NCBI GenBank assembly: GCA_048268245.1
Contig: JBLWVX010000001.1
Location: forward strand, 96,001-160,000
DNA from: Arcobacteraceae bacterium
GTDB taxonomy: Bacteria > Campylobacterota > Campylobacteria > Campylobacterales > Arcobacteraceae
Reading direction: 5' to 3'
DNA length: 64,000 bases
The notes below the pieces were generated by a model, which saw only the letters and a list, made by a program, of their open reading frames with translations, was not told the origin of the DNA and ran no database searches. The position numbers and the translations under genes are program-made. This document shows positions 1-64,000 of this stretch, piece by piece; positions within the stretch are counted from its first letter, which is position 1, and each line of letters begins with the position of its first letter.

Positions 1-2
1 AA

Positions 3-146
3 AAAGAAGATTTAGAGCTTTGTATTATCATAAAAGGTATAAAGTTTTATAAATACAATAAAAAGAATACAAATAACTATATGAAGATGCATCAAAACTC
101 TCTGATACATCTTGAAAAACCTTATTTTAAAGATTTAAATTCTTAA
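3..146 (+). CDS. possible 3' end of an unknown CDS entering from the left edge
   Basis: Frame 3 is open from the window edge to TAA at 144-146 (KEDLELCIIIKG...KDLNS*). No recognisable motif; it could be a shadow frame. Confidence 0.25.
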   Translation, partial: KEDLELCIIIKGIKFYKYNKKNTNNYMKMHQNSLIHLEKPYFKDLNS

Positions 147-900
147 TTAAATCTTCATGTATATAACTATTTGAAGCTACTATATATTTATCTTCAAATA
201 ATGTATACTCATCTCCATCTATATTACTTACTTTTCCACCTGCTTCTTGTAATATTATAAGACCAGCACTTACATCCCAAGCTTTTAAATTCATTTCATA
301 GTAACCTTCATAAGTTCCCTTTGCCACATAACATAAATCAATAGCAGCAGAACCTAGTCTTCTGATATCTTGACATTTAGGTAATATATCTTTTATTTTT
401 TTTATAACATCATTTAAATCATCTTCACATGTGCCACTTGTATATGGGAAACCTGTTGATAAAAGAGCTTTTTGAAAGTCATTCTCTTTTGAAACTTTTA
501 ATTTTTCACCATTTAAATATGCCCCATGTCCAACTTGTGCTGTGTAAAGTTCGTCTAAAATTGGATTATAAACAACACCAATAAATGGTTTTTTATCTTT
601 ATAAACACCTAAAGATATACAAGTATGAGGTACTTGATTTACAAAATTTGTTGTTCCATCAATAGGGTCAATTATAATTGAATTGTTAAATTCAATATTG
701 CTATTATCTGATTCTTCTGCAATTATATTAAACTGCTTAAACTCCAAAGAAAGCTTTTCTTTCAAAAAGTTCTCAACTGCTACATCATATTTAGTAACTA
801 AATCTTTTTTACCTTTAAAATTTACATCTTTATTTTTAAAATATCCTTCTTTTAAAATTACTGATGCCTCTTTTACTATTTCTACTATTTTATCAATCAT
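127..900 (-). CDS. suhB: inositol monophosphatase family protein
   Basis: IIDPIDGTTNF and WDVSAG motifs; RRLGSAAIDLCYVA. Confidence 0.9.
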   Translation of the reverse strand: MIDKIVEIVKEASVILKEGYFKNKDVNFKGKKDLVTKYDVAVENFLKEKLSLEFKQFNIIAEESDNSNIEFNNSIIIDPIDGTTNFVNQVPHTCISLGVYKDKKPFIGVVYNPILDELYTAQVGHGAYLNGEKLKVSKENDFQKALLSTGFPYTSGTCEDDLNDVIKKIKDILPKCQDIRRLGSAAIDLCYVAKGTYEGYYEMNLKAWDVSAGLIILQEAGGKVSNIDGDEYTLFEDKYIVASNSYIHEDLIKNLNL

Positions 901-1152
901 TATTACTCTTTTTTAATTTTTTTTATTCTATCTAATCTTCATTAAGTTTCAATTATAGACTTTAACCTAAAAATAATACAATTAAAATTGGCTTCTTTTA
1001 ATTTGATACTATTTTTTCATAATTTTTTTGTATAATAAAAACTATCAAATAAAAAATAAATTATTGTTAACTTACTTTTTTTAGGAGCTAGTAATAGTAA
1101 AGACTTTAAAAGTAACAATAAATAAATTATAATAAAATAATAAGATTAGAAG

Positions 1153-1767
1153 ATGACTAGCATAAGTTTAAATGAAGATGAAAAAGATTGTTTACAAGAA
1201 TTAATGAATATTGCTTATGGCTCTGCAAGTAGTGCTATTGCTGATATTATTGATGCATTTGCTACTTTAGCAATACCAAATATAAATATTATAAATGTAA
1301 ATGAGTTAAAACCTTACTTAAATAAACAACTGAAAAATCAAGAACATTTTGTATCATCACAGCTGATAAATGGAGATTTTCAAGGTGAAAACCTTTTTAT
1401 TATAGATAGACCCTCTGCACTTAATCTTTCAGAAGAGTTTGATTTAATAAATGATGAAAACCTAAGTGATGAGGAGATTTGTGATATTATTTTAGAAATC
1501 ACAAATATATTATCTTCTACAACTATTAGTTCTCTTATAAAAGAGATGGATTCTTATGCTTCGTTTTCACCTCCAAGTATTACATTAATAAATAGTGCTT
1601 CACAACTTGAAGACAATTTAATAAAACAATATCAACAAGTAATCATTATATCCACAGAATTAAACTTCTCTGACCAAAATATCTATGGTAATTTACTAAT
1701 GCTTGCAACAGATGAGTCTATTTTACATATAAAAAGAACAATCAATAAAATATTAGATGAGTACTAG
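1153..1767 (+). CDS. CheC-family phosphatase-like chemotaxis protein
   Basis: Two D-x3-E-x2-N motifs (DCLQELMN, DIILEITN). Confidence 0.8.
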   Translation: MTSISLNEDEKDCLQELMNIAYGSASSAIADIIDAFATLAIPNINIINVNELKPYLNKQLKNQEHFVSSQLINGDFQGENLFIIDRPSALNLSEEFDLINDENLSDEEICDIILEITNILSSTTISSLIKEMDSYASFSPPSITLINSASQLEDNLIKQYQQVIIISTELNFSDQNIYGNLLMLATDESILHIKRTINKILDEY

Positions 1768-1769
1768 TC

Positions 1770-3278
1770 ATGTTTGAAAACCAATTTAACCTAATCTGTG
1801 AAACTATCAATAGTGGCATTTTGATTTTAGATAAAAACTTAAATGTTAAATTTTGGAATAGATGGATGGAAGTTCAAACTAAAATCAAAGAAGAAGATAT
1901 AAAAGACAAAAACCTTTTAGATTTTTATGAAAATATAAACTCTAAAATTCTTTCAAGAAAAATAAAAACAACTCTTAGATTAAATTCATCTACATTTTAC
2001 AATAGTGAACAAATCAGTTACTTATTTGATATAAAACTAAATAAAATTGCAGACTCTGTTTTTTATAATATGCAACAAAGTATTACTATATCACCTTTTG
2101 ATTTAGAAAAAGAGTTAGTAGTAGTTTATGTATACGATACGACTCTGCTTAGAGAAACAAACTACAAACTAAAAAAATCAAAAAAAGAGCTTGAAGAAAA
2201 AAATGATGAATTCAAAAGAATGATAAATGCTTTAACAGAAGGATTAATCATATCAGATGAAGATGGAAACTGTGAAATCATAAATAAATACGGAAAAGAT
2301 CTTTTAAAACTAGATAAAAATACAAATATTAAAGATAAAAAACTTTTAGATTTTGTATGCCATAAAAGTAAAGGTTTAGTTCAAAGAAACTTAGAATCAG
2401 ATGATATTAGAACATATGAAGTTTATATAAAAAGAGATGATGACACTTACTTCCCAGCTATTGTAAGTGGTCAAGTAATTCAGCTTGATAATAAAAAGAA
2501 AAGAATATCCACAATAATAGATATCAGCAACTTAAAAGAAAAAGATAGACTTATCACAAGACAGGCAAAACTAGCTGATATGGGACAAATGATAGCAAAT
2601 ATTGCTCATCAATGGAGACAACCATTAAGTCTGATTTCTACAACGGCAAGTGGTCTTAAACTATATGAAGAACTTGGAAAACTTGATAAAAATACTTTAA
2701 ATGAATCACTTGATCAAATCATTTTGACTACAGCTCATTTATCTCAAACAATTGATGATTTTAAAAACTTTATAAAAGATGACAAGAAAAGAACTGTTTT
2801 TGATTTAAATGATATTATAAAAAAAGACTTAACACTTCTTGAGGGTATTATAAAAACTTCTCATATCAAAATTGTAATAAATAGAAAAAATGAAGATATT
2901 GTTATGAAAGGCTATCCAAATGAACTTACACAAGCTATTGTAAATATTATTACAAATGCAAAAGATGTATTAGAAGAAAGAAATATAGAAAATAGATATA
3001 TCTTTATAGAATTAGAAAAGATAAATAAATATGGATATCTTAAGATTTATGATAATGCAAATGGTGTTGATGATGATATTATAGATAAGATTTTTGAACC
3101 ATACTTTACAACTAAACACAAGTCTCAAGGTACAGGATTAGGCCTTTTTATGACGCATAGAATAATCAAAGATAGTATGGATGGAGAAATAGTAGTAAAC
3201 AATATAAATTATACTCATAAAGGAAAAGAGTTTAAAGGAGCTTGTTTTACAATAGAACTTCCATTACATATACTATAA
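1770..3278 (+). CDS. cytoplasmic double-PAS sensor histidine kinase
   Basis: Two PAS-like segments, H-box IAHQWRQP, N-box NIITNA, DNANG, FEPYFTTK, GTGLGL; no transmembrane segment. Confidence 0.9.
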   Translation: MFENQFNLICETINSGILILDKNLNVKFWNRWMEVQTKIKEEDIKDKNLLDFYENINSKILSRKIKTTLRLNSSTFYNSEQISYLFDIKLNKIADSVFYNMQQSITISPFDLEKELVVVYVYDTTLLRETNYKLKKSKKELEEKNDEFKRMINALTEGLIISDEDGNCEIINKYGKDLLKLDKNTNIKDKKLLDFVCHKSKGLVQRNLESDDIRTYEVYIKRDDDTYFPAIVSGQVIQLDNKKKRISTIIDISNLKEKDRLITRQAKLADMGQMIANIAHQWRQPLSLISTTASGLKLYEELGKLDKNTLNESLDQIILTTAHLSQTIDDFKNFIKDDKKRTVFDLNDIIKKDLTLLEGIIKTSHIKIVINRKNEDIVMKGYPNELTQAIVNIITNAKDVLEERNIENRYIFIELEKINKYGYLKIYDNANGVDDDIIDKIFEPYFTTKHKSQGTGLGLFMTHRIIKDSMDGEIVVNNINYTHKGKEFKGACFTIELPLHIL

Positions 3279-3283
3279 TCATG

Positions 3284-3320
3284 AAAAAAGGGAACAGATC
3301 CCAAAATCTATTCCCTTTTT
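3284..3320. terminator. intrinsic terminator, probably bidirectional
   Basis: AAAAAAGGGAACAGAT-cccaaa-ATCTATTCCCTTTTT. The stem is fully paired (one G-U) in the minus-strand RNA; A/T tracts flank both sides. Confidence 0.75.
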
Positions 3321-3445
3321 AATTTATAAATAAATACACTTATTCATATAATCTACTTGATAGCAAATTTAATATTCGATTAGTGTTTAACAATACTAAA
3401 AATGTAAAACCTTTGTCATTCACACCTCCGTAATACTGTTCGTAT
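3284..3445 (-). ncRNA. candidate small transcript (sRNA or small-peptide mRNA)
   Basis: Minus-strand extended -10 TGtTATAAT (3459-3451), GGAGG (3429-3425), mini-ORF MTKVLHF* (3419-3396), terminator at 3284-3320. Confidence 0.45.
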
Positions 3446-3509
3446 AAATTATTATAACATCATTTTAGATTAAATTAAACTTAAATTACTTTAATATTAA
3501 TAAATCTAA

Positions 3510-4445
3510 TTAAACAAAAGATAAACCAACAAGAGCAATAACGACTAAAAATATACCTATTATACCTATAGTAGAAGGAAGTAAAACCGTCAGAAATAGT
3601 ATCTCAAATAACAACGTGAACAATACTTCACCTGATTGTGTAGAATCAATAAGAGCAATTTTTGAAGAACTATTTGCTTTTGCTCTTGCATATAAAAACA
3701 ATGAAGTTGCCATAATACCAGAAAAAACAGCTACTAGAAATATGGATATATATTGATTATTAGATGGTATACCCACATCAAAAAACATAGATAAAATAAA
3801 CCAAAAAGGTAAACTACCAAAAGATAATAGAAAGACTTTAGAAAAAGTATTTTTTAATATCATTTCTCTTTTCTTAGATAAAGAGTCATTGTTATTTTGA
3901 AGTTCCCAAACTAATTGATTACCAATGGGATATGCAAAACTTGCTATAAGAATCAAGAAAATACTAAAAACTTGTGTTGAAATATTTTCAATATTAATAT
4001 ACGTAAGATTGATTAAGCAAATACCTATAAAAACAAGTCCTACAAAAATCCACGTTGACTTTGATATTTTTTTACCAAAAAAGAATAAGATAAAAAGAGT
4101 AGCGACAATTGTAAATTGCCAAGTAGTAGCCACAACCCAAGCAGGAGAACTGTCAGCAACATAACAAATCAAAGCATAAAATACTCCAAATCCTATTGAA
4201 CCTGCAATACTCCAAAATATATAATGATTAAAAAACTCTTCAAATAAAGACTTTAAATACTCATAGCCTTTAAAAATATAAAATCCAATACATAAAAGCA
4301 ATAACATATAAATATATCTAAGAGTTGCAGACCAAAACCAATGCCCTCCATCTTGGGCTATAAACTTATTAAAGATAAATGTTGAACTAAAAAATAATGA
4401 TGCTAATAAGCCATAAACGATAATCTTAAATGTCATATTATTCAT
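3510..4445 (-). CDS. DMT-superfamily (EmrE-like multidrug efflux family) membrane transporter
   Basis: About 10 hydrophobic helices; GGHWFWSATLRY, PAWVVATTWQFT and TQSGEVLF motifs. Confidence 0.8.
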   Translation of the reverse strand: MNNMTFKIIVYGLLASLFFSSTFIFNKFIAQDGGHWFWSATLRYIYMLLLLCIGFYIFKGYEYLKSLFEEFFNHYIFWSIAGSIGFGVFYALICYVADSSPAWVVATTWQFTIVATLFILFFFGKKISKSTWIFVGLVFIGICLINLTYINIENISTQVFSIFLILIASFAYPIGNQLVWELQNNNDSLSKKREMILKNTFSKVFLLSFGSLPFWFILSMFFDVGIPSNNQYISIFLVAVFSGIMATSLFLYARAKANSSSKIALIDSTQSGEVLFTLLFEILFLTVLLPSTIGIIGIFLVVIALVGLSFV

Positions 4446-4579
4446 TTAAATCCCTTTTTTCTAAAATATATCTTTATATAAATTTTTTCTATAGTAAAAT
4501 ATTGATATCTATTTAATTATTAATATTTTACTATGCCAAGAATTGTTTATATAGTATAATTACAAAAGAAAGCATTAAT

Positions 4580-5221
4580 ATGAAAAATATAGAACAGCAA
4601 TTATCATTTATAAATAATAAATTTAAAAATATTACCTTAGCTAAACACTTTCATGAGGAGTACTCTTTTAGTTTGATATATAAAGGAGAGCACTTATATG
4701 AAAATGAAAAGAATAAATTTAATTTAGGTTTAGGAACACTACAAGTTGTAAACCCTTATGAACTACATGCCACTAAAAATAGTAGCTGGTCATACTTGAA
4801 TGTTATGATTAATAGTGAAATAATAAATAGTATAGCTAAAAACCTAACTCAAGATGATTCTATAGAAAACATTTTATTTAATCCTATAATAAAAGATATA
4901 AATGCAGTAAAAATGTTTAATCTTTTATTCAATTTAATAAGCAGTAAAAACTGTAGTAATATAGATATTGAAACTTATATAATTGAATTTATTGAATACA
5001 TCTTGAAGTATCATACAAATGATAAGCTCCCTTGTATTACAAATATAAGTTGCTCAAAAGAAACAATAAATAAAGCAATAGAATTCATAAATGAATATGA
5101 TAAGAGAATAGAAATCTCATTGTCAGATATAGCTTTAGAAGTAGGTATCACAAAATATCATTTAATTAAAGAATTTAAACGATATTATGGATATACGCCT
5201 TCAAAATTGAATAGTTTATAA
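4580..5221 (+). pseudogene. AraC-family regulator, C-terminally truncated
   Basis: Cupin-type ligand domain (HFHEEYS, PYELHAT) and first HTH (LSDIALEVGITKYHLIKEFKRYYGYTP). The stop follows 6 aa later and the second HTH is absent. Confidence 0.7.
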
Positions 5222-5248
5222 ATTGTGATTATTTTAAATTAAATATTA

Positions 5249-5335
5249 GAGGGTGAGTTTCTCGAAAAAGTCGAGATACTCGAGGGTTGTCTTTCGGACT
5301 TCGTGGCTTCGCTACGCTTCGACCACTTCGTCTGC
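5249..5335. repeat. GC-rich palindromic element (REP/MITE-like)
   Basis: Hairpin GAGT-T-TCTCGA/TCGAGA-T-ACTC (5255-5281) flanked by GAGGGT direct repeats; second stem with four CTTCG copies (5299-5330). Confidence 0.5.
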
Positions 5336-5342
5336 GTAAACT

Positions 5343-5370
5343 AAAAGAGTGAAAATATTCACTCTTTTTT
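5343..5370 (-). terminator. groEL intrinsic terminator
   Basis: AAAAGAGTGAA-aata-TTCACTCTTTT perfect inverted repeat just downstream of the groEL stop. Confidence 0.8.
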
Positions 5371-5379
5371 AACGTTTAC

Positions 5380-7279
<1,900 letters not shown>

Positions 7280-7324
7280 AGTATTTCCTTTTATTAAGTT
7301 TTATTATAATTATTATTTGTACTT

Positions 7325-7351
7325 TTAGCACTCTAATTTTTTAAGTGCTAA
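7325..7351. promoter_or_regulatory. CIRCE element (HrcA operator)
   Basis: TTAGCACTC-N9-AAGTGCTAA, one mismatch from consensus TTAGCACTC-N9-GAGTGCTAA, upstream of groES. Confidence 0.92.
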
Positions 7352-7352
7352 A

Positions 7353-7381
7353 ATTTTATAAAATTTTTGATTAATTGTCAA
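7353..7381 (-). promoter_or_regulatory. sigma70 promoter of groESL
   Basis: Minus strand TTGACA (7381-7376)-N17-TAAAAT (7358-7353), abutting CIRCE. Confidence 0.85.
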
Positions 7382-7385
7382 GTAC

Positions 7386-7406
7386 TTTGAGTTAAAATGA
7401 CTAAGA
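7386..7406. promoter_or_regulatory. HAIR-like element (putative HspR operator)
   Basis: TTTGAGT-N7-ACTAAGA versus consensus CTTGAGT-N7-ACTCAAG, just upstream of the -35 box. Confidence 0.55.
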
Positions 7407-7420
7407 GTTTGAAAAAACTC

Positions 7421-8281
7421 TTATTTATGTCTATTTATATACTTTAATAGTAGCTCTTCAAGTGAGTTTTTTAGGTTATTGTCTAAAGTTTGAAGTGTGT
7501 TCTCACATTTTAATGCCAACTCATCTGCTGCTTTAATAGCACCATCAAGTCCAAGCAAATTTACAAATGAATTCTTAGATTCATCATTTTGTGTAGTTTT
7601 TCCTGCTTCTTCTGAAGATTGAGTCTCATCAATAATATCATCTTGAATTTGGAAAAGTAAACCTAAATCAATTCCAAAGTCATAAAGTTTTTCTTGAGTT
7701 TCTAAATCATATTCACTTATAATAGCACCCATTTTTAAACTAGCTGCTATTAGTTTAGCGGTTTTATGAATATGCAAAAACTCTAATTGTTTAAGTTCTA
7801 ATTTTTGGTTTTCAAATTGGCAATCAATTGCTTGTCCAATAATCATACCATTTATACCACCATCACAACTAAGTGTTTTAATTAACTCTATTTTTATATC
7901 ATTATGAAGTGGTGCATTTGATATTTGTTTAAAAGCTTCTGTATTTAAAGCATCTCCAACTAAAATAGCTGTAACTTCATTATATTTTTTGTGAAGTGTT
8001 TGAAAACCTCTTCTTAAATCAGCATCATCCATAGATGGTAAATCATCATGAACTAATGAATAAGTATGTAGCATTTCAAGTCCAAGAGCTACTGGCATAC
8101 TATTGTCTATTAAAAGTGCTTTGTTTGATTTTACGACAGAAAGTAAAAGCATAGGTCTAAACCTTTTACCACCTGCTTGAAGCATATCCCCTAAAGCTTT
8201 TTCAAAATGGGGATGAAATGTATTTGATGAAGGAAGATTACTTAGTAAGTAATCTTCAAATTTTTCTAAAAGTTCTTTCAT
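7421..8281 (-). CDS. ispA: polyprenyl synthetase (geranyltranstransferase)
   Basis: GGKRFRP, HTYSLVHDDLPSMDDADLRRG, FQIQDD motifs. Confidence 0.92.
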   Translation of the reverse strand: MKELLEKFEDYLLSNLPSSNTFHPHFEKALGDMLQAGGKRFRPMLLLSVVKSNKALLIDNSMPVALGLEMLHTYSLVHDDLPSMDDADLRRGFQTLHKKYNEVTAILVGDALNTEAFKQISNAPLHNDIKIELIKTLSCDGGINGMIIGQAIDCQFENQKLELKQLEFLHIHKTAKLIAASLKMGAIISEYDLETQEKLYDFGIDLGLLFQIQDDIIDETQSSEEAGKTTQNDESKNSFVNLLGLDGAIKAADELALKCENTLQTLDNNLKNSLEELLLKYINRHK

Positions 8282-8283
8282 AT

Positions 8284-8604
8284 CTACTTTTGGCCAAATG
8301 GATTCATACCACCCATCATGTTCATAGCCATCATTTTTTTATTTTCATCTGACTGTTTAATTACATCATTCATTGCTGAAATCAGTAAAATTTGAAGTGA
8401 ATCTTTATCTTCAAGTAGTGAGTCATCAATTTGTAAATCAATTACTTCTGAATTACCATTGATTGAAATCTCAACCATACCACCACCTGCTTTTGCAGTA
8501 AAGATTTTATTTGCATTCTCTTCTTTTGCATTATCAGCCATATCCTGAACTTGTTTCATCATAGAGTTTAAATCTAGATTTTTTAAATCAATTCCATCAA
8601 ACAT
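8284..8604 (-). CDS. ybaB: YbaB/EbfC nucleoid-associated protein
   Basis: [12 protein letters not shown] and [11 protein letters not shown] motifs; typical size. Confidence 0.9.
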
Positions 8605-8980
8605 GGTCAGATCCTACAAGTTCATTTGTAATCATATCAATATTATTTTTTTCATCCACGATTACAACTGTTGGCTTATAAGTTTCTAGCTCTGATTCAT
8701 CATATGAAGCATATGCAATAACTATAATTTTATCACCAATCTCTACTTTTCTAGCAGCAGCACCATTTAAACACATATCTTTGCTTCCGGCCTTACCTTT
8801 AATTACGTAAGTTTGAAATCTTTCTCCATTGTTGATATTTACTATATCAACTTTTTGACCAACTCTTAAATGAGAAGCTTGCATAAGCTCTTCATCAATT
8901 GTGATTGATCCAACATAGTTTAAATTAGCATCTGTAACAGTTGCTCTATGAATTTTACTATATAGCATATCAAATGTCAT
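8597..8980 (-). CDS. panD: aspartate 1-decarboxylase
   Basis: [16 protein letters not shown] autocleavage site, CLNGAAAR. Confidence 0.97.
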
Positions 8981-8998
8981 ATATTTAATTCCTCTTTT

Positions 8999-9361
8999 TT
9001 AACTTCCTAAATTAACTGGTTTACCCCAGTACTGTTCTGGCATTAAGTACTCTTCAACAGGGCTTCCACCTAGTATATGTTCTTCAACTATTCTATCTAT
9101 TTTTTCCTTAGATAACTGACAGTACATATGATGTCCTGGTTCTACTAACATAACAGGTCCCATTTGACATCTTCCTAAACATGATGTTCTTACAACCTGT
9201 ACAGGTCCCATCAATCCTTTTTGCATCATACTTTGAGCAGTATGATTAAATAAATCTCTTGTATTTTCATTTACACATGATGGCTTTGGCATCCCTGGAG
9301 GTGATGCTTGCTCACATTTAAATATATAAAATGTCGGTTGTGGAATTGATGGCATTGACAT
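8999..9361 (-). CDS. thioredoxin-like [2Fe-2S] ferredoxin
   Basis: Four Cys including CLGRCQMGP. Start moved to ATG at 9361, which follows an AAGG RBS. Confidence 0.85.
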   Translation of the reverse strand: MSMPSIPQPTFYIFKCEQASPPGMPKPSCVNENTRDLFNHTAQSMMQKGLMGPVQVVRTSCLGRCQMGPVMLVEPGHHMYCQLSKEKIDRIVEEHILGGSPVEEYLMPEQYWGKPVNLGS

Positions 9362-9510
9362 TATTTTTCCTTTTTTGTTTCGCATTCTACAATAAATCAG
9401 CGAATTTTAACACTTTTTTTTTAAATTTTACTAAAAATTTAATTTTAATTTTTTTTTAAACCAAACATAATATACTAATTTCCTACAAAATAAAATTATA
9501 AGGGTTAAAT

Positions 9511-10032
9511 ATGAAAAGAATTTTATTTATTCTTTGCTCAATGGTGTTACTTTTAGAAGCAGCTAATCCAATTGCCGTTTTTAAAACAACAAGTGGTTCT
9601 TTTGAAGTTGAATTAAGACCAGACCTAGCTCCAAAAGCTGTTGAAAACTTTGTAACTCATGCAAAAAATGGTTACTACAATGGCTTAATTTTTCATAGAG
9701 TTATAAAAAACTTTATGATTCAAGGTGGAGATCCAACAGGAACAGGAAGAGGTGGAGAATCTATTTGGGGAAAACCTTTTAAAGATGAGTTTTCACCAAA
9801 AGCTTTATTTGATAAACCTGGTATTTTAGCTATGGCAAATGCAGGTAGAAACACAAACGGTAGTCAGTTTTTTGTTACAACTGTTCCGACTTATTGGTTA
9901 AATGGAAGACACACAATCTTTGGTTATGTTACAAAAGGTTTTGACATTGTTAAAAAAATTGAAAATGTTCCAACTCAAAGAGGAAATAAACCTCTAGTTG
10001 ACCAAAAAATAGAATCAATTACTATAAAATAG
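9511..10032 (+). CDS. cyclophilin-type peptidyl-prolyl isomerase (exported)
   Basis: FHRVIKNFMIQGGDP, AMANAG, TNGSQFF; N-terminal signal peptide. Confidence 0.95.
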   Translation: MKRILFILCSMVLLLEAANPIAVFKTTSGSFEVELRPDLAPKAVENFVTHAKNGYYNGLIFHRVIKNFMIQGGDPTGTGRGGESIWGKPFKDEFSPKALFDKPGILAMANAGRNTNGSQFFVTTVPTYWLNGRHTIFGYVTKGFDIVKKIENVPTQRGNKPLVDQKIESITIK

Positions 10033-10051
10033 AAGCTTTAAGCTTCTATTT
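10027..10051. terminator. bidirectional terminator between convergent genes
   Basis: AAATAGAAGCTT-T-AAGCTTCTATTT inverted repeat spanning both stop codons. Confidence 0.65.
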
Positions 10052-11395
10052 AAAAACTCTACTCATAAACTCTTTATCGCCATATGCAACTATTTGTTTT
10101 TCTAAACTCTCAATTCTTGAAATCTCACTTTTCGCTTTTTCTTTCCAGTATTCTAGTTTTTGAACTAAAACATCATCTATTTCAATAGCTTCATATTTTT
10201 GGGTGATATCGTTTAAACTATCTTCTAAATCATCTATTTCTAATTGATGATTTAATTTCATTTGATGTATTTGTTTTTCATATTTTGAAGTTAATTCATC
10301 TACTTTTTCATTTAATTTTTTTACTCTATATTCTAGTTGAGCATTTTCATTTGAAAGTTTTATTATATTTGAGTGTTCACTTGCTTTCTTTTTATAGCTA
10401 GCTAGTTCTGTTTTAAGGTGTTTATTTTGAAGACTATATTTTTCTAAAGAGTAAATATATTTTTCTATATCTCTTTGAGCTTTTTCAAAATCATTTTTTA
10501 TAACTACAAGCTCTTTTTTTAGATTGTTTATAATCATATTTTGTTCAATAGAACCTTCTTTACTTCTAATAAATATTTCACTTTTATCTTTCATTAAAGA
10601 TAGTTGTATATTTCTTTTTTTATTTATTTCATCAGTAATATCTCTTTGAATAGAAATAGCCCCTGTAATTTTGCCTATATCATTTAACACAGGAATAATA
10701 TAACAATCAGTAGTAAAAGTTTTATGTTCTTTTGTAAGATTCTTTAATACACCATGCCATGAGTTATTATTTAAAACTTGACTATACATCTTTGTGTAAA
10801 CTTCAGCACTCATATCAGGATGCTTTATGATCTTAAAATCTTGCCCCAATAATTCAGTCTCACTAAATCCTGTAATCTGACAAAAAAGTTCATTAACATA
10901 AGAAATTTTCATATATTCATCACATTTAACTACGATACTACTTGCATCAATTACTCTTTTGTATTCTTCAAGCTCTTTATTTTGCTTTCTTAATAAACTA
11001 TCTTGATATAACACATTTGCTAATTCATTCATTTCATTTAACAAATATCTTACATCTACAGGTTTTATTATATATTCATATACTTTTAATTTAATAGCTT
11101 TTGCTAGTAAGTCATTGTCAGAGTGTGCTGTAGTGATAAAAACAGGTATTTTTTTAGAATCTTTTCTAATTTTTTTTAACATATCTATACCATTTAGATG
11201 AGGCATATTTATGTCTGTTAGAATTACATCAATTTCATCTTTATTTTCATTGTAGGTATCAAGACCTTCTTGTCCATCTTTAGCTACAAATACTTTATCA
11301 AAGAAATCAGACAATAACTCTTGTAATTCATTTCTTACAACAGCATCATCTTCTACATAAAGTAATCTTAATTTCTTTAAAAGTTTCTTGTTCAT
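10046..11395 (-). CDS. receiver + PAS + long coiled-coil protein
   Basis: REC (YVEDD, TDINMP, IKP), PAS (HPDM...WHGVLKNLTK), heptad-rich C-terminal region; no kinase or GGDEF motifs. Confidence 0.8.
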   Translation of the reverse strand: MNKKLLKKLRLLYVEDDAVVRNELQELLSDFFDKVFVAKDGQEGLDTYNENKDEIDVILTDINMPHLNGIDMLKKIRKDSKKIPVFITTAHSDNDLLAKAIKLKVYEYIIKPVDVRYLLNEMNELANVLYQDSLLRKQNKELEEYKRVIDASSIVVKCDEYMKISYVNELFCQITGFSETELLGQDFKIIKHPDMSAEVYTKMYSQVLNNNSWHGVLKNLTKEHKTFTTDCYIIPVLNDIGKITGAISIQRDITDEINKKRNIQLSLMKDKSEIFIRSKEGSIEQNMIINNLKKELVVIKNDFEKAQRDIEKYIYSLEKYSLQNKHLKTELASYKKKASEHSNIIKLSNENAQLEYRVKKLNEKVDELTSKYEKQIHQMKLNHQLEIDDLEDSLNDITQKYEAIEIDDVLVQKLEYWKEKAKSEISRIESLEKQIVAYGDKEFMSRVFK

Positions 11396-11404
11396 TTATG
11401 TATT

Positions 11405-11797
11405 TTATTTAATATCCATATTTGAAATTAACTTTATGAAGTTTATAAAATCAAATGGTTTACATAAGTAATCTTTTACACCTAAATTTTTAGCTTCAGT
11501 GATATACTCAGATTCAGTATGAGCAGACATAACAACTATAGGAGTATCAAAATTTTCTTCTTTTTTTAATGTTTTTATTAATTCAATCCCGTCCATTTGA
11601 GGCATATTTATATCTGTTGCTATGATATTTATATCAGGATTCTTATTGAAAACATCTAGTGCTTCTACACCATTTGTAGCAGTATAATACTCAACTTCTA
11701 GACTATCTAATGCATTTGTTATTATTTCTAATAAATCAGCCTCATCTTCAACAAAAAGAACTTTCAGTTCTCTTAATCTATCGATCATATCTGTCAT
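11405..11797 (-). CDS. single-domain response regulator
   Basis: FVEDE, TDINMPQMDG, MSAH, KPFD. Confidence 0.9.
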   Translation of the reverse strand: MTDMIDRLRELKVLFVEDEADLLEIITNALDSLEVEYYTATNGVEALDVFNKNPDINIIATDINMPQMDGIELIKTLKKEENFDTPIVVMSAHTESEYITEAKNLGVKDYLCKPFDFINFIKLISNMDIK

Positions 11798-11798
11798 A

Positions 11799-12290
11799 TT
11801 AGTCTTTTAACTCTTCTTTCGCAACTACTTTTTCAATATCCATGATTACAAGCATTTCATTGTTATCTAATCTTACATAACCTTTTAAGTATTTAGCAGG
11901 AATTGCAGAACCCATTTCAGAAACAGGTGCTAAGGTACTTGTATCTAATCTTTGTACATCATCAACTAAGTCAACAACAATACCAATCATTCTACTATCT
12001 TCAGTTATTACTGCAATTACAGAAGTGTTTTCATCATAAACTGGGTTTTCATTTGTATTAAACTTGATTCTTACATCCAAAATAGGTACAACTTCACCTC
12101 TTAAGTTAATAAGACCTTTTACCCAACTAGAAGTATTTGGTAAAACTGTGATATTTTCTGGGTAAGTTAAAATTTCTCTAATTTTAGGTAATTCAATTGC
12201 ATATTTCATTGCACCAAGTTCAAAAGTCATAAACTCACTTGTATTAGCATAATCAACAACTTCTACATTCTCTTTTTCATTAGTTTCCAT
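11799..12290 (-). CDS. cheW: chemotaxis coupling protein CheW
   Basis: GLINLRGEVVPILD and GIVVDLV motifs. Confidence 0.92.
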   Translation of the reverse strand: METNEKENVEVVDYANTSEFMTFELGAMKYAIELPKIREILTYPENITVLPNTSSWVKGLINLRGEVVPILDVRIKFNTNENPVYDENTSVIAVITEDSRMIGIVVDLVDDVQRLDTSTLAPVSEMGSAIPAKYLKGYVRLDNNEMLVIMDIEKVVAKEELKD

Positions 12291-12411
12291 AAAGTTTCCT
12301 TTTAAAGGCTATATTACTAGTTAATTATAAATTATATGTATTGCAATAAATACAAAGATTACATGTTATACTAGAAGTTATGCTTATTTTATCTTTTCTA
12401 AACTTAAAAAA

Positions 12412-13665
12412 TTATTGTTTTTGTATCTCATCAATTGTACAACTTGCAATATACGCGGGTGTTTGAAGAGATATTTTATCAGATTTTTTCAAATCCTCCA
12501 ATGAAATCACTTTATTATTTTTAGTAATTTGAACAAATCCTTTCTTATCTTTTTTATTAGGATGGTTTTGTTCATAACTATTTTTAAGCATAGTAACTTG
12601 ACTTTGCATTTGTGAATGTCTTTGCTCAATTCTATTTGAAAAACTAGTTTTTAAGAAATTCAAGTCATTGTTTGCAACAACAATTTTTTGAGAAATTTCT
12701 GCTTGAAAAGATGATTTTAAAAGTTTTATTTGAGATTCAATAAAATTAAACTTTGAATCAAGAGAATTTTGCTCAAACAATCTTCTTAAATTTGTAAGGT
12801 TTTGCTGCTTTATTTCTACAACTCTTTTTATTTTTGATATATATTCATTTGCTAAACTATCTAAATATATTCTATGTTCATTAACATCAGGAAGTGCAAT
12901 TTCTATTGCATTTGAAGGAGTTGCAGCTCTTACATCAGCTACGAAATCAGAAATCAAATAATCAACTTCATGACCAACTGCTGAAATAATAGGAGTTTTA
13001 GCTTCATAAATAGCATTGGCAACAATCTCTTCATTAAAAGACCATAAATCTTCAATACTTCCACCACCACGACCTACAATCATAATATCACAGTTTAAGC
13101 TATCTGCATATTTTATACTTTGAGATATATCATAAGCAGAACCTTCACCTTGAACTAATGCAGGTATTAAAATAAACTCAACTAAAGGCCATCTATGATG
13201 AGCTACTTTTTTCATATCTTCAATTGCAGCACCAGTAGGTGAAGTAACTAAAGCTATTTTTTTAGGGTATTTTGGTAATTGCTTTTTTACTTCAGGAGTA
13301 AAATAACCTTTTTGTTCTAGCTTATTTTTTAATTGCTCAAAGGCAAGAGCAAGTGCCCCTTGTCCTGATGGCTCAATTTTACTACATAAAAGTTGATAGT
13401 TCCCTCTTGGTGCATATACAGTAATATTTCCTGTGATTACTACTTTCTGCCCTACTTCAAGTTGGAACTTTAGATATTTTGCATTTCCTCTGAACATTAC
13501 ACATGAAATAGTAGAACTACTATCTTTTACAGAAAAATAGACATGTCCAGAGTTATGATAAGTTAAGTTTGAGATTTCACCTTCAACATAAACTTTTATA
13601 AAAGTTGTTTCAAGTAGTGATTTTATTTGAGCGTTTAAAGAGCTTACACTAATAGGGTTATTCAA
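12412..13665 (-). CDS. xseA: exodeoxyribonuclease VII large subunit
   Basis: VEGEISN, SGHVYF, GRGGGSIEDLWSFN, SAVGHEVD, ATPS. Confidence 0.96.
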   Translation of the reverse strand: MNNPISVSSLNAQIKSLLETTFIKVYVEGEISNLTYHNSGHVYFSVKDSSSTISCVMFRGNAKYLKFQLEVGQKVVITGNITVYAPRGNYQLLCSKIEPSGQGALALAFEQLKNKLEQKGYFTPEVKKQLPKYPKKIALVTSPTGAAIEDMKKVAHHRWPLVEFILIPALVQGEGSAYDISQSIKYADSLNCDIMIVGRGGGSIEDLWSFNEEIVANAIYEAKTPIISAVGHEVDYLISDFVADVRAATPSNAIEIALPDVNEHRIYLDSLANEYISKIKRVVEIKQQNLTNLRRLFEQNSLDSKFNFIESQIKLLKSSFQAEISQKIVVANNDLNFLKTSFSNRIEQRHSQMQSQVTMLKNSYEQNHPNKKDKKGFVQITKNNKVISLEDLKKSDKISLQTPAYIASCTIDEIQKQ

Positions 13666-13688
13666 TTATAATCCTTACAACAAGAAAA

Positions 13689-14399
13689 CTAAAGTTTTCT
13701 TGCGATGATTAAAGTAGAAATATTCATAGAAAAAGATTTTACATGAACAGGCTCTAATCCAGCTTGTTTTAACTCTTTGCATAAATTATCTTTTGTTAAA
13801 AACTCATCAATTGAGTTTGGTAAATAAGTATATGCTTCTTTATTTCTTGAAATTAATCCACCTAAAGTAGGTAAAATCTTATTCATATAAAAATCAGTTA
13901 AATAATCTAAAGGGTTTGTTTTTTCATTTTTTGTAAACTCAGAAATTACAACAAGACCACCTTTTTTTAGTGCTCTTGCAAATTCGTCAAAAGCTTCTTG
14001 TCTTTCAACTACATTTCTAATCCCATAAGAAATTGAAATAATATCAGTGCTCTCATCCTCAAGTGGCATATCCGTAGCAAAAGCTTCAATAAACTGTACA
14101 TCAGGAAGTTTTTTCTTTCCTACTTCCATCATACCAACACTAGGATCAATACCTATAATATTTTTTAAAGTAATATTATTCTCTTTTGCAATTTGCTTCC
14201 AAAACATTATCATATCACCAGTACCACAAGCAACATCAACTATCTTTTCAATCTCTTTTTTGTCGTAAAGTTCAAATGTTTTATTACAAGCTTTATTTCT
14301 CCAAGATTTATCAATGCCCATTGATAAAACTCTATTAGCCACATCATAAGTTCCTGCAATGTCGTTAAACATTGATACGATTTTTTCTTGTTTACCCAT
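13689..14399 (-). CDS. ubiE: UbiE/MenG demethylmenaquinone methyltransferase
   Basis: YDVANRVLSMGID, DVACGTGD, YGIRNV, YTYLPNSI. Confidence 0.92.
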   Translation of the reverse strand: MGKQEKIVSMFNDIAGTYDVANRVLSMGIDKSWRNKACNKTFELYDKKEIEKIVDVACGTGDMIMFWKQIAKENNITLKNIIGIDPSVGMMEVGKKKLPDVQFIEAFATDMPLEDESTDIISISYGIRNVVERQEAFDEFARALKKGGLVVISEFTKNEKTNPLDYLTDFYMNKILPTLGGLISRNKEAYTYLPNSIDEFLTKDNLCKELKQAGLEPVHVKSFSMNISTLIIARKL

Positions 14400-14425
14400 A
14401 ATTTATAAAATCCTATTCATATTTT

Positions 14426-14695
14426 TTAAAAAATAAATTTGCCAACTAAAAGACCTAAAATAAATCCAATATTTACAGCTAAAGCAAGATATAAAATTGA
14501 GATTTTTTTATCTGCTTTTGGTACCATAGTTAATATATCTTCTTGCTTTTTTAATGTTTCATTAAAATATAAGTTTGATTCTTCAAAAGCTTTAGATGAT
14601 TTTTCTAAATTCTTAGTTGCCTTCCTTAAAGAAAGTTCTGAAAATTCCATTCGTTCAACAAGCTCTTTTGCTTGTTTAAAACTCATATCACTCAT
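14426..14695 (-). CDS. small coiled-coil protein with C-terminal membrane anchor
   Basis: Overlaps the upstream ATPase gene (ATGA); hydrophobic C-terminus. Confidence 0.7.
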   Translation of the reverse strand: MSDMSFKQAKELVERMEFSELSLRKATKNLEKSSKAFEESNLYFNETLKKQEDILTMVPKADKKISILYLALAVNIGFILGLLVGKFIF

Positions 14696-15486
14696 TTCTT
14701 AATATCAATCCACTGATCTAAATCACAAAAAATTCTATTTAATACATTGATTACATAATCTTTTGCTTCTGTTTGGATTCTTCTAAAGAAAAGATACTTT
14801 CTAGCACTTTCAATATCACCCATCTCTTTTGCTTGTATAGCCTTTGCTCCAAAGTCTGTATTGTTATAAGCCATTTCCCAAACTGTTGAACCTAAGTATC
14901 TACTCATTGTAATTACTTTATCATTTTGTACAGGGAAATACTTTGGATCTTTTACAAAATCACAAATAACAGAATTTGAGTCTAAATATTTGTGACCAAA
15001 AAAGTTAATAAACTGTTCTTGATAATAATCTTCTTCCATAGAAATAGCTCTATTTAAACCAAAGATAATATTCTCTTCTGGATTTCTTTCAATCTTTCTG
15101 ATTTTTTTCATAGTAGCTATAGCATTTTTACCATCTAGTTCCCCATCACCTAAAGGAATTATCCATTTTACATTTCCAAATGAACCTACTTTTTTAATCT
15201 CATCAAGAACTAATGTTGAAGTTTTATTTCCACCAACATCTACAATAACCTCATGGTTATCATCCATTAAAATTAACTCATCTAAATCAGTTATTCTATT
15301 TGTTCCAAGCATTCTTTTATTTACGATTTCTGTTCTCGTAAAAGACTTACTATCATTATTCTCATCATCAACTTCAATGTATGTTATTTTTTTTCCATGT
15401 TTTTTATATAAATATGGAGCAATAACTTGCATAGCAACTGTAGACTTACCTACACCACCTTTTGTTTGTGGAATTATAATCATCAA
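14692..15486 (-). CDS. ParA/MinD-like P-loop ATPase
   Basis: Deviant Walker A KGGVGKST, IEVD, Walker-B-like IVDVGG. Confidence 0.75.
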   Translation of the reverse strand: MMIIIPQTKGGVGKSTVAMQVIAPYLYKKHGKKITYIEVDDENNDSKSFTRTEIVNKRMLGTNRITDLDELILMDDNHEVIVDVGGNKTSTLVLDEIKKVGSFGNVKWIIPLGDGELDGKNAIATMKKIRKIERNPEENIIFGLNRAISMEEDYYQEQFINFFGHKYLDSNSVICDFVKDPKYFPVQNDKVITMSRYLGSTVWEMAYNNTDFGAKAIQAKEMGDIESARKYLFFRRIQTEAKDYVINVLNRIFCDLDQWIDIKK

Positions 15487-16128
15487 TTAACCCTTTGGAT
15501 TGCGTTTCATAAACTCGACAATTTTGCCATGAAACCGTGCGTAAAGTTTGTTTAAACTAATCTCATAGCCATAAAGTTTGGCTATTTTATCGTAATTTTC
15601 ATTAATTCCGTATACTATCCATGTCTGTATATCGCAATATGAGTCAAACTCATATCCAAATCTTTTTAGCAATCTATTTGTATATGAATCTACTACCATA
15701 TATTCTTGATGACATGAATAACACAAAATTGCATCCGCTGTTTCTTGTCCTATACCCTTTTGAGATAGAAGCCAATCTCTAGTAACTCTATTTTTAAAGT
15801 TTTCAAAAGAACCAAACTCTTCTAAAATATTTTTACTTAATTGTATTAATCTTTTTGATTTTTGATTTTTGAAACCACTTGGAGTTATAGCATGAACTAA
15901 AACAGGAAGCTGTACTTCACTTAAGTTCTCTAAATTTAGTAAGTCAAGTTCTCTTAAATTCTCTAGTGATTTTTCTACGTTCTGCCATTTTGTATTTTGT
16001 GTAAGTATTGATCCTAGCAAGATTTCAAAATCATTACTATTAGGCCACCAATACTCTAAATGCGAAGGAATTAAGTCTTGATTTTTTAAATAAACTAATA
16101 AATCATAAGAGCTATTAATCTCAGTCAA
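15487..16128 (-). CDS. HhH-GPD DNA glycosylase (3-methyladenine glycosylase / endonuclease III-like)
   Basis: WWP, ILTQNTKW, KGIGQETADAIL, VVDSYT. Confidence 0.88.
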   Translation of the reverse strand: MTEINSSYDLLVYLKNQDLIPSHLEYWWPNSNDFEILLGSILTQNTKWQNVEKSLENLRELDLLNLENLSEVQLPVLVHAITPSGFKNQKSKRLIQLSKNILEEFGSFENFKNRVTRDWLLSQKGIGQETADAILCYSCHQEYMVVDSYTNRLLKRFGYEFDSYCDIQTWIVYGINENYDKIAKLYGYEISLNKLYARFHGKIVEFMKRNPKG

Positions 16129-16945
16129 TCATAGCCCTTGTAATTATGTGCTCATCTTTATCACATAATTTTTTAATCTTAAAAGAATCAACTGCTTTTC
16201 CATCTTTTATATCAACTACCATGATTTGTAATATAGTTTTACAAGAATTAGGTATTTGAAAATGCCCTCCAAGTCCAGTAGTAGCTTTTTGAATAGGTAC
16301 ATGAGCATCCATTCCTATTACATTGTCTCTACATCCAGTAAGTCCAATATCTGTTAAATATGCAGTATTTTCAAAAATTTGTAAATCGTCTGTTCCTACA
16401 TGTGTATGAGTTCCACAAATAGCACTTACTTGATTTTTGAACATCATAAGCATAACTCTTTTTTCACTTGTAGCTTCACCATGAAAATCTATAAATATAT
16501 TTTTTACACCTTGCTCATGCAGGTTTGACACTATTTTTTTTGCCCAGTTAAAAGGGTTTTCAACTGTTGGCATTGAAAATTGCCCCATTAAATTTACAAC
16601 TGCAATTTTCTCTAAACCTTCACTAGTTTCAATCTCACAGATTCTCACTCCACTTCCAGGAATACCCTCCGGATAGTTATCAGGTCTTAATACAGGTTTT
16701 GTCTCAAGAAGAGTAAACATCTCTTTTTTCTTATCAAAAGAGTGATTGCCTCCTGTGATTACATCAATACCAGTTTTTAATAACTCATCACAGTTTTTAA
16801 TAGTCAACCCAAAACCATGACTTGCATTTTCTGCATTTGCAATCACAAAATCTATATTATACTCTTCTTTTATCTTTGCTAAATTCTCTTTTATTATCTT
16901 TCTTCCAGGTCTACCTACTATATCACCTATAAATGCTAATCTCAA
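16121..16945 (-). CDS. YmdB-family (TIGR00282) metallophosphoesterase
   Basis: FIGDIVG, NAEN, TGGNHSFD, DFHGEATSEK, GTHTH. Start set at TTG 16945 behind AAGGA (16955-16951). Confidence 0.92.
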   Translation of the reverse strand: MRLAFIGDIVGRPGRKIIKENLAKIKEEYNIDFVIANAENASHGFGLTIKNCDELLKTGIDVITGGNHSFDKKKEMFTLLETKPVLRPDNYPEGIPGSGVRICEIETSEGLEKIAVVNLMGQFSMPTVENPFNWAKKIVSNLHEQGVKNIFIDFHGEATSEKRVMLMMFKNQVSAICGTHTHVGTDDLQIFENTAYLTDIGLTGCRDNVIGMDAHVPIQKATTGLGGHFQIPNSCKTILQIMVVDIKDGKAVDSFKIKKLCDKDEHIITRAMID

Positions 16946-16993
16946 ATTTTTCCTTGTAGATTTTAAATTGGCAAATTGTATCAAGTAAAAGTT

Positions 16994-18433
16994 TTAGTTT
17001 AGCTTTTTATCGTTTACGGTAATTACACCCTTATTTATTTTTAGATCAAACAAAATATCGTTTTTTTGCTCTTTTGCATATACACTTAAAAGCATTCCAA
17101 TAGTAGGATCAACTAATCTTAAAAAATTTATAAAATCATCTTTTGGTAAAACTAAAACTATATTTCCATCAACATTTGATAAAAGTTCCTTTTTATCTAA
17201 AGTCTGAAAAGAAAGAGTATTTTTATTTAAAACTAAATCAATATCTAAATCAATATTTTTAAATGATACATTTGTTTGTTGTAAATCTTTTAGATCAAGT
17301 TTTGTTTTTAGTGTAGCCCCATTATTTAGAACCTCATCAATAGATAGTATTAGATTATCAATTGCCGAAGTTAATTTTAATGATTTTTCATTTTTAGTTA
17401 AAGTATTGTCAAGAGTAATTAGTTCCATATTGATATAAGCACTATTTAAATTTTTTAAATCATTATATAAAATATCATTAAGTTTTAAATCAAAAATTAC
17501 TGAATTAATTGATAATTTATCTTTTCTTGATGAAAATTCAACATTATTAGTTTTTAAATCTAAATATGTTTGATATAAACCACTTTTTACTTCACCTTTT
17601 GACTTTAAATCAATTCCATTTATAGCTAAATCAATATCATTAACAGCAAATATAAAGTTTTCTAATTTTAGTTTTGAACTATTTATATACTCATCTAAAT
17701 AAGTAAAGTCATATACTAAAGAGTTTAAATCTATGATTGACTCTTTATTTGACGTAACTGTTTTTATCAAAAACCTATCAAGATTGATTTTAGCTTTCAA
17801 TAAATCTTTTTCAGAATAGTTATTAACAAAATAAGATAAAACTTTTAAATCAGTAGTTGATGTTTGCCCTATACTATTTGTAGAAACTATATTTTCATCA
17901 ATATCTTTTAAAGTAAGTTTTTTAAGAACTGCATTTTTACTTAATACGATATCAAAAGCTAAAGCTTTTTTTTCCAGTAAAGATAACATCTCTTGATTTT
18001 TATCTTTATTTTCATTTAGCTTTTTCATGATTTTATCTGAAAACTTATGAAGATATATATTTACATTTATATCACTATTATAATTGATATTTGAATTGTT
18101 AATATTACCTCTAAAAACAATACCTCTTAAAAACTCATCAAGTTCTTTACTATCTTCTTTTAATAAAGAATCAATTAACTCTTCATAAGTTGGGTATTTT
18201 TTAACAAAAGAAGCTTTTATAAACTCCTTAAATTCCTTTTCATCTTTTATTGTTAATTCAAACTCTCTTTTTGTTTTAAGATAACCACTAGAATTTAGGA
18301 CATCAACTTTTACACCCTTTTGTTCTAATAAAACTGTCTGTATTTGTACTTGCTCATCAATTATATTCTTAACCCCAAGTGGTGCTAACGCTAATAGTAT
18401 AAATACAACTATTAATAATGCGATTTTTTTCAT
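16994..18433 (-). CDS. exported hypothetical protein (possibly YdgA/DUF945-like)
   Basis: N-terminal hydrophobic anchor, beta-rich body, C-terminal INKGVITVNDKKL. Family assignment is tentative. Confidence 0.55.
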   Translation of the reverse strand: MKKIALLIVVFILLALAPLGVKNIIDEQVQIQTVLLEQKGVKVDVLNSSGYLKTKREFELTIKDEKEFKEFIKASFVKKYPTYEELIDSLLKEDSKELDEFLRGIVFRGNINNSNINYNSDINVNIYLHKFSDKIMKKLNENKDKNQEMLSLLEKKALAFDIVLSKNAVLKKLTLKDIDENIVSTNSIGQTSTTDLKVLSYFVNNYSEKDLLKAKINLDRFLIKTVTSNKESIIDLNSLVYDFTYLDEYINSSKLKLENFIFAVNDIDLAINGIDLKSKGEVKSGLYQTYLDLKTNNVEFSSRKDKLSINSVIFDLKLNDILYNDLKNLNSAYINMELITLDNTLTKNEKSLKLTSAIDNLILSIDEVLNNGATLKTKLDLKDLQQTNVSFKNIDLDIDLVLNKNTLSFQTLDKKELLSNVDGNIVLVLPKDDFINFLRLVDPTIGMLLSVYAKEQKNDILFDLKINKGVITVNDKKLN

Positions 18434-18437
18434 TTTT

Positions 18438-20999
18438 TTATCCTAATTCTTTTTTTAATTTTATTTCAAAAACTGCACCATTATCTTCATTAAATGCTAC
18501 AATTTCCCCTTCTTGTTGTTCAATAATTTTTTTTGCAATATTTAAACCAACACCCATTCCACTATGTTCCTTTGAAGAGATAAAAGGTTGAAAAATATTA
18601 TCAATGATATCTTTGTTGATACCACCTGCATTATCAATAAACCTAACTGTGATATTATTTTCATCTTCAAAAAGATTTATCTTTAACAACCTATTTTCAT
18701 AAGATTCAATCTTTACCAATTCATCAAAGGCATTATTTAAAATAATAATCCAAACTTGCTCTAATCTTTGTTTTTGTGCAAGGCTTTTATAAACATATCT
18801 ATTTTTGTCTATTTTATCTAAATTAAACTCTTCTTCGTTTATAAAGATAGGACATATTTGTTTTGATCTATTATATGCCATTGTCAATGCTGTTATTAAA
18901 GTAGAGTAAATATTAACACTCTCTTTTTTTTCATTTGAACTTTGTGAAATTTCTCTCATTGATTCTACAATATTTGCAATTCTATTAATACCATCATTTA
19001 TTTTAACACTATCTTCAAGCATTCTTTCTTTTAACTCACTAGGAGGTAAATCTTCAATATCATACCCCATCATTTCAAAATTACCTTTTATGTAAGTTAA
19101 TGGAGTGTTTATTTCATGGGTAATTCCAGCTGCTAATGCTCCAATTGAACTTAATTTGGCATTTTTTATTTGTTCTTGTTGATGTATTTTATCTTTTTGT
19201 CTACTTTTCTCAACCTCATCATTAATCTTTTGTTCAAGGTTTTGATTTAACTCTTGAAGTTTTCTTTTATCTTCTAGTGAATTTACAACTAAAACTAAAT
19301 GCTTCCTATCAGACAATAAGCTTAATGAAAGTTCAAGATGAATATCTTCACCATTTTTATTTATAAAAACCTTTTCAATACTTTTTATAGCACCAACTTG
19401 TAAAGTTTCTTCAAATATTTTCTTTAAAAACTCTTTTGATTCTTTTTCAATAAATTCAAAAAAACTCATTGATAATAGTTCATGATGATTATATAAAAGT
19501 AATTCACTTAACATCTTATTTACTTTTTTGAATTTCCCATTTAAGTCTATTAAAGCTATTCCACTATTTACATTCTCAAAAATTGTATTATATTGATTTA
19601 CTTGTGTATTTAAATCATCATAAAGTTTTTGTATTGTTTTTTTATCTGTTATATCATTTCTAATTACAGTAAAACCTACAAGAGTATTTTTAATATCATA
19701 GTTTGGTTCTATAAAAGATTCTGACCAAAAGTAACTACCATCTTTTTTAAGACACTTTAATTCTATTTTATAAAAGTTTCCTTTTTTTATATAATCCCAA
19801 ACTTTTTCATAAGTCTCTTTATCCATTTGTGGATGAATAAGTATTTTATGAGGATGTCCTATTAATTCACCTTTTGAAAAACCAGACACTTCACAAAAAG
19901 CATTACTTACATCTAAAATTATTCCATTTTTATCAAGTCTTATTGACATAATATGATTGTCAATTGTTTTTAAACTATCACTTAACTCTAAATAACTTTT
20001 TTTAACACTTAAGTTTAAATCTTTATTCTTTTCTACAATATTTTTATTTAATCTTGCAATTGGTTTAGTTAAAATAATAGTTAAAATGATACACAGTAAA
20101 AAAGCAACTATTATTACAGATTCAAAATAATCTTTAAATATATCTAAGCTATTTTTTATAAATGATTCATCTATTTTTACAATTACTATAATATATTTAT
20201 CACTTGCTATATATATTTTTTTTGAGATAAACTCACTAGATATCAACTCTTCTTTATTTAAAATTTGTTCTGAATAATTTGAATAGATGTTTTTTAAAGT
20301 ATAAGTAGGTATGAAATATTTAGACCAATCATATTTACTATTTTCATGTAATAAAAAGTTTCCTTCTTCATCTAAAATATAAGAATAAGAAATTGACCTT
20401 TTTTGTATTTTTTCAAATACTTTTCTTATATCAATATCTAAAATTATAAACAAGTCATTTACTCGTAATATATAGCTTTGTAAAGATACCAAAGGAAAGT
20501 TTATTTCATTGTTTTTTCTTAAAAGATATAAATTTGAATAATAAACATCTTTTTTATTAGAAGCTAATATCTCTTTAAATAAATGAGTTCTTTTTATATT
20601 GTTCAACTCAAAATCTTCTTTTAAATTATTGTATTTATCAAAATATATTTTTATTTTTTCATTTGCATTAAAGTCAACAATTCTAAAGCTAAAAAGTTCT
20701 GATTTAGTAGTTTTTATACTTTGAATAAACTCTTTTAAGAATTTACTATTGCCTTTTTCTAAATATGTTTTTAAAGCACTACTGTTTTTGATATCAACTA
20801 AAATTCTATTACTTGTATTTTTATATTCATCAACTATTTTTTGTGTTTCTTGTAGATTCGAAAAAATAGTATTTATATTTTTATCTTGAATATCATTTGT
20901 ATAAAATTTTTCAAAAGTAAATAATGAAAATATAAGCAGGAAAGCTGCAAATAAAATAAAAGTAAAGAAGAGTTTTGTATAAAAGTTTATTTTCATCAT
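18438..20999 (-). CDS. membrane PAS sensor histidine kinase
   Basis: Two TM helices, two PAS domains, H-box ITHEINTP, DNAGG, FQPF, GMGVGL. Confidence 0.9.
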   Translation of the reverse strand: MMKINFYTKLFFTFILFAAFLLIFSLFTFEKFYTNDIQDKNINTIFSNLQETQKIVDEYKNTSNRILVDIKNSSALKTYLEKGNSKFLKEFIQSIKTTKSELFSFRIVDFNANEKIKIYFDKYNNLKEDFELNNIKRTHLFKEILASNKKDVYYSNLYLLRKNNEINFPLVSLQSYILRVNDLFIILDIDIRKVFEKIQKRSISYSYILDEEGNFLLHENSKYDWSKYFIPTYTLKNIYSNYSEQILNKEELISSEFISKKIYIASDKYIIVIVKIDESFIKNSLDIFKDYFESVIIVAFLLCIILTIILTKPIARLNKNIVEKNKDLNLSVKKSYLELSDSLKTIDNHIMSIRLDKNGIILDVSNAFCEVSGFSKGELIGHPHKILIHPQMDKETYEKVWDYIKKGNFYKIELKCLKKDGSYFWSESFIEPNYDIKNTLVGFTVIRNDITDKKTIQKLYDDLNTQVNQYNTIFENVNSGIALIDLNGKFKKVNKMLSELLLYNHHELLSMSFFEFIEKESKEFLKKIFEETLQVGAIKSIEKVFINKNGEDIHLELSLSLLSDRKHLVLVVNSLEDKRKLQELNQNLEQKINDEVEKSRQKDKIHQQEQIKNAKLSSIGALAAGITHEINTPLTYIKGNFEMMGYDIEDLPPSELKERMLEDSVKINDGINRIANIVESMREISQSSNEKKESVNIYSTLITALTMAYNRSKQICPIFINEEEFNLDKIDKNRYVYKSLAQKQRLEQVWIIILNNAFDELVKIESYENRLLKINLFEDENNITVRFIDNAGGINKDIIDNIFQPFISSKEHSGMGVGLNIAKKIIEQQEGEIVAFNEDNGAVFEIKLKKELG

Positions 21000-23105
21000 T
21001 TACCTTTTTATTTTTCTTCTATCTTTTGATACAAGTTTTATGTATAAATTTAAACTATTATTAGTTTGTTCAAACCAAACTTTTGCACCTGCTTTTTCAA
21101 TTAAAAGTTTAGTAATATAAATACTAATATCTTCTTCTTTAATATTTTGATTATTCTCTTCTTCAAAAATATATTTTATAGCTCTATTTTGATTTTCTAA
21201 GTTATCACAATATTTTACTACTATCTCGTCCTTATCATTAATAATTGAAATATCAATAGTTGGATTTTTGAGTTTTTCATTTGAGATTTCATTCAAAGAG
21301 TTTTTTATTAAATTCTCAATAATATGTTTGAATTCATTATGAACTCCATAACATAAAATATTCTCTTTAGAGTTTAAAGAAACTGTAATATTCAATTTAG
21401 AAATATCATCCTTTAAAGAAGAAACTGCTTCTTTTATAACTTCATTTATATTATATTTATCATTACTACTTGTTTTTATAAAATATGATTTAAACTCATT
21501 TAAACTTAAAGATAAAGACTTTAGCTCTTTCTCAATATTTTCACTTAAATTAAAGATTTCTTCTTTTTGTATTTTTGAACTATTTATCTTTGCTTTTAGA
21601 TTTGCCAAATTTATTGAGATATTAGAAATTGGCATCTTCCATTGATGAGCTACTGCATCTAAGACCTTACTCATTAATGCAACTTTTGTATTATCTAAAA
21701 GATTCTTATCTTTCATTTTTATTTCATTTAATCTATTTGACAAGTCTTCTTTTAATAAGCTATTTATTTTCTTTAGCTGCTTTGAGTCTGTAGTATTTAC
21801 CCTAATTGACATATAGCCTATTACTTCATTATTACTATTATATTTTGCAGTAATAGTCCCTTTTACCCAGTATGAATTTGCAAACTTATTTAAGTTTTTT
21901 ATTTCACCTTCCCATTTATGATTTTCTTTTAACTGCTTCCACAAAGCTTCAAAGAATATAGGGGAAACATCTGGATGTCTTAATACATTTATATTCTTAG
22001 AAATAAGCTCTTCTTTTGAATAACCACATATATCACAGAATGCTTGAGTTACATAAGTTATAATACCTTTAGTATCAGTTTCAACCATCACAACATATTT
22101 ATCAATAGCATTTAGAAAGTCTTTATGTTTTTTCTCTAAACTACTTTTAATACTACTTACATTTAAAAATTTATAAACTAAAAATAAAAGCAATATATAT
22201 AAAAACATTACAAACAGTAAAAATAAATTATAGTTTATCTCTATTTGATTATATAAAGACTCTTTTTTATCCAAATAAGCAAAAAGATAAATATCATTAT
22301 CTGATTCTTCTTTTATTGGTATAAAAAAAGCTGGATTTAAAATACTACTATTCTTAAATAACAAACTAAAAGCCGTATTGTTTTTCATTTTTATATTTAT
22401 GTCATTTTTAGAATATTTTTTTATATTTAGAAGAACATCTTTTTGAAGTCTTTTACTTGTATGATTATCATTTTGAATTAAATAATTCTCACTTAATATA
22501 AAAGTTTTATAAGATTTAGAATCTATGTTTTTATTCTTTAAAAGAAAAAAACTATTAAACTCTATATTTTGCATAATTGTTTTGATTAAACTATTAAGAG
22601 AAAACTCTAATTGCATAGTTCCTATAAACTCTAAATCATTGTTAAAAATTGGCTTAGTAAAACTTAGAACACTCTCTTCTTTTAATACTTTAAATCTAAC
22701 TTGCTCTTTTTTAACTTCTTCTTTAGTTAATAAAAGATTGCTTGAAATAAATTTATTCATTCTCAATAAATTATGATTGTTTTTATCATAAAAACTAAGT
22801 TGTTTTAATCCCTTAGATTTTAAGTAGAAGAAATCATCTTTTAAATATTCATAAAGTTTTTCTTTTTGAGTATTTATGAAAAAAGTTTTAATTTGCTCAT
22901 CGTATAAATTATTATAAAAGATTAAATCTGCTTTTTCATAAAATACATTTAAAGCGTTTGTATAAGAGTTTTTAAGTTTTTCTTTTTCTAAAAGAAGAGT
23001 ATTATTTAAACTCTCTTCTTTTTTATTTTGAACTATTAATATAGTGAGTGCTGAAACTGTAATAAAACCTATAAGTAACCTAAACAATAGGTTTTTATTA
23101 ATCAT
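21000..23105 (-). CDS. membrane PAS histidine-kinase-like protein with degenerate ATPase domain
   Basis: TM-periplasmic-TM, PAS, H-box VAHQWKMP, N-box NLIKN; G1 and G2 glycine boxes absent. Confidence 0.8.
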   Translation of the reverse strand: MINKNLLFRLLIGFITVSALTILIVQNKKEESLNNTLLLEKEKLKNSYTNALNVFYEKADLIFYNNLYDEQIKTFFINTQKEKLYEYLKDDFFYLKSKGLKQLSFYDKNNHNLLRMNKFISSNLLLTKEEVKKEQVRFKVLKEESVLSFTKPIFNNDLEFIGTMQLEFSLNSLIKTIMQNIEFNSFFLLKNKNIDSKSYKTFILSENYLIQNDNHTSKRLQKDVLLNIKKYSKNDINIKMKNNTAFSLLFKNSSILNPAFFIPIKEESDNDIYLFAYLDKKESLYNQIEINYNLFLLFVMFLYILLLFLVYKFLNVSSIKSSLEKKHKDFLNAIDKYVVMVETDTKGIITYVTQAFCDICGYSKEELISKNINVLRHPDVSPIFFEALWKQLKENHKWEGEIKNLNKFANSYWVKGTITAKYNSNNEVIGYMSIRVNTTDSKQLKKINSLLKEDLSNRLNEIKMKDKNLLDNTKVALMSKVLDAVAHQWKMPISNISINLANLKAKINSSKIQKEEIFNLSENIEKELKSLSLSLNEFKSYFIKTSSNDKYNINEVIKEAVSSLKDDISKLNITVSLNSKENILCYGVHNEFKHIIENLIKNSLNEISNEKLKNPTIDISIINDKDEIVVKYCDNLENQNRAIKYIFEEENNQNIKEEDISIYITKLLIEKAGAKVWFEQTNNSLNLYIKLVSKDRRKIKR

Positions 23106-23108
23106 CTT

Positions 23109-23483
23109 TTATGACTTTAAAACTTCTAAAACTTTTTTCTCTAATGCACCTAAAGAATCAAAAGGTTTCATAACATAATGAGTTGCACCATGTTTATGAG
23201 ATTTTAAAACTTTATCTAATGTTGAGTATGCAGTCATCATAATAACTTTTTGATTACTATTTATGTTCATTATTTTTTCTAATGTATCTAAACCATTCAT
23301 TTGAGGCATCATAATATCAAGTAATATAATATCATACGAAACATTATTTAATTTATCTATTGCTAAAACTGGGTTTGATTGAGTTGTAACATCAAATTTT
23401 CCACTTCTATTTAAATATCTACTTAACATAGAAAGAATTTCTCTTTCATCATCTACTATTAGAACTCTATATTTTTCATCCAT
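23109..23483 (-). CDS. single-domain response regulator
   Basis: IVDDE, LDIMMPQMNG, MMTAY, KPF. Confidence 0.9.
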   Translation of the reverse strand: MDEKYRVLIVDDEREILSMLSRYLNRSGKFDVTTQSNPVLAIDKLNNVSYDIILLDIMMPQMNGLDTLEKIMNINSNQKVIMMTAYSTLDKVLKSHKHGATHYVMKPFDSLGALEKKVLEVLKS

Positions 23484-23495
23484 TATAAATCCTTG

Positions 23496-24893
23496 TTAAT
23501 TAAAAAGCTTCTTAGCTGCTTCTTTCATTATTGCATCACTTTTCTCTTCTAAAATTTTATCTAAGTAAATAAATACATTTTCACTTGCATTTTCAACTAA
23601 TTCAATTTTATCTTCAATTAATTGTTTAGAACAAGATACAGAATGTCCTGAACACTCTTTTGCAAGTAAATTTGCTTCATCATGAACAACAGCGTGATAT
23701 TTTTCTAAGTGTCTATATGATGGAACAAAACTAAACTCTTCTTTACCAAGTCCTGAATCATACCACTTACCAAGTCTACAATTATGATGATCAACTGCTT
23801 TAAAGCTATGTTCACCACCAAAGATTAATTGATATAAATTATTTTTATAAATCACATGGTCTAATTTTGCAAGATTGATAAAGATTTTATTTGAAATATT
23901 CTCTACTTCATAAACTGATCTATTTGAATTTTTTTGGAATGAAACCATAAGTTCACTTAGTGTATCAACTCTCTCTTTTGTTTCAACCACACCTTTACCT
24001 ACAACTTCTGAACTATTTTTGATTTTTGCTGTATCTGCTTGAATTGAATCTACTACATTTTTAATTTGTGTTGCTGCATCTGCACTTCTACTTGCAAGAT
24101 TTCTCACTTCTTGAGCAACAACTGCAAACCCTTTTCCAGCTTCACCAGCTGTTGCTGCTTCAACTGCTGCGTTTAATGATAATATATTTGTTTGGAATGC
24201 GATTTCTTGAATTAAAGTAATTACTTCTGAAATATCTTTACTTTTTGAAACTAGTGAATTTACAATATCATTTTCTTTTTGGATTTCTTCCCTTAAATAT
24301 TGTGTATCTTCAACTATTTCTTTAGTTAGATTTAATCCCTTAGTTGAACCAGTTGCAGTATCTCTTGACTCTTTAATCATACCTTGTAAATCTTCAAGAA
24401 GTGACATATAAGTATTTTGAGTAGAAGATAAAGAGTTAGTCATATTTTTATTATGTCTTTCTAATAAACCACCCTCTTTATTATCATGAATTGAAGTTCT
24501 TCTTAGTGAAGCAATTTTATAACCATTAAATTCTTTTACAAGAACACTTGCTTCACAATCATCCATAATTAATCTATTACTATTTCTTTTAACTGCATCT
24601 AAAACAACAGAAAAATCAGTAATATTTGCTTTTGCAATATTATTTACAAAATAAACTTCATCATTAGGAGAAAAAACAACTAAACCCTCTTCTTGAGAAA
24701 GCATTGCTGTTTCTTTAAAAAGCTCTAGTTGATTTTTACATTTATTATAATCCTCTTCGTAAGGATTATTATTTAATTGTGTATTCAACTGCTCAATATT
24801 TTTTTCTTTTTGAGCAAGTTGTGCCTTTAGTTCTTCTATTTCTGATTTAAGAGAAACAACTTCATTTTCTAATTTTCTATTTCCAAAAAGCAT
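23496..24893 (-). CDS. soluble methyl-accepting chemotaxis protein with C-terminal CZB zinc-binding domain (TlpD-like)
   Basis: [14 protein letters not shown]...[13 protein letters not shown] hairpin; [23 protein letters not shown]; no TM segment. Confidence 0.9.
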
Positions 24894-24982
24894 TAATTAA
24901 CCTTAATAAGTACTTATAAGCAAGAATAATATCTGATTTTTGATAAATGATATATAAAAAATAATAAAAAAACTTGGTTATT

Positions 24983-26125
24983 TTATATATTTCTAGCACA
25001 CCTTATTGCTTCACTAAATGATATTTGAAAGTTGAAACCACCTAATTCTCCAGTAATATCAAGACACTCACCTATAAAATATAGATTTTTTTGCTTTTTG
25101 CTTTCAAAATTATTATGTTGAATTTCATCTGTATTTATTCCACCTTTTGTTACTTCTGCTTTTGTATATCCAAAATTACCAGCAGGTGAAAATTCATAAT
25201 ATTTTAAAAGCTCTAATTTTTCTTTTTCTTCTTTATTTAATTCACTTACAGGTTTATCTTTTAAACCAATAGAGTTTAAAAATTCACTTGTAAATCTTTT
25301 TGCAAAAGGAAGAACTGAAGAGATTTTTTTATTACCTTTTAATAATTTAGATAACTCTGTTTTAGGAAGAAAATCTATAGCTAATTTCCCTTTTTTCCAA
25401 TATAAAGAACTAGTTAAAATTACAGGTCCAGAACAGCCTTTATGTGCGAATAAAAAAGAGCCTTCAAATTTTTTACCATCAACATAGCTATTTACATAAG
25501 TTGAAACACCTGATAAGTTTTTAAACCAAAATTGATCTTTTTGAACAGTAAACCCTACAAGTGCAGGTTCTAACTTTTCAATCGTATGACCAAATTTCTT
25601 AGCAATATCAAAAGCAATAGAACTAGCTCCTAAACTAGCATATGATAAACCACCACTAGCAACTACAACTTTTTTTGCTTCAATTATTTTATGATTTGTT
25701 TTTATTTTAAAAATATCATTTTCATATGAAATATCTAAAACCTTAGTATTTAGATACTTTTTTATGTGCGAAGTTAATTTTGTAAACATGTCTATAACAT
25801 CTTGTGAAGATTTACAAAAGTAAGTTCCTTTTACAATTTTTGGATTAAGATTAGGTTTAACACCATTTTTATTTAAAAACTCTAAAGTCTCATCTTTTGA
25901 GAAATCATTTAATAAACTTTTTACAAGTTCTCTATCACCTAAATAATTCTTCTGAGTTACTAACTCATTTGTGATATTACATTTAGCTCCACCTGAGACT
26001 TTAATCTTTGCACCAATTTTTGCATTTGATTCAATCATACAAACATTTTTAAATACTTTTTTATTTAAATTAGAAGCAAACATCAAACCACTTGCTCCTG
26101 CACCAATAACTGCTATATCGTAGAT
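24983..26125 (-). CDS. HI0933/BaiN-family flavoprotein (NAD(P)/FAD oxidoreductase)
   Basis: KIKVSGGAKCNITN, AEVTKGG, GELGGFN. The frame extends upstream of the ORF call to include IYDIAVIGAGASG; the start codon is uncertain. Confidence 0.85.
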   Translation of the reverse strand: MYDIAVIGAGASGLMFASNLNKKVFKNVCMIESNAKIGAKIKVSGGAKCNITNELVTQKNYLGDRELVKSLLNDFSKDETLEFLNKNGVKPNLNPKIVKGTYFCKSSQDVIDMFTKLTSHIKKYLNTKVLDISYENDIFKIKTNHKIIEAKKVVVASGGLSYASLGASSIAFDIAKKFGHTIEKLEPALVGFTVQKDQFWFKNLSGVSTYVNSYVDGKKFEGSFLFAHKGCSGPVILTSSLYWKKGKLAIDFLPKTELSKLLKGNKKISSVLPFAKRFTSEFLNSIGLKDKPVSELNKEEKEKLELLKYYEFSPAGNFGYTKAEVTKGGINTDEIQHNNFESKKQKNLYFIGECLDITGELGGFNFQISFSEAIRCARNI

Positions 26126-27366
26126 ACTTCATCCTTTTTACAAATAAATCTATTTGTTTTATTTTCATATTTATACTCTAAAGTATAATTGTTTGCTTTT
26201 AAAATATTGAAAATTATATAAAGACCTAATCCAAAAGAGTTTTTATTATTTACTTCTGAACTAAAAAATGGTTCAAAATATTTTTCTAAATCAAATTTTA
26301 AAGGTTCACCCTCATTCTCAAAAATTAAGTCTTCACCCTCACTTTTGATAATAACTTTTTGATTTGGTGAATATTTTAAAGCATTATCAATTAGGTTTTT
26401 AACTGCTATAGAAAATAACTTGAAATTTACTTCTATTTTTTTATTTTCATACTTTTTAATAACATCATCATCCTCAACCATCAAAATATCTTTTGCATTA
26501 TCAACAATATCATCAATAAAATATACTTTTTTCTCTACATTTTTAGTAGAGGAAATCAACTCTTCAATTGAGGCAAATTCATTTATTAAAGATTCAAGTC
26601 TGTTAAAAACTTCTTTTAACTTTTCATCATTTTTATCATTTCTTTCAAGCTCTGCTAAAAACTTTCCTTTTGTAATTGGTGTTTTTAGTTCATGCATTAT
26701 ATTTCTAATAAATACATTTCTTGATTCTTTTACATCTTTTAGTTTTTTAGCTGCATTTTTAAACTCCACTGCTAAAAGTGAAACTTCATCTTTTCCATCA
26801 AGATTACAACACTCAAAATCAAAGTTTTCATCCCCTAAAGTTTTTACTTTATCTTTTAAAATTTTCAGTGGCATTAGTTTTCTAAGTGTGATTAGATACA
26901 TCAAAATAATAGTTATAATGACTATAGCAAATACTAAAATTATGTAAATATTTGAATTATGAGAACTTAAAGTATTATCTTTTACAAGAATAGTCTCACC
27001 TCTTTTTTTCATGTAAATATAATTAAAATCATTTAGTTTTAAAACTCTGAAAATCGTATCTCTTTTTGTTGATTCTCTTTGAATTAGAACTTGTGTTTCA
27101 GGATTGTATGTAATAGCATTTATTTTGCCTTTATTTGTAAAAAGCTCATAGTTATACTCTTTTAAACCTTTAGCAAACTTCATATCTAAACCACCTTTAT
27201 GGTGCTTTGTCATTACTCTTTTTACGATTGGAATATACCTATCTATTAACTCTTTTTCTTGAGTTTTATAATTGTGTGTCATTAATAAAAAGAAACTTAC
27301 AATTACTAAAATAATTGAAATAATGAAACTAACTGTTATTGTGAAAAATATTGATGATCTATTCAT
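26113..27366 (-). CDS. membrane sensor histidine kinase (ArsS-like, HAMP)
   Basis: Two TM helices, RNIMHELKTP, NLIDNALKY, FEPF, GLGLYI. Confidence 0.92.
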   Translation of the reverse strand: MNRSSIFFTITVSFIISIILVIVSFFLLMTHNYKTQEKELIDRYIPIVKRVMTKHHKGGLDMKFAKGLKEYNYELFTNKGKINAITYNPETQVLIQRESTKRDTIFRVLKLNDFNYIYMKKRGETILVKDNTLSSHNSNIYIILVFAIVIITIILMYLITLRKLMPLKILKDKVKTLGDENFDFECCNLDGKDEVSLLAVEFKNAAKKLKDVKESRNVFIRNIMHELKTPITKGKFLAELERNDKNDEKLKEVFNRLESLINEFASIEELISSTKNVEKKVYFIDDIVDNAKDILMVEDDDVIKKYENKKIEVNFKLFSIAVKNLIDNALKYSPNQKVIIKSEGEDLIFENEGEPLKFDLEKYFEPFFSSEVNNKNSFGLGLYIIFNILKANNYTLEYKYENKTNRFICKKDEVSTI

Positions 27367-28040
27367 TGCGTAAATTTATACCCCATTCCTCTTATTGTTT
27401 GAAGATATTTTGGCTCTTTTGGATTATCTTCAATTTTTTGTCTAATTCTGTTAATTATTACAGCCAATGATCCTGAACTTTCATAATCTTGATTTAACAA
27501 ATCAGAATTTTCAAATATCTCTTCCCTTGAAATTACAAAATTTTCTCTTTTAATCATAAGAGATAAAACTTCATATTCTGCTGCTGTAAGTTTAACATAA
27601 TTTTCATTTTTACTTATTTGTTTTTTTTCTTCATCTAGTATAAATTTTTTTACAACTTTAGATTCATTCTCTTTTGTGTGGTTAAATCTTCTTAAAATAG
27701 TTTTTATTCGAACTTCAAGTTCTCTTGGGTCATAAGGTTTTGGTAAGTAGTCATCTGCACCAAGTTGTAAAGCAGTTACTTTATCAGTAATATCACTTCT
27801 TGCACTTGAAATGATAATAGGAATATCAAAGTTTTTTACAATCTCTTTACAAACATCTAAGCCATCCATTCCTGGAAGTGTTAAATCTAAAATTACTAAA
27901 TCAAATTTATTTAACTTCAAAGATGAAAGAGCCATAAATGGCTCTTCATAGTTTGTAACTTCTATATTAAACTTTTTTAGGTATTGAGTTAAAACATCAG
28001 CAAGTTCTAAATCATCCTCTACCATTGCAATTTTTATCAA
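27363..28040 (-). CDS. OmpR-family response regulator
   Basis: VEDD, LDLTLPGMDG, GADDYLPKP, TIRGMGYKF. Confidence 0.95.
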   Translation of the reverse strand: MIKIAMVEDDLELADVLTQYLKKFNIEVTNYEEPFMALSSLKLNKFDLVILDLTLPGMDGLDVCKEIVKNFDIPIIISSARSDITDKVTALQLGADDYLPKPYDPRELEVRIKTILRRFNHTKENESKVVKKFILDEEKKQISKNENYVKLTAAEYEVLSLMIKRENFVISREEIFENSDLLNQDYESSGSLAVIINRIRQKIEDNPKEPKYLQTIRGMGYKFTQ

Positions 28041-28485
28041 AATTCATACCTTTTTTATGTCTCTTTTCATTTTTTAAATCAAGTAATGCTTTAAATTGTT
28101 CTTTTTGTTTAGCATCTAAAATAGCATATATTTTCTCTATTTTTAAAGCTTTTGATTTTATCATATTCTCTCTTTTTTCACTCATAATCTTGATATATTT
28201 TTCTTTATCAAATGAAGTTTTTGTAAAAGCTTCATTTACAGATGTAGTTTTTTTAGACTCCATCATTATCTTTTTTACTTCTTGCTTTTGAGTATCATTT
28301 AAGTTTAGTTTTTTAAGTGTTGAAAAAATTGAACTATGAGCTTTTTTATGTCCCATATGTTTATTCATCATTTTATGACTTTTATTCATATCACATTCAC
28401 TTTTGTTTCCATAAGAAGCAAAAACTCCTGTAGCTAATGTTGTACTTAAAACTAGTGCTGTTAAGATTTTTGTTTTCTTTGTCAT
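28012..28485 (-). CDS. Spy/CpxP-family periplasmic protein
   Basis: Signal peptide, His/Met-rich segment, LNLNDTQKQ and ILDAKQKEQF LTxxQ-like repeats; first gene of the RR-HK operon. Confidence 0.8.
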   Translation of the reverse strand: MTKKTKILTALVLSTTLATGVFASYGNKSECDMNKSHKMMNKHMGHKKAHSSIFSTLKKLNLNDTQKQEVKKIMMESKKTTSVNEAFTKTSFDKEKYIKIMSEKRENMIKSKALKIEKIYAILDAKQKEQFKALLDLKNEKRHKKGMNFDKNCNGRG

Positions 28486-28528
28486 TTTCTATCCTTTTAT
28501 TTTTTATACTAGAATTATGACATTAGCT

Positions 28529-28567
28529 TTTAAATGCTATTTAAATAGTAGTTTAATGTAAGTTTAA
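28529..28567 (-). promoter_or_regulatory. four phased TTAAA direct repeats, putative OmpR-family binding array
   Basis: Plus-strand TTTAA at 28529, 28540, 28552 and 28563 (11/12/11 spacing) upstream of the spy-RR-HK operon. Confidence 0.45.
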
Positions 28568-28581
28568 CGAATAAAGAAGAA

Positions 28582-29151
28582 TTAAAGTATAGACTTTAAA
28601 ACTTCTTTTAATTGTTCAGGGTTTGAGAAATGGTCAACTTTTTTTATAAAGTTACCATTTTTATCAAAAAAGTAAATATATGAAGTATGAGCAACTGAGT
28701 AACCCATAGATGAGTTTTCTAATTCTACTTTTTTATAGTAAGTGCCATATCTTTTTACAATATCATCAATGTTTTCTTTATTTGAAGTTGCACCTTTAAA
28801 AGTTGGGTGAAAATATTTAGCATATGAAGCTAAATCTTCTAGTTTATCTCTGTTGGGGTCTACTGATATAAAAAGACCTTCAAAGTTTTGTTCAACTTTT
28901 TGTTTATCAAAACTATTTAAAGCATGAGCCAGTGAACTTAAAGAAGTAGGACAAACATCAGGACAAAAAGTGTATCCAAAATAAATAGCTAAAACTTTAC
29001 CCTTATAGCTATCTAAACTTATTTTTCCATCTTTTGATTCTACCTCAAATGAGTATTTATTTTTTTCTTTTGTTTCATTTACATATGGTTCAATTAAAAC
29101 AATAATACCTACTGCGATAATAGCTGAAATTAAATATGATAGTTTTTTCAT
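28582..29151 (-). CDS. SCO family copper chaperone
   Basis: YFGYTFCPDVCP, ISVDPNRD, YSVAHTS. Confidence 0.95.
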   Translation of the reverse strand: MKKLSYLISAIIAVGIIVLIEPYVNETKEKNKYSFEVESKDGKISLDSYKGKVLAIYFGYTFCPDVCPTSLSSLAHALNSFDKQKVEQNFEGLFISVDPNRDKLEDLASYAKYFHPTFKGATSNKENIDDIVKRYGTYYKKVELENSSMGYSVAHTSYIYFFDKNGNFIKKVDHFSNPEQLKEVLKSIL

Positions 29152-29154
29152 TTG

Positions 29155-29622
29155 TTACCTTGTTGTTTGAAACTGAAATCTAGCTCCAGTTCTTTCATTC
29201 ATTTTTTCTAAACTTATATCTGCATTCCACTTCATATTACCTACAGGACAAGTAGGAAGAGTACCTGATGCTTCATAAATTCCGTTTCCTAAGTTTTGAA
29301 GTTTTAAATCAAAATATCCCATAAACATATTTGTTGCATAAATATTTAAAGAGATGTTTTCTAAATTTTTTTCATTACTGATTAGTTTGAATTTCAAATT
29401 TTTCATTAGAGGAATATCTTTAGGAAAAACCTCTAAAGTAAACTCTTTTCCATCTTCTAGTACTACTTTACAAGCACTTTTGTGTAAATCACAGTTAGTG
29501 TCTTGAACTGTGTATTTTACTTCCCCTTGAAAGTATTTATAAACTTTATTAAAATCAATAAGAAAATATGCTGCTACAATTGAAACAATTACAGCAAGTT
29601 GAATAAATAGAGTTTTATTCAT
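29155..29622 (-). CDS. membrane-anchored hypothetical protein of the PCuAC/SCO operon
   Basis: N-terminal TM; CDLHKSAC, MFMG and LPTC motifs; lies between PCuAC and SCO. Confidence 0.7.
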   Translation of the reverse strand: MNKTLFIQLAVIVSIVAAYFLIDFNKVYKYFQGEVKYTVQDTNCDLHKSACKVVLEDGKEFTLEVFPKDIPLMKNLKFKLISNEKNLENISLNIYATNMFMGYFDLKLQNLGNGIYEASGTLPTCPVGNMKWNADISLEKMNERTGARFQFQTTR

Positions 29623-29625
29623 TAT

Positions 29626-30123
29626 CTATTGACCACATTTTCCTGCACCACAAGACATTTTTTGTTTATTATTCATTCCGTGGTTTTTCATCATCATTCC
29701 AGCCATTACTTTTTTAACAGGTGCAAAAACTTTTATATTTTGTCCATTTGAGAAGCTTAAATCAACTTCAACTTGCATCTCTTCTTTTAAAGGCTTAGTT
29801 TTTAAATCAATTAACATAATATGAAAACCACCTGGTTTTAAAACAGTACTTGAGTTAGCTTTTATTTCAATTTTTGGAACTTGATACATTTTCATAACAC
29901 CATCTTTCATATCGTGAGTATGTAACTCTACAATATTTGATGCACTTGAAGTTGCACTTACTAAAGATATGTCTTCATTTGAACTATTTGTAATTTCCAA
30001 AAAAGCTGCACTATTTGGAAGACTTGGTGGAGTTGCTCTTACATAAGCATTTTTTACACTTAAAGATGAAGCAAAAAGTGTACTTGCACTTAAAAATAGT
30101 AATGAGAATAATTTTCTTTTCAT
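29626..30123 (-). CDS. copper chaperone PCu(A)C
   Basis: ELHTH-x6-MKM...LKPGGFHIML motif; signal peptide; Met-rich tail ending in CGAGKCG. Confidence 0.93.
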   Translation of the reverse strand: MKRKLFSLLFLSASTLFASSLSVKNAYVRATPPSLPNSAAFLEITNSSNEDISLVSATSSASNIVELHTHDMKDGVMKMYQVPKIEIKANSSTVLKPGGFHIMLIDLKTKPLKEEMQVEVDLSFSNGQNIKVFAPVKKVMAGMMMKNHGMNNKQKMSCGAGKCGQ

Positions 30124-30265
30124 TGGAATTTCCTTTTTCCATAATATATCATTTATGTGTTAATTATATATTAATTATAAACTCTTAACACACTCTTTAC
30201 ATAGAAATAGTATAAATTTAATAGTATCACACTATACTAGGCATAAAAAACTATATGGAAAAAAA

Positions 30266-32374
30266 ATGCAGTTAACAAACATTACAACTAGAACAAATCT
30301 TTTAATAGCATTTATCTCTATATCTTTTACTTTTATTATTTCTGTTTATTTTCAATATAAAAACTTTGAAGAAGAAATAAAACATGTAAAAGAAGATTTT
30401 ATTGAACTAAAAAAAATTGAAATAAAAACTGAAGTTTTAAGAGTTTATAAAAGTATAGAAAAAAAAGAAAAAGAAATTAATAATAAAATAAAAGAAAACC
30501 TAAAAAAAAGAGTAGCTCTTGCTCATACCATAGCTACTTCGATATATGAAGATAATAAAAACATTAAAAGTGATGAAGAAATTAAATATTTAATTGTTAC
30601 AGCCTTAAAAAATATTTCTTTTACAAATAAAAGATCTTACTTTTTTATAAATAAAAATGATGGTAAAGCAATACTTTTTAATACAAAATCAATGCTAAAT
30701 AAAAATATAAATAATTGGAACTTAAAAGATAAAAAAGGTAAAGCCTTTATTCAAGAACAATCAAAAATAGCATTAACTAAAAAAGAAGGTTTTTTAAAAA
30801 CTCACTTTGTTAAACCTGATTTAAAAGATAATATTCAATATCCAAAACTAAGTTATGTAAAATTATTTTCCCCTTACAATTGGCATATTGGAACAGGTGA
30901 ATATATAGATGATGTAGTCAAAGATACACAAGATACTATTTTAACTGATATTGCTAATATTAGATATGGAAAAGAAGGATATATTTTTGTAAATAGAATT
31001 GATAAAAAATCTTTAATTTTTAATGGAGTAAAACTTGACAAACCCAAAGATTATACAAATACAAAACTATTTAATATTCAATTAGAAAGTATGCAAAAAG
31101 GTGATTTTTTTCAATATAATTTTAGAAAACTAAATACAAAAAAAGAATTTCCTAAAATATCTTTTGTAAAACAATATCATAAATGGGGTTGGATTATTGG
31201 AACTGGCTTATATATAGATGAAGTTAATAGCCATATTGAGCTAAGACAAAAAGAAGTAAAAAATAGTATTGTATTACAAATTATTAGTTTAATATTAGTT
31301 TCTATTAGTCTATTTTTATTAGTTTATTTTATCTCAAAAAATATATCTGAAAAAATAAAAAAGAATATTGAAAACCTTGTAAGTTCCTTTAAAGTAGCAT
31401 CAAAAAATAGTAAAAAAATAAATACATCTTTACTAACTTATGATGAGTTTGAAGACTTAGCAAATAGTTTAAATCTGACTCTAAAATCAAGAAATAAAGC
31501 TATTCTTAAACAAAAAAACTATTTAGATATCATAGATGAAAATGTTATAACCTCTTCTACAGATAAAGAAGGGATAATAACAAATGCTAGTAATGCTTTT
31601 TGTAATATTTCTAAATATTCAAAAAAAGAACTTATAGGTTCTTCACATAATATAATCCGTCATCCAGATGTTCCCAAAAAGTTTTATGAACAGATGTGGG
31701 AAACTTTAAATAGTGGTAAAGTATGGAAAGGTGAAATAAAAAATCTAAGAAAAGATGGAAAAGAGTATTGGGTAGATGCAATAATCCAACCTATATATAA
31801 AAATAAAGAAATAGTTGGATATACAGCTATAAGACATGATATTACAGATAAAAAGAAAGTTGAATACTTATCAATAACAGATGAATTGACAGGATTAAGA
31901 AATAGAAGATTCTTTAATGAAGTAATTAAAAAGGAATTATCAATAGCTAAAAGAAATAAATCTTTTCTTACATTTATGATGTTAGATATTGATTACTTTA
32001 AAAAATATAATGATACTTATGGACATCAAAAAGGAGATGAAGCTTTAAAAAAAGTGGCAAAAGCTTTAAAAAGTTCATGTAAAAGAGGTGGAGATTATTC
32101 TTTTAGACTAGGAGGAGAAGAATTTGGTGTTTTATTTATAAGTGAAAATACCCAAGGTTCAGAAACCTTTGCAAATAATTTTTTAAAAGAAGTTGAAACA
32201 TTAAATATAGAGCATAAAGAAAGTTTAGTATCAAAAAATATCACTGTCTCAATTGGCTTAGTTACGAAACAAGCTAATACACTTAAAAATGAAGACGAAT
32301 TATACAAACTAGCTGATGATGCTTTATATGAAGCAAAAGAAAATGGAAAGAATCAAGTAGTAGTAAAAGAGTAA
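30266..32374 (+). CDS. Cache-PAS diguanylate cyclase
   Basis: Two Cache repeats (WHIGTGEYIDD, WIIGTGLYIDE), PAS, GGEEF with RxxD I-site (RGGD). Confidence 0.92.
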   Translation: MQLTNITTRTNLLIAFISISFTFIISVYFQYKNFEEEIKHVKEDFIELKKIEIKTEVLRVYKSIEKKEKEINNKIKENLKKRVALAHTIATSIYEDNKNIKSDEEIKYLIVTALKNISFTNKRSYFFINKNDGKAILFNTKSMLNKNINNWNLKDKKGKAFIQEQSKIALTKKEGFLKTHFVKPDLKDNIQYPKLSYVKLFSPYNWHIGTGEYIDDVVKDTQDTILTDIANIRYGKEGYIFVNRIDKKSLIFNGVKLDKPKDYTNTKLFNIQLESMQKGDFFQYNFRKLNTKKEFPKISFVKQYHKWGWIIGTGLYIDEVNSHIELRQKEVKNSIVLQIISLILVSISLFLLVYFISKNISEKIKKNIENLVSSFKVASKNSKKINTSLLTYDEFEDLANSLNLTLKSRNKAILKQKNYLDIIDENVITSSTDKEGIITNASNAFCNISKYSKKELIGSSHNIIRHPDVPKKFYEQMWETLNSGKVWKGEIKNLRKDGKEYWVDAIIQPIYKNKEIVGYTAIRHDITDKKKVEYLSITDELTGLRNRRFFNEVIKKELSIAKRNKSFLTFMMLDIDYFKKYNDTYGHQKGDEALKKVAKALKSSCKRGGDYSFRLGGEEFGVLFISENTQGSETFANNFLKEVETLNIEHKESLVSKNITVSIGLVTKQANTLKNEDELYKLADDALYEAKENGKNQVVVKE

Positions 32375-32384
32375 ACTCTTATTA

Positions 32385-33623
32385 CTACTTATTTAAATGT
32401 CCAGATAAATATCCACTAGAAAAAGACCATTGAAGGTTATATCCTCCACATGGTCCATCTAAATCCATAACTTCACCACAAAAATATAAACCTTCAACTA
32501 TTTTACTTTGCATAGTATTTGGATTTATCTCTTTTAGGCTCACGCCACCTCTTGTAATCATAGCTTTTTTAAAACCAACTGAGTCTGTAACTGTAAATGG
32601 TGTATTTGCAACAATCTTTACTAAATCATTTCTTGTTTGTCCATCTTGATCTTTGAACTTTTTATCAAGATTTGCACCAACTTGTATACATAATTCTTTA
32701 GATACAGAAAGAGGAAGCAAAGAACCTAAAAGCTCAACCACATTTGCATCAGGTTTTAAAGAAGCCTGCTTTTTTAAGTGCTGAAAAATCTCATCTTCAC
32801 TTTTACCTTTAACCATATTTATTAAAAGTGGAACTTCTTTATATTTTTCAAGTAAAGGAGTAATTTCCCTTGAAAAATCTAAAATTACTGGTCCTCTTAA
32901 ACCTTTTGATGTAAAAATTAAATCTCCTACAGCTTTTAACTTTTTAGCTTTTTTTAAATCAATTCGCACAATTGCTTTTGCAATAGTATCAGCTGTACAG
33001 TTTGCTACCCAAGTCTCTTTTGTATATACAGGAAGCATTGCCGGATATAAATCAGTTACTTTATGTCCTACTTCCTTTGCAAACTCATAACCATCACCAT
33101 TAGCTCCAAGCATAGGAAAACCAAGTCCTCCTGTTGCAACTATTACATGTGGTGATTCAAAGTTTCCTTTTTGAGTTTGAACTCCTGTGATTTTTGTGTT
33201 ATCACATAAAAGTCTATCTACTTTACAATCACATAAAACTTCTATTTCTAATCTTTCTAACTCTTTTTGTAAAGCATTTATAATTGTAGATGAGTTGTGA
33301 GTAACAGGAAAAATTCTAAATCCATCTTTTGTATCTGTTTGAACTCCTATACTTGAAAAAAACTCTCTTAAATCATTTTTATCAAGCATATTAATAGCTG
33401 TCATCATAAACTTACCATTTTTTCCAAAAGAGTTCATGAAATCCTCTTTACTTAAAGTATTAGTAAGGTTACATTTTCCTCCACCAGTTGCTTTTAGTTT
33501 TGCTCCAAGTGAACTTAGCTTTTCTAAAAGTAAAACATCAAATCCTAATTTTTTTGCAGTTATTGCTGCAATCATTCCAGCTCCGCCAGAACCAACTACT
33601 ATTACATCATATTGTTTTTTCAT
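32385..33623 (-). CDS. HI0933/BaiN-family flavoprotein
   Basis: VVGSGGAG, TGGGKCNLTN, ITRGGV, GEVMDLDGPCGGYNLQ. Confidence 0.92.
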   Translation of the reverse strand: MKKQYDVIVVGSGGAGMIAAITAKKLGFDVLLLEKLSSLGAKLKATGGGKCNLTNTLSKEDFMNSFGKNGKFMMTAINMLDKNDLREFFSSIGVQTDTKDGFRIFPVTHNSSTIINALQKELERLEIEVLCDCKVDRLLCDNTKITGVQTQKGNFESPHVIVATGGLGFPMLGANGDGYEFAKEVGHKVTDLYPAMLPVYTKETWVANCTADTIAKAIVRIDLKKAKKLKAVGDLIFTSKGLRGPVILDFSREITPLLEKYKEVPLLINMVKGKSEDEIFQHLKKQASLKPDANVVELLGSLLPLSVSKELCIQVGANLDKKFKDQDGQTRNDLVKIVANTPFTVTDSVGFKKAMITRGGVSLKEINPNTMQSKIVEGLYFCGEVMDLDGPCGGYNLQWSFSSGYLSGHLNK

Positions 33624-33671
33624 GGCGTAATCATAACCAAAGATTGTTGAAAAGTTTGATATACTTTCATC

Positions 33672-34679
33672 ATGAAAATTAGAGTTGGAACATTTAACCT
33701 ATTCCAGTTTGTAGAACCCCCTTACAGCTGGTATGAAAAAAAAGATAAATTTACACAAGAACAATGGATTGAAAAAAAAGCTTGGATAAAAGAACAAATC
33801 ACCCTAATGAACTGTGATGTTATTGGCTTTCAAGAAGTATTTTCCCAAGAAGCTTTAAAAGACTTATGTAAAGAGTTAGGGTTTGAATACTTTGTAACAG
33901 TTGACACACCAAAAGTTCATGAAAAAAATGAATTAATTTATGTAAGTACTACAGTTGCCCTTGCTTCAAAACACCCAATATCAAATATCAAAACTGTAAA
34001 AAAACATACTCCAAGTTTAAAAAAACATCACTTTAAAAGTGATTTTAAATTTGCTAGAACTCCTATAAAAGCTGATATTACACTTCCAAATGAACAAGAT
34101 ATTACAATATATGTTTGTCATTTAAAATCAAATAGAGAAAATGAATTTGAATATATTTTTAAAGAAGAGCATACTTTAGAACAAAAAAATGAGCAGGTTC
34201 AAAAAGCTTTAAAACAAAATTTTAGTAAATCTTTAAAACAAAGACTTTGTGAAGCTTCATCACTATTTTTTGATATGAAAAAATTAAAAGATAAACCTTA
34301 TATTTTAGTTTGTGATTTAAATGATAGATTACACTCTATTACTATAGATGCTCTATCAAACAATAAATACCATGATGAAAATAGAAAAGAAACACTTATC
34401 TTAAAAGATGCATATTATGAACATGAAAGGAAAATATATAATCCTCACCCTGAACAAAAAGAGATAAAAAGAGAAGCTACAAGCTATTTTGTTGGAAAAG
34501 GAAATGTTTTAGATTTTATTTTTATAAGTAATGCTTTTAGTAAAAAAAATAAAAATTCCATTGCAAATGTAGAAAACTATGAAATATTTAATAAACATAT
34601 TGAAGAAAACCATGATGGCTCAATATTAAAAAGCGACCATGCTCAAGTAGTTTGTCAATTAAATTTCAAAAAAAATTGA
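33672..34679 (+). CDS. endonuclease/exonuclease/phosphatase family protein
   Basis: GTFNL, GFQEV, HLKS, CDLND, LDFIF, SDHA. Confidence 0.88.
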   Translation: MKIRVGTFNLFQFVEPPYSWYEKKDKFTQEQWIEKKAWIKEQITLMNCDVIGFQEVFSQEALKDLCKELGFEYFVTVDTPKVHEKNELIYVSTTVALASKHPISNIKTVKKHTPSLKKHHFKSDFKFARTPIKADITLPNEQDITIYVCHLKSNRENEFEYIFKEEHTLEQKNEQVQKALKQNFSKSLKQRLCEASSLFFDMKKLKDKPYILVCDLNDRLHSITIDALSNNKYHDENRKETLILKDAYYEHERKIYNPHPEQKEIKREATSYFVGKGNVLDFIFISNAFSKKNKNSIANVENYEIFNKHIEENHDGSILKSDHAQVVCQLNFKKN

Positions 34680-34731
34680 CATTTATATAAAAATACACTT
34701 TTTATACATGAATTCTCATTATAATACTTTA

Positions 34732-34845
34732 AGAAATAAATTAAACCCATTAATTTATTTCTAGAGTAGGCAGTAGTATTTGCTTCCTTAAAACTCCTCC
34801 TTATTCAAAAAAGAGAAAAGTTTTGTGCTTACTTTTCTCTTTTTT
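34732..34845 (+). ncRNA. candidate trans-acting sRNA with anti-Shine-Dalgarno motif
   Basis: TATAAT at 34720-34725, 13-bp 5' hairpin, CTCCTCCTT at 34794-34802, terminator at 34807-34845. Confidence 0.55.
34807..34845. terminator. bidirectional intrinsic terminator (mfd / candidate sRNA)
   Basis: AAAAAAGAGAAAAGT-N9-ACTTTTCTCTTTTTT. Confidence 0.8.
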
Positions 34846-34903
34846 CATTAACTAACAATTTTTTCCTATTAAAACATACAAACATAACATATTATATATT
34901 TTC

Positions 34904-37891
34904 TTACTTTCGTAAATACTTTAAAGTAGTTGCTATGATATCATCATCGTCTTTTGATGGAGATTTTATAGTCTCTTTTGAATCATCATCTTTTACAAAT
35001 ATTATATTCATTTCATAAGATGAAATAGTTTTAATTTTCTTAGATAAACTTAATATCTTTATCATAATAAGCTCTAAAAACTGTTTTGTAGGAAGGTCTG
35101 GTTTACCAAATCTATCTTCCATTTCTTCTTCAATTGCATAAACTGCTTCTTTATCATGACATTTAGAAAGTCTTCTATAAAGCTCTAACCTTACTCTATC
35201 TTCTGTAATATACTCATCTGATAAGTAAGCGGAAATAGCAAGTTTTATATCAACTGTTTTATTTTCTTCTTTTGTTTCACCACTTAAACTAGCAAGAGCT
35301 TCTTCTAACATCTTAAGATATAAGCCATACCCTATTTGCTTGATATGACCACTTTGAGCTTCACCTATGATATTTCCACCACCTCTTATTTCTAAGTCTT
35401 GATGAGCAAGAGCTGTACCACTTCCTAAATATGAGTTTGATTCTAAAGCAACAAGTCTTTTTACTGCATCATTTGTGATTTGTTTTTTATCTTCAACCAC
35501 ATAATAACAGAAACCTTCCTTATCACTTCTACCAACTCTTCCTCTTAACTGATGTAAATCAGCAATACCGAATCTATCAGCTCCATCAATAATAATAGAG
35601 TTTGCATTTGGTAAATGAAGACCTGATTCCACAATAGATGTAGCAAGTAAAATATCAAACTCTTTGTTTTCAAAAGCATCAATAATCTTTTCAGCTTGTG
35701 CAGGTTTTATCTTAGAGTGAATAACTTCAACTTTGATATTTGGAATAATCTCTTCAATATCACCTTTTTTAGCTTCAATTGAAGCAATGTTATTATGAAC
35801 ATAGAAAAGCTGTCCACCTCTTCTTTTTTCTCTTAAGATTATCTCTTTTATAAGCTTATCACTGTACTCTTTTACATAAGTTCTAACCCCTAATCTCTCA
35901 CTTGGAGGAGTAAGTAAAGCACTCATACCTTTAAGTTTTGATAAGGCAAGATTTAAAGTTCTTGGAATTGGAGTAGCACTCATTGAGAAAATATGAACAT
36001 CTTCTCTTAAAGCTTTTAATTTCTCTTTTTGTTTTACACCAAATTTATGCTCTTCATCAATAACAACTAAAGCTAAATCATTTGTTTTAACACCAAGTAA
36101 TGAGTGAGTTCCCACAACTAGTTTAATCTCACCTGACTCAAGTCCTTTTTTGATATGATTTTTTTCTTTAGTTGTAGTTTTCCCATCCAACTTAGCCATA
36201 GCAAAACCATACTGCTCAAATCTTTTTTTCATTCCATGGAAATGTTGTGTAGCAAGTAGTGTTGTAGGACAGACAAATAATGCTTGTTTTCCATCTAAGA
36301 TAACGGCTAAAAGTGCATTCATTGCAACTTCTGTTTTACCAAAACCAACATCACCTGACAAAAGTCTATCCATAACTCTACCACTGCTTAAATCAGTAAA
36401 AATATCTCTCACTGCTTTAGCTTGATCTTTTGTATATTCAAAGCCTGCATTTTTTTGGAAATCAAGTAAAGCTTGTTTATCAGTATTTATTTTAACACCA
36501 TTTATAAGCTCTCTTGCAGCTGCAATTTTGATAATATCATTTGCAATTGCAAATAGTTTGTCTTTTACTTTATCTTTAAGTTTAGCAAAACTTCCTTTTC
36601 CAAGCTTATCAACAGTTGCATAAGAGCTTCCATCAGCTATATATCTATCAATTAAATCAATATTTTCAACAGGAATTAAAAGCTTATCATCCCCTGCATA
36701 CATAACAATAACAAAGTCTCGTTTAGCTCCCATAACTGTAACAGGCTCTATACCTTTGTATTGACCAATACCGTGTTTTTCATGAACAACAAAATCATTT
36801 TCCTGAAGTTCATCAAGTACAAGTTTTACTCTTTTCTTTCTTCTTGTTTTTATCTCTTTGTTTAAAGATATAATAATTTCATCATCACCAATAATATTTA
36901 AGATATATGGTTCAATAATATAGTTAATATTTGTATCACTAAGTTCTAAATCAAAAGCTTTTACTTTAGCTTCTGATGAAGAGATAATATTCACTTTTTT
37001 ATCTTTATGAAAAGAGATAAACTCTTTTATATTTGCAGGAGCTATTTCTTGGTATGTTTTTGCTTTATAGATTTGAGGGGTTGCTAAAAACTTGTCTTTA
37101 TTTAATCTTTTTTCTTCAAATACATAAACTTCATCTAACTCTTCTAAAGCTTCTTGTGTGATGAAGCTATTCATATTTTGAGGTAGATACTCACCTAAAT
37201 CATTTAAATACCAAAAACCTAGTGAGTGAATATCTTTTACAAAAGTATCAGATTCTACACTTTGAACTTGTTCATTTATTCCCTCAAAAGTCTCTTCATC
37301 AAGGGCTAAAAAAGCAGGTGTGATTGTAAAGTTTTCAATCTCTTCTTTAAAAGATTTTTGATCTTCAATATCAAACTTTCTTATACTTTCAACTTCATCA
37401 TCGAAAAAAGAGACTCTATATCCAAACTCACTTCCTAAAGGACAAATATCTAAAATATCACCTCTTATAGAAACTTCTGCTTCTGAAGTTACAATATCTA
37501 CAAAATAGTAACCCCAATTGTAAAGTTTTGATTTTAATTCTTCAAGATTTATAGTGTCAGCAAAAGCTATTTCATAGTTATCAAAACATTTTGCTTTTGG
37601 CATAGCATATGATATAGTTCTAATGGGGGAGATTAAAATTTTGTTTTGTTTTTTGTAGTTATAAAAACCATTTAAAGCTCTTGTAATATCTTGTAACTCT
37701 TCACTAAATGAAAGTAAGTCATCTCCAAAATTAGCTCTAAAATCAGATAAGACAAAAGGAGTAAATCCTAAGTAAGAGACAATATCATTTGCTATTTGAG
37801 CTTGTTTATCATCATTTACAATTAAAAGTTCACACTCTTTTAATCTTTTTTCATCTTTTAAATTTTTTAAGAATTCGTAAATACTTTTCAC
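34904..37891 (-). CDS. mfd: transcription-repair coupling factor
   Basis: CarD/TRCF domain (VVHEKHGIG), GDVGFGKTEVA, DEEHKFG, SATPIPRTL, QLRGRVGR. Confidence 0.97.
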   Translation of the reverse strand: MKSIYEFLKNLKDEKRLKECELLIVNDDKQAQIANDIVSYLGFTPFVLSDFRANFGDDLLSFSEELQDITRALNGFYNYKKQNKILISPIRTISYAMPKAKCFDNYEIAFADTINLEELKSKLYNWGYYFVDIVTSEAEVSIRGDILDICPLGSEFGYRVSFFDDEVESIRKFDIEDQKSFKEEIENFTITPAFLALDEETFEGINEQVQSVESDTFVKDIHSLGFWYLNDLGEYLPQNMNSFITQEALEELDEVYVFEEKRLNKDKFLATPQIYKAKTYQEIAPANIKEFISFHKDKKVNIISSSEAKVKAFDLELSDTNINYIIEPYILNIIGDDEIIISLNKEIKTRRKKRVKLVLDELQENDFVVHEKHGIGQYKGIEPVTVMGAKRDFVIVMYAGDDKLLIPVENIDLIDRYIADGSSYATVDKLGKGSFAKLKDKVKDKLFAIANDIIKIAAARELINGVKINTDKQALLDFQKNAGFEYTKDQAKAVRDIFTDLSSGRVMDRLLSGDVGFGKTEVAMNALLAVILDGKQALFVCPTTLLATQHFHGMKKRFEQYGFAMAKLDGKTTTKEKNHIKKGLESGEIKLVVGTHSLLGVKTNDLALVVIDEEHKFGVKQKEKLKALREDVHIFSMSATPIPRTLNLALSKLKGMSALLTPPSERLGVRTYVKEYSDKLIKEIILREKRRGGQLFYVHNNIASIEAKKGDIEEIIPNIKVEVIHSKIKPAQAEKIIDAFENKEFDILLATSIVESGLHLPNANSIIIDGADRFGIADLHQLRGRVGRSDKEGFCYYVVEDKKQITNDAVKRLVALESNSYLGSGTALAHQDLEIRGGGNIIGEAQSGHIKQIGYGLYLKMLEEALASLSGETKEENKTVDIKLAISAYLSDEYITEDRVRLELYRRLSKCHDKEAVYAIEEEMEDRFGKPDLPTKQFLELIMIKILSLSKKIKTISSYEMNIIFVKDDDSKETIKSPSKDDDDIIATTLKYLRK

Positions 37892-38202
37892 TATTTTTCT
37901 TCTTTTAACTCTTCAAAAAAACCAGTTTCTTTATCAAAATAGTGGGGTGGATAAGGTGTTTCATTTAATAAAAATACTAAATTTGCATTTTCAAAACCTG
38001 CTTTTTGAAGACCTTCTTTAAAAATCTCTAAAATAAAAGCTTTTGTTGTAACTAATGTTGTAGTAGAAAATGAAGTATAAACATGTTTTTCACCTTCAAC
38101 TGCTTTAAAACTCTTTCTTTTTAAGAACTTTTCTAACTTCTCTTCATCTTGAAGTCCACCAACATCAAGTAAAACTAATACATCAATTTGCTCTTGAGCC
38201 AT
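37891..38202 (-). CDS. hypothetical protein
   Basis: AAAGGA RBS; overlaps the mfd start. Confidence 0.75.
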   Translation of the reverse strand: MAQEQIDVLVLLDVGGLQDEEKLEKFLKRKSFKAVEGEKHVYTSFSTTTLVTTKAFILEIFKEGLQKAGFENANLVFLLNETPYPPHYFDKETGFFEELKEEK

Positions 38203-38347
38203 AAATTTTCCTTTTTGCTTTTTCTTAGTGCGTATTGTATTTAAAATATCATTAATTTGGAATTTTAAAGAATTTATTAAAAAATAATCTTCTATCTATG
38301 TAGTACCTACTATTTTAGTTATAATATAATTTTAAGGAGTAATAAAT

Positions 38348-39607
38348 ATGAAACGTAGGGATTTTATAAAAAAAAGTGCAACTGCTACTACAGCTATATT
38401 AGGTTTTCCTGCAATTTTAAGTGCAAAAAACAAATATCCAACAATAAAAGTATTAGGTACTCATGTTACTTTACAAGAACAAATAAGATTAAGAGCGCAA
38501 AAAGAATTAAAAATTAATATTGAGTTTTTTCCAGGAGGAAGTGCTGAGGTTCTAACAAAAGCTATTGCTGATCCAAGTTCATTTGATTTATATGAACAGT
38601 GGTCAAATAGTACAAGACTTCTTTGGAATTCAGGAAGTATTCAAGCTATAGATACAAAAAAGTTAACCTATTGGAATGAAATAAATAGTTTAGCTAAAAC
38701 AGGTAAAATCACTCCTTCTTCTACTATTGCACCAGGTGATTCTCCAAATAAGATTTTATATATTCAAAATGATAAAACTTTAGGTTCAACTCCTAGTGAA
38801 CAAATCTCTTTTATGCCCTATGTACATAATGTAGATTCATTTGGCTATAACTCAAATATCATTAAACAAGGTACTCCTTACGAAAGTGAGAGTTGGGGAT
38901 GGTTGCTTGATAAAAAGTATAATGGAAAAGTAGCTATTGTAAATGAACCATCTATTGGATTATTTGACTTAATACTAGCTACAAAGGCTCAAGGTTTAGT
39001 TGATTATAAAGATATAGGAAATCTTACTATTAAAGAAATTGACGCTTTATTTGATGTATTATTTGAATATAAAAAAGAAAATCATTTTAGAGGTTTTTGG
39101 AATTCTGTACCTCACTCTATTGAACTTATGAAAAATAACGAAGTGAATATACAAAGTATGTTCTCTCCAGGGGTTAGTGCTTTAAATGAAATGGGTATTC
39201 CATGTATTTATGCAGCACCTAAAGAAGGATTTAGAGCTTGGTATGGAGTTATGTGTTTATCATCTGAATCAAAAGGAGAAAAACAAGAAGCTGCTTATTC
39301 TTACATGAATTGGTGGTTATCTGGGTGGCCTGGTGCTTTTATAGCAAGACAAGGTTATTACATTTCAAACCCCCAACGATCAAAACCATTAATGAGTCAA
39401 GAAGAATGGAACTATTGGTACAAAGGGGAAAAAGCAAAAACTCATTTATATGGAACTAATGGAAAAATATCAGTGAAAAAAGGTATGCAAAGAAGTGGAG
39501 GATCTTACATAAATAGATTTAATAATATTGCCGTTTGGAATACAGTAATGCCTAACTTTGATTACACTTTATACAAATGGAATAAACTTGTTAGAAGAGC
39601 ATACTAG
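38348..39607 (+). CDS. Tat-exported periplasmic solute-binding protein (PotD/PotF-like)
   Basis: KRRDFIK twin-Arg signal; NVDSFGYN, SWGWLLD, APKEGFRAW. Confidence 0.8.
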   Translation: MKRRDFIKKSATATTAILGFPAILSAKNKYPTIKVLGTHVTLQEQIRLRAQKELKINIEFFPGGSAEVLTKAIADPSSFDLYEQWSNSTRLLWNSGSIQAIDTKKLTYWNEINSLAKTGKITPSSTIAPGDSPNKILYIQNDKTLGSTPSEQISFMPYVHNVDSFGYNSNIIKQGTPYESESWGWLLDKKYNGKVAIVNEPSIGLFDLILATKAQGLVDYKDIGNLTIKEIDALFDVLFEYKKENHFRGFWNSVPHSIELMKNNEVNIQSMFSPGVSALNEMGIPCIYAAPKEGFRAWYGVMCLSSESKGEKQEAAYSYMNWWLSGWPGAFIARQGYYISNPQRSKPLMSQEEWNYWYKGEKAKTHLYGTNGKISVKKGMQRSGGSYINRFNNIAVWNTVMPNFDYTLYKWNKLVRRAY

Positions 39608-39619
39608 ATAGGATAAAAT

Positions 39620-41500
39620 ATGATATTTAAAAATATAAAATTTCAATACAAAATCTATATAATTACCTTTATATTAATAATATTTTTTATCTTTATAACT
39701 TATATTTCAAATTTAAATAATAAACATATATTTGAAAATTTAGAAAACTTAAAAAATACTAATTATTCACTACAATCAACTTTGATTTTATTATCTGATG
39801 TTGAACATTTACAAAGGTTAATAATAGAATACACAATGTCCTCAGATAAAGGTTTAATTGAGCCAATAGAAAAATATTTTGATAAAGTTTCAAATCATTC
39901 TATACCAAATATTTCTAAAAACAATAATTTCTCTTATATCTATAAAAAGCTTTTAGATAATATAAAACAGTATAAGAAAAATTATGAGATAGCTAAAAAA
40001 CAAATACCTTTAAATTTCACTTTAAGAGAAAACTTAAGAAATAATAGTAAAAAACTAGAAAATCAACTTGAACAAATTTATAAATTTACGGAGAAAAAAG
40101 ACTCATTAATAAAAGTAATTTTAATAAGAAAAACTTCTTTAGAAATAGAACGTTCTGTTATAAGATATTTAGAAACAGATAATAGAGTACATATAAAATT
40201 TATGAAAAATAATTTTAGTATTATAGAAAATAACTTTAAGTTGTTAGAAAAATCAATCAAAATTGATAAAAAGATAATTAATCAAATATCTAATACAATT
40301 AAAGAATTCAAAAAAAATGTAAATCAAACAATTGAACATTATAGAACATATTCAATGCTTACAAAAGTAGTAATACCAGGAGATGTTTATGAGATTTATT
40401 TTTATGCAGAAAAATTAAAAACATTAACTCTTACAAAAATTGATTCTGTTCAAGAAATGATTAAATACTATTCAGAATTGAATAAGAAATTTAATTTTTA
40501 TGGAAGTATAATTTATATATCATTAGTTATATTAAGCTTTATTCTTATTATTCGTATGTTACAAAAGCCTTTAGAAGATCTTACAATAATGTTTCAAAAA
40601 CTTTCTAAAGGGGAGGATGATGTATCTATTCCTGCTTATACTTATGATGATAATATAGGTAAATTAATCCAATCAGCTGATATGTATAAACAAAGAAATA
40701 AAGAGACTAAAGAACTTTTAAAACAAACTCAAGATTACAAAAATAATCTTGAAATAAAAGTAGAAAATGAAATAAATATAAGAAGAGAACAAGAAAAAGT
40801 TTTATTACACCAAGCTAAACTAGCTTCAATGGGTGAAATGATAGGTGCAATAGCACATCAATGGAGACAACCTTTAAATGAATTAAGTATACGTATTCAA
40901 AAAATTAAATATACTTATGCAAAAGGTAAAATAGATGATGAATATATTCAAGAGTTTATTTATAAAAATAAAAAAACGATAGATTTTATGAGTAAAACTA
41001 TCGATGATTTTAGAAACTTTTTTAGAATTGATAAAGAAAAAATACAATTCAAAGTGAAAAAAGCCATTGAAGATATTATAGAAATTCAAACATCTCAACT
41101 CAAAAACTATAATATCAAAGTAGAAATTTTAGGACAAGAGTTAGTAATAAATGGATTTAAAAGAGAATTTCAACAAGTAATTGTAAATCTTCTTAGTAAT
41201 TCAAAAGATTCATTTATATCAAAACAAATCAAAGAACCTGTAATTAAAATTATCATTGATAAAAATAAAATTCTTTTCCAAGATAATGCAGGAGGTTTTT
41301 CAGAAGATATTATAGAAAGAGTTTTTGAACCTTACTTTACTACAAAAGAACAAGGTGAAGGAACTGGAATTGGTTTATATATGTGTAAGATGATTATAGA
41401 AGATAACATGAATGGAAAAATATCTGCATCAAATGAAAATGATGGTGCAGTAATTATGATTGAATTTAATAAAGAGGAAGTTAAAAATGCAACAAATTAA
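39620..41500 (+). CDS. membrane sensor histidine kinase with HAMP domain
   Basis: TM, helical periplasmic domain, TM, HAMP, IAHQWRQP, DNAGG, GTGIGL. Confidence 0.9.
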   Translation: MIFKNIKFQYKIYIITFILIIFFIFITYISNLNNKHIFENLENLKNTNYSLQSTLILLSDVEHLQRLIIEYTMSSDKGLIEPIEKYFDKVSNHSIPNISKNNNFSYIYKKLLDNIKQYKKNYEIAKKQIPLNFTLRENLRNNSKKLENQLEQIYKFTEKKDSLIKVILIRKTSLEIERSVIRYLETDNRVHIKFMKNNFSIIENNFKLLEKSIKIDKKIINQISNTIKEFKKNVNQTIEHYRTYSMLTKVVIPGDVYEIYFYAEKLKTLTLTKIDSVQEMIKYYSELNKKFNFYGSIIYISLVILSFILIIRMLQKPLEDLTIMFQKLSKGEDDVSIPAYTYDDNIGKLIQSADMYKQRNKETKELLKQTQDYKNNLEIKVENEINIRREQEKVLLHQAKLASMGEMIGAIAHQWRQPLNELSIRIQKIKYTYAKGKIDDEYIQEFIYKNKKTIDFMSKTIDDFRNFFRIDKEKIQFKVKKAIEDIIEIQTSQLKNYNIKVEILGQELVINGFKREFQQVIVNLLSNSKDSFISKQIKEPVIKIIIDKNKILFQDNAGGFSEDIIERVFEPYFTTKEQGEGTGIGLYMCKMIIEDNMNGKISASNENDGAVIMIEFNKEEVKNATN

Positions 41501-42626
41501 CTCTATATTATATGTAGAAGATGAAAAAAATGTACAAGAGGAATTAGCAGAAGTATTAGAATTTTACTGTAAAAATCTATATTTTGCAGATGATGGGAAA
41601 CAAGGATTAAAACAGTTTATACAATACAAGCCTGACATTATTATAACTGACATTAAAATGCCAATTATGGATGGAATTGAAATGTCTAAGGAAATAAAAG
41701 AGATAAATAAAGAGCAACATATTATATTCACAACTGCTTTTAGTGATATAGATTTTTTTCAAGAAGCAATTGAACTACAAGTTGATGGATATATAATAAA
41801 ACCTATTGATTTAACTCTATTAGAAAATAAAATCGAAAGTGTTATAAAAAATATAAAGTTAAAAGAAGAATTGTTTGAAAAAGAACAAATGTTATTACAA
41901 ACTTCAAAACTAGCTTCAATGGGAGAAATGATTGGTAATATTGCTCACCAATGGAAACAACCTTTATCAATAATTTCTACTTGTGCAAGTAGTCTAATAA
42001 TAGAACATGACCTTGACCAAATAAATAAAGAAAGTGTTCTTGCACGTTCTGAAAATATAATGTCTCAAACAGAGTATTTAAATAATACAATTAATGACTT
42101 TACAAATTTTTTTAAACCCAATGAACATAATAATAACTATAATGTAAAAAAGTTTTTAGATAAATGTATAGATTTAGTTCATAGTTCTTTTGAAGCAAAT
42201 ACTATTGAAACAATGAAAAAAGTAGATGATAGAATCAATTCTTATGGAGATCCAAGCCAATTAACACAAGCAATAATTAATATTTTAAATAATGCAAAAG
42301 ATGCTCTAAAAGCAGCTGAAAAACTACAAAAAAAACTTGTCTTTATAGTTACAGCAAAAGAAGATAATCATAACAATATTGAATTAATTATTAAAGATAA
42401 TGCAGGTGGTATTCCTGAAAATATAATAGAAAATGTATTTAATCCTTATTTTACTACAAAATCAAAAGATGAAGGTACAGGATTAGGTTTATATATTACT
42501 AAAACTATTATTACTAAAAAACTTAAAGGCAATATAAAAGTAGAAAATGAAGTATTTGACTTTGAAGGTATAACATACAAGGGTGCAAAATTTACTATAA
42601 CACTACCACTTGCTGTTCATAATTAG
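41487..42626 (+). CDS. hybrid receiver-histidine kinase
   Basis: REC (YVEDE, TDIKMP) followed by IAHQWKQP, DNAGG, GTGLGL. Start set at ATG 41487 after GAGGA. Confidence 0.9.
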   Translation: MQQINSILYVEDEKNVQEELAEVLEFYCKNLYFADDGKQGLKQFIQYKPDIIITDIKMPIMDGIEMSKEIKEINKEQHIIFTTAFSDIDFFQEAIELQVDGYIIKPIDLTLLENKIESVIKNIKLKEELFEKEQMLLQTSKLASMGEMIGNIAHQWKQPLSIISTCASSLIIEHDLDQINKESVLARSENIMSQTEYLNNTINDFTNFFKPNEHNNNYNVKKFLDKCIDLVHSSFEANTIETMKKVDDRINSYGDPSQLTQAIINILNNAKDALKAAEKLQKKLVFIVTAKEDNHNNIELIIKDNAGGIPENIIENVFNPYFTTKSKDEGTGLGLYITKTIITKKLKGNIKVENEVFDFEGITYKGAKFTITLPLAVHN

Positions 42627-42648
42627 CAAGTGGTATAAAATAGTATTT

Positions 42649-43353
42649 TTATAAAAAAGTAGAAAGTAAACCAATTAATCCACCAAAAACAGCACCCCAA
42701 ACAACTAACCATCCTAGATGTTCTCTTATGATTTTTTGAATCATTTCTTTTACCATTTTAGGTGTTAATTCATCTAATCTTTTATTTACAATTGAACTTA
42801 ATTTATTGTAAATATCATCACTTAAATCATCTGATTTTAAAGCCTCATTTAAAACAGCTTGAAAAGAATCACTTTTTGAAATATCAACTATTGAACTTCT
42901 TAGTTTTTTTGTAAAAGGTTCTTTTAGAGGCTCTAAAGCTTGCTCTCCTCCAAACATTCCAAGCATTCCACCAAAAGATGACTCCATAACTGCACTTTTT
43001 AGTGAGTCATAAGCAGGTGTAAAATCTGTTTTATTTAAAATCTTTTCAAAATCAACAGTGTTTTTAGCACTATTTACCTCATCTTCAAAAAATCTTTTTA
43101 GATGTTCTTTTGTAAAGAACTGATTCATAAGTAAATCATGAATTGACTTTTTAAATTGTGAAAATTTATTTTCAATAACACCCGAACCATAAAGATATGG
43201 AACTTTTTCAAAAAGCATATGAATTGCAAGTGTATTTGTAAGTGAACCACTTAAAGCAAAAAGTCCTATTGTAAAAATAGTGTCATAGCCATTTGAATAA
43301 CCATAAGCCATAAGTAACAAAGCAGCTAAATTTGTAATATCAGATTTATTCAT
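42649..43353 (-). CDS. DUF445-family membrane protein
   Basis: TNTLAIHMLFEKVP and HLGWLVVWGAVFGGLIG motifs. Confidence 0.8.
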   Translation of the reverse strand: MNKSDITNLAALLLMAYGYSNGYDTIFTIGLFALSGSLTNTLAIHMLFEKVPYLYGSGVIENKFSQFKKSIHDLLMNQFFTKEHLKRFFEDEVNSAKNTVDFEKILNKTDFTPAYDSLKSAVMESSFGGMLGMFGGEQALEPLKEPFTKKLRSSIVDISKSDSFQAVLNEALKSDDLSDDIYNKLSSIVNKRLDELTPKMVKEMIQKIIREHLGWLVVWGAVFGGLIGLLSTFL

Positions 43354-43356
43354 TTG

Positions 43357-43386
43357 TAAAATCCCCCTAATTAAAAGGGGATTTTA
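43357..43386. terminator. inverted repeat downstream of phoX overlapping the DUF445 RBS
   Basis: TAAAATCCCC-N10-GGGGATTTTA. Confidence 0.45.
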
Positions 43387-43420
43387 ACATAAGTTTTGTA
43401 AGAAAAGTTTTTAAGCAGTT

Positions 43421-46400
43421 TTATTTTATTTCATAAATAGCAGTAGAACCACTTACTTCATAAGCAACCATAAGTAATGCACTTCCAGTTGGACTATTTT
43501 CAGCTTTTACAAACTTCATACCCTCTGGTGAAATATTTTCATTTTTATTTGATTTAATATATTTAACAAATTTAGAGTTTTGAGCATCTGTAATATCATA
43601 GATTACAATTGCATTTTGTCTTTCTAACCCAACAAAAGCATATGTTCTATCATTTACTTCACCAACAGCTAAAGCTTCTGGTTCAACTCCTTTATTACCA
43701 CTTCTTCTATCTTTTTCTCCATCATCTTGATTAAATAAATTTGGCATAAATTTTGCAGTTAATTTTGATAATTCATTTTTACTATCAAATACTAAAGTAC
43801 CTTCTTCATCCCAAATAGAGAATGATCTAGCACCAAAAGTATATAACTTTTCATAATCACCTGAACTATTTTTACCTAATTCATTATTCACTTTTAAATC
43901 ATTTTCATTTTCATAAGCAAATGCAATTGAAGAGTCTAAAGATAATTTACTAATCTTTGTTTCATTTGCATAGTCACCATACTCTCTTCCATCACCCTCA
44001 TTTGCTGTTACTAAATATGTTTTTGAACCTATCTTATAAGAAGCTATTGAATCTGGTTGATACATACCATATAAACCTTTATAAGTTTTAAGCATTGGAA
44101 TACCTTCTTCTTCAATATCTATAGCATTCTCTTCTTTTGAATGGTCTTTAAATCCTAAAGCAACAACTGAGTCAATCTTTTTAGAAGTAATATCAACAAT
44201 AGCTAATGCATTGTTTTCTTGAAGAATTACATAAGCTTTATTTCCTGAAACAGTTACATATTCAGGTTCTAAGTCTAAAGAAGCATCAACACCATCTTTT
44301 AATACTACATCACTTGGAATTTCAATACCATCAAAAGTTAAATCAGTATATGAGTAGTTACTGTTAACCTCAATTATTCCTACTGAACCTTTTGGATCAT
44401 ATGAGTAGTCACTATTTGGCTCACCCTCATTTGCTACAATGATTTTTGAACCATCTTCATTAAATGTAACCATATCTGGTAAATATCCAACCTCTATAGT
44501 CTTCATATGTGTTCCATTTGTATCAAATACAACAACAAAACCTTTCATTTGTTTTGATGAATCCTGTGAATCTACTTTTTCAACTGCTACTGCAACTTTT
44601 CCATTTGCTACTGCAACTGAGTTTACACTATTTCCGTAAGTTGATAAGTTAACTGATTTATAAGATGTTAAACTCATAGTTGTTTTATCTTTATCATAAA
44701 AAACTGTATTAATATCTAAAGCATTATTAGCTCCATTTGTAGTAAACATTCTATTTGTATCACTATCAAAAGCTACAATCTCGCTTCCACCTTCTATTGA
44801 AGTTTCTAATACAGCAAGCTTTTCAAAAGAGTTTAACTTTGGTGTTTCTTTTAACTCATCTAAGTTTTTAAATGGTCCTATATATCCAATAGTTGATTCT
44901 TTTTGAGCAAGAGTAGAAGATTGAGACTTCATAGGGTGTTGTGTTACAACAGATAAATATCCATATCCATTTGCTAAATTACTATACCAAAATGGTGAAG
45001 TCGTTTCAGAATCAAGAGGAGTTGTAAATGTTCTAGTTAACTCTTTAGTTTTAACATTATAAGCCCAAACAACATTATTCTCATGTTTACCTGTATCTTC
45101 ACCAATCATTAGAATGTCAGAGTTCTCTAAGAAAGTAACATTGTCAGGATTTGAAATACCATTTATGTCACAACTATTATTTGCATAAACAGAACCACTA
45201 TCATAAGTAGTTGGTATTCCACTTATTACTGCATTCATGTTTTTTACTACATACTCAGAGTCAATTGTAGTATCAGCAGTATCTTTTGCTGTTTGAGTAT
45301 TTACATCTAAAGAGTAAACAGCCCCACATTGATTATATGCTACTTTAATATCATTATTTCCACCAATGTCATATTTTGTGTTAGTTGTTCCACTTTTTTT
45401 ATTATCTTCCATTCCTCTTTCAACTGAACTCATTGATACATATAATTTTCCTGAGTTTTTATCAAAAGTAATACCCTCTTCTTTTCTAAACTCAGTTGTA
45501 GCTCCCATATAAGCAGCGTATCTTCTAGACTCTAATCTTGAAGCAGCTTTTTGCATTCCTTCTTTTAGGTTTAAACACTCAAACCCAACACTTGTATTAG
45601 TTGCAGTATAACCTGTAGGACAAGTACCATCACTATTTCCAGCTACTGTATCAAAAATATCTGAGAATTTAATTGCATCATTTGTTGCAATATTTCCATC
45701 TTTATCTAAATATTCTCTAATTTCACTATCTGTTGCATGACCTAAGTTAACCCATGTAATATCAGCTTCGCCAGCACCAACTCCAACTTGTGAAGTCTGA
45801 TTCCACTTAGCAGCATATAATGTACCTGCACTTAAATCTTTTGCTTTATCAGCAACAAACATAAATAGTCCAACATTTGTTCCATCATCTGATAAATATA
45901 CAGTTTTATTATCAGGCATTACATATGCTAACTCATGCGACATTCTTCCCATTGAGTAGTGTTTTGTATATTCTGGTTTACCATCTTTGATTTTTACTTC
46001 TGGATTCCAACCATAGTAGTATGGTGACATTTTAGTAGCATCACCTTTCCAGAATTTTGCAACCTCATCATAATACTTATTCCCTGTTAATCCAGTATTT
46101 GAATCGGCACCTTGCTCCACAGCTTTAGCATCTGGTTCATACTCTTCTGAACCTAAGTGAGATTCCCAAGGTGTTTTTTGACCTGCACAGTGAACAAAGC
46201 CACCAAATTCATCTTTTTGAGAGATAAACTTCATACTATTTTCTTTTGGACTTAATTCACCAGTTTGCTCATTTTGCTCTAACTCTACCATGTACATAGA
46301 GCCAACTTGACACTCAAACTGAGATACCATATATAAATTTCCATCTTTATTTAAAAATGATGTATAATCAAGTCCCGAACCAACTCCACTATTTGTACCA

Positions 46401-47185
46401 TTACAAATATATGGTGAACCATCATCTATAGCTCCTCTACTAAAAGTAATTACATCATCCATATAATCTTTTGATAAACCAAATACTTCACCATTATTAC
46501 TATCACCAGTAGCCATAATTGTTTTATATGAAATATTTTGAGTTTTACCATTTATTACAACTTCTGAAGATGCTTGTCTAGTTGTTTTAGTAGCATCAGT
46601 TGTAGGTGTTTGTATTTCTTTGAATTTTACATCTACTTTATTTGCAAACTTTTTACTTACATCAATCTTGATTTTTTTGATTTTTTCTTTTATATCTGCA
46701 TCATCTAATTTCTCAGATAGTTTATCAATAGATGAAAAATCTAAAGCAGAAGAAGAACTTCCTTCGATATCTTCAGGTAATTCAAAAGTTTCTGGAAGGT
46801 TATTTATATCATAATCAATTCCAGTTTTTTTACTCATTTTTGCAATAATAAATGCAGATAAGGCTGCACTTGAAACATTTTCATTTTGCTCAGCAATTGC
46901 AGCAATTGTAAGTTTTGAGCTAGGAGTTGCTTTTAATTCTTTTCCACCTATCACAAACTTACAAGTTTCACCCTCATTATATTTGTATTCCCCATTACTA
47001 TTTGTAGTACCATTAGTATCTCCACATGTATAATCGATATTTGCTAAATTTGGATTTAGATTCAATGTTCCTGTCGAACTTTGTGAATTGGATGTTTGTG
47101 AATAAGAACTTCCACATCCTATAAAAGTAATTGAAGCTAAAATAGCTGAAGCAACAAAACTCATTCTCAAATAATTTCTTTTCAT
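43421..47185 (-). CDS. phoX: PhoX-family alkaline phosphatase fused to choice-of-anchor-I beta-propeller; lipoprotein
   Basis: Lipobox FIGC. PhoX motifs HCAGQKTPWESHLGSEE, GRMSHE, NPDN, IGED. C-terminal ANEGEP, DLEPEY, LQENNA, QPDSIA, ANEGD, GARSFSIW, EPEA, GLER. Confidence 0.85.
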   Translation of the reverse strand: MKRNYLRMSFVASAILASITFIGCGSSYSQTSNSQSSTGTLNLNPNLANIDYTCGDTNGTTNSNGEYKYNEGETCKFVIGGKELKATPSSKLTIAAIAEQNENVSSAALSAFIIAKMSKKTGIDYDINNLPETFELPEDIEGSSSSALDFSSIDKLSEKLDDADIKEKIKKIKIDVSKKFANKVDVKFKEIQTPTTDATKTTRQASSEVVINGKTQNISYKTIMATGDSNNGEVFGLSKDYMDDVITFSRGAIDDGSPYICNGTNSGVGSGLDYTSFLNKDGNLYMVSQFECQVGSMYMVELEQNEQTGELSPKENSMKFISQKDEFGGFVHCAGQKTPWESHLGSEEYEPDAKAVEQGADSNTGLTGNKYYDEVAKFWKGDATKMSPYYYGWNPEVKIKDGKPEYTKHYSMGRMSHELAYVMPDNKTVYLSDDGTNVGLFMFVADKAKDLSAGTLYAAKWNQTSQVGVGAGEADITWVNLGHATDSEIREYLDKDGNIATNDAIKFSDIFDTVAGNSDGTCPTGYTATNTSVGFECLNLKEGMQKAASRLESRRYAAYMGATTEFRKEEGITFDKNSGKLYVSMSSVERGMEDNKKSGTTNTKYDIGGNNDIKVAYNQCGAVYSLDVNTQTAKDTADTTIDSEYVVKNMNAVISGIPTTYDSGSVYANNSCDINGISNPDNVTFLENSDILMIGEDTGKHENNVVWAYNVKTKELTRTFTTPLDSETTSPFWYSNLANGYGYLSVVTQHPMKSQSSTLAQKESTIGYIGPFKNLDELKETPKLNSFEKLAVLETSIEGGSEIVAFDSDTNRMFTTNGANNALDINTVFYDKDKTTMSLTSYKSVNLSTYGNSVNSVAVANGKVAVAVEKVDSQDSSKQMKGFVVVFDTNGTHMKTIEVGYLPDMVTFNEDGSKIIVANEGEPNSDYSYDPKGSVGIIEVNSNYSYTDLTFDGIEIPSDVVLKDGVDASLDLEPEYVTVSGNKAYVILQENNALAIVDITSKKIDSVVALGFKDHSKEENAIDIEEEGIPMLKTYKGLYGMYQPDSIASYKIGSKTYLVTANEGDGREYGDYANETKISKLSLDSSIAFAYENENDLKVNNELGKNSSGDYEKLYTFGARSFSIWDEEGTLVFDSKNELSKLTAKFMPNLFNQDDGEKDRRSGNKGVEPEALAVGEVNDRTYAFVGLERQNAIVIYDITDAQNSKFVKYIKSNKNENISPEGMKFVKAENSPTGSALLMVAYEVSGSTAIYEIK

Positions 47186-47237
47186 AATTTTCCTTTATTA
47201 TACATAATATGTAAACTTTCATGTTATTTGTGCGGAA

Positions 47238-47270
47238 ATTTTAATAAAGAAAAATTACAAGAAAGTTACA
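47238..47270 (-). promoter_or_regulatory. Pho-box-like tandem repeat plus -10 box for phoX
   Basis: Minus strand TGTAAC-TTTC-TTGTAAT-N10-TAAAAT. Confidence 0.75.
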
Positions 47271-47304
47271 AAAAAACAATGGTTACCAAGAAGGTTAAAG
47301 CTTT

Positions 47305-47340
47305 AAAGAAATTATCTTATCTTAGATAGTTCTTTCTTTT
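47305..47340 (-). terminator. probable terminator of the four-gene operon
   Basis: Minus strand AAAGAACTATCT-aagata-AGATAATTTCTTT imperfect stem after the stop at 47359. Confidence 0.45.
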
Positions 47341-47358
47341 TTAAAGCTTAAATAGATT

Positions 47359-47673
47359 TTATTTAAACAATTTTACATAATTATGTTCAGGAGTCTTTCG
47401 TAAGAAAAAAACAAGCTTAAAGGGCTTCTTTTCAAGCTTTACGAAAGAGTGTTTCTTTAAAAATGGGTATCTCTTAGTAACCATGATTTTATCATTTTCA
47501 TCTAGTATATTATAGTTATATAAACCACATTTATTTTTACTGTTACTTTTACAAATAACTTTTGCTTTTTGTGTATTTATATCATAAGAAACATCTAAAT
47601 TTATTGTATAACTAACAGGATGAGCGATACCAAAACTAAATAAAAAACTCAATATTAATAAAACTTTATTCAC
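47359..47673 (-). CDS. small exported hypothetical protein
   Basis: Signal peptide ending GIA|HP; two Cys; overlaps the DUF1007 gene. Confidence 0.75.
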   Translation of the reverse strand: MNKVLLILSFLFSFGIAHPVSYTINLDVSYDINTQKAKVICKSNSKNKCGLYNYNILDENDKIMVTKRYPFLKKHSFVKLEKKPFKLVFFLRKTPEHNYVKLFK

Positions 47674-48151
47674 TTGAAACTCCTAAACAAAAATCATACT
47701 CGCTTTTTTGAACATCCAATTTAGTATGAGAACTAACTTCATTTAATTTATATGCCATATAAATTTTCTCATCCATTGTACACATTGTAAACACTTCATC
47801 TAGTTTTATATCAATATCAAAAGTAAGAGAAACTCTTCGTTTCTCAAACTTAACATCAATGTTAGAAGGGTTTATTTTGTACTCTTCATTATCAGCTAAG
47901 AATATATTATAGTTATTATTCTCAAGTGTTTTAAAATGTACCTTTATAAACTCTTCTTTTTCATTTAAGTCAAATTTTTTATTAGAGTTTTTATCAAAAT
48001 CAAAAAGTAAAACCCTTGAATTAAGCTTATCAAACAACCATTCATTTTTTATTTTTCCATCTTCAAAAAAGATATTTGAATCTATAAAAAAATGAGGGTG
48101 TGCCTTTAAACTAACAGTAGCTATAAATAAAATAACTAAAATCTTTTTCAT
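47666..48151 (-). CDS. DUF1007 (ZevA-like) periplasmic metal-binding protein
   Basis: Signal peptide then AHPHFFID; WLFD; EF-hand-like DKNSNKKFDLNE; adjacent to an RcnA/ZevB-like permease. Confidence 0.75.
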   Translation of the reverse strand: MKKILVILFIATVSLKAHPHFFIDSNIFFEDGKIKNEWLFDKLNSRVLLFDFDKNSNKKFDLNEKEEFIKVHFKTLENNNYNIFLADNEEYKINPSNIDVKFEKRRVSLTFDIDIKLDEVFTMCTMDEKIYMAYKLNEVSSHTKLDVQKSEYDFCLGVSSE

Positions 48152-48879
48152 ACTAATAAAAATACTCCTAATCCTAATAATAAAACAATTGCCCCGTAAG
48201 TTAAAATATTCATAAACATCTTGTAGCTATTAAACTTTTTATTTTTAACCTGAGTAGCAAGTATAGCTGCTAATGAAATAGTAAGACCCATACCAATACT
48301 CATAGTTATAGCACTTAGAATACCTAAGTTTATATACCCTAGAATCATTGAAAATAGTACTATTGTCATAACTCCTGGGCAAGGTACTATTCCTATTGAT
48401 AAACTAACAGCAAAAAGATTTTTATTCTTTAACTTTTGAGTTTTTTCTTCTTCATTTCTGTCTTTAATTACTTCATATAATAAATACAAAGCAATTAAGA
48501 TTATAAATACAGCAGAAACCTTATACATATTGGCATTTATCTCTTGAAAATGTTTTGTAACTGACCTTTGAAAAAAAAGATATAAGACCCCAGTTATTAA
48601 AAGGGCTGATACTGTATGAATAATTGAAGTTAAAAAACCTGCTTTAAAAGCCTCTTTTATTTTTGCTTCTTTTGCCAAAAAGTAACTAGCAATTACCATC
48701 TTACCATGACCTGGTCCTAAAGCATGAACTAAACCATAAAGAAATGACACAAATAAAATAGAGAAAAAAATCATACTTTCACCACTTTCTAGCCTATCAA
48801 AATAATCAGAAATCAGTAGGTTTAACTCTTGTTGTTTTGAAACTATAAAACTTAAAAAACTTGCATAAAACTCTATCAT
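48148..48879 (-). CDS. RcnA/ZevB-like nickel/cobalt-family metal transporter
   Basis: YGLVHALGPGHGK and GIVPCPG motifs; multiple TM helices. Confidence 0.88.
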   Translation of the reverse strand: MIEFYASFLSFIVSKQQELNLLISDYFDRLESGESMIFFSILFVSFLYGLVHALGPGHGKMVIASYFLAKEAKIKEAFKAGFLTSIIHTVSALLITGVLYLFFQRSVTKHFQEINANMYKVSAVFIILIALYLLYEVIKDRNEEEKTQKLKNKNLFAVSLSIGIVPCPGVMTIVLFSMILGYINLGILSAITMSIGMGLTISLAAILATQVKNKKFNSYKMFMNILTYGAIVLLLGLGVFLLV

Positions 48880-50624
48880 TTTTGAACCTTTTGTAAATGT
48901 GTCATTTGAGCATCTTTTATTTTTTTATGAACATTTTTTGTAGGTTTAATATGAGTGTCTCTACCATAAATATAACTTTGTTCATCAACTATTACTTTAT
49001 ATGCTTTATTTAATTTTAGAGCTCTTTGTTTACTTGGTATTATAAGATGAGTGATATCTTCTTTTAATTTTTCTATTTCATTCTTTTTTAATTTCCAATT
49101 TTGTTTTAAAACAAGTTCAGGATTTTCTAGTTTAGATATCAAATCTCTTTCAATATTTTCACTATCTTTTTCCCACTCTTTTACAAAAAACTTATTTATT
49201 ACTTCTTCATTGGATCTAAACTCATCTCCTGAACTATTTAACCTTAAATATCTAACATATTCAGTTTGTCCATCATCTAAAACTCTATCTTTTACACCTT
49301 TTAAATTTTTTTGACTCCAATGATACCAACCATATGACATATCTACTCCTTCAAACTTCCTTTGAAATACAAAAGTAGAATCAGCAGTTGCTCCTATATT
49401 ACTATGACACCCCATACAAAAAAGTGTCTCCTCATATGTTTGAGGTCTTAACTCACCTTTTTTATCTTCAATAAACCCTTGATATAACCAACCTCTTTTA
49501 TTACTTAATCCAGTTTCCATATTTCCTAAATATACATCAACTCTTTCTGGGAAATCATGTTTTTCTTTTATTTCTGCATAACCTAGATTTAAAAGTTGAG
49601 TATAGTTATTCCAGTGATGTTTCTTTGCATATCTAAACTCTTTTATTCTTGATGCCATTTGTACTTCATTATTTTTAATATCTAAATATCTTACAGTATG
49701 AGCAAACTCAGTACCAATAGGATATAAACCAGGTGCAATATTTTGCTTTCCATCTTCTAAAAGCTTTTTTGCTTCTCCTACATAAGACATAGAAAAATCT
49801 TTTAACTTTCTTGTTTTCAAATCATATTTAGGTGTCATCCAGTTAAAAACAACTGTTGTTGCTAAATCTAATTTATTATTTTGGTTTAAATCAACTCCAT
49901 ATTTTCTTTCATCTACTTCTTTAATCAAAATATCTTTTTGTTTTATTAAAGATTCAATTACAGCTAAATTTATAGAATATAACTCTTTATCAAATACGCC
50001 TTTTTCATTTAAATAAAAACTCTTAGAAAGTCTAATCAACACATCATCAAAACTTCCATTTGTAGGCCAAAAAGTTCCTAAAAAAGGATAGTATGCAAAA
50101 GCCCTCCAGCCTGTATATTCACCTTTTTTATCTATATCAAAGCCATCTTTATCAAAAGAAAAAGCTACATCTGGTATGTAACCATCCCATTTACCATTGT
50201 TATTAAAATCCCAAGATTTTGAAATATTTTCAAGTTTATCTTTTAAAATTACTTTTCCAAATTCATTTTTATAATTGTCCTTTTTTACATAAGCTAATAT
50301 TTCTTCATCAGAAATATTTTTTATTTCATTAGTTCTATCTTTAAAAAGATTAGTCCATGGGTTTTTAAAAGCAGAAGATGGAAAATCATATGCTTCTTGT
50401 AAATCTGCATCTTCTAAAGTAAAATTAGGTTCTTTATTTTTTGTATGACAGCTAAAACAGGGATTATGTAAAATATTTTCATTCAAAGCATTTACTGTTT
50501 TTGTATAACATTGACTTGAAATATATGCTGTTTTATTATATAAACTTTTACTTTTTAAATCTTGTGCAAAACTATAATTTGCAAATAAAAATAGAGTTGT
50601 AAAAAGTATATTTTTCTTATTCAT
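48876..50624 (-). CDS. exported uncharacterised protein with two CXXCH motifs (putative diheme c-type cytochrome)
   Basis: Signal peptide SFA|Q; CFSCH (50459-50445) and CMGCH (49418-49404); Dx[DN]xNG-like loops. Confidence 0.75.
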   Translation of the reverse strand: MNKKNILFTTLFLFANYSFAQDLKSKSLYNKTAYISSQCYTKTVNALNENILHNPCFSCHTKNKEPNFTLEDADLQEAYDFPSSAFKNPWTNLFKDRTNEIKNISDEEILAYVKKDNYKNEFGKVILKDKLENISKSWDFNNNGKWDGYIPDVAFSFDKDGFDIDKKGEYTGWRAFAYYPFLGTFWPTNGSFDDVLIRLSKSFYLNEKGVFDKELYSINLAVIESLIKQKDILIKEVDERKYGVDLNQNNKLDLATTVVFNWMTPKYDLKTRKLKDFSMSYVGEAKKLLEDGKQNIAPGLYPIGTEFAHTVRYLDIKNNEVQMASRIKEFRYAKKHHWNNYTQLLNLGYAEIKEKHDFPERVDVYLGNMETGLSNKRGWLYQGFIEDKKGELRPQTYEETLFCMGCHSNIGATADSTFVFQRKFEGVDMSYGWYHWSQKNLKGVKDRVLDDGQTEYVRYLRLNSSGDEFRSNEEVINKFFVKEWEKDSENIERDLISKLENPELVLKQNWKLKKNEIEKLKEDITHLIIPSKQRALKLNKAYKVIVDEQSYIYGRDTHIKPTKNVHKKIKDAQMTHLQKVQK

Positions 50625-50650
50625 TATTTGTCCTCATCTAAAATTTTGTG

Positions 50651-50683
50651 ATTATAAAGAGATAAAATTACAATTTAGTAACA
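50651..50683 (-). promoter_or_regulatory. Pho-box-like tandem repeat plus -10 box for the two-CXXCH operon
   Basis: Minus strand TGTTAC-TAAA-TTGTAAT-N10-TATAAT. Confidence 0.75.
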
Positions 50684-50713
50684 ATTTTATTTATGGTCAC
50701 TAAAAAAGGTTAC

Positions 50714-50746
50714 TGTTACCTTTTTGTAATCAAAGAAAACTACAAT
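50714..50746 (+). promoter_or_regulatory. Pho-box-like tandem repeat plus -10 box for the olsF-like gene
   Basis: Plus strand TGTTAC-CTTT-TTGTAAT-N10-TACAAT, then AAGGAG RBS. Confidence 0.75.
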
Positions 50747-50763
50747 TACATCAAGGAGAATAT

Positions 50764-52476
50764 ATGATTGATGTACAAAAAGAAATAGAAAAAAAGTTTC
50801 CAAATATAAATAAAAAACAGAACTTTTTGAAAAAGTCTTTATTTAAAATAGCTAGAAAGATAGTACATGAAGACTCTATAAACCAATTTTTATCACAAAA
50901 TTCCCACTTAAAAGGTTTTGAGTTTGTAGATGCTGTTTTAGACTATTTTGACTTTGACTATACTGTTTCAAGTAATGACTTGCAAAATATTCCTAGTTCA
51001 GGAAAAGTTGTGATTATTGCGAACCATCCTTTAGGTGGCTTAGATGCTTTATGTTTACTTAGATTAATCTCACAAGTAAGAAAAGATGTAAAAATTGTAG
51101 CAAATGATTTTCTAGTTGGATTTGAAGCTTTAAACTCACTTTTGATTCCAATAGATAACTATAAAATTAGACAATCAAAAAAAGATATTAAAAATATCTA
51201 TGAAGCACTAAACAATGAGGAAGCAATTATTATCTTCCCAGCAGGTGAAGTAAGCCGAGCTACTTCAAAAGGAATAAAAGATCCCGTTTGGAATAAAGGT
51301 TTTTTAAACTTTGCACAAAATACAGGAGCTTCTATACTTCCTATATATTTAGATGCAAAGAATTCTAAGACTTTTTATACAGTATCTGTTTTAAATAAAA
51401 CCTTTTCAACATTACTTTTATCAAATGAAATGTTTAAAAAGAAATCAAAAAGAATTAATATTAAAATTGGAGAGATTATTCCAAATGAGAATATCTTACC
51501 AAAAGGTATAAATAAAAAGTTTTTAGTAAACATTTATAGAAAACATTTATATGCATTAAAAAAAGGAAAAAAATCTTTTTTTCAAACACAATCAGCAATT
51601 GCCCATCCACAAAGAAGAGCAGATATATTATCAGAGCTTAAAAATTCACAATTAATTGGTGAAACAAAAGATGGTAAAGAAATATATCTTTATGATTATA
51701 CAGAAGACTCTGTAGTACTAAAAGAACTTGGAAGATTAAGAGAAATATCTTTTAGAAAAGTTGGTGAGGGTATCAATAAAAAAAGAGATACAGACAAGTT
51801 TGACATATATTATCAACACATTATTTTATGGGATAAAAATGATTTAGAAATAGTTGGCTCTTATAGAATTGGCAATTCTGATTTTATCTATAAAAATATT
51901 GGAGTTAAAGGTTTTTATTCAAACAAACTATTTGATTTTAATGAAGATATGACTCCTTATTTAAAAAATTCACTTGAACTCGGAAGAAGTTTTGTTCAGC
52001 CTAAATATTGGGGGACAAGAGCTTTAGATTACCTATGGTATGGAATTGGAGCTTATCTTAAGAAAAACCCACATATAAAATATATGTTTGGACCTGTATC
52101 AATGAGTGCATCTTTTCCAAAAGCTGCAAAAGATATGATGGTTTATTACTATTCCCATTACTTTAAAACAAAAGCCAATTTAGTAACTGCTAAAACTCCG
52201 TACCAATATGCAAATAGTATAAATGAAGTAAAAGAAATTTTTAACCTAGAAGATAAAAAAGCAGATTTCAAATTTTTAAAATCAACACTTTCAAATATGA
52301 ACTGTGCTGTACCAACACTTTATAAACAGTATTCAGATATTACAGAAGAGGGTGGTGTTAAATTTTGTGATTTCAATATTGACCCTGAGTTTGCAGATTG
52401 TGTAGATGGATTTATCTTAGTTGAAGTTGACAAGATAAAAGAAAGCGCTAGAAAAAGATATATAGATAAGGATTAG
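50764..52476 (+). CDS. olsF: bifunctional acyltransferase (PlsC-like + GNAT), OlsF-like ornithine lipid synthase
   Basis: N-terminal NHPLGGLD (HX4D) and FPAGEVS; C-terminal ELGRLREISFR, VGSYR, LELGRSFV, LDYLWYGIG, PTLYKQY, FNIDPEF. Confidence 0.75.
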   Translation: MIDVQKEIEKKFPNINKKQNFLKKSLFKIARKIVHEDSINQFLSQNSHLKGFEFVDAVLDYFDFDYTVSSNDLQNIPSSGKVVIIANHPLGGLDALCLLRLISQVRKDVKIVANDFLVGFEALNSLLIPIDNYKIRQSKKDIKNIYEALNNEEAIIIFPAGEVSRATSKGIKDPVWNKGFLNFAQNTGASILPIYLDAKNSKTFYTVSVLNKTFSTLLLSNEMFKKKSKRINIKIGEIIPNENILPKGINKKFLVNIYRKHLYALKKGKKSFFQTQSAIAHPQRRADILSELKNSQLIGETKDGKEIYLYDYTEDSVVLKELGRLREISFRKVGEGINKKRDTDKFDIYYQHIILWDKNDLEIVGSYRIGNSDFIYKNIGVKGFYSNKLFDFNEDMTPYLKNSLELGRSFVQPKYWGTRALDYLWYGIGAYLKKNPHIKYMFGPVSMSASFPKAAKDMMVYYYSHYFKTKANLVTAKTPYQYANSINEVKEIFNLEDKKADFKFLKSTLSNMNCAVPTLYKQYSDITEEGGVKFCDFNIDPEFADCVDGFILVEVDKIKESARKRYIDKD

Positions 52477-52490
52477 TCCTTATCTATATA
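52459..52490. terminator. bidirectional terminator between convergent genes
   Basis: TATATAGATAAGGA-ttag-TCCTTATCTATATA, 14-bp perfect inverted repeat. Confidence 0.75.
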
Positions 52491-52493
52491 AAA

Positions 52494-54110
52494 TTAATCC
52501 AATCTACAATACATAACTTCATCAACAACTGATTTAGCTATTTGATCAGTTTCTACAATAATATGCTCTAAGTGTAAACCTTCAAGTAGTTTTTTATCTT
52601 GTTCACTTGTAACAGTTATAATAGTTTTCGCATTATGAGTTAACTCATCTACAGCATGACATATAAGCTGCAAGGCTTCTGGGTTATTAACAGCAACAAT
52701 AACAGCTGAAGCTTTTTTAATATTTACAGAGTTTAAGATGTGTCTATGAGCAGCATTTCCAAATACAATTGGCTCACCTCTTTGCTCACCTAACTGATAA
52801 AACTTCATATTATGCTCAATTACAACATAATCTTGTCCTAACATTTTTAATTCTTTTACAATTGATTGTCCAAATCTTCCATATCCAAGAACTACAACGT
52901 GATTTTTCTTATCTTCATCTACATGGTGAGTAGAGTTAATCATCATAACATCATCAGGTACAAGTTTAGCTGCAGCTCTTGATAAATTCTTTAGAATAAT
53001 TGGTGTTAAAACCATAGATATTACAATAGTAACAATTAACACTTGAGAATATGTAGGATCTATTAAATCTTTACTTCTTGCAAGTTCTAAGATTGCAAGT
53101 GAAAACTCACCAATTTGAATTAAAGATAATGCTGTTTTAAATGCAACTCTTTTATTATCTTCAAACTTTACAATTGTATAAATAATTGCATACTTTACTC
53201 CCATTAAAAGAGGAAGTAAAAGAAGAATTATCCAAATATACTCAGCAATAACTGTAAAGTTAATTTGCATACCAACTGTAATAAAGAATACACCTAATAA
53301 AATATTTCTAAATGGTATTAAATCAGCTTCAACTTGATGTTTAAATTTTGTCTCACTAATCATCATACCTGCAACAAATGCCCCAAGAGAATATGTAAAC
53401 CCAAAATAGTGAGCCATATAAGATGAACCAATTGCAAGTAAAAGTACTGAACCTACAAAAAGTTCATCAGTTTTAGTTTTAGAAACAATTGTTAAGAATG
53501 GTTCAAGTAAATACTTTCCTGAAACATAAAGTAATGTTAATAAAATAAACGCAGCAACTAATGTCTCAAATATCATATAACCTACACTTTTATCATCTCC
53601 CATAGTAAAGAAAGAAATCATTAAAAGAATAGGAATTACAGCGATATCTTGCATAATTAAAATACCTAAAACTCTTCTACCATGAGGTCTATTTATTTCT
53701 TTTGTTTCATTAAAAGTTTTAAGTACAATGGCTGTTGAGGACAAGGCAAGTGCAGCACCTATAATAACAGATGTTTCAGTTGGAAGTCCAATTGCAAAAT
53801 AACATACTAAAAATACAAAGGTAGCAGTAACTAAAATTTGTAAACTACCTGTTACAAATACTTCCCTTTTCATCTTTTTTAGATGCTCTATGGAAAACTC
53901 TAATCCAATAGTAAACATTAAAAAAACAACACCAAATTCAGCTATTTCTTTTAATGTATAGTTATTTACAGCATCATGTAATTCAAAAGCATATGCTATA
54001 ATTGTTCCTGTAAAAATATACCCAATAATAGTAGGTAAGTGAAACTTTTTTAGGATTAAATTTACAATTAATGCAATTGCAATTGTTGAGACAATAATCC
54101 CTAACATCAA
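52494..54110 (-). CDS. Kef-type cation:proton antiporter with TrkA-N domain
   Basis: AEFGVVFLMFTIGLEFS, LSSTAIV, QDIA, GEFS, LGYGRFG. Confidence 0.92.
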   Translation of the reverse strand: MMLGIIVSTIAIALIVNLILKKFHLPTIIGYIFTGTIIAYAFELHDAVNNYTLKEIAEFGVVFLMFTIGLEFSIEHLKKMKREVFVTGSLQILVTATFVFLVCYFAIGLPTETSVIIGAALALSSTAIVLKTFNETKEINRPHGRRVLGILIMQDIAVIPILLMISFFTMGDDKSVGYMIFETLVAAFILLTLLYVSGKYLLEPFLTIVSKTKTDELFVGSVLLLAIGSSYMAHYFGFTYSLGAFVAGMMISETKFKHQVEADLIPFRNILLGVFFITVGMQINFTVIAEYIWIILLLLPLLMGVKYAIIYTIVKFEDNKRVAFKTALSLIQIGEFSLAILELARSKDLIDPTYSQVLIVTIVISMVLTPIILKNLSRAAAKLVPDDVMMINSTHHVDEDKKNHVVVLGYGRFGQSIVKELKMLGQDYVVIEHNMKFYQLGEQRGEPIVFGNAAHRHILNSVNIKKASAVIVAVNNPEALQLICHAVDELTHNAKTIITVTSEQDKKLLEGLHLEHIIVETDQIAKSVVDEVMYCRLD

Positions 54111-54119
54111 TATTCTCCT

Positions 54120-56234
54120 TTATTTATAGTGCATCTGCTTATAGCCTTCAAGCCTTTTTTTGTAAGCAGAGTTTAGCATGGGGTTTTTTGAATCTAAAAA
54201 ATCAATAGCTAAACACTCTTGATTTCCTCGACCAATTCTTCCTAAATATTGGACAAGTCTACCATAATATGAAATTGGTGTAGCAAACATTATCGTATTT
54301 AGGTGAGGAAAATCTATTCCCTCTCCAAAATAAGAAGTTGTTGCTAAAATTAAAGATGATTCTCTAACCTTATTCATATTTTCAACTTGCTCTTTTTTAT
54401 TCATACTTCCATGAATACTCACATACTCTATTTTTTCTTCAAATAAAAGATTTTCCAAAATATTTATATGCTCAATTCTATCTGTTAGAATTAAAATCTT
54501 TCTAGATATATTATCTTTTATTTGCTGAATTATTAAGTTATTTCTAGCTTCATCAATACAAAGTTCATTAATTATAGTTGCATAATTATCAGCTTCACTT
54601 GTAAATTCAGTTCTTATTATCTTTAGCTTATTAGTATGAGTTCTTTTCTTTTTATACTCATATGCAACTTCACCTAATTGTTGAAATAAAATAGGTTGTA
54701 ATCCATCTTTTCTATTTGGAGTTGCACTTAAACCTAGAATATATTTTCCCTTGAAATTTTTAATAATTTGCTCAAAAGTAACTGCTGGAATATGATGGCA
54801 TTCATCAACTATCACAAAAGAGTATTTGTTGATAATCTCAGGAGCATTTTTTAAACTTTGCATTGTTGCAATATCAATTATTCCATTTAATTTATTTTTT
54901 CCTTTACCTAAGTAACCTACATCTTTTTTATTGTAATCAAAGTAATCAACAAATCTTTCAATCCACTGGTTTAAAAGCATATTTTTATTTACAACTATCA
55001 TTGTACTAACAGCTCTTTGTTCAAACATCTTAGCACCAATCAATGTTTTCCCAAAACCAGGAGGAGCTACACAAATAGAAAAATCTGTTTTTAAAATCTG
55101 TTTTATTGCTTCATCTTGTTCAGGTCTTAAAGTAAATTTCACTTTTTTTGTATGTATTTGCTCAAAGTGTCTTTTATCATCAATGGTAAACTTAACACCA
55201 TTTTCATTAAAAAAATCACATACTTTTGTTTTAAGCCCTCTTGGAAGCATAAGATGATTCTCATCTTCTTCAAAACCTTGAATAACCCTTGGAGTATTAT
55301 ATAAGGGCTTTCTAAGACTTAATAAGACTTTGATTTGAGGGTTCTCAAAAGAAGCAAAGGATTTAAGCTTATTTATTAATGACTTTGATAAATTTGCAGT
55401 TGGAATATAAATAAAATCAAATAAAACCATCTCTATCATATCAAGTGGAAAATCAATATTTCCAAAATCTTTTTCATCATTTGCAGAACTGCTTACTTGA
55501 GAAAACTTATAAATAGTCTCTTTATTTATTTTTGAGACATTATTTAAAACCATCCATTGGTCTTCATAAATCTTATTTGTATTAGTATCAATAAAAACAG
55601 TTTTATTCTTTTTTCTATAATTTAAATGTAGTGGTAACTCTATACTATTTCCAAGACTAGCTTTTGTAGCAAACTCTTTATTTGGATAAAGTTTTGCAGA
55701 AATATTTGCTTTTTTCATTACAAACTTACCAAAATTGTGTACTATTTTAGAACTAACTGGCTCCTCAAAAAAAATCCATGCAATTAAACTATTATAAGAG
55801 TTCAACTCATAATATGCTCTAATATTTAAAGAGTTTAAAGCAATTTGCAATTTAAATTTATCTTCATCAAGTATTTCAAAAGCTATAAATTTTGAATTAT
55901 TATTTGAGTCAATACAATAAGTTGCTAAGTGAACTAAACCTCTTAAATGTGACTCTATGTCATGATTTGTAATAGGAAGGAAATCTTCCCCTTTGAAAGT
56001 TTGAGTTACAGGATAAAAGCCTTGTTTATTTCCATCTTTACTAATCCATTTTTTTGCATAAATATCACTTCTTGCAAGAAATAGAGATTTAAAAATCTCT
56101 ATCTTTTCATCTTTTGTAAAGTTTTTCTTTAACTTAGCTTCTTCTTGTATTTGAAACTCTAAGGCTTTAATCTCCTCTTCTATTTGTTTCTTTTGAGAAT
56201 AAAGTGCTTCTAGTTTTATCTTAAGATTTTTCAT
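54120..56234 (-). CDS. SF2 (ResIII-type) DEAD/DEAH helicase with N-terminal degenerate primase-like domain
   Basis: LRPEQ, APPGFGKT, DECHH, LSATP, QYLGRIGR. The N-terminus resembles a TOTE-type AEP domain. Start set at ATG 56234. Confidence 0.82.
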   Translation of the reverse strand: MKNLKIKLEALYSQKKQIEEEIKALEFQIQEEAKLKKNFTKDEKIEIFKSLFLARSDIYAKKWISKDGNKQGFYPVTQTFKGEDFLPITNHDIESHLRGLVHLATYCIDSNNNSKFIAFEILDEDKFKLQIALNSLNIRAYYELNSYNSLIAWIFFEEPVSSKIVHNFGKFVMKKANISAKLYPNKEFATKASLGNSIELPLHLNYRKKNKTVFIDTNTNKIYEDQWMVLNNVSKINKETIYKFSQVSSSANDEKDFGNIDFPLDMIEMVLFDFIYIPTANLSKSLINKLKSFASFENPQIKVLLSLRKPLYNTPRVIQGFEEDENHLMLPRGLKTKVCDFFNENGVKFTIDDKRHFEQIHTKKVKFTLRPEQDEAIKQILKTDFSICVAPPGFGKTLIGAKMFEQRAVSTMIVVNKNMLLNQWIERFVDYFDYNKKDVGYLGKGKNKLNGIIDIATMQSLKNAPEIINKYSFVIVDECHHIPAVTFEQIIKNFKGKYILGLSATPNRKDGLQPILFQQLGEVAYEYKKKRTHTNKLKIIRTEFTSEADNYATIINELCIDEARNNLIIQQIKDNISRKILILTDRIEHINILENLLFEEKIEYVSIHGSMNKKEQVENMNKVRESSLILATTSYFGEGIDFPHLNTIMFATPISYYGRLVQYLGRIGRGNQECLAIDFLDSKNPMLNSAYKKRLEGYKQMHYK

Positions 56235-56658
56235 GAGCAATTGCGGATGGACCAACTACAATATTATTGATTTTTTGTTCAATCTCATTATATCTACTTT
56301 TTAGCTCAGAATTTTTTCGAATTCCTCTTCCTTCAAATTTTCCCTTAGGGTCAATTATAAGTTCGTTATATCGCATTTCACCTATAACTCTACCCTCTTC
56401 TAAAATCTGAACTTCATTACAATCAATTTTACCATCAAAAAGGCCATTTACTACTAGATTATTAGCTTTTATATCGCCAATAACCTCACCTTCTGTTCCA
56501 ATTGATATAACATCAGCTTCTAAAATAACACCTTCAAACTTTCCATCAATATGTACAGTACCTTTTGTACTAATACCACCTATTATACAAGTGCCTGCAG
56601 CAACTACTGTTGCTCCATTTGATGTTGATCTCTTATTAGACTTATTAAAGACTCCCAT
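56221..56658 (-). CDS. bactofilin (polymer-forming cytoskeletal protein, CcmA-like)
   Basis: VHIDGKFEG, VIGDIKANNLVVNG beta-helix repeats; downstream of an M23 peptidase. Confidence 0.92.
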   Translation of the reverse strand: MGVFNKSNKRSTSNGATVVAAGTCIIGGISTKGTVHIDGKFEGVILEADVISIGTEGEVIGDIKANNLVVNGLFDGKIDCNEVQILEEGRVIGEMRYNELIIDPKGKFEGRGIRKNSELKSRYNEIEQKINNIVVGPSAIAHEKS

Positions 56659-57506
56659 TGCACTCTCCTCTCATTTTTAAAGATGTAATCATAATTGTTT
56701 AAGTTCCATTTGATAAACTTTTTCGGATTTAAAACTTTGTTCGCATATCTTACTTCATAGTGTAAGTGAGGTCCCGAACTTCGACCTGAGTTTCCACTAA
56801 GACCAACAATTTCACCTTTTTTTACAACTTGACCTACTTTAACCATAGTTTTATTTAAATGAGCAAATACCGTTTTAAAGCCAAAGTTATGACTTATTCT
56901 AATAACTCTACCATAAGAGCCTATATTTCTTGATTGTACATATTCTATAACACCATCAGCAGTAGCTCTAACTGGTGTTTTTTTATTTGCTGGTATATCT
57001 AAACCTCTATGAAATTGCCTTTTTTTAGTTATTGGATGAATTCGATAACCAAAACCCGAAGAAGTTGTAATTTTATCTAAAGGTTTTCCATTTGGAATAA
57101 CTCTTAAAGTATATCTTTTTTTATTGATATTCATAGCTTCAAGAGTTTTTTTAGTAATCTCTTCTGTTGTAGCATCTTTATCAACACCAATGATAGTATG
57201 AATTTCATCAAGTTTTGAACTTAACTCATCAATATCTTTTATTTTACTTTTTATTTGCATTGAATAAAATTTATTTTGAGCTACTAGTTTTTCCTCTTTT
57301 TGAATTAAAACTTTTAATTCATTTTCTTTATCTTTTCTAACTTCATCTACTTCATTGCTCAAATAAGATATAAAAGCAAAACTTCCTGCAATTATAACTA
57401 ACACACCTATAATAACAAATAAAAGTATTTTCTTTATAAACTGATGTAAATTATAGGACTTTGTACCTTTTATATCTGAAACAGTAATTATTAATCTATT
57501 TTTCAT
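56604..57506 (-). CDS. M23-family peptidoglycan endopeptidase (Csd1-like)
   Basis: HRGLD, FAHL, SSGPHLHYEV; N-terminal TM and coiled coil. Confidence 0.92.
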   Translation of the reverse strand: MKNRLIITVSDIKGTKSYNLHQFIKKILLFVIIGVLVIIAGSFAFISYLSNEVDEVRKDKENELKVLIQKEEKLVAQNKFYSMQIKSKIKDIDELSSKLDEIHTIIGVDKDATTEEITKKTLEAMNINKKRYTLRVIPNGKPLDKITTSSGFGYRIHPITKKRQFHRGLDIPANKKTPVRATADGVIEYVQSRNIGSYGRVIRISHNFGFKTVFAHLNKTMVKVGQVVKKGEIVGLSGNSGRSSGPHLHYEVRYANKVLNPKKFIKWNLNNYDYIFKNERRVQWESLISLIRDQHQMEQQ

Positions 57507-58665
57507 TAAAACCAATCATTGATAAAAATTTCTCTACAACTAAGAAAGAACCAAATACTAAATACTCTTCATTATCGTTTATTTCTATATTCGGAATAAT
57601 TATTATATTTAAATCTTTTATAATTTTCAATAAGTTATTTTTTTCGACCATTCTATTATCATCAATATCTATTATAATTATTTTTTTAATTATAGGTTTT
57701 AAAATTTTTAAAACTTCTTCATAATCTTTATCAGCATAAGAATTATAGATTAAAGTGATTTTTTTATTTTTAAACTCTTCTTTTATAACCCTAGCTGCAA
57801 GGGGATTATGACCAACATCAACTGTAATATTTGAAGCTACTTTTTGACATCTCCCAAAAAGTTTCACATCATCAAATAAAGATAAATCAATATCTATTTG
57901 TAACTCTTCTAAACACTTTATAACTAAATGTAAATTTCTTTTTAAATATGATGCGAAGCTCTCTTTTAAATTATATTTGTTGAATTCTTCAACAAACTCT
58001 ATAGTTATATCTTTATTTCTTTCATCTTTTATTTGCTTTTTAACTTCAAAAGCGCTTTGTTTTACACTATCATGAATTTGATAACCAACTAGCATTTTAG
58101 TATCAACTGAACGCATTTTTGTAATAGCTATTTTCTCAACAGTATTACCTAAAAAACTTTGATGGTCTAAATCAATAGTAGTAATCAAAGATAAATCATT
58201 TGGCACTACATTTGTAGCATCAAACTCTCCTCCAAGTCCAGCTTCTAATACTAAATAATCCATATCTTTTGATAGATAAATAGCAAGTAATGTTGTATAT
58301 TCAAAATAAGTAAGTTTTGAAAGCAGTTCTAAATCATATATTTCTTGTAAAAACCTATGAGCTTTAGTTAGTTCTTTATCACTTACATCACTTCCATTTA
58401 TCCAAATTCGCTCATTAAACTTTATGATATGAGGTGAGCTGTAATGTAGTGTTTTATAATTCTTTTTGTATAGATAGTGAGATAAAAACCTTCCTGTACT
58501 TCCTTTTCCATTTGTTCCTACAATATGTATTACAAAAGGAAGTTTTATTTTTTGGCTTAAAATATCCCAAGAAGTTTTTACTGTACTAAAATCAATTTTG
58601 TCATAATAAAGAGTTTTGTATTTCAAAAACTCTTCAAGGTTAGCTTTTTTTAAATCTGTAGTCAT
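57496..58665 (-). CDS. folC: folylpolyglutamate/dihydrofolate synthase
   Basis: GTNGKGST, SSPH, EAGLGGEFDATN, DLDH, DVGHNP, FGSF. Confidence 0.95.
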   Translation of the reverse strand: MTTDLKKANLEEFLKYKTLYYDKIDFSTVKTSWDILSQKIKLPFVIHIVGTNGKGSTGRFLSHYLYKKNYKTLHYSSPHIIKFNERIWINGSDVSDKELTKAHRFLQEIYDLELLSKLTYFEYTTLLAIYLSKDMDYLVLEAGLGGEFDATNVVPNDLSLITTIDLDHQSFLGNTVEKIAITKMRSVDTKMLVGYQIHDSVKQSAFEVKKQIKDERNKDITIEFVEEFNKYNLKESFASYLKRNLHLVIKCLEELQIDIDLSLFDDVKLFGRCQKVASNITVDVGHNPLAARVIKEEFKNKKITLIYNSYADKDYEEVLKILKPIIKKIIIIDIDDNRMVEKNNLLKIIKDLNIIIIPNIEINDNEEYLVFGSFLVVEKFLSMIGFNEK

Positions 58666-58670
58666 AAAAA

Positions 58671-59207
58671 CTACTTATCAAAAGAGTGTACTGCTAACTT
58701 TGATAAAAACTCATCTAAAGCATCATTTGCAGCACTTTTAATAGCTTCAAATCTTTTTGTATCTGTAATAGTTGTACCATCATCAATAGAGAAGTTATGT
58801 TCCCCTTCTAAAGAAATGTTTTTTACTTGTTCATTTACTTTATTGTATTGAATATTAAGTGTAACAAGGGCTCTATAAAGCTTGTTGTACCCTTCTTTAT
58901 CATACTGTAACTCTTGCATATTAACTGAACCAATTTTTATTTTCATAATAGTATCAGCTAAAGCTTCATCATAAACTAAATTTGTATTTAACTTTTGAAG
59001 TAATACTTGATTTAGAGAATCTTTGATAATTACAGCATTTCTAGGGTCTTTTAAATCTACAAATAACTTTACAAAAACCTTTTGACCTAACTCTTTTTTA
59101 GCATAATATGTTGAGGGTTTGTATCCACATCCATTTAAAATAAAAGATGTTGATAATAAAGTGAAAAGTACGAATAGTACTTTCCTTACATTATTCATAC
59201 TTTTCAT
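58671..59207 (-). CDS. lptE: LPS assembly lipoprotein LptE
   Basis: Lipobox LNGC-GYKP; immediately downstream of leuS. Confidence 0.82.
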   Translation of the reverse strand: MKSMNNVRKVLFVLFTLLSTSFILNGCGYKPSTYYAKKELGQKVFVKLFVDLKDPRNAVIIKDSLNQVLLQKLNTNLVYDEALADTIMKIKIGSVNMQELQYDKEGYNKLYRALVTLNIQYNKVNEQVKNISLEGEHNFSIDDGTTITDTKRFEAIKSAANDALDEFLSKLAVHSFDK

Positions 59208-59213
59208 TATTCT

Positions 59214-61679
59214 TTATCCCTTTATAACTAAGTTTACTAATTTATTTGGTACTACAATCTCTTTGATTATATCTTTACCTTCAAGCCATTTAGAAGCAAC
59301 TTCTTTTGCTTGAGCTAAGATATCCTCTTTTGAAGTATCAGGTGTTACTTCAATTTCTGCTCTTTTCTTACCATTGATTGTAACAGCAAGTGCAATAGAA
59401 TCTAAAGCAAATACTTCTTCTTTTACTTCTAAAGAGTTATTGAAGTTTTCTCTTTTAAATAAGCCGTTTGCTAAATCCCAACAAGCATGAGGGATAACAG
59501 GCTCTAAAATATTTGTAAGAATATAATATCCTTCTGCCCATACAGCTTCATTTTTTTGTGCTTGAAGTGCATTCATAGCTTCCATTGAAGCTGCAATTAA
59601 AGTATTGAAAGCATAAGTTTTTTCAAATACATCATTTGATTTTTGAAGTGCCTCATATACTTTTCTTCTAGCTTCTTTTTCTTCTTTTGATAAAGATGAG
59701 TGGTCAATATTTTTAAACTCTTCAATACCTTTAGCAGTTACATTAGAAGCTCTTTCATAGAACTTTTTGATAAATTTGAAAGAACCTTCAACAGCAGAAT
59801 CATTCCACTCAAGCTCTTTTGTAGGAGGTGCAGCAAATAAAATAAACATTCTAGCTGTATCAGCTCCATATTTTTCTACAATTAAATCAGGATCTACTAC
59901 ATTACCTTTAGATTTTGACATTTTAGCACCATCTTTAAGTACCATACCTTGAGTAAGTAATCTTTTAAATGGTTCTCTTGAGTTTGTAAATCCTAAATCA
60001 TTTAATACTTTTGTAAAGAATCTTGCATATAAAAGGTGTAAAATTGCATGTTCAATTCCACCAATATACTGATCAACATCCATCCAATAATCAGAATCAG
60101 CTTTAGAAATACCTTCTTCATTCCATGATTTTGGATTTGTTGCATATCTTAAGAAATACCAAGAAGATTGTACAAATGTATCTAAAGTATCAGTTTCTCT
60201 TACTGCTGGTTTTCCACAACAAGGACAAGTTGTATGTTTCCACGTTGGATGTGTATCAAGTGGGTTTCCTTCACCTGTAATTTCAACATCTTCAGGTAAA
60301 GCAATTGGTAAGTTTTCTGATTTTTCAGGAACTAATCCACAGTCATCACAGTGAACAAAAGGAATTGGTGCTCCCCAATATCTCTGTCTTGAAACTCCCC
60401 AATCTCTAAGTTTATAATTTACTTTTTTACTACCAATTGAGTTTTGTTCAAAGTGGTAAATAATAGCTTTTTTAGCTTTTGTATTTTTAAGACCTGTAAA
60501 GCTTTCAGAATTTATAAGTTCACCCTCACCTGTAAAGGCTTCTGATGGTTTTTCAATAAGACCTTCACTTCCTATAATAACTTGTTTGATAGGTAAGTCA
60601 TACTGACTTGCAAACTCAAAGTCTCTTTGGTCATGAGCTGGTACTGCCATAACTGCACCACCACCATAAGAAGCTAATACAAAGTTAGCAACCCATACAG
60701 GAATATTTTCACCTGTTAATGGATGAATTACATCTATCTCTAAAGAAACACCTTCTTTATCTTGAGTAGCTCTATCTCTTTCACTTACTTTTTGCATTGC
60801 TTTAATAGCATTGATTTTATTATCAGGAAGTAATTTATTGTCAACTATATATTTTACAATTGGGTGTTCAGGTGCTAAAGCTGAGTATGAAACTCCGTAA
60901 ATAGTATCTGGTCTAGTTGTAAATACAGAGTATTTTTTAAATTGTCTATCAAGTTTATATCTAGAATCTTTTGATAGTTCAAATTCAAACTCTAAACCTT
61001 CACTTCTACCAATCCAGTTTTCTTGCATAGTTAAAACTTGAGAAGGCCAAGTATCTTCTAAAGAAGATAAATCATCAAGTAACTCTTGAGCATATTTAGT
61101 AATACCTACATAATATCCAGGCATCTCTTTTTGAACAACTTCAGTTCCACATCTCCAACAACAACCCTCTTCTAGTTGTTCATTTGCCAGAACTGTTAAG
61201 TCATGAGGACACCAGTTTACTGTAGTAGACTTTCTATATAAAAGTCCTTCTTCAAACATCTTGATAATAAACTCTTGTTCCCATCTTGTGTATAATTCAT
61301 CAGATGTAGCAAACTCTCTTGTTTCACTAAAAGATAATCCAAGTGCTCTAAGTTCATCTCTCATGTAATCAATATTTTCATAAGTCCATTTCTTTGGGTG
61401 AAGCTTATGTTTAATAGCTGCATTTTCTGCTGGCATACCAAAACTATCCCATCCAATTGGATGTAAAACATTATAGTTTTCTTTTCTGTAAAATCTAGCA
61501 AATGCATCACCTAGACAGTAATTTCTTACGTGTCCCATGTGGATTCTACCACTTGGGTATGGAAACATACTTAAGATATATTTTTTGTCTTTTGTTTGCT
61601 CATCACTTGGTTCAAATGATTTATTTTCTGACCAAAAATTTTGCCACTTTTGCTCTACTTGTTTTGAATTATACTCCAT
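59214..61679 (-). CDS. leuS: leucine--tRNA ligase
   Basis: [13 protein letters not shown] and KMSKS motifs. Confidence 0.99.
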
Positions 61680-62023
61680 TAAAAGTCGTCCTTCTCTTGA
61701 ATTTTTGCACTCTCAATTAAAGCTAAAGCTATTGAGAAAACATTTGCTACTACTGCACCAATTGCAAGTGAAATAGCAAGTGGTAAGTCGTGCATGAAAG
61801 TTAATACCATAAATGCTGGAATTAGGTGTAAGTCAGCAACTAATGAACTTGCCAACAACTCTGCTGCAAGTAGATTTCTAACCCCAATTTTTAGAATCGT
61901 TGATATTACATTTACTCCTGCTGCTATGAATAATGCAATTGCATTTGGCTCATATAAGAAGCCAGCAGTTGTAGTAAGTGACATTAGTGAAAAGAAAATA
62001 TAAGTTACTTTACCCCAATCCAT
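61679..62023 (-). CDS. small membrane protein (DUF6394-like) upstream of leuS
   Basis: MDWGKV...[10 protein letters not shown]; about 4 TM helices; overlaps the leuS start. Confidence 0.75.
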
Positions 62024-62114
62024 TTTTATCCTTTTATAGTTTCTACTATTTTAATTTTAAGCAAATATAGTATCTAAAAAAAGGTAAAAAATGGCTTTGG
62101 TAAAGCTTTTTAAG

Positions 62115-62591
62115 TTATTTTAAAAACTTGTGTTTTAAGCCTTTAAACATCTGTACTAAAAGATAAAGCATAATTATTTTTATAAATATCTGAACTACTG
62201 TATATGCTGTAAACCCATTTATTTCATACTCAAAAGGATTTATAATATTGCGAAATAAAAGATTAAAAGTCATATCATTTGTTATAATAAAATAAGTAAT
62301 AAGTGCAACATACATAGCTAAAAAGTAAAACTGATTTTTTTGCATTTCAATAATACTATAAACAAAATGCCATACAAAAAAAGACACAAAAACAGCTATT
62401 AAAAGCTCTTTGAAAACACCATCTTGAATATGAATAACATAAGTTCTTGAATAATCCAAAAATTTATACTCAATTATAGAAGATATAATCTCAAATATAA
62501 AAATCCAAGTAAGAGCTAAAAACCAATCTGTACCATGTTTTGAAGTAAATTCATTAAATTGATACAAAAATCCTTGTTTGCTTTTTTCCAT
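62115..62591 (-). CDS. hypothetical membrane protein
   Basis: GGAG RBS; about 4 hydrophobic helices. Confidence 0.75.
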   Translation of the reverse strand: MEKSKQGFLYQFNEFTSKHGTDWFLALTWIFIFEIISSIIEYKFLDYSRTYVIHIQDGVFKELLIAVFVSFFVWHFVYSIIEMQKNQFYFLAMYVALITYFIITNDMTFNLLFRNIINPFEYEINGFTAYTVVQIFIKIIMLYLLVQMFKGLKHKFLK

Positions 62592-62692
62592 AATTAACTC
62601 CGGTTAATAATATATAAATATTTCAATAGTATTTTATATAAAATAAGTTTAAAGCCCAATATCATGGGCTTCGTGACTTTTGATATTATTGA

Positions 62693-63934
62693 CTATTTTC
62701 TTCTTGTGTTTTGTCTTATAGAGATAATAAACTGGTAGATTAAAAAAGCAATAATAATTTTAAAAAGCAATTCAGTAAATGTAAGTTTATCTGCACTAGT
62801 CATAATAGAAAATGGATTAATATTTGTTGCAAAATCATCTAAAGGTGATTTGTCTAAGGATTTCATAAAAATAAAATAGAATCCATAAAAAAGTAAGAAC
62901 ATATATTTTTCAATTTTTGCATAAAGAAAAGGAATTAAACAAAAGACTACGTTTATATCAAAAGATAAATTAACTTTAAAAACAGTAAGTAGCATTCCAA
63001 AAAGTATAATCCAACCTAAAGATAAAGTCCAATCTTGAGAATGATTTGAAGCTAAGCCATGGGTTTTAAAAACAAGCCATTCAAAAAAGTTTTTTGAAGG
63101 TTTTAATTCTTCTTCTCTTTTTTGCATTTCAATTGCATAAAATTTATTTGCTTCAATGATATTGTTTTGCTGTTCAAAAGAGTCTTTTATAATTCTTGCA
63201 GTTTCACGATTTTTAATATTTACATTAATTTTTAAAAAGTTTGATTGTCCTTCAAAAACTGTATTAGATAAATCTAATTCATCTTTAGAATGGAATAATA
63301 AAAAGTTCACATTTCCTATAAAATTTGTTTCACGAAAATCAACTGTTGAACAAAATCTTGATTGAAAAAAAGAACAATTTTTAGAAAATTTTGTAAACTG
63401 AAAGTCTGAATAGTTTTTAATCGTAAGAGAACTTAATACTACATCCTCTTTAAAAACAACGCTATTACAATTTATTTCACTAATCTCATCGCTTCCAATA
63501 AATGATAATTTTTTTGAGAAAATTCCACTTAAATCTATTGATTTATTATCAAATTGACAGGAATTAACAAATTTAAATTCACTATCTATATCTTCAGAGA
63601 AACTAACTCCTTCATAAAAAAAACAATTATCTAGAAAGAAGCAATTTTCTGTATGATAATTACAAAAACTAAAGGTATCATAAAAATAACATTGTTTAAA
63701 AAAAAACTTTCTATTTTCAAATTCTTCTAATAAATTAAAAGTTTCATAAAAATGAAACTCTTTTATCTCACCATCTTCTGAATTATGACAATAATTTAAA
63801 AACTCTTCATTAAACTTTTGCTTTTTAGTTTCTTTTTCTTCATCATTAAGTTTTTTCCAATCACTTTTCTCACAATGTAATATACATTTTCCATTTTCAT
63901 ATTCATCTAATTTACAATCTTTTACATTACACAT
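62693..63934 (-). CDS. pentapeptide-repeat protein with Cys-rich N-terminus and C-terminal membrane domain
   Basis: CNVKDC...CILHC; repeated F-x-x-x-x-F units (FQFTKF, FFQSRF, FRETNF); EANKFY; hydrophobic C-terminus. Confidence 0.72.
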   Translation of the reverse strand: MCNVKDCKLDEYENGKCILHCEKSDWKKLNDEEKETKKQKFNEEFLNYCHNSEDGEIKEFHFYETFNLLEEFENRKFFFKQCYFYDTFSFCNYHTENCFFLDNCFFYEGVSFSEDIDSEFKFVNSCQFDNKSIDLSGIFSKKLSFIGSDEISEINCNSVVFKEDVVLSSLTIKNYSDFQFTKFSKNCSFFQSRFCSTVDFRETNFIGNVNFLLFHSKDELDLSNTVFEGQSNFLKINVNIKNRETARIIKDSFEQQNNIIEANKFYAIEMQKREEELKPSKNFFEWLVFKTHGLASNHSQDWTLSLGWIILFGMLLTVFKVNLSFDINVVFCLIPFLYAKIEKYMFLLFYGFYFIFMKSLDKSPLDDFATNINPFSIMTSADKLTFTELLFKIIIAFLIYQFIISIRQNTRRK

Positions 63935-64000
63935 TTTTTTACTTTCATATTTAAATAATTAGTTATATTTTATCTTTTTACTCTTATTAGTAGTTTTCTT

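Follow-up and report, generated by a model that had tools for sequence, protein, structure and literature searches.

The window analysed here is a stretch of 64,000 nucleotides from an Arcobacteraceae genome of 2,681,560 bp with a G+C content of 28%. Within it, a gene for a PhoX fusion protein, an operon headed by a gene for a secreted di-heme protein, and olsF lie side by side, and each is preceded by a promoter box of the same design (Table 1).

The labels that an earlier note gave these genes (phoX, two-CXXCH, olsF-like) agree with the domain searches. By Pfam, the first gene fuses a PhoX domain (PF05787, 74.2 bits against a gathering score of 24, residues 326-705) to a choice-of-anchor I domain (PF22494, 288 bits; NCBIfam choice_anch_I, 467 bits). 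Its N-terminal region reads ...ITFIGCGSS and has no twin arginine, and the product is probably a Sec-exported lipoprotein. The DUF445 gene that follows, possibly co-transcribed with it, also comes after the PhoX/choice-of-anchor gene at loci L069 and L084-L086. OlsF matches the NCBIfam equivalog NF052615 (bifunctional N- and O-acyltransferase) over residues 1-567 of 570, at 839 bits against a curated cut-off of 620.

The 582-aa protein has its two CXXCH motifs at C56/C59/H60 and C403/C406/H407, and both are unchanged across 13 homologues; the search against Pfam models other than PF27085 gave only a sub-threshold match to cytochrome P460 (25.7 against 27 bits). It has 2215 homologues, and the source names shown among the best 120 listed go no further than hypothetical, uncharacterized, lipoprotein or cytochrome c domain-containing. 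A PhoX domain adjoins the PF27085 protein in 76 of 80 loci, and a literature search by title or abstract returned nothing relevant on a PhoX-cytochrome partner. Of the genes behind it, the NicO-like one follows in 16, DUF1007 in 15 and the 104-aa protein in 13 of the 80 loci. Between the di-heme operon and phoX, a consensus scan found no terminator and an AT-rich hairpin was no better than shuffles (z = -1.3), so read-through from the operon may contribute to phoX expression.

Table 1. Genes and promoter elements at the locus, in window coordinates; box letters are a direct reading of the sequence
Feature	Position	Strand	Details
DUF445 gene	42649..43353	minus	just downstream of PhoX fusion; Pfam
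PhoX-fusion gene	43421..47185	minus	1254 aa, PhoX domain + choice-of-anchor I domain; ATG at 47185
PhoX-fusion promoter box	47238..47270	minus	TGTAAC 47270-47265, then TTTC, then TTGTAAT 47260-47254 (TGTAAT 47259-47254), 10-nt spacer, -10 TAAAAT 47243-47238
Extra half-site-like hexamer	47281-47286	plus	GGTTAC, analogous copy at phoX
Three overlapping genes 3' of di-heme gene	47359..48879	minus	Pfam and start/stop overlaps
104-aa secreted protein	47359-47673	minus	di-heme operon
DUF1007	47666-48151	minus	di-heme operon
NicO-like membrane protein	48148-48879	minus	di-heme operon
Di-heme protein gene	48876..50624	minus	582 aa, secreted, precomputed Pfam PF27085; ATG at 50624
Di-heme operon promoter box	50651..50683	minus	TGTTAC 50683-50678, then TAAA, then TTGTAAT 50673-50667 (TGTAAT 50672-50667), 10 nt, -10 TATAAT 50656-50651
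Extra half-site-like hexamers	50695-50700, 50708-50713	plus	GGTCAC and GGTTAC, upstream of olsF box
olsF promoter box	50714..50746	plus	TGTTAC 50714-50719, then CTTT, then TTGTAAT 50724-50730 (TGTAAT 50725-50730), 10 nt, -10 TACAAT 50741-50746
olsF	50764..52476	plus	570 aa, bifunctional ornithine-lipid synthase; ATG at 50764

The earlier note had described an identical architecture at these three positions, and on re-reading the coordinates match exactly. Each box consists of two TGTWAY hexamers with an 11-bp period, then exactly 10 bp, then a -10 element of the form TAnnnT. A consensus scan at 16-18 nt from the three -10 boxes found no sigma-70 -35 element; at all three sites the box takes its place, at a fixed position beside the -10. 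The two boxes between the divergent genes lie 30 bp apart. The phoX -10 (TAAAAT) is weak. An alternative TATAAT for phoX, at 47201-47196 beside the ribosome-binding site, was rejected as the main -10: it is present in relative G001 and lost in G002 and G003, and the box-linked -10 is retained in all three alike. The additional GGTTAC and GGTCAC copies are present near the boxes as had been noted. The idea that such half-sites stand in phase (at -11 and -22) as part of a conserved architecture was dropped after a comparison of 46 promoters, where they had no preferred offset and no offset of a direct copy occurred more than once; the GGTCAC at -19 from the olsF box is conserved only inside the genus.

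The strict 17-mer TGTWACNNNNTTGTAAT occurs four times on both strands of the genome, three of them in the window, with about 0.85 expected genome-wide as computed from single-word counts of 2801 and 1635. When N10-TAnnnT is appended to TGTWACNNNNTTGTAAT, only the three window sites are left. The looser pattern TGTWAY-N5-TGTWAY has 25 matches, 22 of which fall outside ORFs of at least 90 aa; such ORFs make up 90.8% of the genome. In the 243,527 nt of intergenic DNA, 20 boxes were counted against 2.00 +/- 1.36 expected (maximum 6) from 100 first-order Markov simulations of that DNA, and with the spacer and -10 included the count was 9 against 0.12 +/- 0.32 (maximum 1). The whole genome has 10 such perfect sites. 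Of the nine intergenic ones, three are those already described in the window (olsF, phoX, di-heme operon), and the others lie before pstC, phnF, a Cj0069-family gene, an LpxH-like gene with a patatin gene, a PhoH2-like gene and a 34-codon ORF.

The decisive question posed by the earlier note was whether pstS carries the motif, and it does: AGTAAC-CAAAA-TGTAAC-N10-TATACT, with one mismatch, lies 35 nt before the ATG. A further box, TGTAAC-CATTG-TGTAAC-N10-TATAAT, heads pstCAB-phoU-response regulator-kinase. Other P genes carry it as well, as that note had asked: the phnF site belongs to the phn C-P lyase operon (phnD, 280 bits against a cut-off of 261), with more co-directional ORFs downstream; ppk2 (375 bits against 302) is preceded by a one-mismatch box; and the PhoH2-like gene has its -10 just 6 nt from the ATG. 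The exact 10-nt spacing between box and TAnnnT recurs at pstS, pstC, phnF and others. Among LpxH-like orthologues with a box, the -10 sits 6-7 nt from the ATG in 12 of 12, which supports the -10 assignment and implies a promoter geometry like that of a leaderless mRNA.

An independent matrix was built from relatives only, leaving out this genome and its three closest kin; 9 of 52 loci scored below 11 and were dropped, and 43 sites remained. Applied to this genome, it marked 18 of 5,359,130 positions at 16 bits or more, led by pstS (33.6), pstC (31.1), olsF (28.9), phnF (26.5) and phoX (24.5 bits); the di-heme operon box scored 19.2 bits. Five of the 18 lie inside ORF calls, four of which resemble false positives, and the fifth is the ppk2 box, 40 nt before its ATG. 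A match at arsB, next to an arsR gene, is palindromic and may represent an operator for ArsR. The conserved columns of the 43 sites are G2, T3, A5, Y6, C7 and G13, T14, A16, Y17, C18, the core columns being inflated because training sites were chosen by their fit to the pattern. Columns that played no part in choosing the sites (C7, A8-9, C18, A19-20) are also conserved, and the repeat unit is therefore 9 bp. The consensus is TGTAACCAAnn twice, in two 11-bp units, and position 4 of the first repeat is A in 33 sites, T in 7 and C in 3.

The boxes are kept in register in other genera. At pstS this holds for 18 of 19 further genomes of the family, at olsF for 13 of 15 further family loci, and for the phoX-type box, in the same register, at 8 of 9 more distant loci. 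The LpxH-like gene has it in 12 of 19 orthologues and the Cj0069-family gene in 10 of 13; at ppk2, 7 of 30 reach at least 14 bits and 13 of 30 at least 11 bits. The di-heme operon box is kept in G001, G002 and G003, and appears in another genus (G022) as TGTTAT-CATTT-TGTAAT-N10-TATAAT. With the architecture, the statistical excess, the content of the regulon and the cross-genus conservation all directly observed, the three sites are very probably Pho boxes, the predicted sites for the phosphate-starvation response regulator of this genome. The boxes at pstS, pstC, phn and ppk2 and the conservation in register support the same interpretation as made in the earlier note.

That note also proposed a candidate 'Arcobacter-type' Pho box, but the motif is not a type of its own: it is the classical TGTnAY repeat of 11-bp period, with A preferred at position 4. 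Inside the genus itself, TGTCAC occurs at olsF, and another family of the order has TGTCAT/TGTCAC.

The note had postulated a single OmpR/PhoB-family regulator, not identified in the window, that co-activates all three units, and there is now a candidate for it. Of 39 OmpR-type (Trans_reg_C) matches in the genome, one sits in a cluster of the order pstS-EAL/GGDEF-pstCAB-phoU-x-RR-HK, on another contig than the window; the response regulator/kinase pair downstream of pstCAB-phoU spans G000:C4:31650-33694 and the response regulator gene itself is G000:C4:31650-32324. Their best NCBIfam matches are PhoB for the regulator (173 bits, below the curated cut-off of 296) and PhoR for the kinase (136 bits, below 334). 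In 20 of the 23 relatives having both, a regulator orthologue lies within 10 kb of pstS. Of the 25 relatives that have pstS, 23 carry a box and every one of these has the regulator; for the two that lack the box (G012 and G032), a search at E <= 1e-45 gave no match to the regulator. When compared with solved structures, its DNA-binding domain is nearest to CovR and not PhoB (E. coli PhoB, 1gxp, E = 9e-10). The recognition helix KTVNVAIKRLK is invariant in 29 orthologues, including that of a genome with TGTCAY boxes, and therefore no protein-DNA covariation supports the pairing of regulator and box. This PhoB-like protein is likely the regulator of the boxes; the identity of the binder, its binding and activation, and the response to phosphate are what we infer.

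Could another protein bind these boxes? One of the remaining 38 or so OmpR-type regulators, or a 'non-classical' regulator such as that of C. jejuni, where PhosS/PhosR is described as running the pho regulon (PMC9449129), might do so, and the pst-linked protein does fall below the PhoB cut-off and has a closer solved relative than PhoB for its DNA-binding domain. We consider this improbable, as the pst-linked regulator keeps its synteny with pst in most relatives, in each of the 25 relatives that have pstS either both box and regulator are present or neither was found, and the pstC box would place the pst-linked pair under its own control. Still less probable is that the element works as a repressor operator, or as the recognition element of an alternative sigma factor, and not as an activator site. 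It does overlap the -35 region, a place of action for repressors as well as for sigma region 4, and the direction of effect is deduced here from sequence; a tandem direct repeat of 11-bp period, however, is the hallmark of response regulators of the winged-helix type, as outlined in PMC4415409, the absence of -35 elements fits activator dependence, and the gene set is that of classical positively controlled Pho genes.

Finally, the likeness of the three promoters might be a coincidence, or the product of a local duplication, in DNA rich in A and T, and have no regulatory meaning, given a genome of 28% G+C and two boxes at 50651-50746 so close together that one could be a copy of the other. We give this practically no weight: nine sites stand against 0.12 expected, the box is kept across genera while its flanks diverge, and unlinked P genes on seven further contigs have boxes too. 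Simulation, cross-genus conservation and the independent matrix have already refuted it.

In E. coli, the Pho box is placed 10 bp upstream of the -10. The boxes described here resemble it in their 11-bp direct repeats, the core TGTnA(C/T), the 10 bp between proximal repeat and -10 and the lack of a -35, and also in the genes served (pstS, the phn operon, a gene of phoH type and the operon that encodes the regulator). They differ in preferring A over C at position 4 and in a unit extended to TGTAACCAA, and unlike E. coli PhoB the Arcobacteraceae candidate regulator falls short of the curated PhoB cut-off and the system is read from sequence. C. jejuni, of the same phylum, has PhosS/PhosR also controlling a PhoX-type phosphatase, and the published PhosR box is reportedly a GTTTC repeat. 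The PHO box in general is summarized in PMC4415409 as a pair of 11-nt direct repeats, with CTGTCAT as the E. coli sequence. The C. jejuni pair is presented as a phosphate-responsive, 'non-classical' two-component system that controls pst and, unlike the pair here, is unlinked to it (PMC9449129). In V. cholerae, OlsF (VC0489) is reported to be PhoB-dependent, with ornithine lipid made at low phosphate (PMC12186959); the placing of olsF under a phosphate-starvation regulator, there established genetically, is here suggested by a conserved box that at least 13 further genera-level genomes retain. Putative Pho boxes are described at plcP lipid-remodelling clusters of SAR11 and Roseobacter (PMC4796936), which the LpxH-like locus recalls in its layout (a phosphoesterase, a lipid-related neighbour and a predicted box); it differs from those clusters as outlined there in having a patatin lipase in place of the glycosyltransferase and in the leaderless mRNA implied.

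Under the Pho-box reading, the kinase beside pstCAB-phoU would phosphorylate its partner response regulator when phosphate is scarce, by analogy with E. coli PhoB. A regulator dimer would then bind the two 11-bp units head-to-tail, the units ending 10 bp upstream of the TAnnnT -10 and occupying the -35 place, and would recruit sigma-70 polymerase. The units of the window turned on in this way would be the lipoprotein PhoX-type phosphatase, the operon of its di-heme partner (with NicO-like, DUF1007 and the small secreted protein), and OlsF, the maker of phosphorus-free ornithine lipid. Outside the window, boxes of this design would serve pstS, pstCAB-phoU-regulator-kinase (whose products would thus control their own operon), the C-P lyase operon phn, ppk2, the PhoH2-like gene, the LpxH-like phosphoesterase with the patatin lipase, and the Cj0069-family gene.

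The cofactor of PhoX is Fe-Ca. As this PhoX is probably Sec-exported, without a twin-arginine signal, its metal cofactor would be acquired outside the cytoplasm, and the di-heme operon could supply that metal and adjust the redox state of the iron required by PhoX. That the Pho regulon of the clade would include such a dedicated periplasmic PhoX helper module (di-heme, NicO-like, DUF1007 and small secreted protein), with metal-transporter partners and under direct control of its own Pho box beside phoX, is a speculative proposal that we regard as rather doubtful.

Arcobacteraceae are environmental, food- and water-borne bacteria, and a literature search, partly by title or abstract, found no Pho box named for them. 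The mechanism itself is textbook, a classical Pho box; the result is a testable map of the phosphate-starvation regulon of the family. The box gives a physiological context to the little-known PF27085 operon, the Cj0069-family protein, the LpxH-like/patatin pair and the 34-codon ORF, and it predicts that ornithine lipid would replace membrane phospholipid under phosphate stress throughout the family.

Direct reading of the sequence bore out exactly the three promoter sites of the earlier note, each with two TGTWAY hexamers at an 11-bp period, then 10 nt, then a -10 hexamer TAnnnT. The -10 box is followed by the start codon at 52 nt (phoX), 26 nt (di-heme operon) and 17 nt (olsF). A -35 element is absent from the box promoters, and no clear terminator was found ahead of the phoX promoter. 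The extra half-sites that had been pointed out (GGTTAC at 47281, GGTCAC at 50695 and GGTTAC at 50708) are present, but no offset recurs across the 46 promoters compared; GGTCAC at -19 of the olsF box is retained within the genus only.

Boxes and other features located in the Arcobacteraceae genome G000 (C numbers, its contigs; L numbers, individual extracted loci; positions without a contig are those of the window)
Feature	Kind	Location	Strand	Sequence
phoX promoter	perfect, intergenic	47270-47238	minus	TGTAAC-TTTC-TTGTAAT-N10-TAAAAT
di-heme operon promoter	perfect, intergenic	50683-50651	minus	TGTTAC-TAAA-TTGTAAT-N10-TATAAT
olsF promoter	perfect, intergenic	50714-50746	plus	TGTTAC-CTTT-TTGTAAT-N10-TACAAT
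ahead of pstC	perfect, intergenic			TGTAAC-CATTG-TGTAAC-N10-TATAAT
ahead of phnF	perfect, intergenic
ahead of Cj0069-family gene	perfect, intergenic
ahead of LpxH-like phosphoesterase gene, then patatin lipase gene	perfect, intergenic
ahead of PhoH2-like gene	perfect, intergenic
ahead of 34-codon hydrophobic ORF	perfect, intergenic	C5 67526-67558, in L007 (G000:C5:66801-68000)	plus
ahead of pstS	one mismatch			AGTAAC-CAAAA-TGTAAC-N10-TATACT
ahead of ppk2	one mismatch
upstream of arsB	matrix match	L258:761-796 (G000:C3:6761-6796)
upstream of M20-family peptidase gene	matrix match	L256:163-198 (G000:C6:61063-61098)
EAL + GGDEF protein	gene	L001:2854-4587 (G000:C4:25854-27587)	plus
second LpxH-like paralogue	gene	G000:C22:25070-25651
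711-aa TOTE-primase protein	gene	54120-56255	minus
hybrid receiver-kinase protein	gene	41460-42626	plus

The phoX product, probably a lipoprotein of 1254 aa, combines a PhoX domain and one of the choice-of-anchor I type. The product of the gene described earlier as 'two-CXXCH' is secreted and 582 aa long, and its two heme-binding motifs are invariant. Downstream of this gene, with stops and starts overlapping, come genes for a NicO-like membrane protein, a member of DUF1007 and a secreted protein of 104 aa. In the divergent direction runs olsF, which scores 839 bits where the equivalog cut-off is 620. A TOTE conflict-system archaeo-eukaryotic primase domain together with ResIII/helicase domains (Pfam) marks another gene of the window, for a protein of 711 aa, as a defence candidate with no relation to the boxes.

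Such sites far exceed chance expectation in this genome (2.68 Mb in 57 contigs, 28% G+C), whose contig C1 supplies the window at positions 96001-160000. The strict 17-mer, of which about 0.85 copies are expected from single-word counts, occurs four times, three of them within the window; with the -10 box in register only the three window sites remain. TGTWAY-N5-TGTWAY has 25 copies, 22 of them outside ORFs of at least 90 aa, which cover 90.8% of the genome. In 100 first-order Markov simulations of the 243,527 nt of intergenic DNA, 2.00 +/- 1.36 boxes were expected (20 observed), and 0.12 +/- 0.32, with a maximum of one, when N10-TAnnnT was added. Ten perfect matches to this full pattern were found in the genome, nine of them intergenic.

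The earlier note had looked to pstS, ppk and other phosphate genes for the motif and would have counted its absence at pstS as a refutation; the scan found it at pstC, phnF and others, and pstS and ppk2 are each preceded by a one-mismatch site. On contig C4 the order is pstS, EAL/GGDEF protein, pstC, pstA, pstB, phoU, 124-aa membrane protein, OmpR-type response regulator and histidine kinase. The gene for the 577-aa EAL + GGDEF protein sits behind the pstS box, a hint that phosphate starvation and c-di-GMP may be connected. The gene phnF is followed by an ABC ATPase ORF, phnD (280 bits, cut-off 261) and eight more co-directional ORFs, a run that we read as a putative phn C-P lyase operon; family matches were obtained for phnF and phnD only, with none for the ORF taken as phnJ. 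On C5 the perfect box and a perfect TATAAT are followed by AAAAGGAG and then the 34-codon ORF (MEIIYITFAC...), which may encode a small membrane peptide of the Pho regulon.

To avoid circularity, a position matrix was built from relatives only, taking the best pattern match in each upstream region of olsF, pstS and PhoX-gene orthologues from 40 relatives. Of 64 loci drawn on, 12 were left out (from G000 or its three closest kin) and nine of the other 52 were dropped at a pattern score below 11 (olsF L016, L027, L028, L029, L031 and L032; pstS L052 and L054; phoX L078), leaving 43 sites. Several columns that had no role in site choice are conserved, namely C7 (29/43), A8-9, C18 (28/43) and A19-20, which makes TGTAACCAAnn the repeat unit. 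Among 5,359,130 positions of G000, 18 reach at least 16 bits, led by pstS (33.6), pstC (31.1), olsF (28.9), phnF (26.5) and phoX (24.5 bits), while the di-heme operon box scores 19.2. Intergenic DNA holds thirteen of the 18, and five lie inside ORF calls; one of these five is the ppk2 site, 40 nt before the ATG, and the remaining four look like false positives.

Two further matrix matches were noted. A 24.3-bit match upstream of arsB, next to arsR, is palindromic (AGAGTAAC...GTTACTCT) and could be an operator for ArsR or a Pho box, or indeed both; Pfam identifies an arsR-GGACT-arsB cluster, which our own reading extends with arsC, arsD and arsA. An M20-family peptidase gene (Pfam) has an 18.7-bit box 39 nt ahead of it and may also belong to the regulon.

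The box is kept in register in further genomes of the family, at pstS in 18 of 19 (typically AGTAACCAAAATGTAAC-N10-TAnAcT, with unalignable flanks) and at olsF in 13 of 15. One of the olsF misses is G022, where an IS110-family transposase (L065:117-1316, G022:C1) in the olsF/di-heme gene interval splits olsF from a retained olsF-type box promoter; phosphate may consequently no longer control olsF in this genome. PhoX-type genes carry the box in eight of nine loci, the start being unlocated in the ninth. For the di-heme gene it is found in five of ten loci, these being every locus where the gene heads its own operon, another genus included; in the other five the gene follows a PhoX, phytase-like or choice-of-anchor gene. 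Orthologues of the LpxH-like gene (12/19) and the Cj0069-family gene (10/13) also have it. At ppk2 the proximal repeat is weaker (TGTAAA-type) and the TATAAT strong, with the box in 7/30 at 14 bits or more and 13/30 at 11 bits or more.

A separate 'Arcobacter-type' motif, as first proposed, did not hold up. Genome G025, from another family of the order, has TGTCAT/TGTCAC repeats at pstS and olsF, and TGTCAC is seen at olsF within the genus as well, which makes the element a classical proteobacterial Pho box whose fourth position is degenerate. The G025 sites read TGTCAT-N5-TGTCAC at pstS (L059) and, at olsF (L027), TGTCAT/TGTCTC/CGTCAC in three units at an 11-bp period. Between the families the fourth position changes from A to C with the recognition helix of the regulator unchanged.

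Evidence on the -10 hexamer comes from the boxed LpxH-like orthologues (L003:2154-2189, L195-L205), in which it lies 6 nt from the ATG in 11 of 12 and 7 nt in the other; at the PhoH2-like gene the distance is also 6 nt. This spacing implies a leaderless mRNA geometry, with the A of the ATG as first nucleotide, conserved for the LpxH-like gene, and would be hard to account for unless the hexamer is a real -10 box. No more than 13 of 24 family genomes yielded the boxed LpxH-like gene, and G000 has a second paralogue, which marks the boxed gene as accessory.

The di-heme protein, of family PF27085, has 2215 homologues, and the source names among the best 120 of these are all uninformative ('hypothetical', 'uncharacterized', 'lipoprotein', 'cytochrome c domain-containing'). 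A PhoX domain adjoins the gene in 76 of 80 loci from named genomes (Campylobacterota, Geobacter, Marinobacter, Thalassolituus, Seleniivibrio, Desulfocapsa and others), and three of the four loci lacking this neighbour lie at contig ends. Downstream genes include NicO-like (16), DUF1007 (15) and small-protein (13) genes, and OlsF is nearby in eight of the 80. The new element here is the operon's own predicted Pho box, which is consistent with the operon assisting PhoX during starvation.

Among 39 OmpR-type matches in G000, one lies in the pst-phoU cluster (G000:C4:31650-32324); its best NCBIfam match is PhoB and that of the kinase PhoR, both below curated cut-offs. The hybrid protein in the window (receiver, then HisKA and HATPase) lacks a DNA-binding domain and is not the regulator in question. 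An orthologue of the pst-linked regulator is present in all 23 box-bearing relatives, of 25 with a pstS match, and in 20 of 23 relatives that have both genes it shares a contig with pstS at a distance of at most 10 kb (it is far from pstS in G015 and G016, and on another contig in G037). The two relatives without a pstS box, G012 and G032, gave no regulator match at E <= 1e-45. This co-occurrence is only suggestive of a tie between regulator and box because the relatives are not independent, and covariation with box letters gives no test because the recognition helix is invariant across orthologues.

PhoB binds as a dimer, head-to-tail, on two 11-nt repeats (PMC4415409). By analogy, the phosphorylated regulator dimer would bind head-to-tail to the two 11-nt repeats; the box overlaps the -35 position, and recruitment of polymerase to promoters that have no -35 element would most likely be the mode of activation. 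Through the pstC box, the regulator and kinase would control their own expression. We infer the binding of the regulator, the direction of its effect and its phosphate dependence alike.

In every feature open to sequence analysis the sites are a Pho box. No description of the box for Arcobacteraceae was found in the literature searched. Regulon content in G000 mirrors known cases, namely OlsF of Vibrio cholerae, which is PhoB-dependent (PMC12186959), and plcP clusters with predicted Pho boxes (PMC4796936). This interpretation is a solid and useful one; mechanistically it is unsurprising.

Follow-up and report, generated by a model that had tools for sequence, protein, structure and literature searches.

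A predicted two-heme protein as dedicated genomic partner of Sec- or lipoprotein-type PhoX phosphatases

According to PMC4223295, the phosphatase PhoX works with a centre of two Fe3+ and three Ca2+ ions, and the same article speculates that PhoX uses Tat export so that the iron goes in within the cytoplasm. D292 is an active-site residue of PhoX (PMC11098088). ZevAB consists of a periplasmic component and a permease and is needed under zinc restriction, as PMC3417392 reports. Genes related to both systems lie close together in the genome of an Arcobacteraceae bacterium, in the window analysed here (a stretch of 64,000 nucleotides, GCA_048268245.1 JBLWVX010000001.1:96001-160000), together with the gene for an exported protein that carries two CXXCH motifs. 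A further system for comparison is MauG, which matures methylamine dehydrogenase. MauG is a periplasmic protein with two hemes whose gene lies beside that of its client; an open heme meets the oxidant, and the second heme relays to the other protein.

The operon consists of four overlapping minus-strand genes at positions 47359-50624, as a preliminary description of the window had stated (Table 1). Direct re-reading of the open reading frames gave the same overlaps: ATGA at 48876-48879 and at 48148-48151, and the 8-nt GTGAATAA at 47666-47673. The four genes form a translationally coupled operon with the gene for the 582-aa heme protein first. The product of the neighbouring olsF gene is a bifunctional ornithine-lipid synthase, which makes a phosphorus-free membrane lipid.

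Table 1. Genes and tandem promoter boxes at the locus, in positions of the window
Feature	Coordinates	Strand	Remarks
phoX, 1254-aa lipoprotein, PhoX + choice-of-anchor I	43421..47185	-	
Tandem box GTAAC-N6-GTAAT + TAAAAT	47238..47269	-	starts 84 nt 5' of the phoX start codon
104-aa secreted protein, no family, lineage-restricted	47359..47673	-	GTG start
DUF1007 protein, 161 aa, exported	47666..48151	-	Pfam PF06226, 1.1e-17
NicO/RcnA-family permease, 243 aa	48148..48879	-	Pfam PF03824, 8.6e-22
Heme-protein gene, 582 aa, exported, two CXXCH	48876..50624	-	PF27085 'Aq_1262'
Tandem box GTTAC-N6-GTAAT + -10 TATAAT	50651..50682	-	starts 58 nt 5' of the heme-protein start codon
Tandem box GTTAC-N6-GTAAT + TACAAT	50715..50746	+	starts 49 nt 5' of the olsF start codon
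olsF, divergent from the operon	50764..52476	+	NCBIfam NF052615 equivalog, 839 bits vs cut-off 620

The first gene encodes a protein with a Sec signal peptide, the motifs CFSCH (56-60) and CMGCH (403-407), and Cys39 in the segment SSQCYTKT. From its sequence, it is predicted to be periplasmic with two covalent heme c sites. The two CXXCH motifs and the extra cysteine had been noticed before, and they are kept across the family: both motifs are invariant in 30 diverse homologues and 97-99% conserved in a set of 128 that was preselected for at least one CXXCH, in which Cys39 is 98% conserved. The fused forms described below keep the CXXCH motifs in 21 of 21 cases and the QC motif in 20 of 21. 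Two CXXCH motifs together with the cysteine of QC[YF]T constitute the family core as defined in this analysis. The 30- and 128-sequence alignments revealed no further conserved His or Met. Approximately 45 charged or aromatic residues are highly conserved over 560 aa, and R198, R331, R393, R422, K328, K335, Y216, Y313 and Y332 are strongly conserved. The DxNxNG-like segments that had been pointed out are also present (WDFNNNGKWDG at 138-148 and VDLNQNNKLD at 244-253); D245 is nearly invariant in the 30 diverse homologues, and the first of the loops is gapped in some of them. The label PF27085.1 is carried by the window's protein and by all 120 homologues among the matches listed, and protein-atlas clusters named 'Aq_1262' score 0.98. 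The protein belongs to a family, Pfam 'Aq_1262', that is uncharacterised, in agreement with the preliminary description, and we found no solved structure of, or paper on, the PF27085/Aq_1262 family.

The structure model of the heme protein is confident, with a pLDDT of 91.7 and a pTM of 0.91. Site 1 (C56-x-x-C59-H60) and the conserved Cys39 are followed by a P460/c'-beta-like core at ~130-430, which includes site 2 (C403-x-x-C406-H407), and by a helical C-terminal part at residues 430-582. A structure search of the product of 48876-50624 had been proposed earlier, and it returned cytochromes P460/c'-beta as the best matches. The five best VIA structural matches all belong to this group (Z 3.8-5.5 over 128-135 residues), and the matches that come next, at a Z of 2.3, are unrelated. 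Cytochromes P460/c'-beta also form the top rows in Foldseek (E 0.34-2.2). The resemblance is of middling score and extends over most of the target but only the middle of the query. The Pfam P460 model (PF16694) matches at the second heme motif, over profile positions 83-124 of 125, with 25.7 bits, which is below its gathering cut-off of 27. In the model, the fold is new apart from the P460/c'-beta-like core. As judged from conservation and fold, Cys39 is a putative ligand of the first heme, and the second heme may be five-coordinate. K328, K335 and K423 are only candidates for a P460-type Lys-heme cross-link. No kinship to MauG/CCP proteins was detected by a CCP_MauG Pfam match at E<=0.01, by profile against PDB sequences or among the structural matches listed. 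We know of no link between P460/c'-beta proteins and phosphatases.

A check of the gene neighbourhoods revealed that the linkage of the homologues to phosphatase genes is far tighter than had been guessed and includes natural fusions. In 78 of 80 species loci, a gene next to the heme gene encodes a PhoX domain (same strand and upstream in 72, divergent in 3, downstream in 3), and in the two others the heme gene is at a contig start. PhoX is the only widely common neighbour among 1001 ORFs around the heme gene. Three evenly drawn genome samples were used, from the order (201 genomes), from Myxococcota and from the gammaproteobacterial class. In the order sample, the heme gene is found in 24 of the 201 genomes; all 24 have the non-Tat type of PhoX, and the two genes are within 2.2 kb of each other at all 26 loci. 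PhoX is adjacent in 23 of 25 Myxococcota loci, via two PhoX subfamilies, and in 16 of 20 gammaproteobacterial loci. Divergent heme-protein paralogues of ~660 aa also lie 3' of PhoX (5/5). The pairwise distances of the heme protein and PhoX correlate, with a Mantel r of 0.79 that none of 999 permutations reached. These data show that the heme protein is a dedicated genomic partner of PhoX proteins that have Sec or lipoprotein signals in place of a Tat signal. The conserved unit is the heme protein plus the non-Tat PhoX and does not include the metal transporter.

Natural PhoX-heme fusions account for 3 of 49 long homologues, and in 10 of the 49 the heme domain is fused to a PF04185 phosphoesterase (AcpA/phospholipase C type). 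At one PF04185-fusion locus, the 2.7 kb upstream contain no PhoX. Further fusion partners of the heme domain are a PD40 propeller that carries a third CXXCH (36, or 37 with the PhoX-PD40 fusion P0304) and a cytochrome-d1-type propeller (2). The order sample also contains ten genomes with the non-Tat PhoX in which even a family-profile search found no heme gene.

The 1254-aa neighbour in the window, in which a PhoX domain (~186-776) is fused to choice-of-anchor I (~798-1253), is the only PF05787 match in the genome (74.2 bits against a cut-off of 24). Its N-terminus, MKRNYLRMSFVASAILASITFIGCGSS, is a lipoprotein signal; no twin-arginine signal was found on the window's PhoX, which is of the Sec/lipoprotein type instead. 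The partner PhoX proteins of the other loci also have N-termini of the Sec or lipoprotein type. The window's own genome encodes TatC. Canonical PhoX occurs in eight genomes of the order sample, none of which has the heme gene (0/8), and a clear twin-arginine signal is seen in six of those PhoX proteins. Unfused PF04185 relatives are already of the Sec or lipoprotein type and have no heme partner, and the Tat/Sec contrast may be mere phylogeny of PhoX subfamilies. The Cys of HCAGQKTPW, the Glu of GR..HE and a DD pair in the window's PhoX align with Pseudomonas fluorescens PhoX, and, by our own count, D292 would map to the DD pair. We take Cys179 to be a metal-site position of PhoX. Most aligned metal-site residues are invariant in 13 partner PhoX sequences, and C174, E259, D274 and D275 are invariant in our PhoX alignment (A3).

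The operon, phoX and olsF have in common a tandem box with a -10 hexamer, as previously described, and this combination is statistically non-random in the window. The pattern GTWAC-N6-GTAAY-N10-TANNNT occurs three times where 0.01 are expected, a count that none of 100 shuffles attains. Seven copies of the composite box are present in the 2.68-Mb genome compared with 0-1 in five random genomes, whereas the tandem box alone, with no -10 hexamer required, shows no genome-wide enrichment (18 vs 13-20). Six of the seven copies start 49-84 nt 5' of start codons, namely those of this operon, phoX, olsF, pstS, pstC-pstA-pstB-phoU-psiE and one ATP-grasp gene. In the related loci (2.28 Mb), 12 of 13 matches start 49-86 nt 5' of start codons. 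The operon box and the phoX box are kept in L035 and L036, and the box upstream of olsF is kept in L035, L036, L059, L062 and L067. In L032 and L044, the composite box lies 5' of PhoX, which there precedes the heme gene. The layout is that of a Pho promoter, with direct repeats of 11-bp period in the place of the -35 element, at a fixed distance from the -10 hexamer and common to pst genes. Since pstS and pstCAB-phoU are among the few genomic copies, the box is a credible Pho box. It resembles what we take to be the PhosR box of Campylobacter jejuni, GTTTC-N6-GTTTC. Because the box is common to pstS, pstCAB-phoU, phoX and olsF, the operon most likely belongs to the phosphate-starvation regulon. 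Transcript data for the operon genes consist only of metatranscriptome contigs over small parts of the genes.

The preliminary description had assigned a metal-handling role to the DUF1007 and NicO-type pair. The pair is present by Pfam and has a ZevAB-like adjacency, but it is not part of the conserved module, as only 5 of 80 loci and 3 of the 24 order-sample genomes have it next to the heme gene. DUF1007 and NicO are presumably the domains of the ZevAB components. The permease carries the motif HALGPGHGK. Of the 201 order-sample genomes, 57 have NicO homologues, and most of these 57 lack the heme gene; close orthologues (57-58% identity) directly 3' of the heme gene are confined to G071 and G086. 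The mature DUF1007 and 104-aa proteins both start with His-Pro, as had been noted, after predicted cleavage between KA and HPH and between IA and HPV, respectively; the mature N-terminus of the former is His-Pro-His. The 104-aa protein has no Pfam or NCBIfam match and no significant similarity to the DUF1007 protein outside the signal peptide. Its homologues form only 8 clusters, all of 102-104 aa, and its gene follows that of DUF1007 in L031, L035, L036 and L109. NicO/DUF1007 is a lineage-specific add-on, and since the transporter pair occurs at so few loci, the system is better termed a PhoX partner than a metal-handling operon.

The heme protein is very probably a Pho-regulated functional partner of PhoX-type phosphoesterases. 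As for its action, we tentatively favour, with a probability of about 0.38 (0.35-0.4), a redox helper that serves, in the periplasm, the Fe3+-Ca2+ centre of a PhoX that is exported unfolded. Classical PhoX would be exported folded by Tat, presumably after its centre has been loaded in the cytoplasm. A partnered PhoX would cross the membrane unfolded and would therefore have to gain and hold ferric iron in the periplasm. The heme protein would swap electrons with the metal centre, either oxidising Fe2+ to Fe3+ during PhoX assembly or re-oxidising the iron when a low-oxygen or sulfidic habitat has reduced it. The open P460/c'-beta-like heme may be the site that reacts with the oxidant, and the other heme, possibly His/Cys39-ligated, may be the relay. 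Such a two-heme oxidation step would resemble that of MauG acting on another periplasmic protein. In the Arcobacter/Sulfurospirillum lineage, the co-translated NicO, DUF1007 and 104-aa proteins may supply or shuttle the metal.

The PF04185 fusions and the PhoX genes without a heme gene argue against a role that is strictly PhoX-cofactor-specific and essential. The PF04185 enzyme family is not known to us to use ferric iron, so that a helper for PhoX iron leaves these fusions unexplained, and the ten genomes with a non-Tat PhoX alone indicate that PhoX can mature without the heme protein. It is rare for a maturation factor to be fused to its client. The phosphoesterase fusion suggests joint catalysis, and the PD40 and cytochrome-d1-type fusions point to a general redox module.

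That the heme domain is tied to both PhoX and PF04185, phosphoesterase families unrelated to each other, is in keeping with a role at the phosphoryl site rather than at a single cofactor. This would be the case in the oxidation of reduced phosphorus, where the phosphatase site would bind phosphite or the like and the two hemes would remove the electrons, giving a periplasmic phosphite:cytochrome c oxidoreductase that makes phosphate for Pst. The open P460-type heme is of a catalytic type, the conserved Arg, Lys and Tyr side chains are candidates for an anion pocket, and the likely Pho control matches that of known phosphite-use genes, which are under Pho control. However, we know of no chemistry that would let a heme c accept a hydride or two electrons from a P-H bond in the active site of a phosphatase. 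PMC12704751 reports that PhoA, PafA and P. fluorescens PhoX oxidise phosphite weakly, as a promiscuous activity, but the activity given there for PhoX is extremely low. Neither a phosphite transporter nor ptx/htx genes were seen beside the pair among the clustered neighbours, and we consider this explanation unlikely. Release of iron-bound phosphorus would cover any phosphoesterase, whether PhoX, PhoX with choice-of-anchor I or PF04185. The cytochrome would reduce Fe(III) on phosphate or organic phosphate (ferric phytate, Fe-bound esters) and thereby free substrates for the phosphatase, and NicO/DUF1007 would take up the metal in this lineage, which gives the co-translated transporter a role. 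Among the named hosts are many interface dwellers (sulfur oxidisers, methanotrophs, phototrophs and Desulfobulbaceae), in whose habitats Fe(III) traps phosphate. This reading is nevertheless quite unlikely: a periplasmic soluble protein or lipoprotein with two hemes only, one of them P460-like, differs from the Fe(III)-reducing multiheme cytochromes, neither tight adjacency nor fusion would be needed, and the transporter is absent at 75 of 80 loci.

The five-coordinate heme of cytochromes c'-beta and P460 is a binding site for small ligands, and a heme-ligating Cys is typical of sensor or low-potential hemes. The fold match and the conserved Cys, which could ligate heme, would thus suit a sensor or regulatory subunit that binds a gas or senses redox state (O2, NO, sulfide) and turns the phosphatase attached to it on or off, as would the one-to-one gene pairing and the fusions. 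We regard such a switch as very unlikely, since two hemes and so many conserved charged and aromatic residues look more enzyme-like and redox gating of PhoX has, to our knowledge, no precedent. The ZevAB layout of DUF1007 and the NicO permease, and the many NicO homologues in genomes without a heme gene, would be expected of a Zn/Ni/Co uptake operon with an accessory cytochrome that is merely next to phoX. For the heme protein, this highly improbable reading is already largely refuted by the heme gene following PhoX rather than the transporter at 72 of 80 loci, with the transporter adjacent at five only, and by the promoter box in common with the pst genes.

A redox helper of PhoX is our preferred role for the heme protein. 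The occurrence of its gene beside, or fused to, genes for phosphate-releasing enzymes across several phyla points to an undescribed redox step in phosphorus scavenging. Compared with known systems, ~130-430 of the heme protein aligns to 128-135 of the 135-158 residues of cytochromes P460/c'-beta from Methylococcus capsulatus (6HIU/9HRK), Nitrosomonas europaea (2JE3/7S5O) and Thermus thermophilus (8BRK/7EAD), and its second CXXCH falls at the position of the C-terminal heme motif in the Pfam P460 model. The identity is only 9-17%, and those proteins are small and single-heme (~135-190 aa), whereas the heme protein has 582 aa, a separate N-terminal heme segment, large insertions and a helical C-terminus. 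The classical Tat-exported PhoX enzymes (P. fluorescens 3ZWU/4AMF; C. jejuni PhoX) match the same Pfam PhoX family as the window's PhoX, with the aligned Cys, Glu and Asp-Asp kept. The window's PhoX is of a distant subfamily (E 0.007 pairwise and 6e-12 by profile) and differs in its choice-of-anchor I fusion, its Sec/lipoprotein signal and its heme-protein partner. As in the Haemophilus influenzae ZevAB zinc system and the RcnA Ni/Co transporters, the gene for a DUF1007-type periplasmic protein lies beside that for a NicO/RcnA permease. Unlike in ZevAB, the pair is coupled behind the heme gene and a Pho-type box, the permease comes first and an extra 104-aa protein is present; the NCBIfam RcnA model gives the permease 60 bits against a cut-off of 195. 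MauG and other bacterial diheme peroxidase-type enzymes have no sequence or fold kinship to the heme protein and offer a functional analogy only. The client differs, as the heme protein would act on a metal centre and MauG acts on tryptophan side chains, and the heme protein is also found naturally fused to its client.

Four genes lying head to tail in the window encode an exported protein of 582 amino acids with two CXXCH motifs (the heme protein), a NicO permease, a DUF1007 protein and a 104-aa protein, and a gene for a PhoX-domain lipoprotein follows them downstream (see table). Direct reading of the sequence shows that these ORFs overlap by ATGA and, in one case, by the 8 nt GTGAATAA. OlsF is encoded divergently upstream of the operon (NCBIfam equivalog, 839 bits). 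The ORFs, overlaps and Pfam and NCBIfam assignments bear out the preliminary description of the operon and its neighbours. Pfam yields only a sub-threshold cytochrome P460 match for the heme protein, near the second CXXCH, at 25.7 bits where the cut-off is 27, and no match for the 104-aa protein. The window (G000:C1:96001-160000) has a G+C content of about 27% and comes from a 2.68-Mb genome, which named homologues assign to the Arcobacteraceae. The hairpin that follows the 104-aa gene does not reach significance (z -1.03), scans for promoters and terminators found no more sites than in shuffled sequences, and an Rfam search of window positions 43000-53000 returned no match. Metatranscriptome contigs from run X20 cover parts of phoX and olsF as well as of the permease gene (48513-48758) and the heme gene (49221-49449); level, strand and condition are not readable from these contigs, and the uncovered parts carry no meaning.

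Features of the operon and its surroundings, in window coordinates
Feature	Position	Strand	Remarks
Receiver-histidine kinase hybrid	41460-42626	+	
DUF445 membrane protein	42649-43353	-	
PhoX + choice-of-anchor I fusion	43421-47185	-	1254-aa lipoprotein, downstream of the operon
Small-protein gene	47359-47673	-	ORF, 104 aa, GTG start
DUF1007 gene	47666-48151	-	ORF, 161 aa; Pfam DUF1007, 1.1e-17
Permease gene	48148-48879	-	ORF, 243 aa; Pfam NicO, 8.6e-22
Heme-protein gene	48876-50624	-	ORF, 582 aa
Kef-type Na/H-exchanger with TrkA-N domain	52494-54110	-	
Primase-like/helicase protein	54120-56255	-	711 aa
Bactofilin	56221-56658	-	

The genetic link between the heme protein and a PhoX of the non-Tat type is exceptionally tight and extends across phyla. 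With one genome taken for each species, a scan gave 80 loci in Campylobacterota, sulfur-oxidising and methanotrophic Gammaproteobacteria, Rhodobacter, Myxococcota and Desulfobulbaceae. In 78 of the 80, the gene beside the heme gene matches the PhoX part (residues ~186-776) of the 1254-aa protein, so the suspected linkage of the homologues to phosphatase genes holds. PhoX lies upstream on the same strand in 72 loci, is divergent in three, and is found downstream behind the NicO, DUF1007 and small genes in another three. The heme gene stands at the very start of the contig in the two loci lacking a PhoX match. Apart from PhoX, clustering of 1001 neighbouring ORFs revealed no widely shared neighbour, and the next cluster occurs in 14 loci.

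Whole-genome samples give the same picture. Among 201 genomes drawn evenly from the order of the window, 24 contain the heme gene and all 24 contain the same type of PhoX; by coordinates, 26 of 26 heme loci, divergent paralogues of ~660 aa included, lie within 2.2 kb of PhoX. The heme gene was never met without PhoX in this sample. Ten of its genomes have the same non-Tat type of PhoX and lack the heme gene even by family profile. Because PhoX occurs alone in this sample and the heme gene does not, the heme protein is accessory to PhoX rather than the other way round. In Myxococcota, 22 of 201 genomes carry the heme gene, at 25 loci in all, and 23 of these loci have PhoX upstream. For nine of the 23, PhoX was detected by tblastn; the other 14 contain a second PhoX subfamily, picked up by Pfam to begin with and afterwards by tblastn. 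The two remaining loci hold a PD40 fusion and a gene interrupted by an internal stop. Of 301 genomes from the class to which a Thiodiazotropha genome belongs, 19 gave a match, and PhoX neighbours the heme gene at 16 of the 20 loci that could be interpreted. Heme-protein distances correlate with those of the PhoX partners over 59 loci (Mantel r 0.79, with 0 of 999 permutations as high), a value that includes a contribution of shared species history. Complex prediction for residues 27-612 of A3, the PhoX alignment, with residues 21-432 of the heme protein (C-terminal 150 residues omitted) scored 0.33, 0.18 and 0.11 against a mark of 0.32 and is evidence neither way.

Several observations concern the genes around PhoX. 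The fusion of PhoX with choice-of-anchor I recurs in Campylobacterota (loci L031, L035, L036, L039, L050, L059, L060, L062 and L067), and most other lineages have the PhoX domain without choice-of-anchor I. The DUF445 gene and olsF accompany the phoX region in several Arcobacteraceae loci. On the other side of the operon, the 711-aa protein joins an AEP-TOTE primase-like domain (PF22548, 1.2e-51) to a ResIII/DEAD helicase, which, judged by its domains, is the layout of a TOTE conflict (defence) system.

The heme protein belongs to PF27085, named 'Aq_1262' in the atlas, a heme-binding family with conserved motifs. More than 2215 homologues were found among 7999 scored candidates, and all 120 homologues listed carry the precomputed PF27085 label. 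An exhaustive search of representatives gave 527 clusters at 50% identity, 343 of them at E<=1e-10. The residues C56, C59, H60, C403, C406 and H407 are invariant in 30 diverse sequences, and C39 is nearly so. A larger set, of 128 sequences chosen beforehand by length and possession of one or more CXXCH, shows 97-99% conservation of the CXXCH residues and 98% of C39. A lack of CXXCH conservation, which would have refuted the preliminary description, is thus not what the family shows. The alignment of these 128 contains no conserved Met and no additional conserved His, and conserved positions with Arg, Lys, Tyr, Glu or Asp are numerous.

The AlphaFold2 model, built from the 30-sequence alignment, is of high confidence, with a mean pLDDT of 91.7 and a pTM of 0.91. 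Foldseek with this model found nothing at E<=0.001, the best rows being cytochrome P460 and cytochrome c'-beta at E 0.34-2.2, and a family-profile search of solved-structure sequences found nothing at E<=1. In a structural search against all representatives, the top five were all P460/c'-beta proteins with middling Z scores of 5.5, 5.0, 4.8, 4.4 and 3.8, aligning 128-135 residues within the model range ~127-433; unrelated rows came next at Z 2.3. We read the model as a sheet core resembling P460/c'-beta, with insertions, in which the second heme would sit. A segment with the first heme and Cys39 would precede this core, and a helical part would follow it.

The two-heme domain also occurs fused to other domains. 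Among 49 homologues of at least 1020 aa, three also contain PhoX (P0271, P0304 and P0318), ten have an N-terminal PF04185 phosphoesterase domain, and 36 further ones have a PD40/TolB-like propeller, as does P0304. Both CXXCH motifs are kept in all 21 fused proteins examined, and the PD40 forms among them have a third CXXCH. Such third-CXXCH fusions with PD40/TolB-like propellers (P0272-P0307, P0309, L132 and L283) occur in Desulfobacterota, Chromatiaceae and some Myxococcota. In one genome (G548), a PD40-type fusion follows an ordinary PhoX-heme pair in tandem. Two representatives, P0121 and P0164, have a cytochrome-d1-type eight-bladed propeller (PF02239, E 1e-71 to 1e-75) joined to the two-heme domain. 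From these architectures, the module probably also behaves as a redox module on propeller domains. Its fusions and links to two unrelated enzyme families tie it to phosphoester hydrolysis. With the PF04185 fusions as seeds, a metagenome scan gave two fusions and 78 phosphoesterases without fusion, and no heme gene lies near any of these 78; one fusion locus has no PhoX within 2.7 kb upstream. We abandoned the idea of the heme module as a constant companion of a Tat-to-Sec switch in phosphoesterases, because close unfused PF04185 relatives are already mostly Sec or lipoprotein exported with no heme gene nearby.

Bacteria have three main alkaline phosphatases, of which PhoX is one; it is key to phosphorus recycling, and its need for ferric iron ties the phosphorus cycle to the iron cycle. 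The canonical, full-length PhoX is present in eight genomes of the order sample, none of which has the heme gene, and six of the seven loci examined encode a clear twin-arginine signal. The partner PhoX proteins have N-terminal signals of the Sec or lipoprotein type; two of 69 match a loose RR pattern, and both have lipoboxes. Since the window's genome has TatC, the Sec route of its PhoX is not forced by the absence of Tat. In the published view (PMC4223295), PhoX receives its iron in the cytoplasm and crosses the membrane already folded, by way of Tat. That paper describes the PhoX centre as two Fe3+, three Ca2+, a bridging oxo group and a thiolate ligand, and its authors speculate there that Tat export exists for cytoplasmic insertion of iron into PhoX.

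The promoters of the operon, phoX and olsF have GTWAC-N6-GTAAT in common, followed exactly 10 nt on by a TANNNT hexamer. This composite occurs three times in the window against 0.01 expected, and none of 100 shuffles reach three. The whole genome has seven matches, against 0-1 in five random genomes of equal dinucleotide make-up. The bare tandem repeat is not enriched genome-wide (18 against 13-20); only the composite is. Of the four matches outside the window, one is 67 nt before pstS, one 63 nt before pstC-pstA-pstB-phoU-psiE and one 65 nt before an ATP-grasp/DUF6815 gene, and one apparently lies within a coding sequence. In related loci (2.28 Mb), 12 of 13 matches begin 49-86 nt before a start codon. 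The composite precedes the heme operon, phoX and olsF in L035 and L036, olsF in L059, L062 and L067, and PhoX in L032 and L044. A tandem repeat with an 11-bp period that replaces the -35 element and is common to the pst genes has the architecture of a Pho box, so the shared element is likely one and supplies a candidate Pho box for Arcobacteraceae. The PhosR box of C. jejuni is GTTTC-N6-GTTTC. An E. coli-type Pho box reaches 0.34 per kb upstream of PhoX in other loci against a background of 0.046 per kb; it was set aside as too weak, with three mismatches or fewer in just six of 58 regions.

Other genes lie behind the same element. The ATP-grasp/DUF6815 protein of 341 aa (G000:C3:108219; L112 485-1510), behind the same composite as pst and phoX, is a candidate new member of the phosphate-starvation regulon. 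In the pst locus (G000:C4:24000-32000, L113), an EAL-GGDEF-CBS gene separates pstS from pstC, each of which has its own copy of the box, and psiE comes after phoU. In a Sulfurimonadaceae locus (L049 13862-16177, minus strand), the composite precedes a gene for a 771-aa GT4 glycosyltransferase, which may serve glycolipid remodelling at phosphate limitation.

The NicO, DUF1007 and small genes are a lineage-specific addition. They accompany the heme gene in just five of the 80 loci and in three of the 24 heme-gene genomes of the order sample (G000, the window's own, G071 and G086). The permeases of these three loci are 57-58% identical, and genomes that lack the heme gene contain remoter NicO homologues, at 41-47% identity. 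Homologues of the 104-aa protein form only eight clusters, all in close relatives, and no detectable relationship supports it as a DUF1007 paralogue. ZevAB is presumably also a DUF1007/NicO pair. In Haemophilus, it consists of a periplasmic component and a permease and is needed under zinc restriction, as a passage of PMC3417392 states.

We favour, at a probability of roughly 0.35-0.4, a role of the heme protein as a periplasmic redox helper, which would oxidise or re-oxidise the iron of a PhoX exported unfolded. Such a helper would explain the contrast between the Tat and Sec types and would give the metal-handling genes a role. However, the PF04185 fusions and the ten genomes whose PhoX has no partner speak against it, and helpers are seldom fused to their clients. 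A rival explanation is that oxidation of reduced phosphorus is coupled to the phosphatase; part of PMC12704751 reports that phosphatases, including PhoX, weakly oxidise phosphite. In its boldest form, PhoX or PF04185 and Aq_1262 would make up an unknown class of periplasmic redox phosphatases, in which the phosphoryl-binding metal site and the hemes form one enzyme that converts phosphite-type reduced phosphorus to phosphate and passes the electrons to the cytochrome pool. We consider this improbable; if true, widespread sulfur oxidisers, methanotrophs, phototrophs and myxobacteria would gain a Pho-regulated route into the reduced-phosphorus pool. Two further rivals would have the heme protein reduce Fe(III)-bound phosphorus sources or act as a heme sensor subunit.

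A large set of PhoX proteins in several phyla is thus exported by the Sec or lipoprotein route and locked to an uncharacterised two-heme protein by adjacency and, three times, by fusion. If the redox helper builds or maintains the iron centre, it would be a new kind of periplasmic metallo-cofactor helper and would account for the working of PhoX in habitats that are sulfidic and low in oxygen. If redox chemistry is instead added to phosphoester hydrolysis, a new enzymology would open up in how phosphorus is acquired. In both cases, the Aq_1262 family, with at least 527 sequence clusters and hitherto without a function, receives a testable one.

Literature searches (PF27085, aq_1262, PhoX/cytochrome c, phosphate starvation/c-type cytochrome) found no mention of PF27085 or aq_1262 and no description of a PhoX-cytochrome pairing, and the search listings and passages covered describe no cytochrome partner of any phosphatase. 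The nearest structural relatives of the heme protein are the P460/c'-beta cytochromes, from which it is set apart by the Pfam threshold, its size and its number of hemes. MauG is the functional precedent for a redox helper, and MauG-type enzymes offer an analogy only. We therefore rate the PhoX-heme module as outside the known kinds of system.
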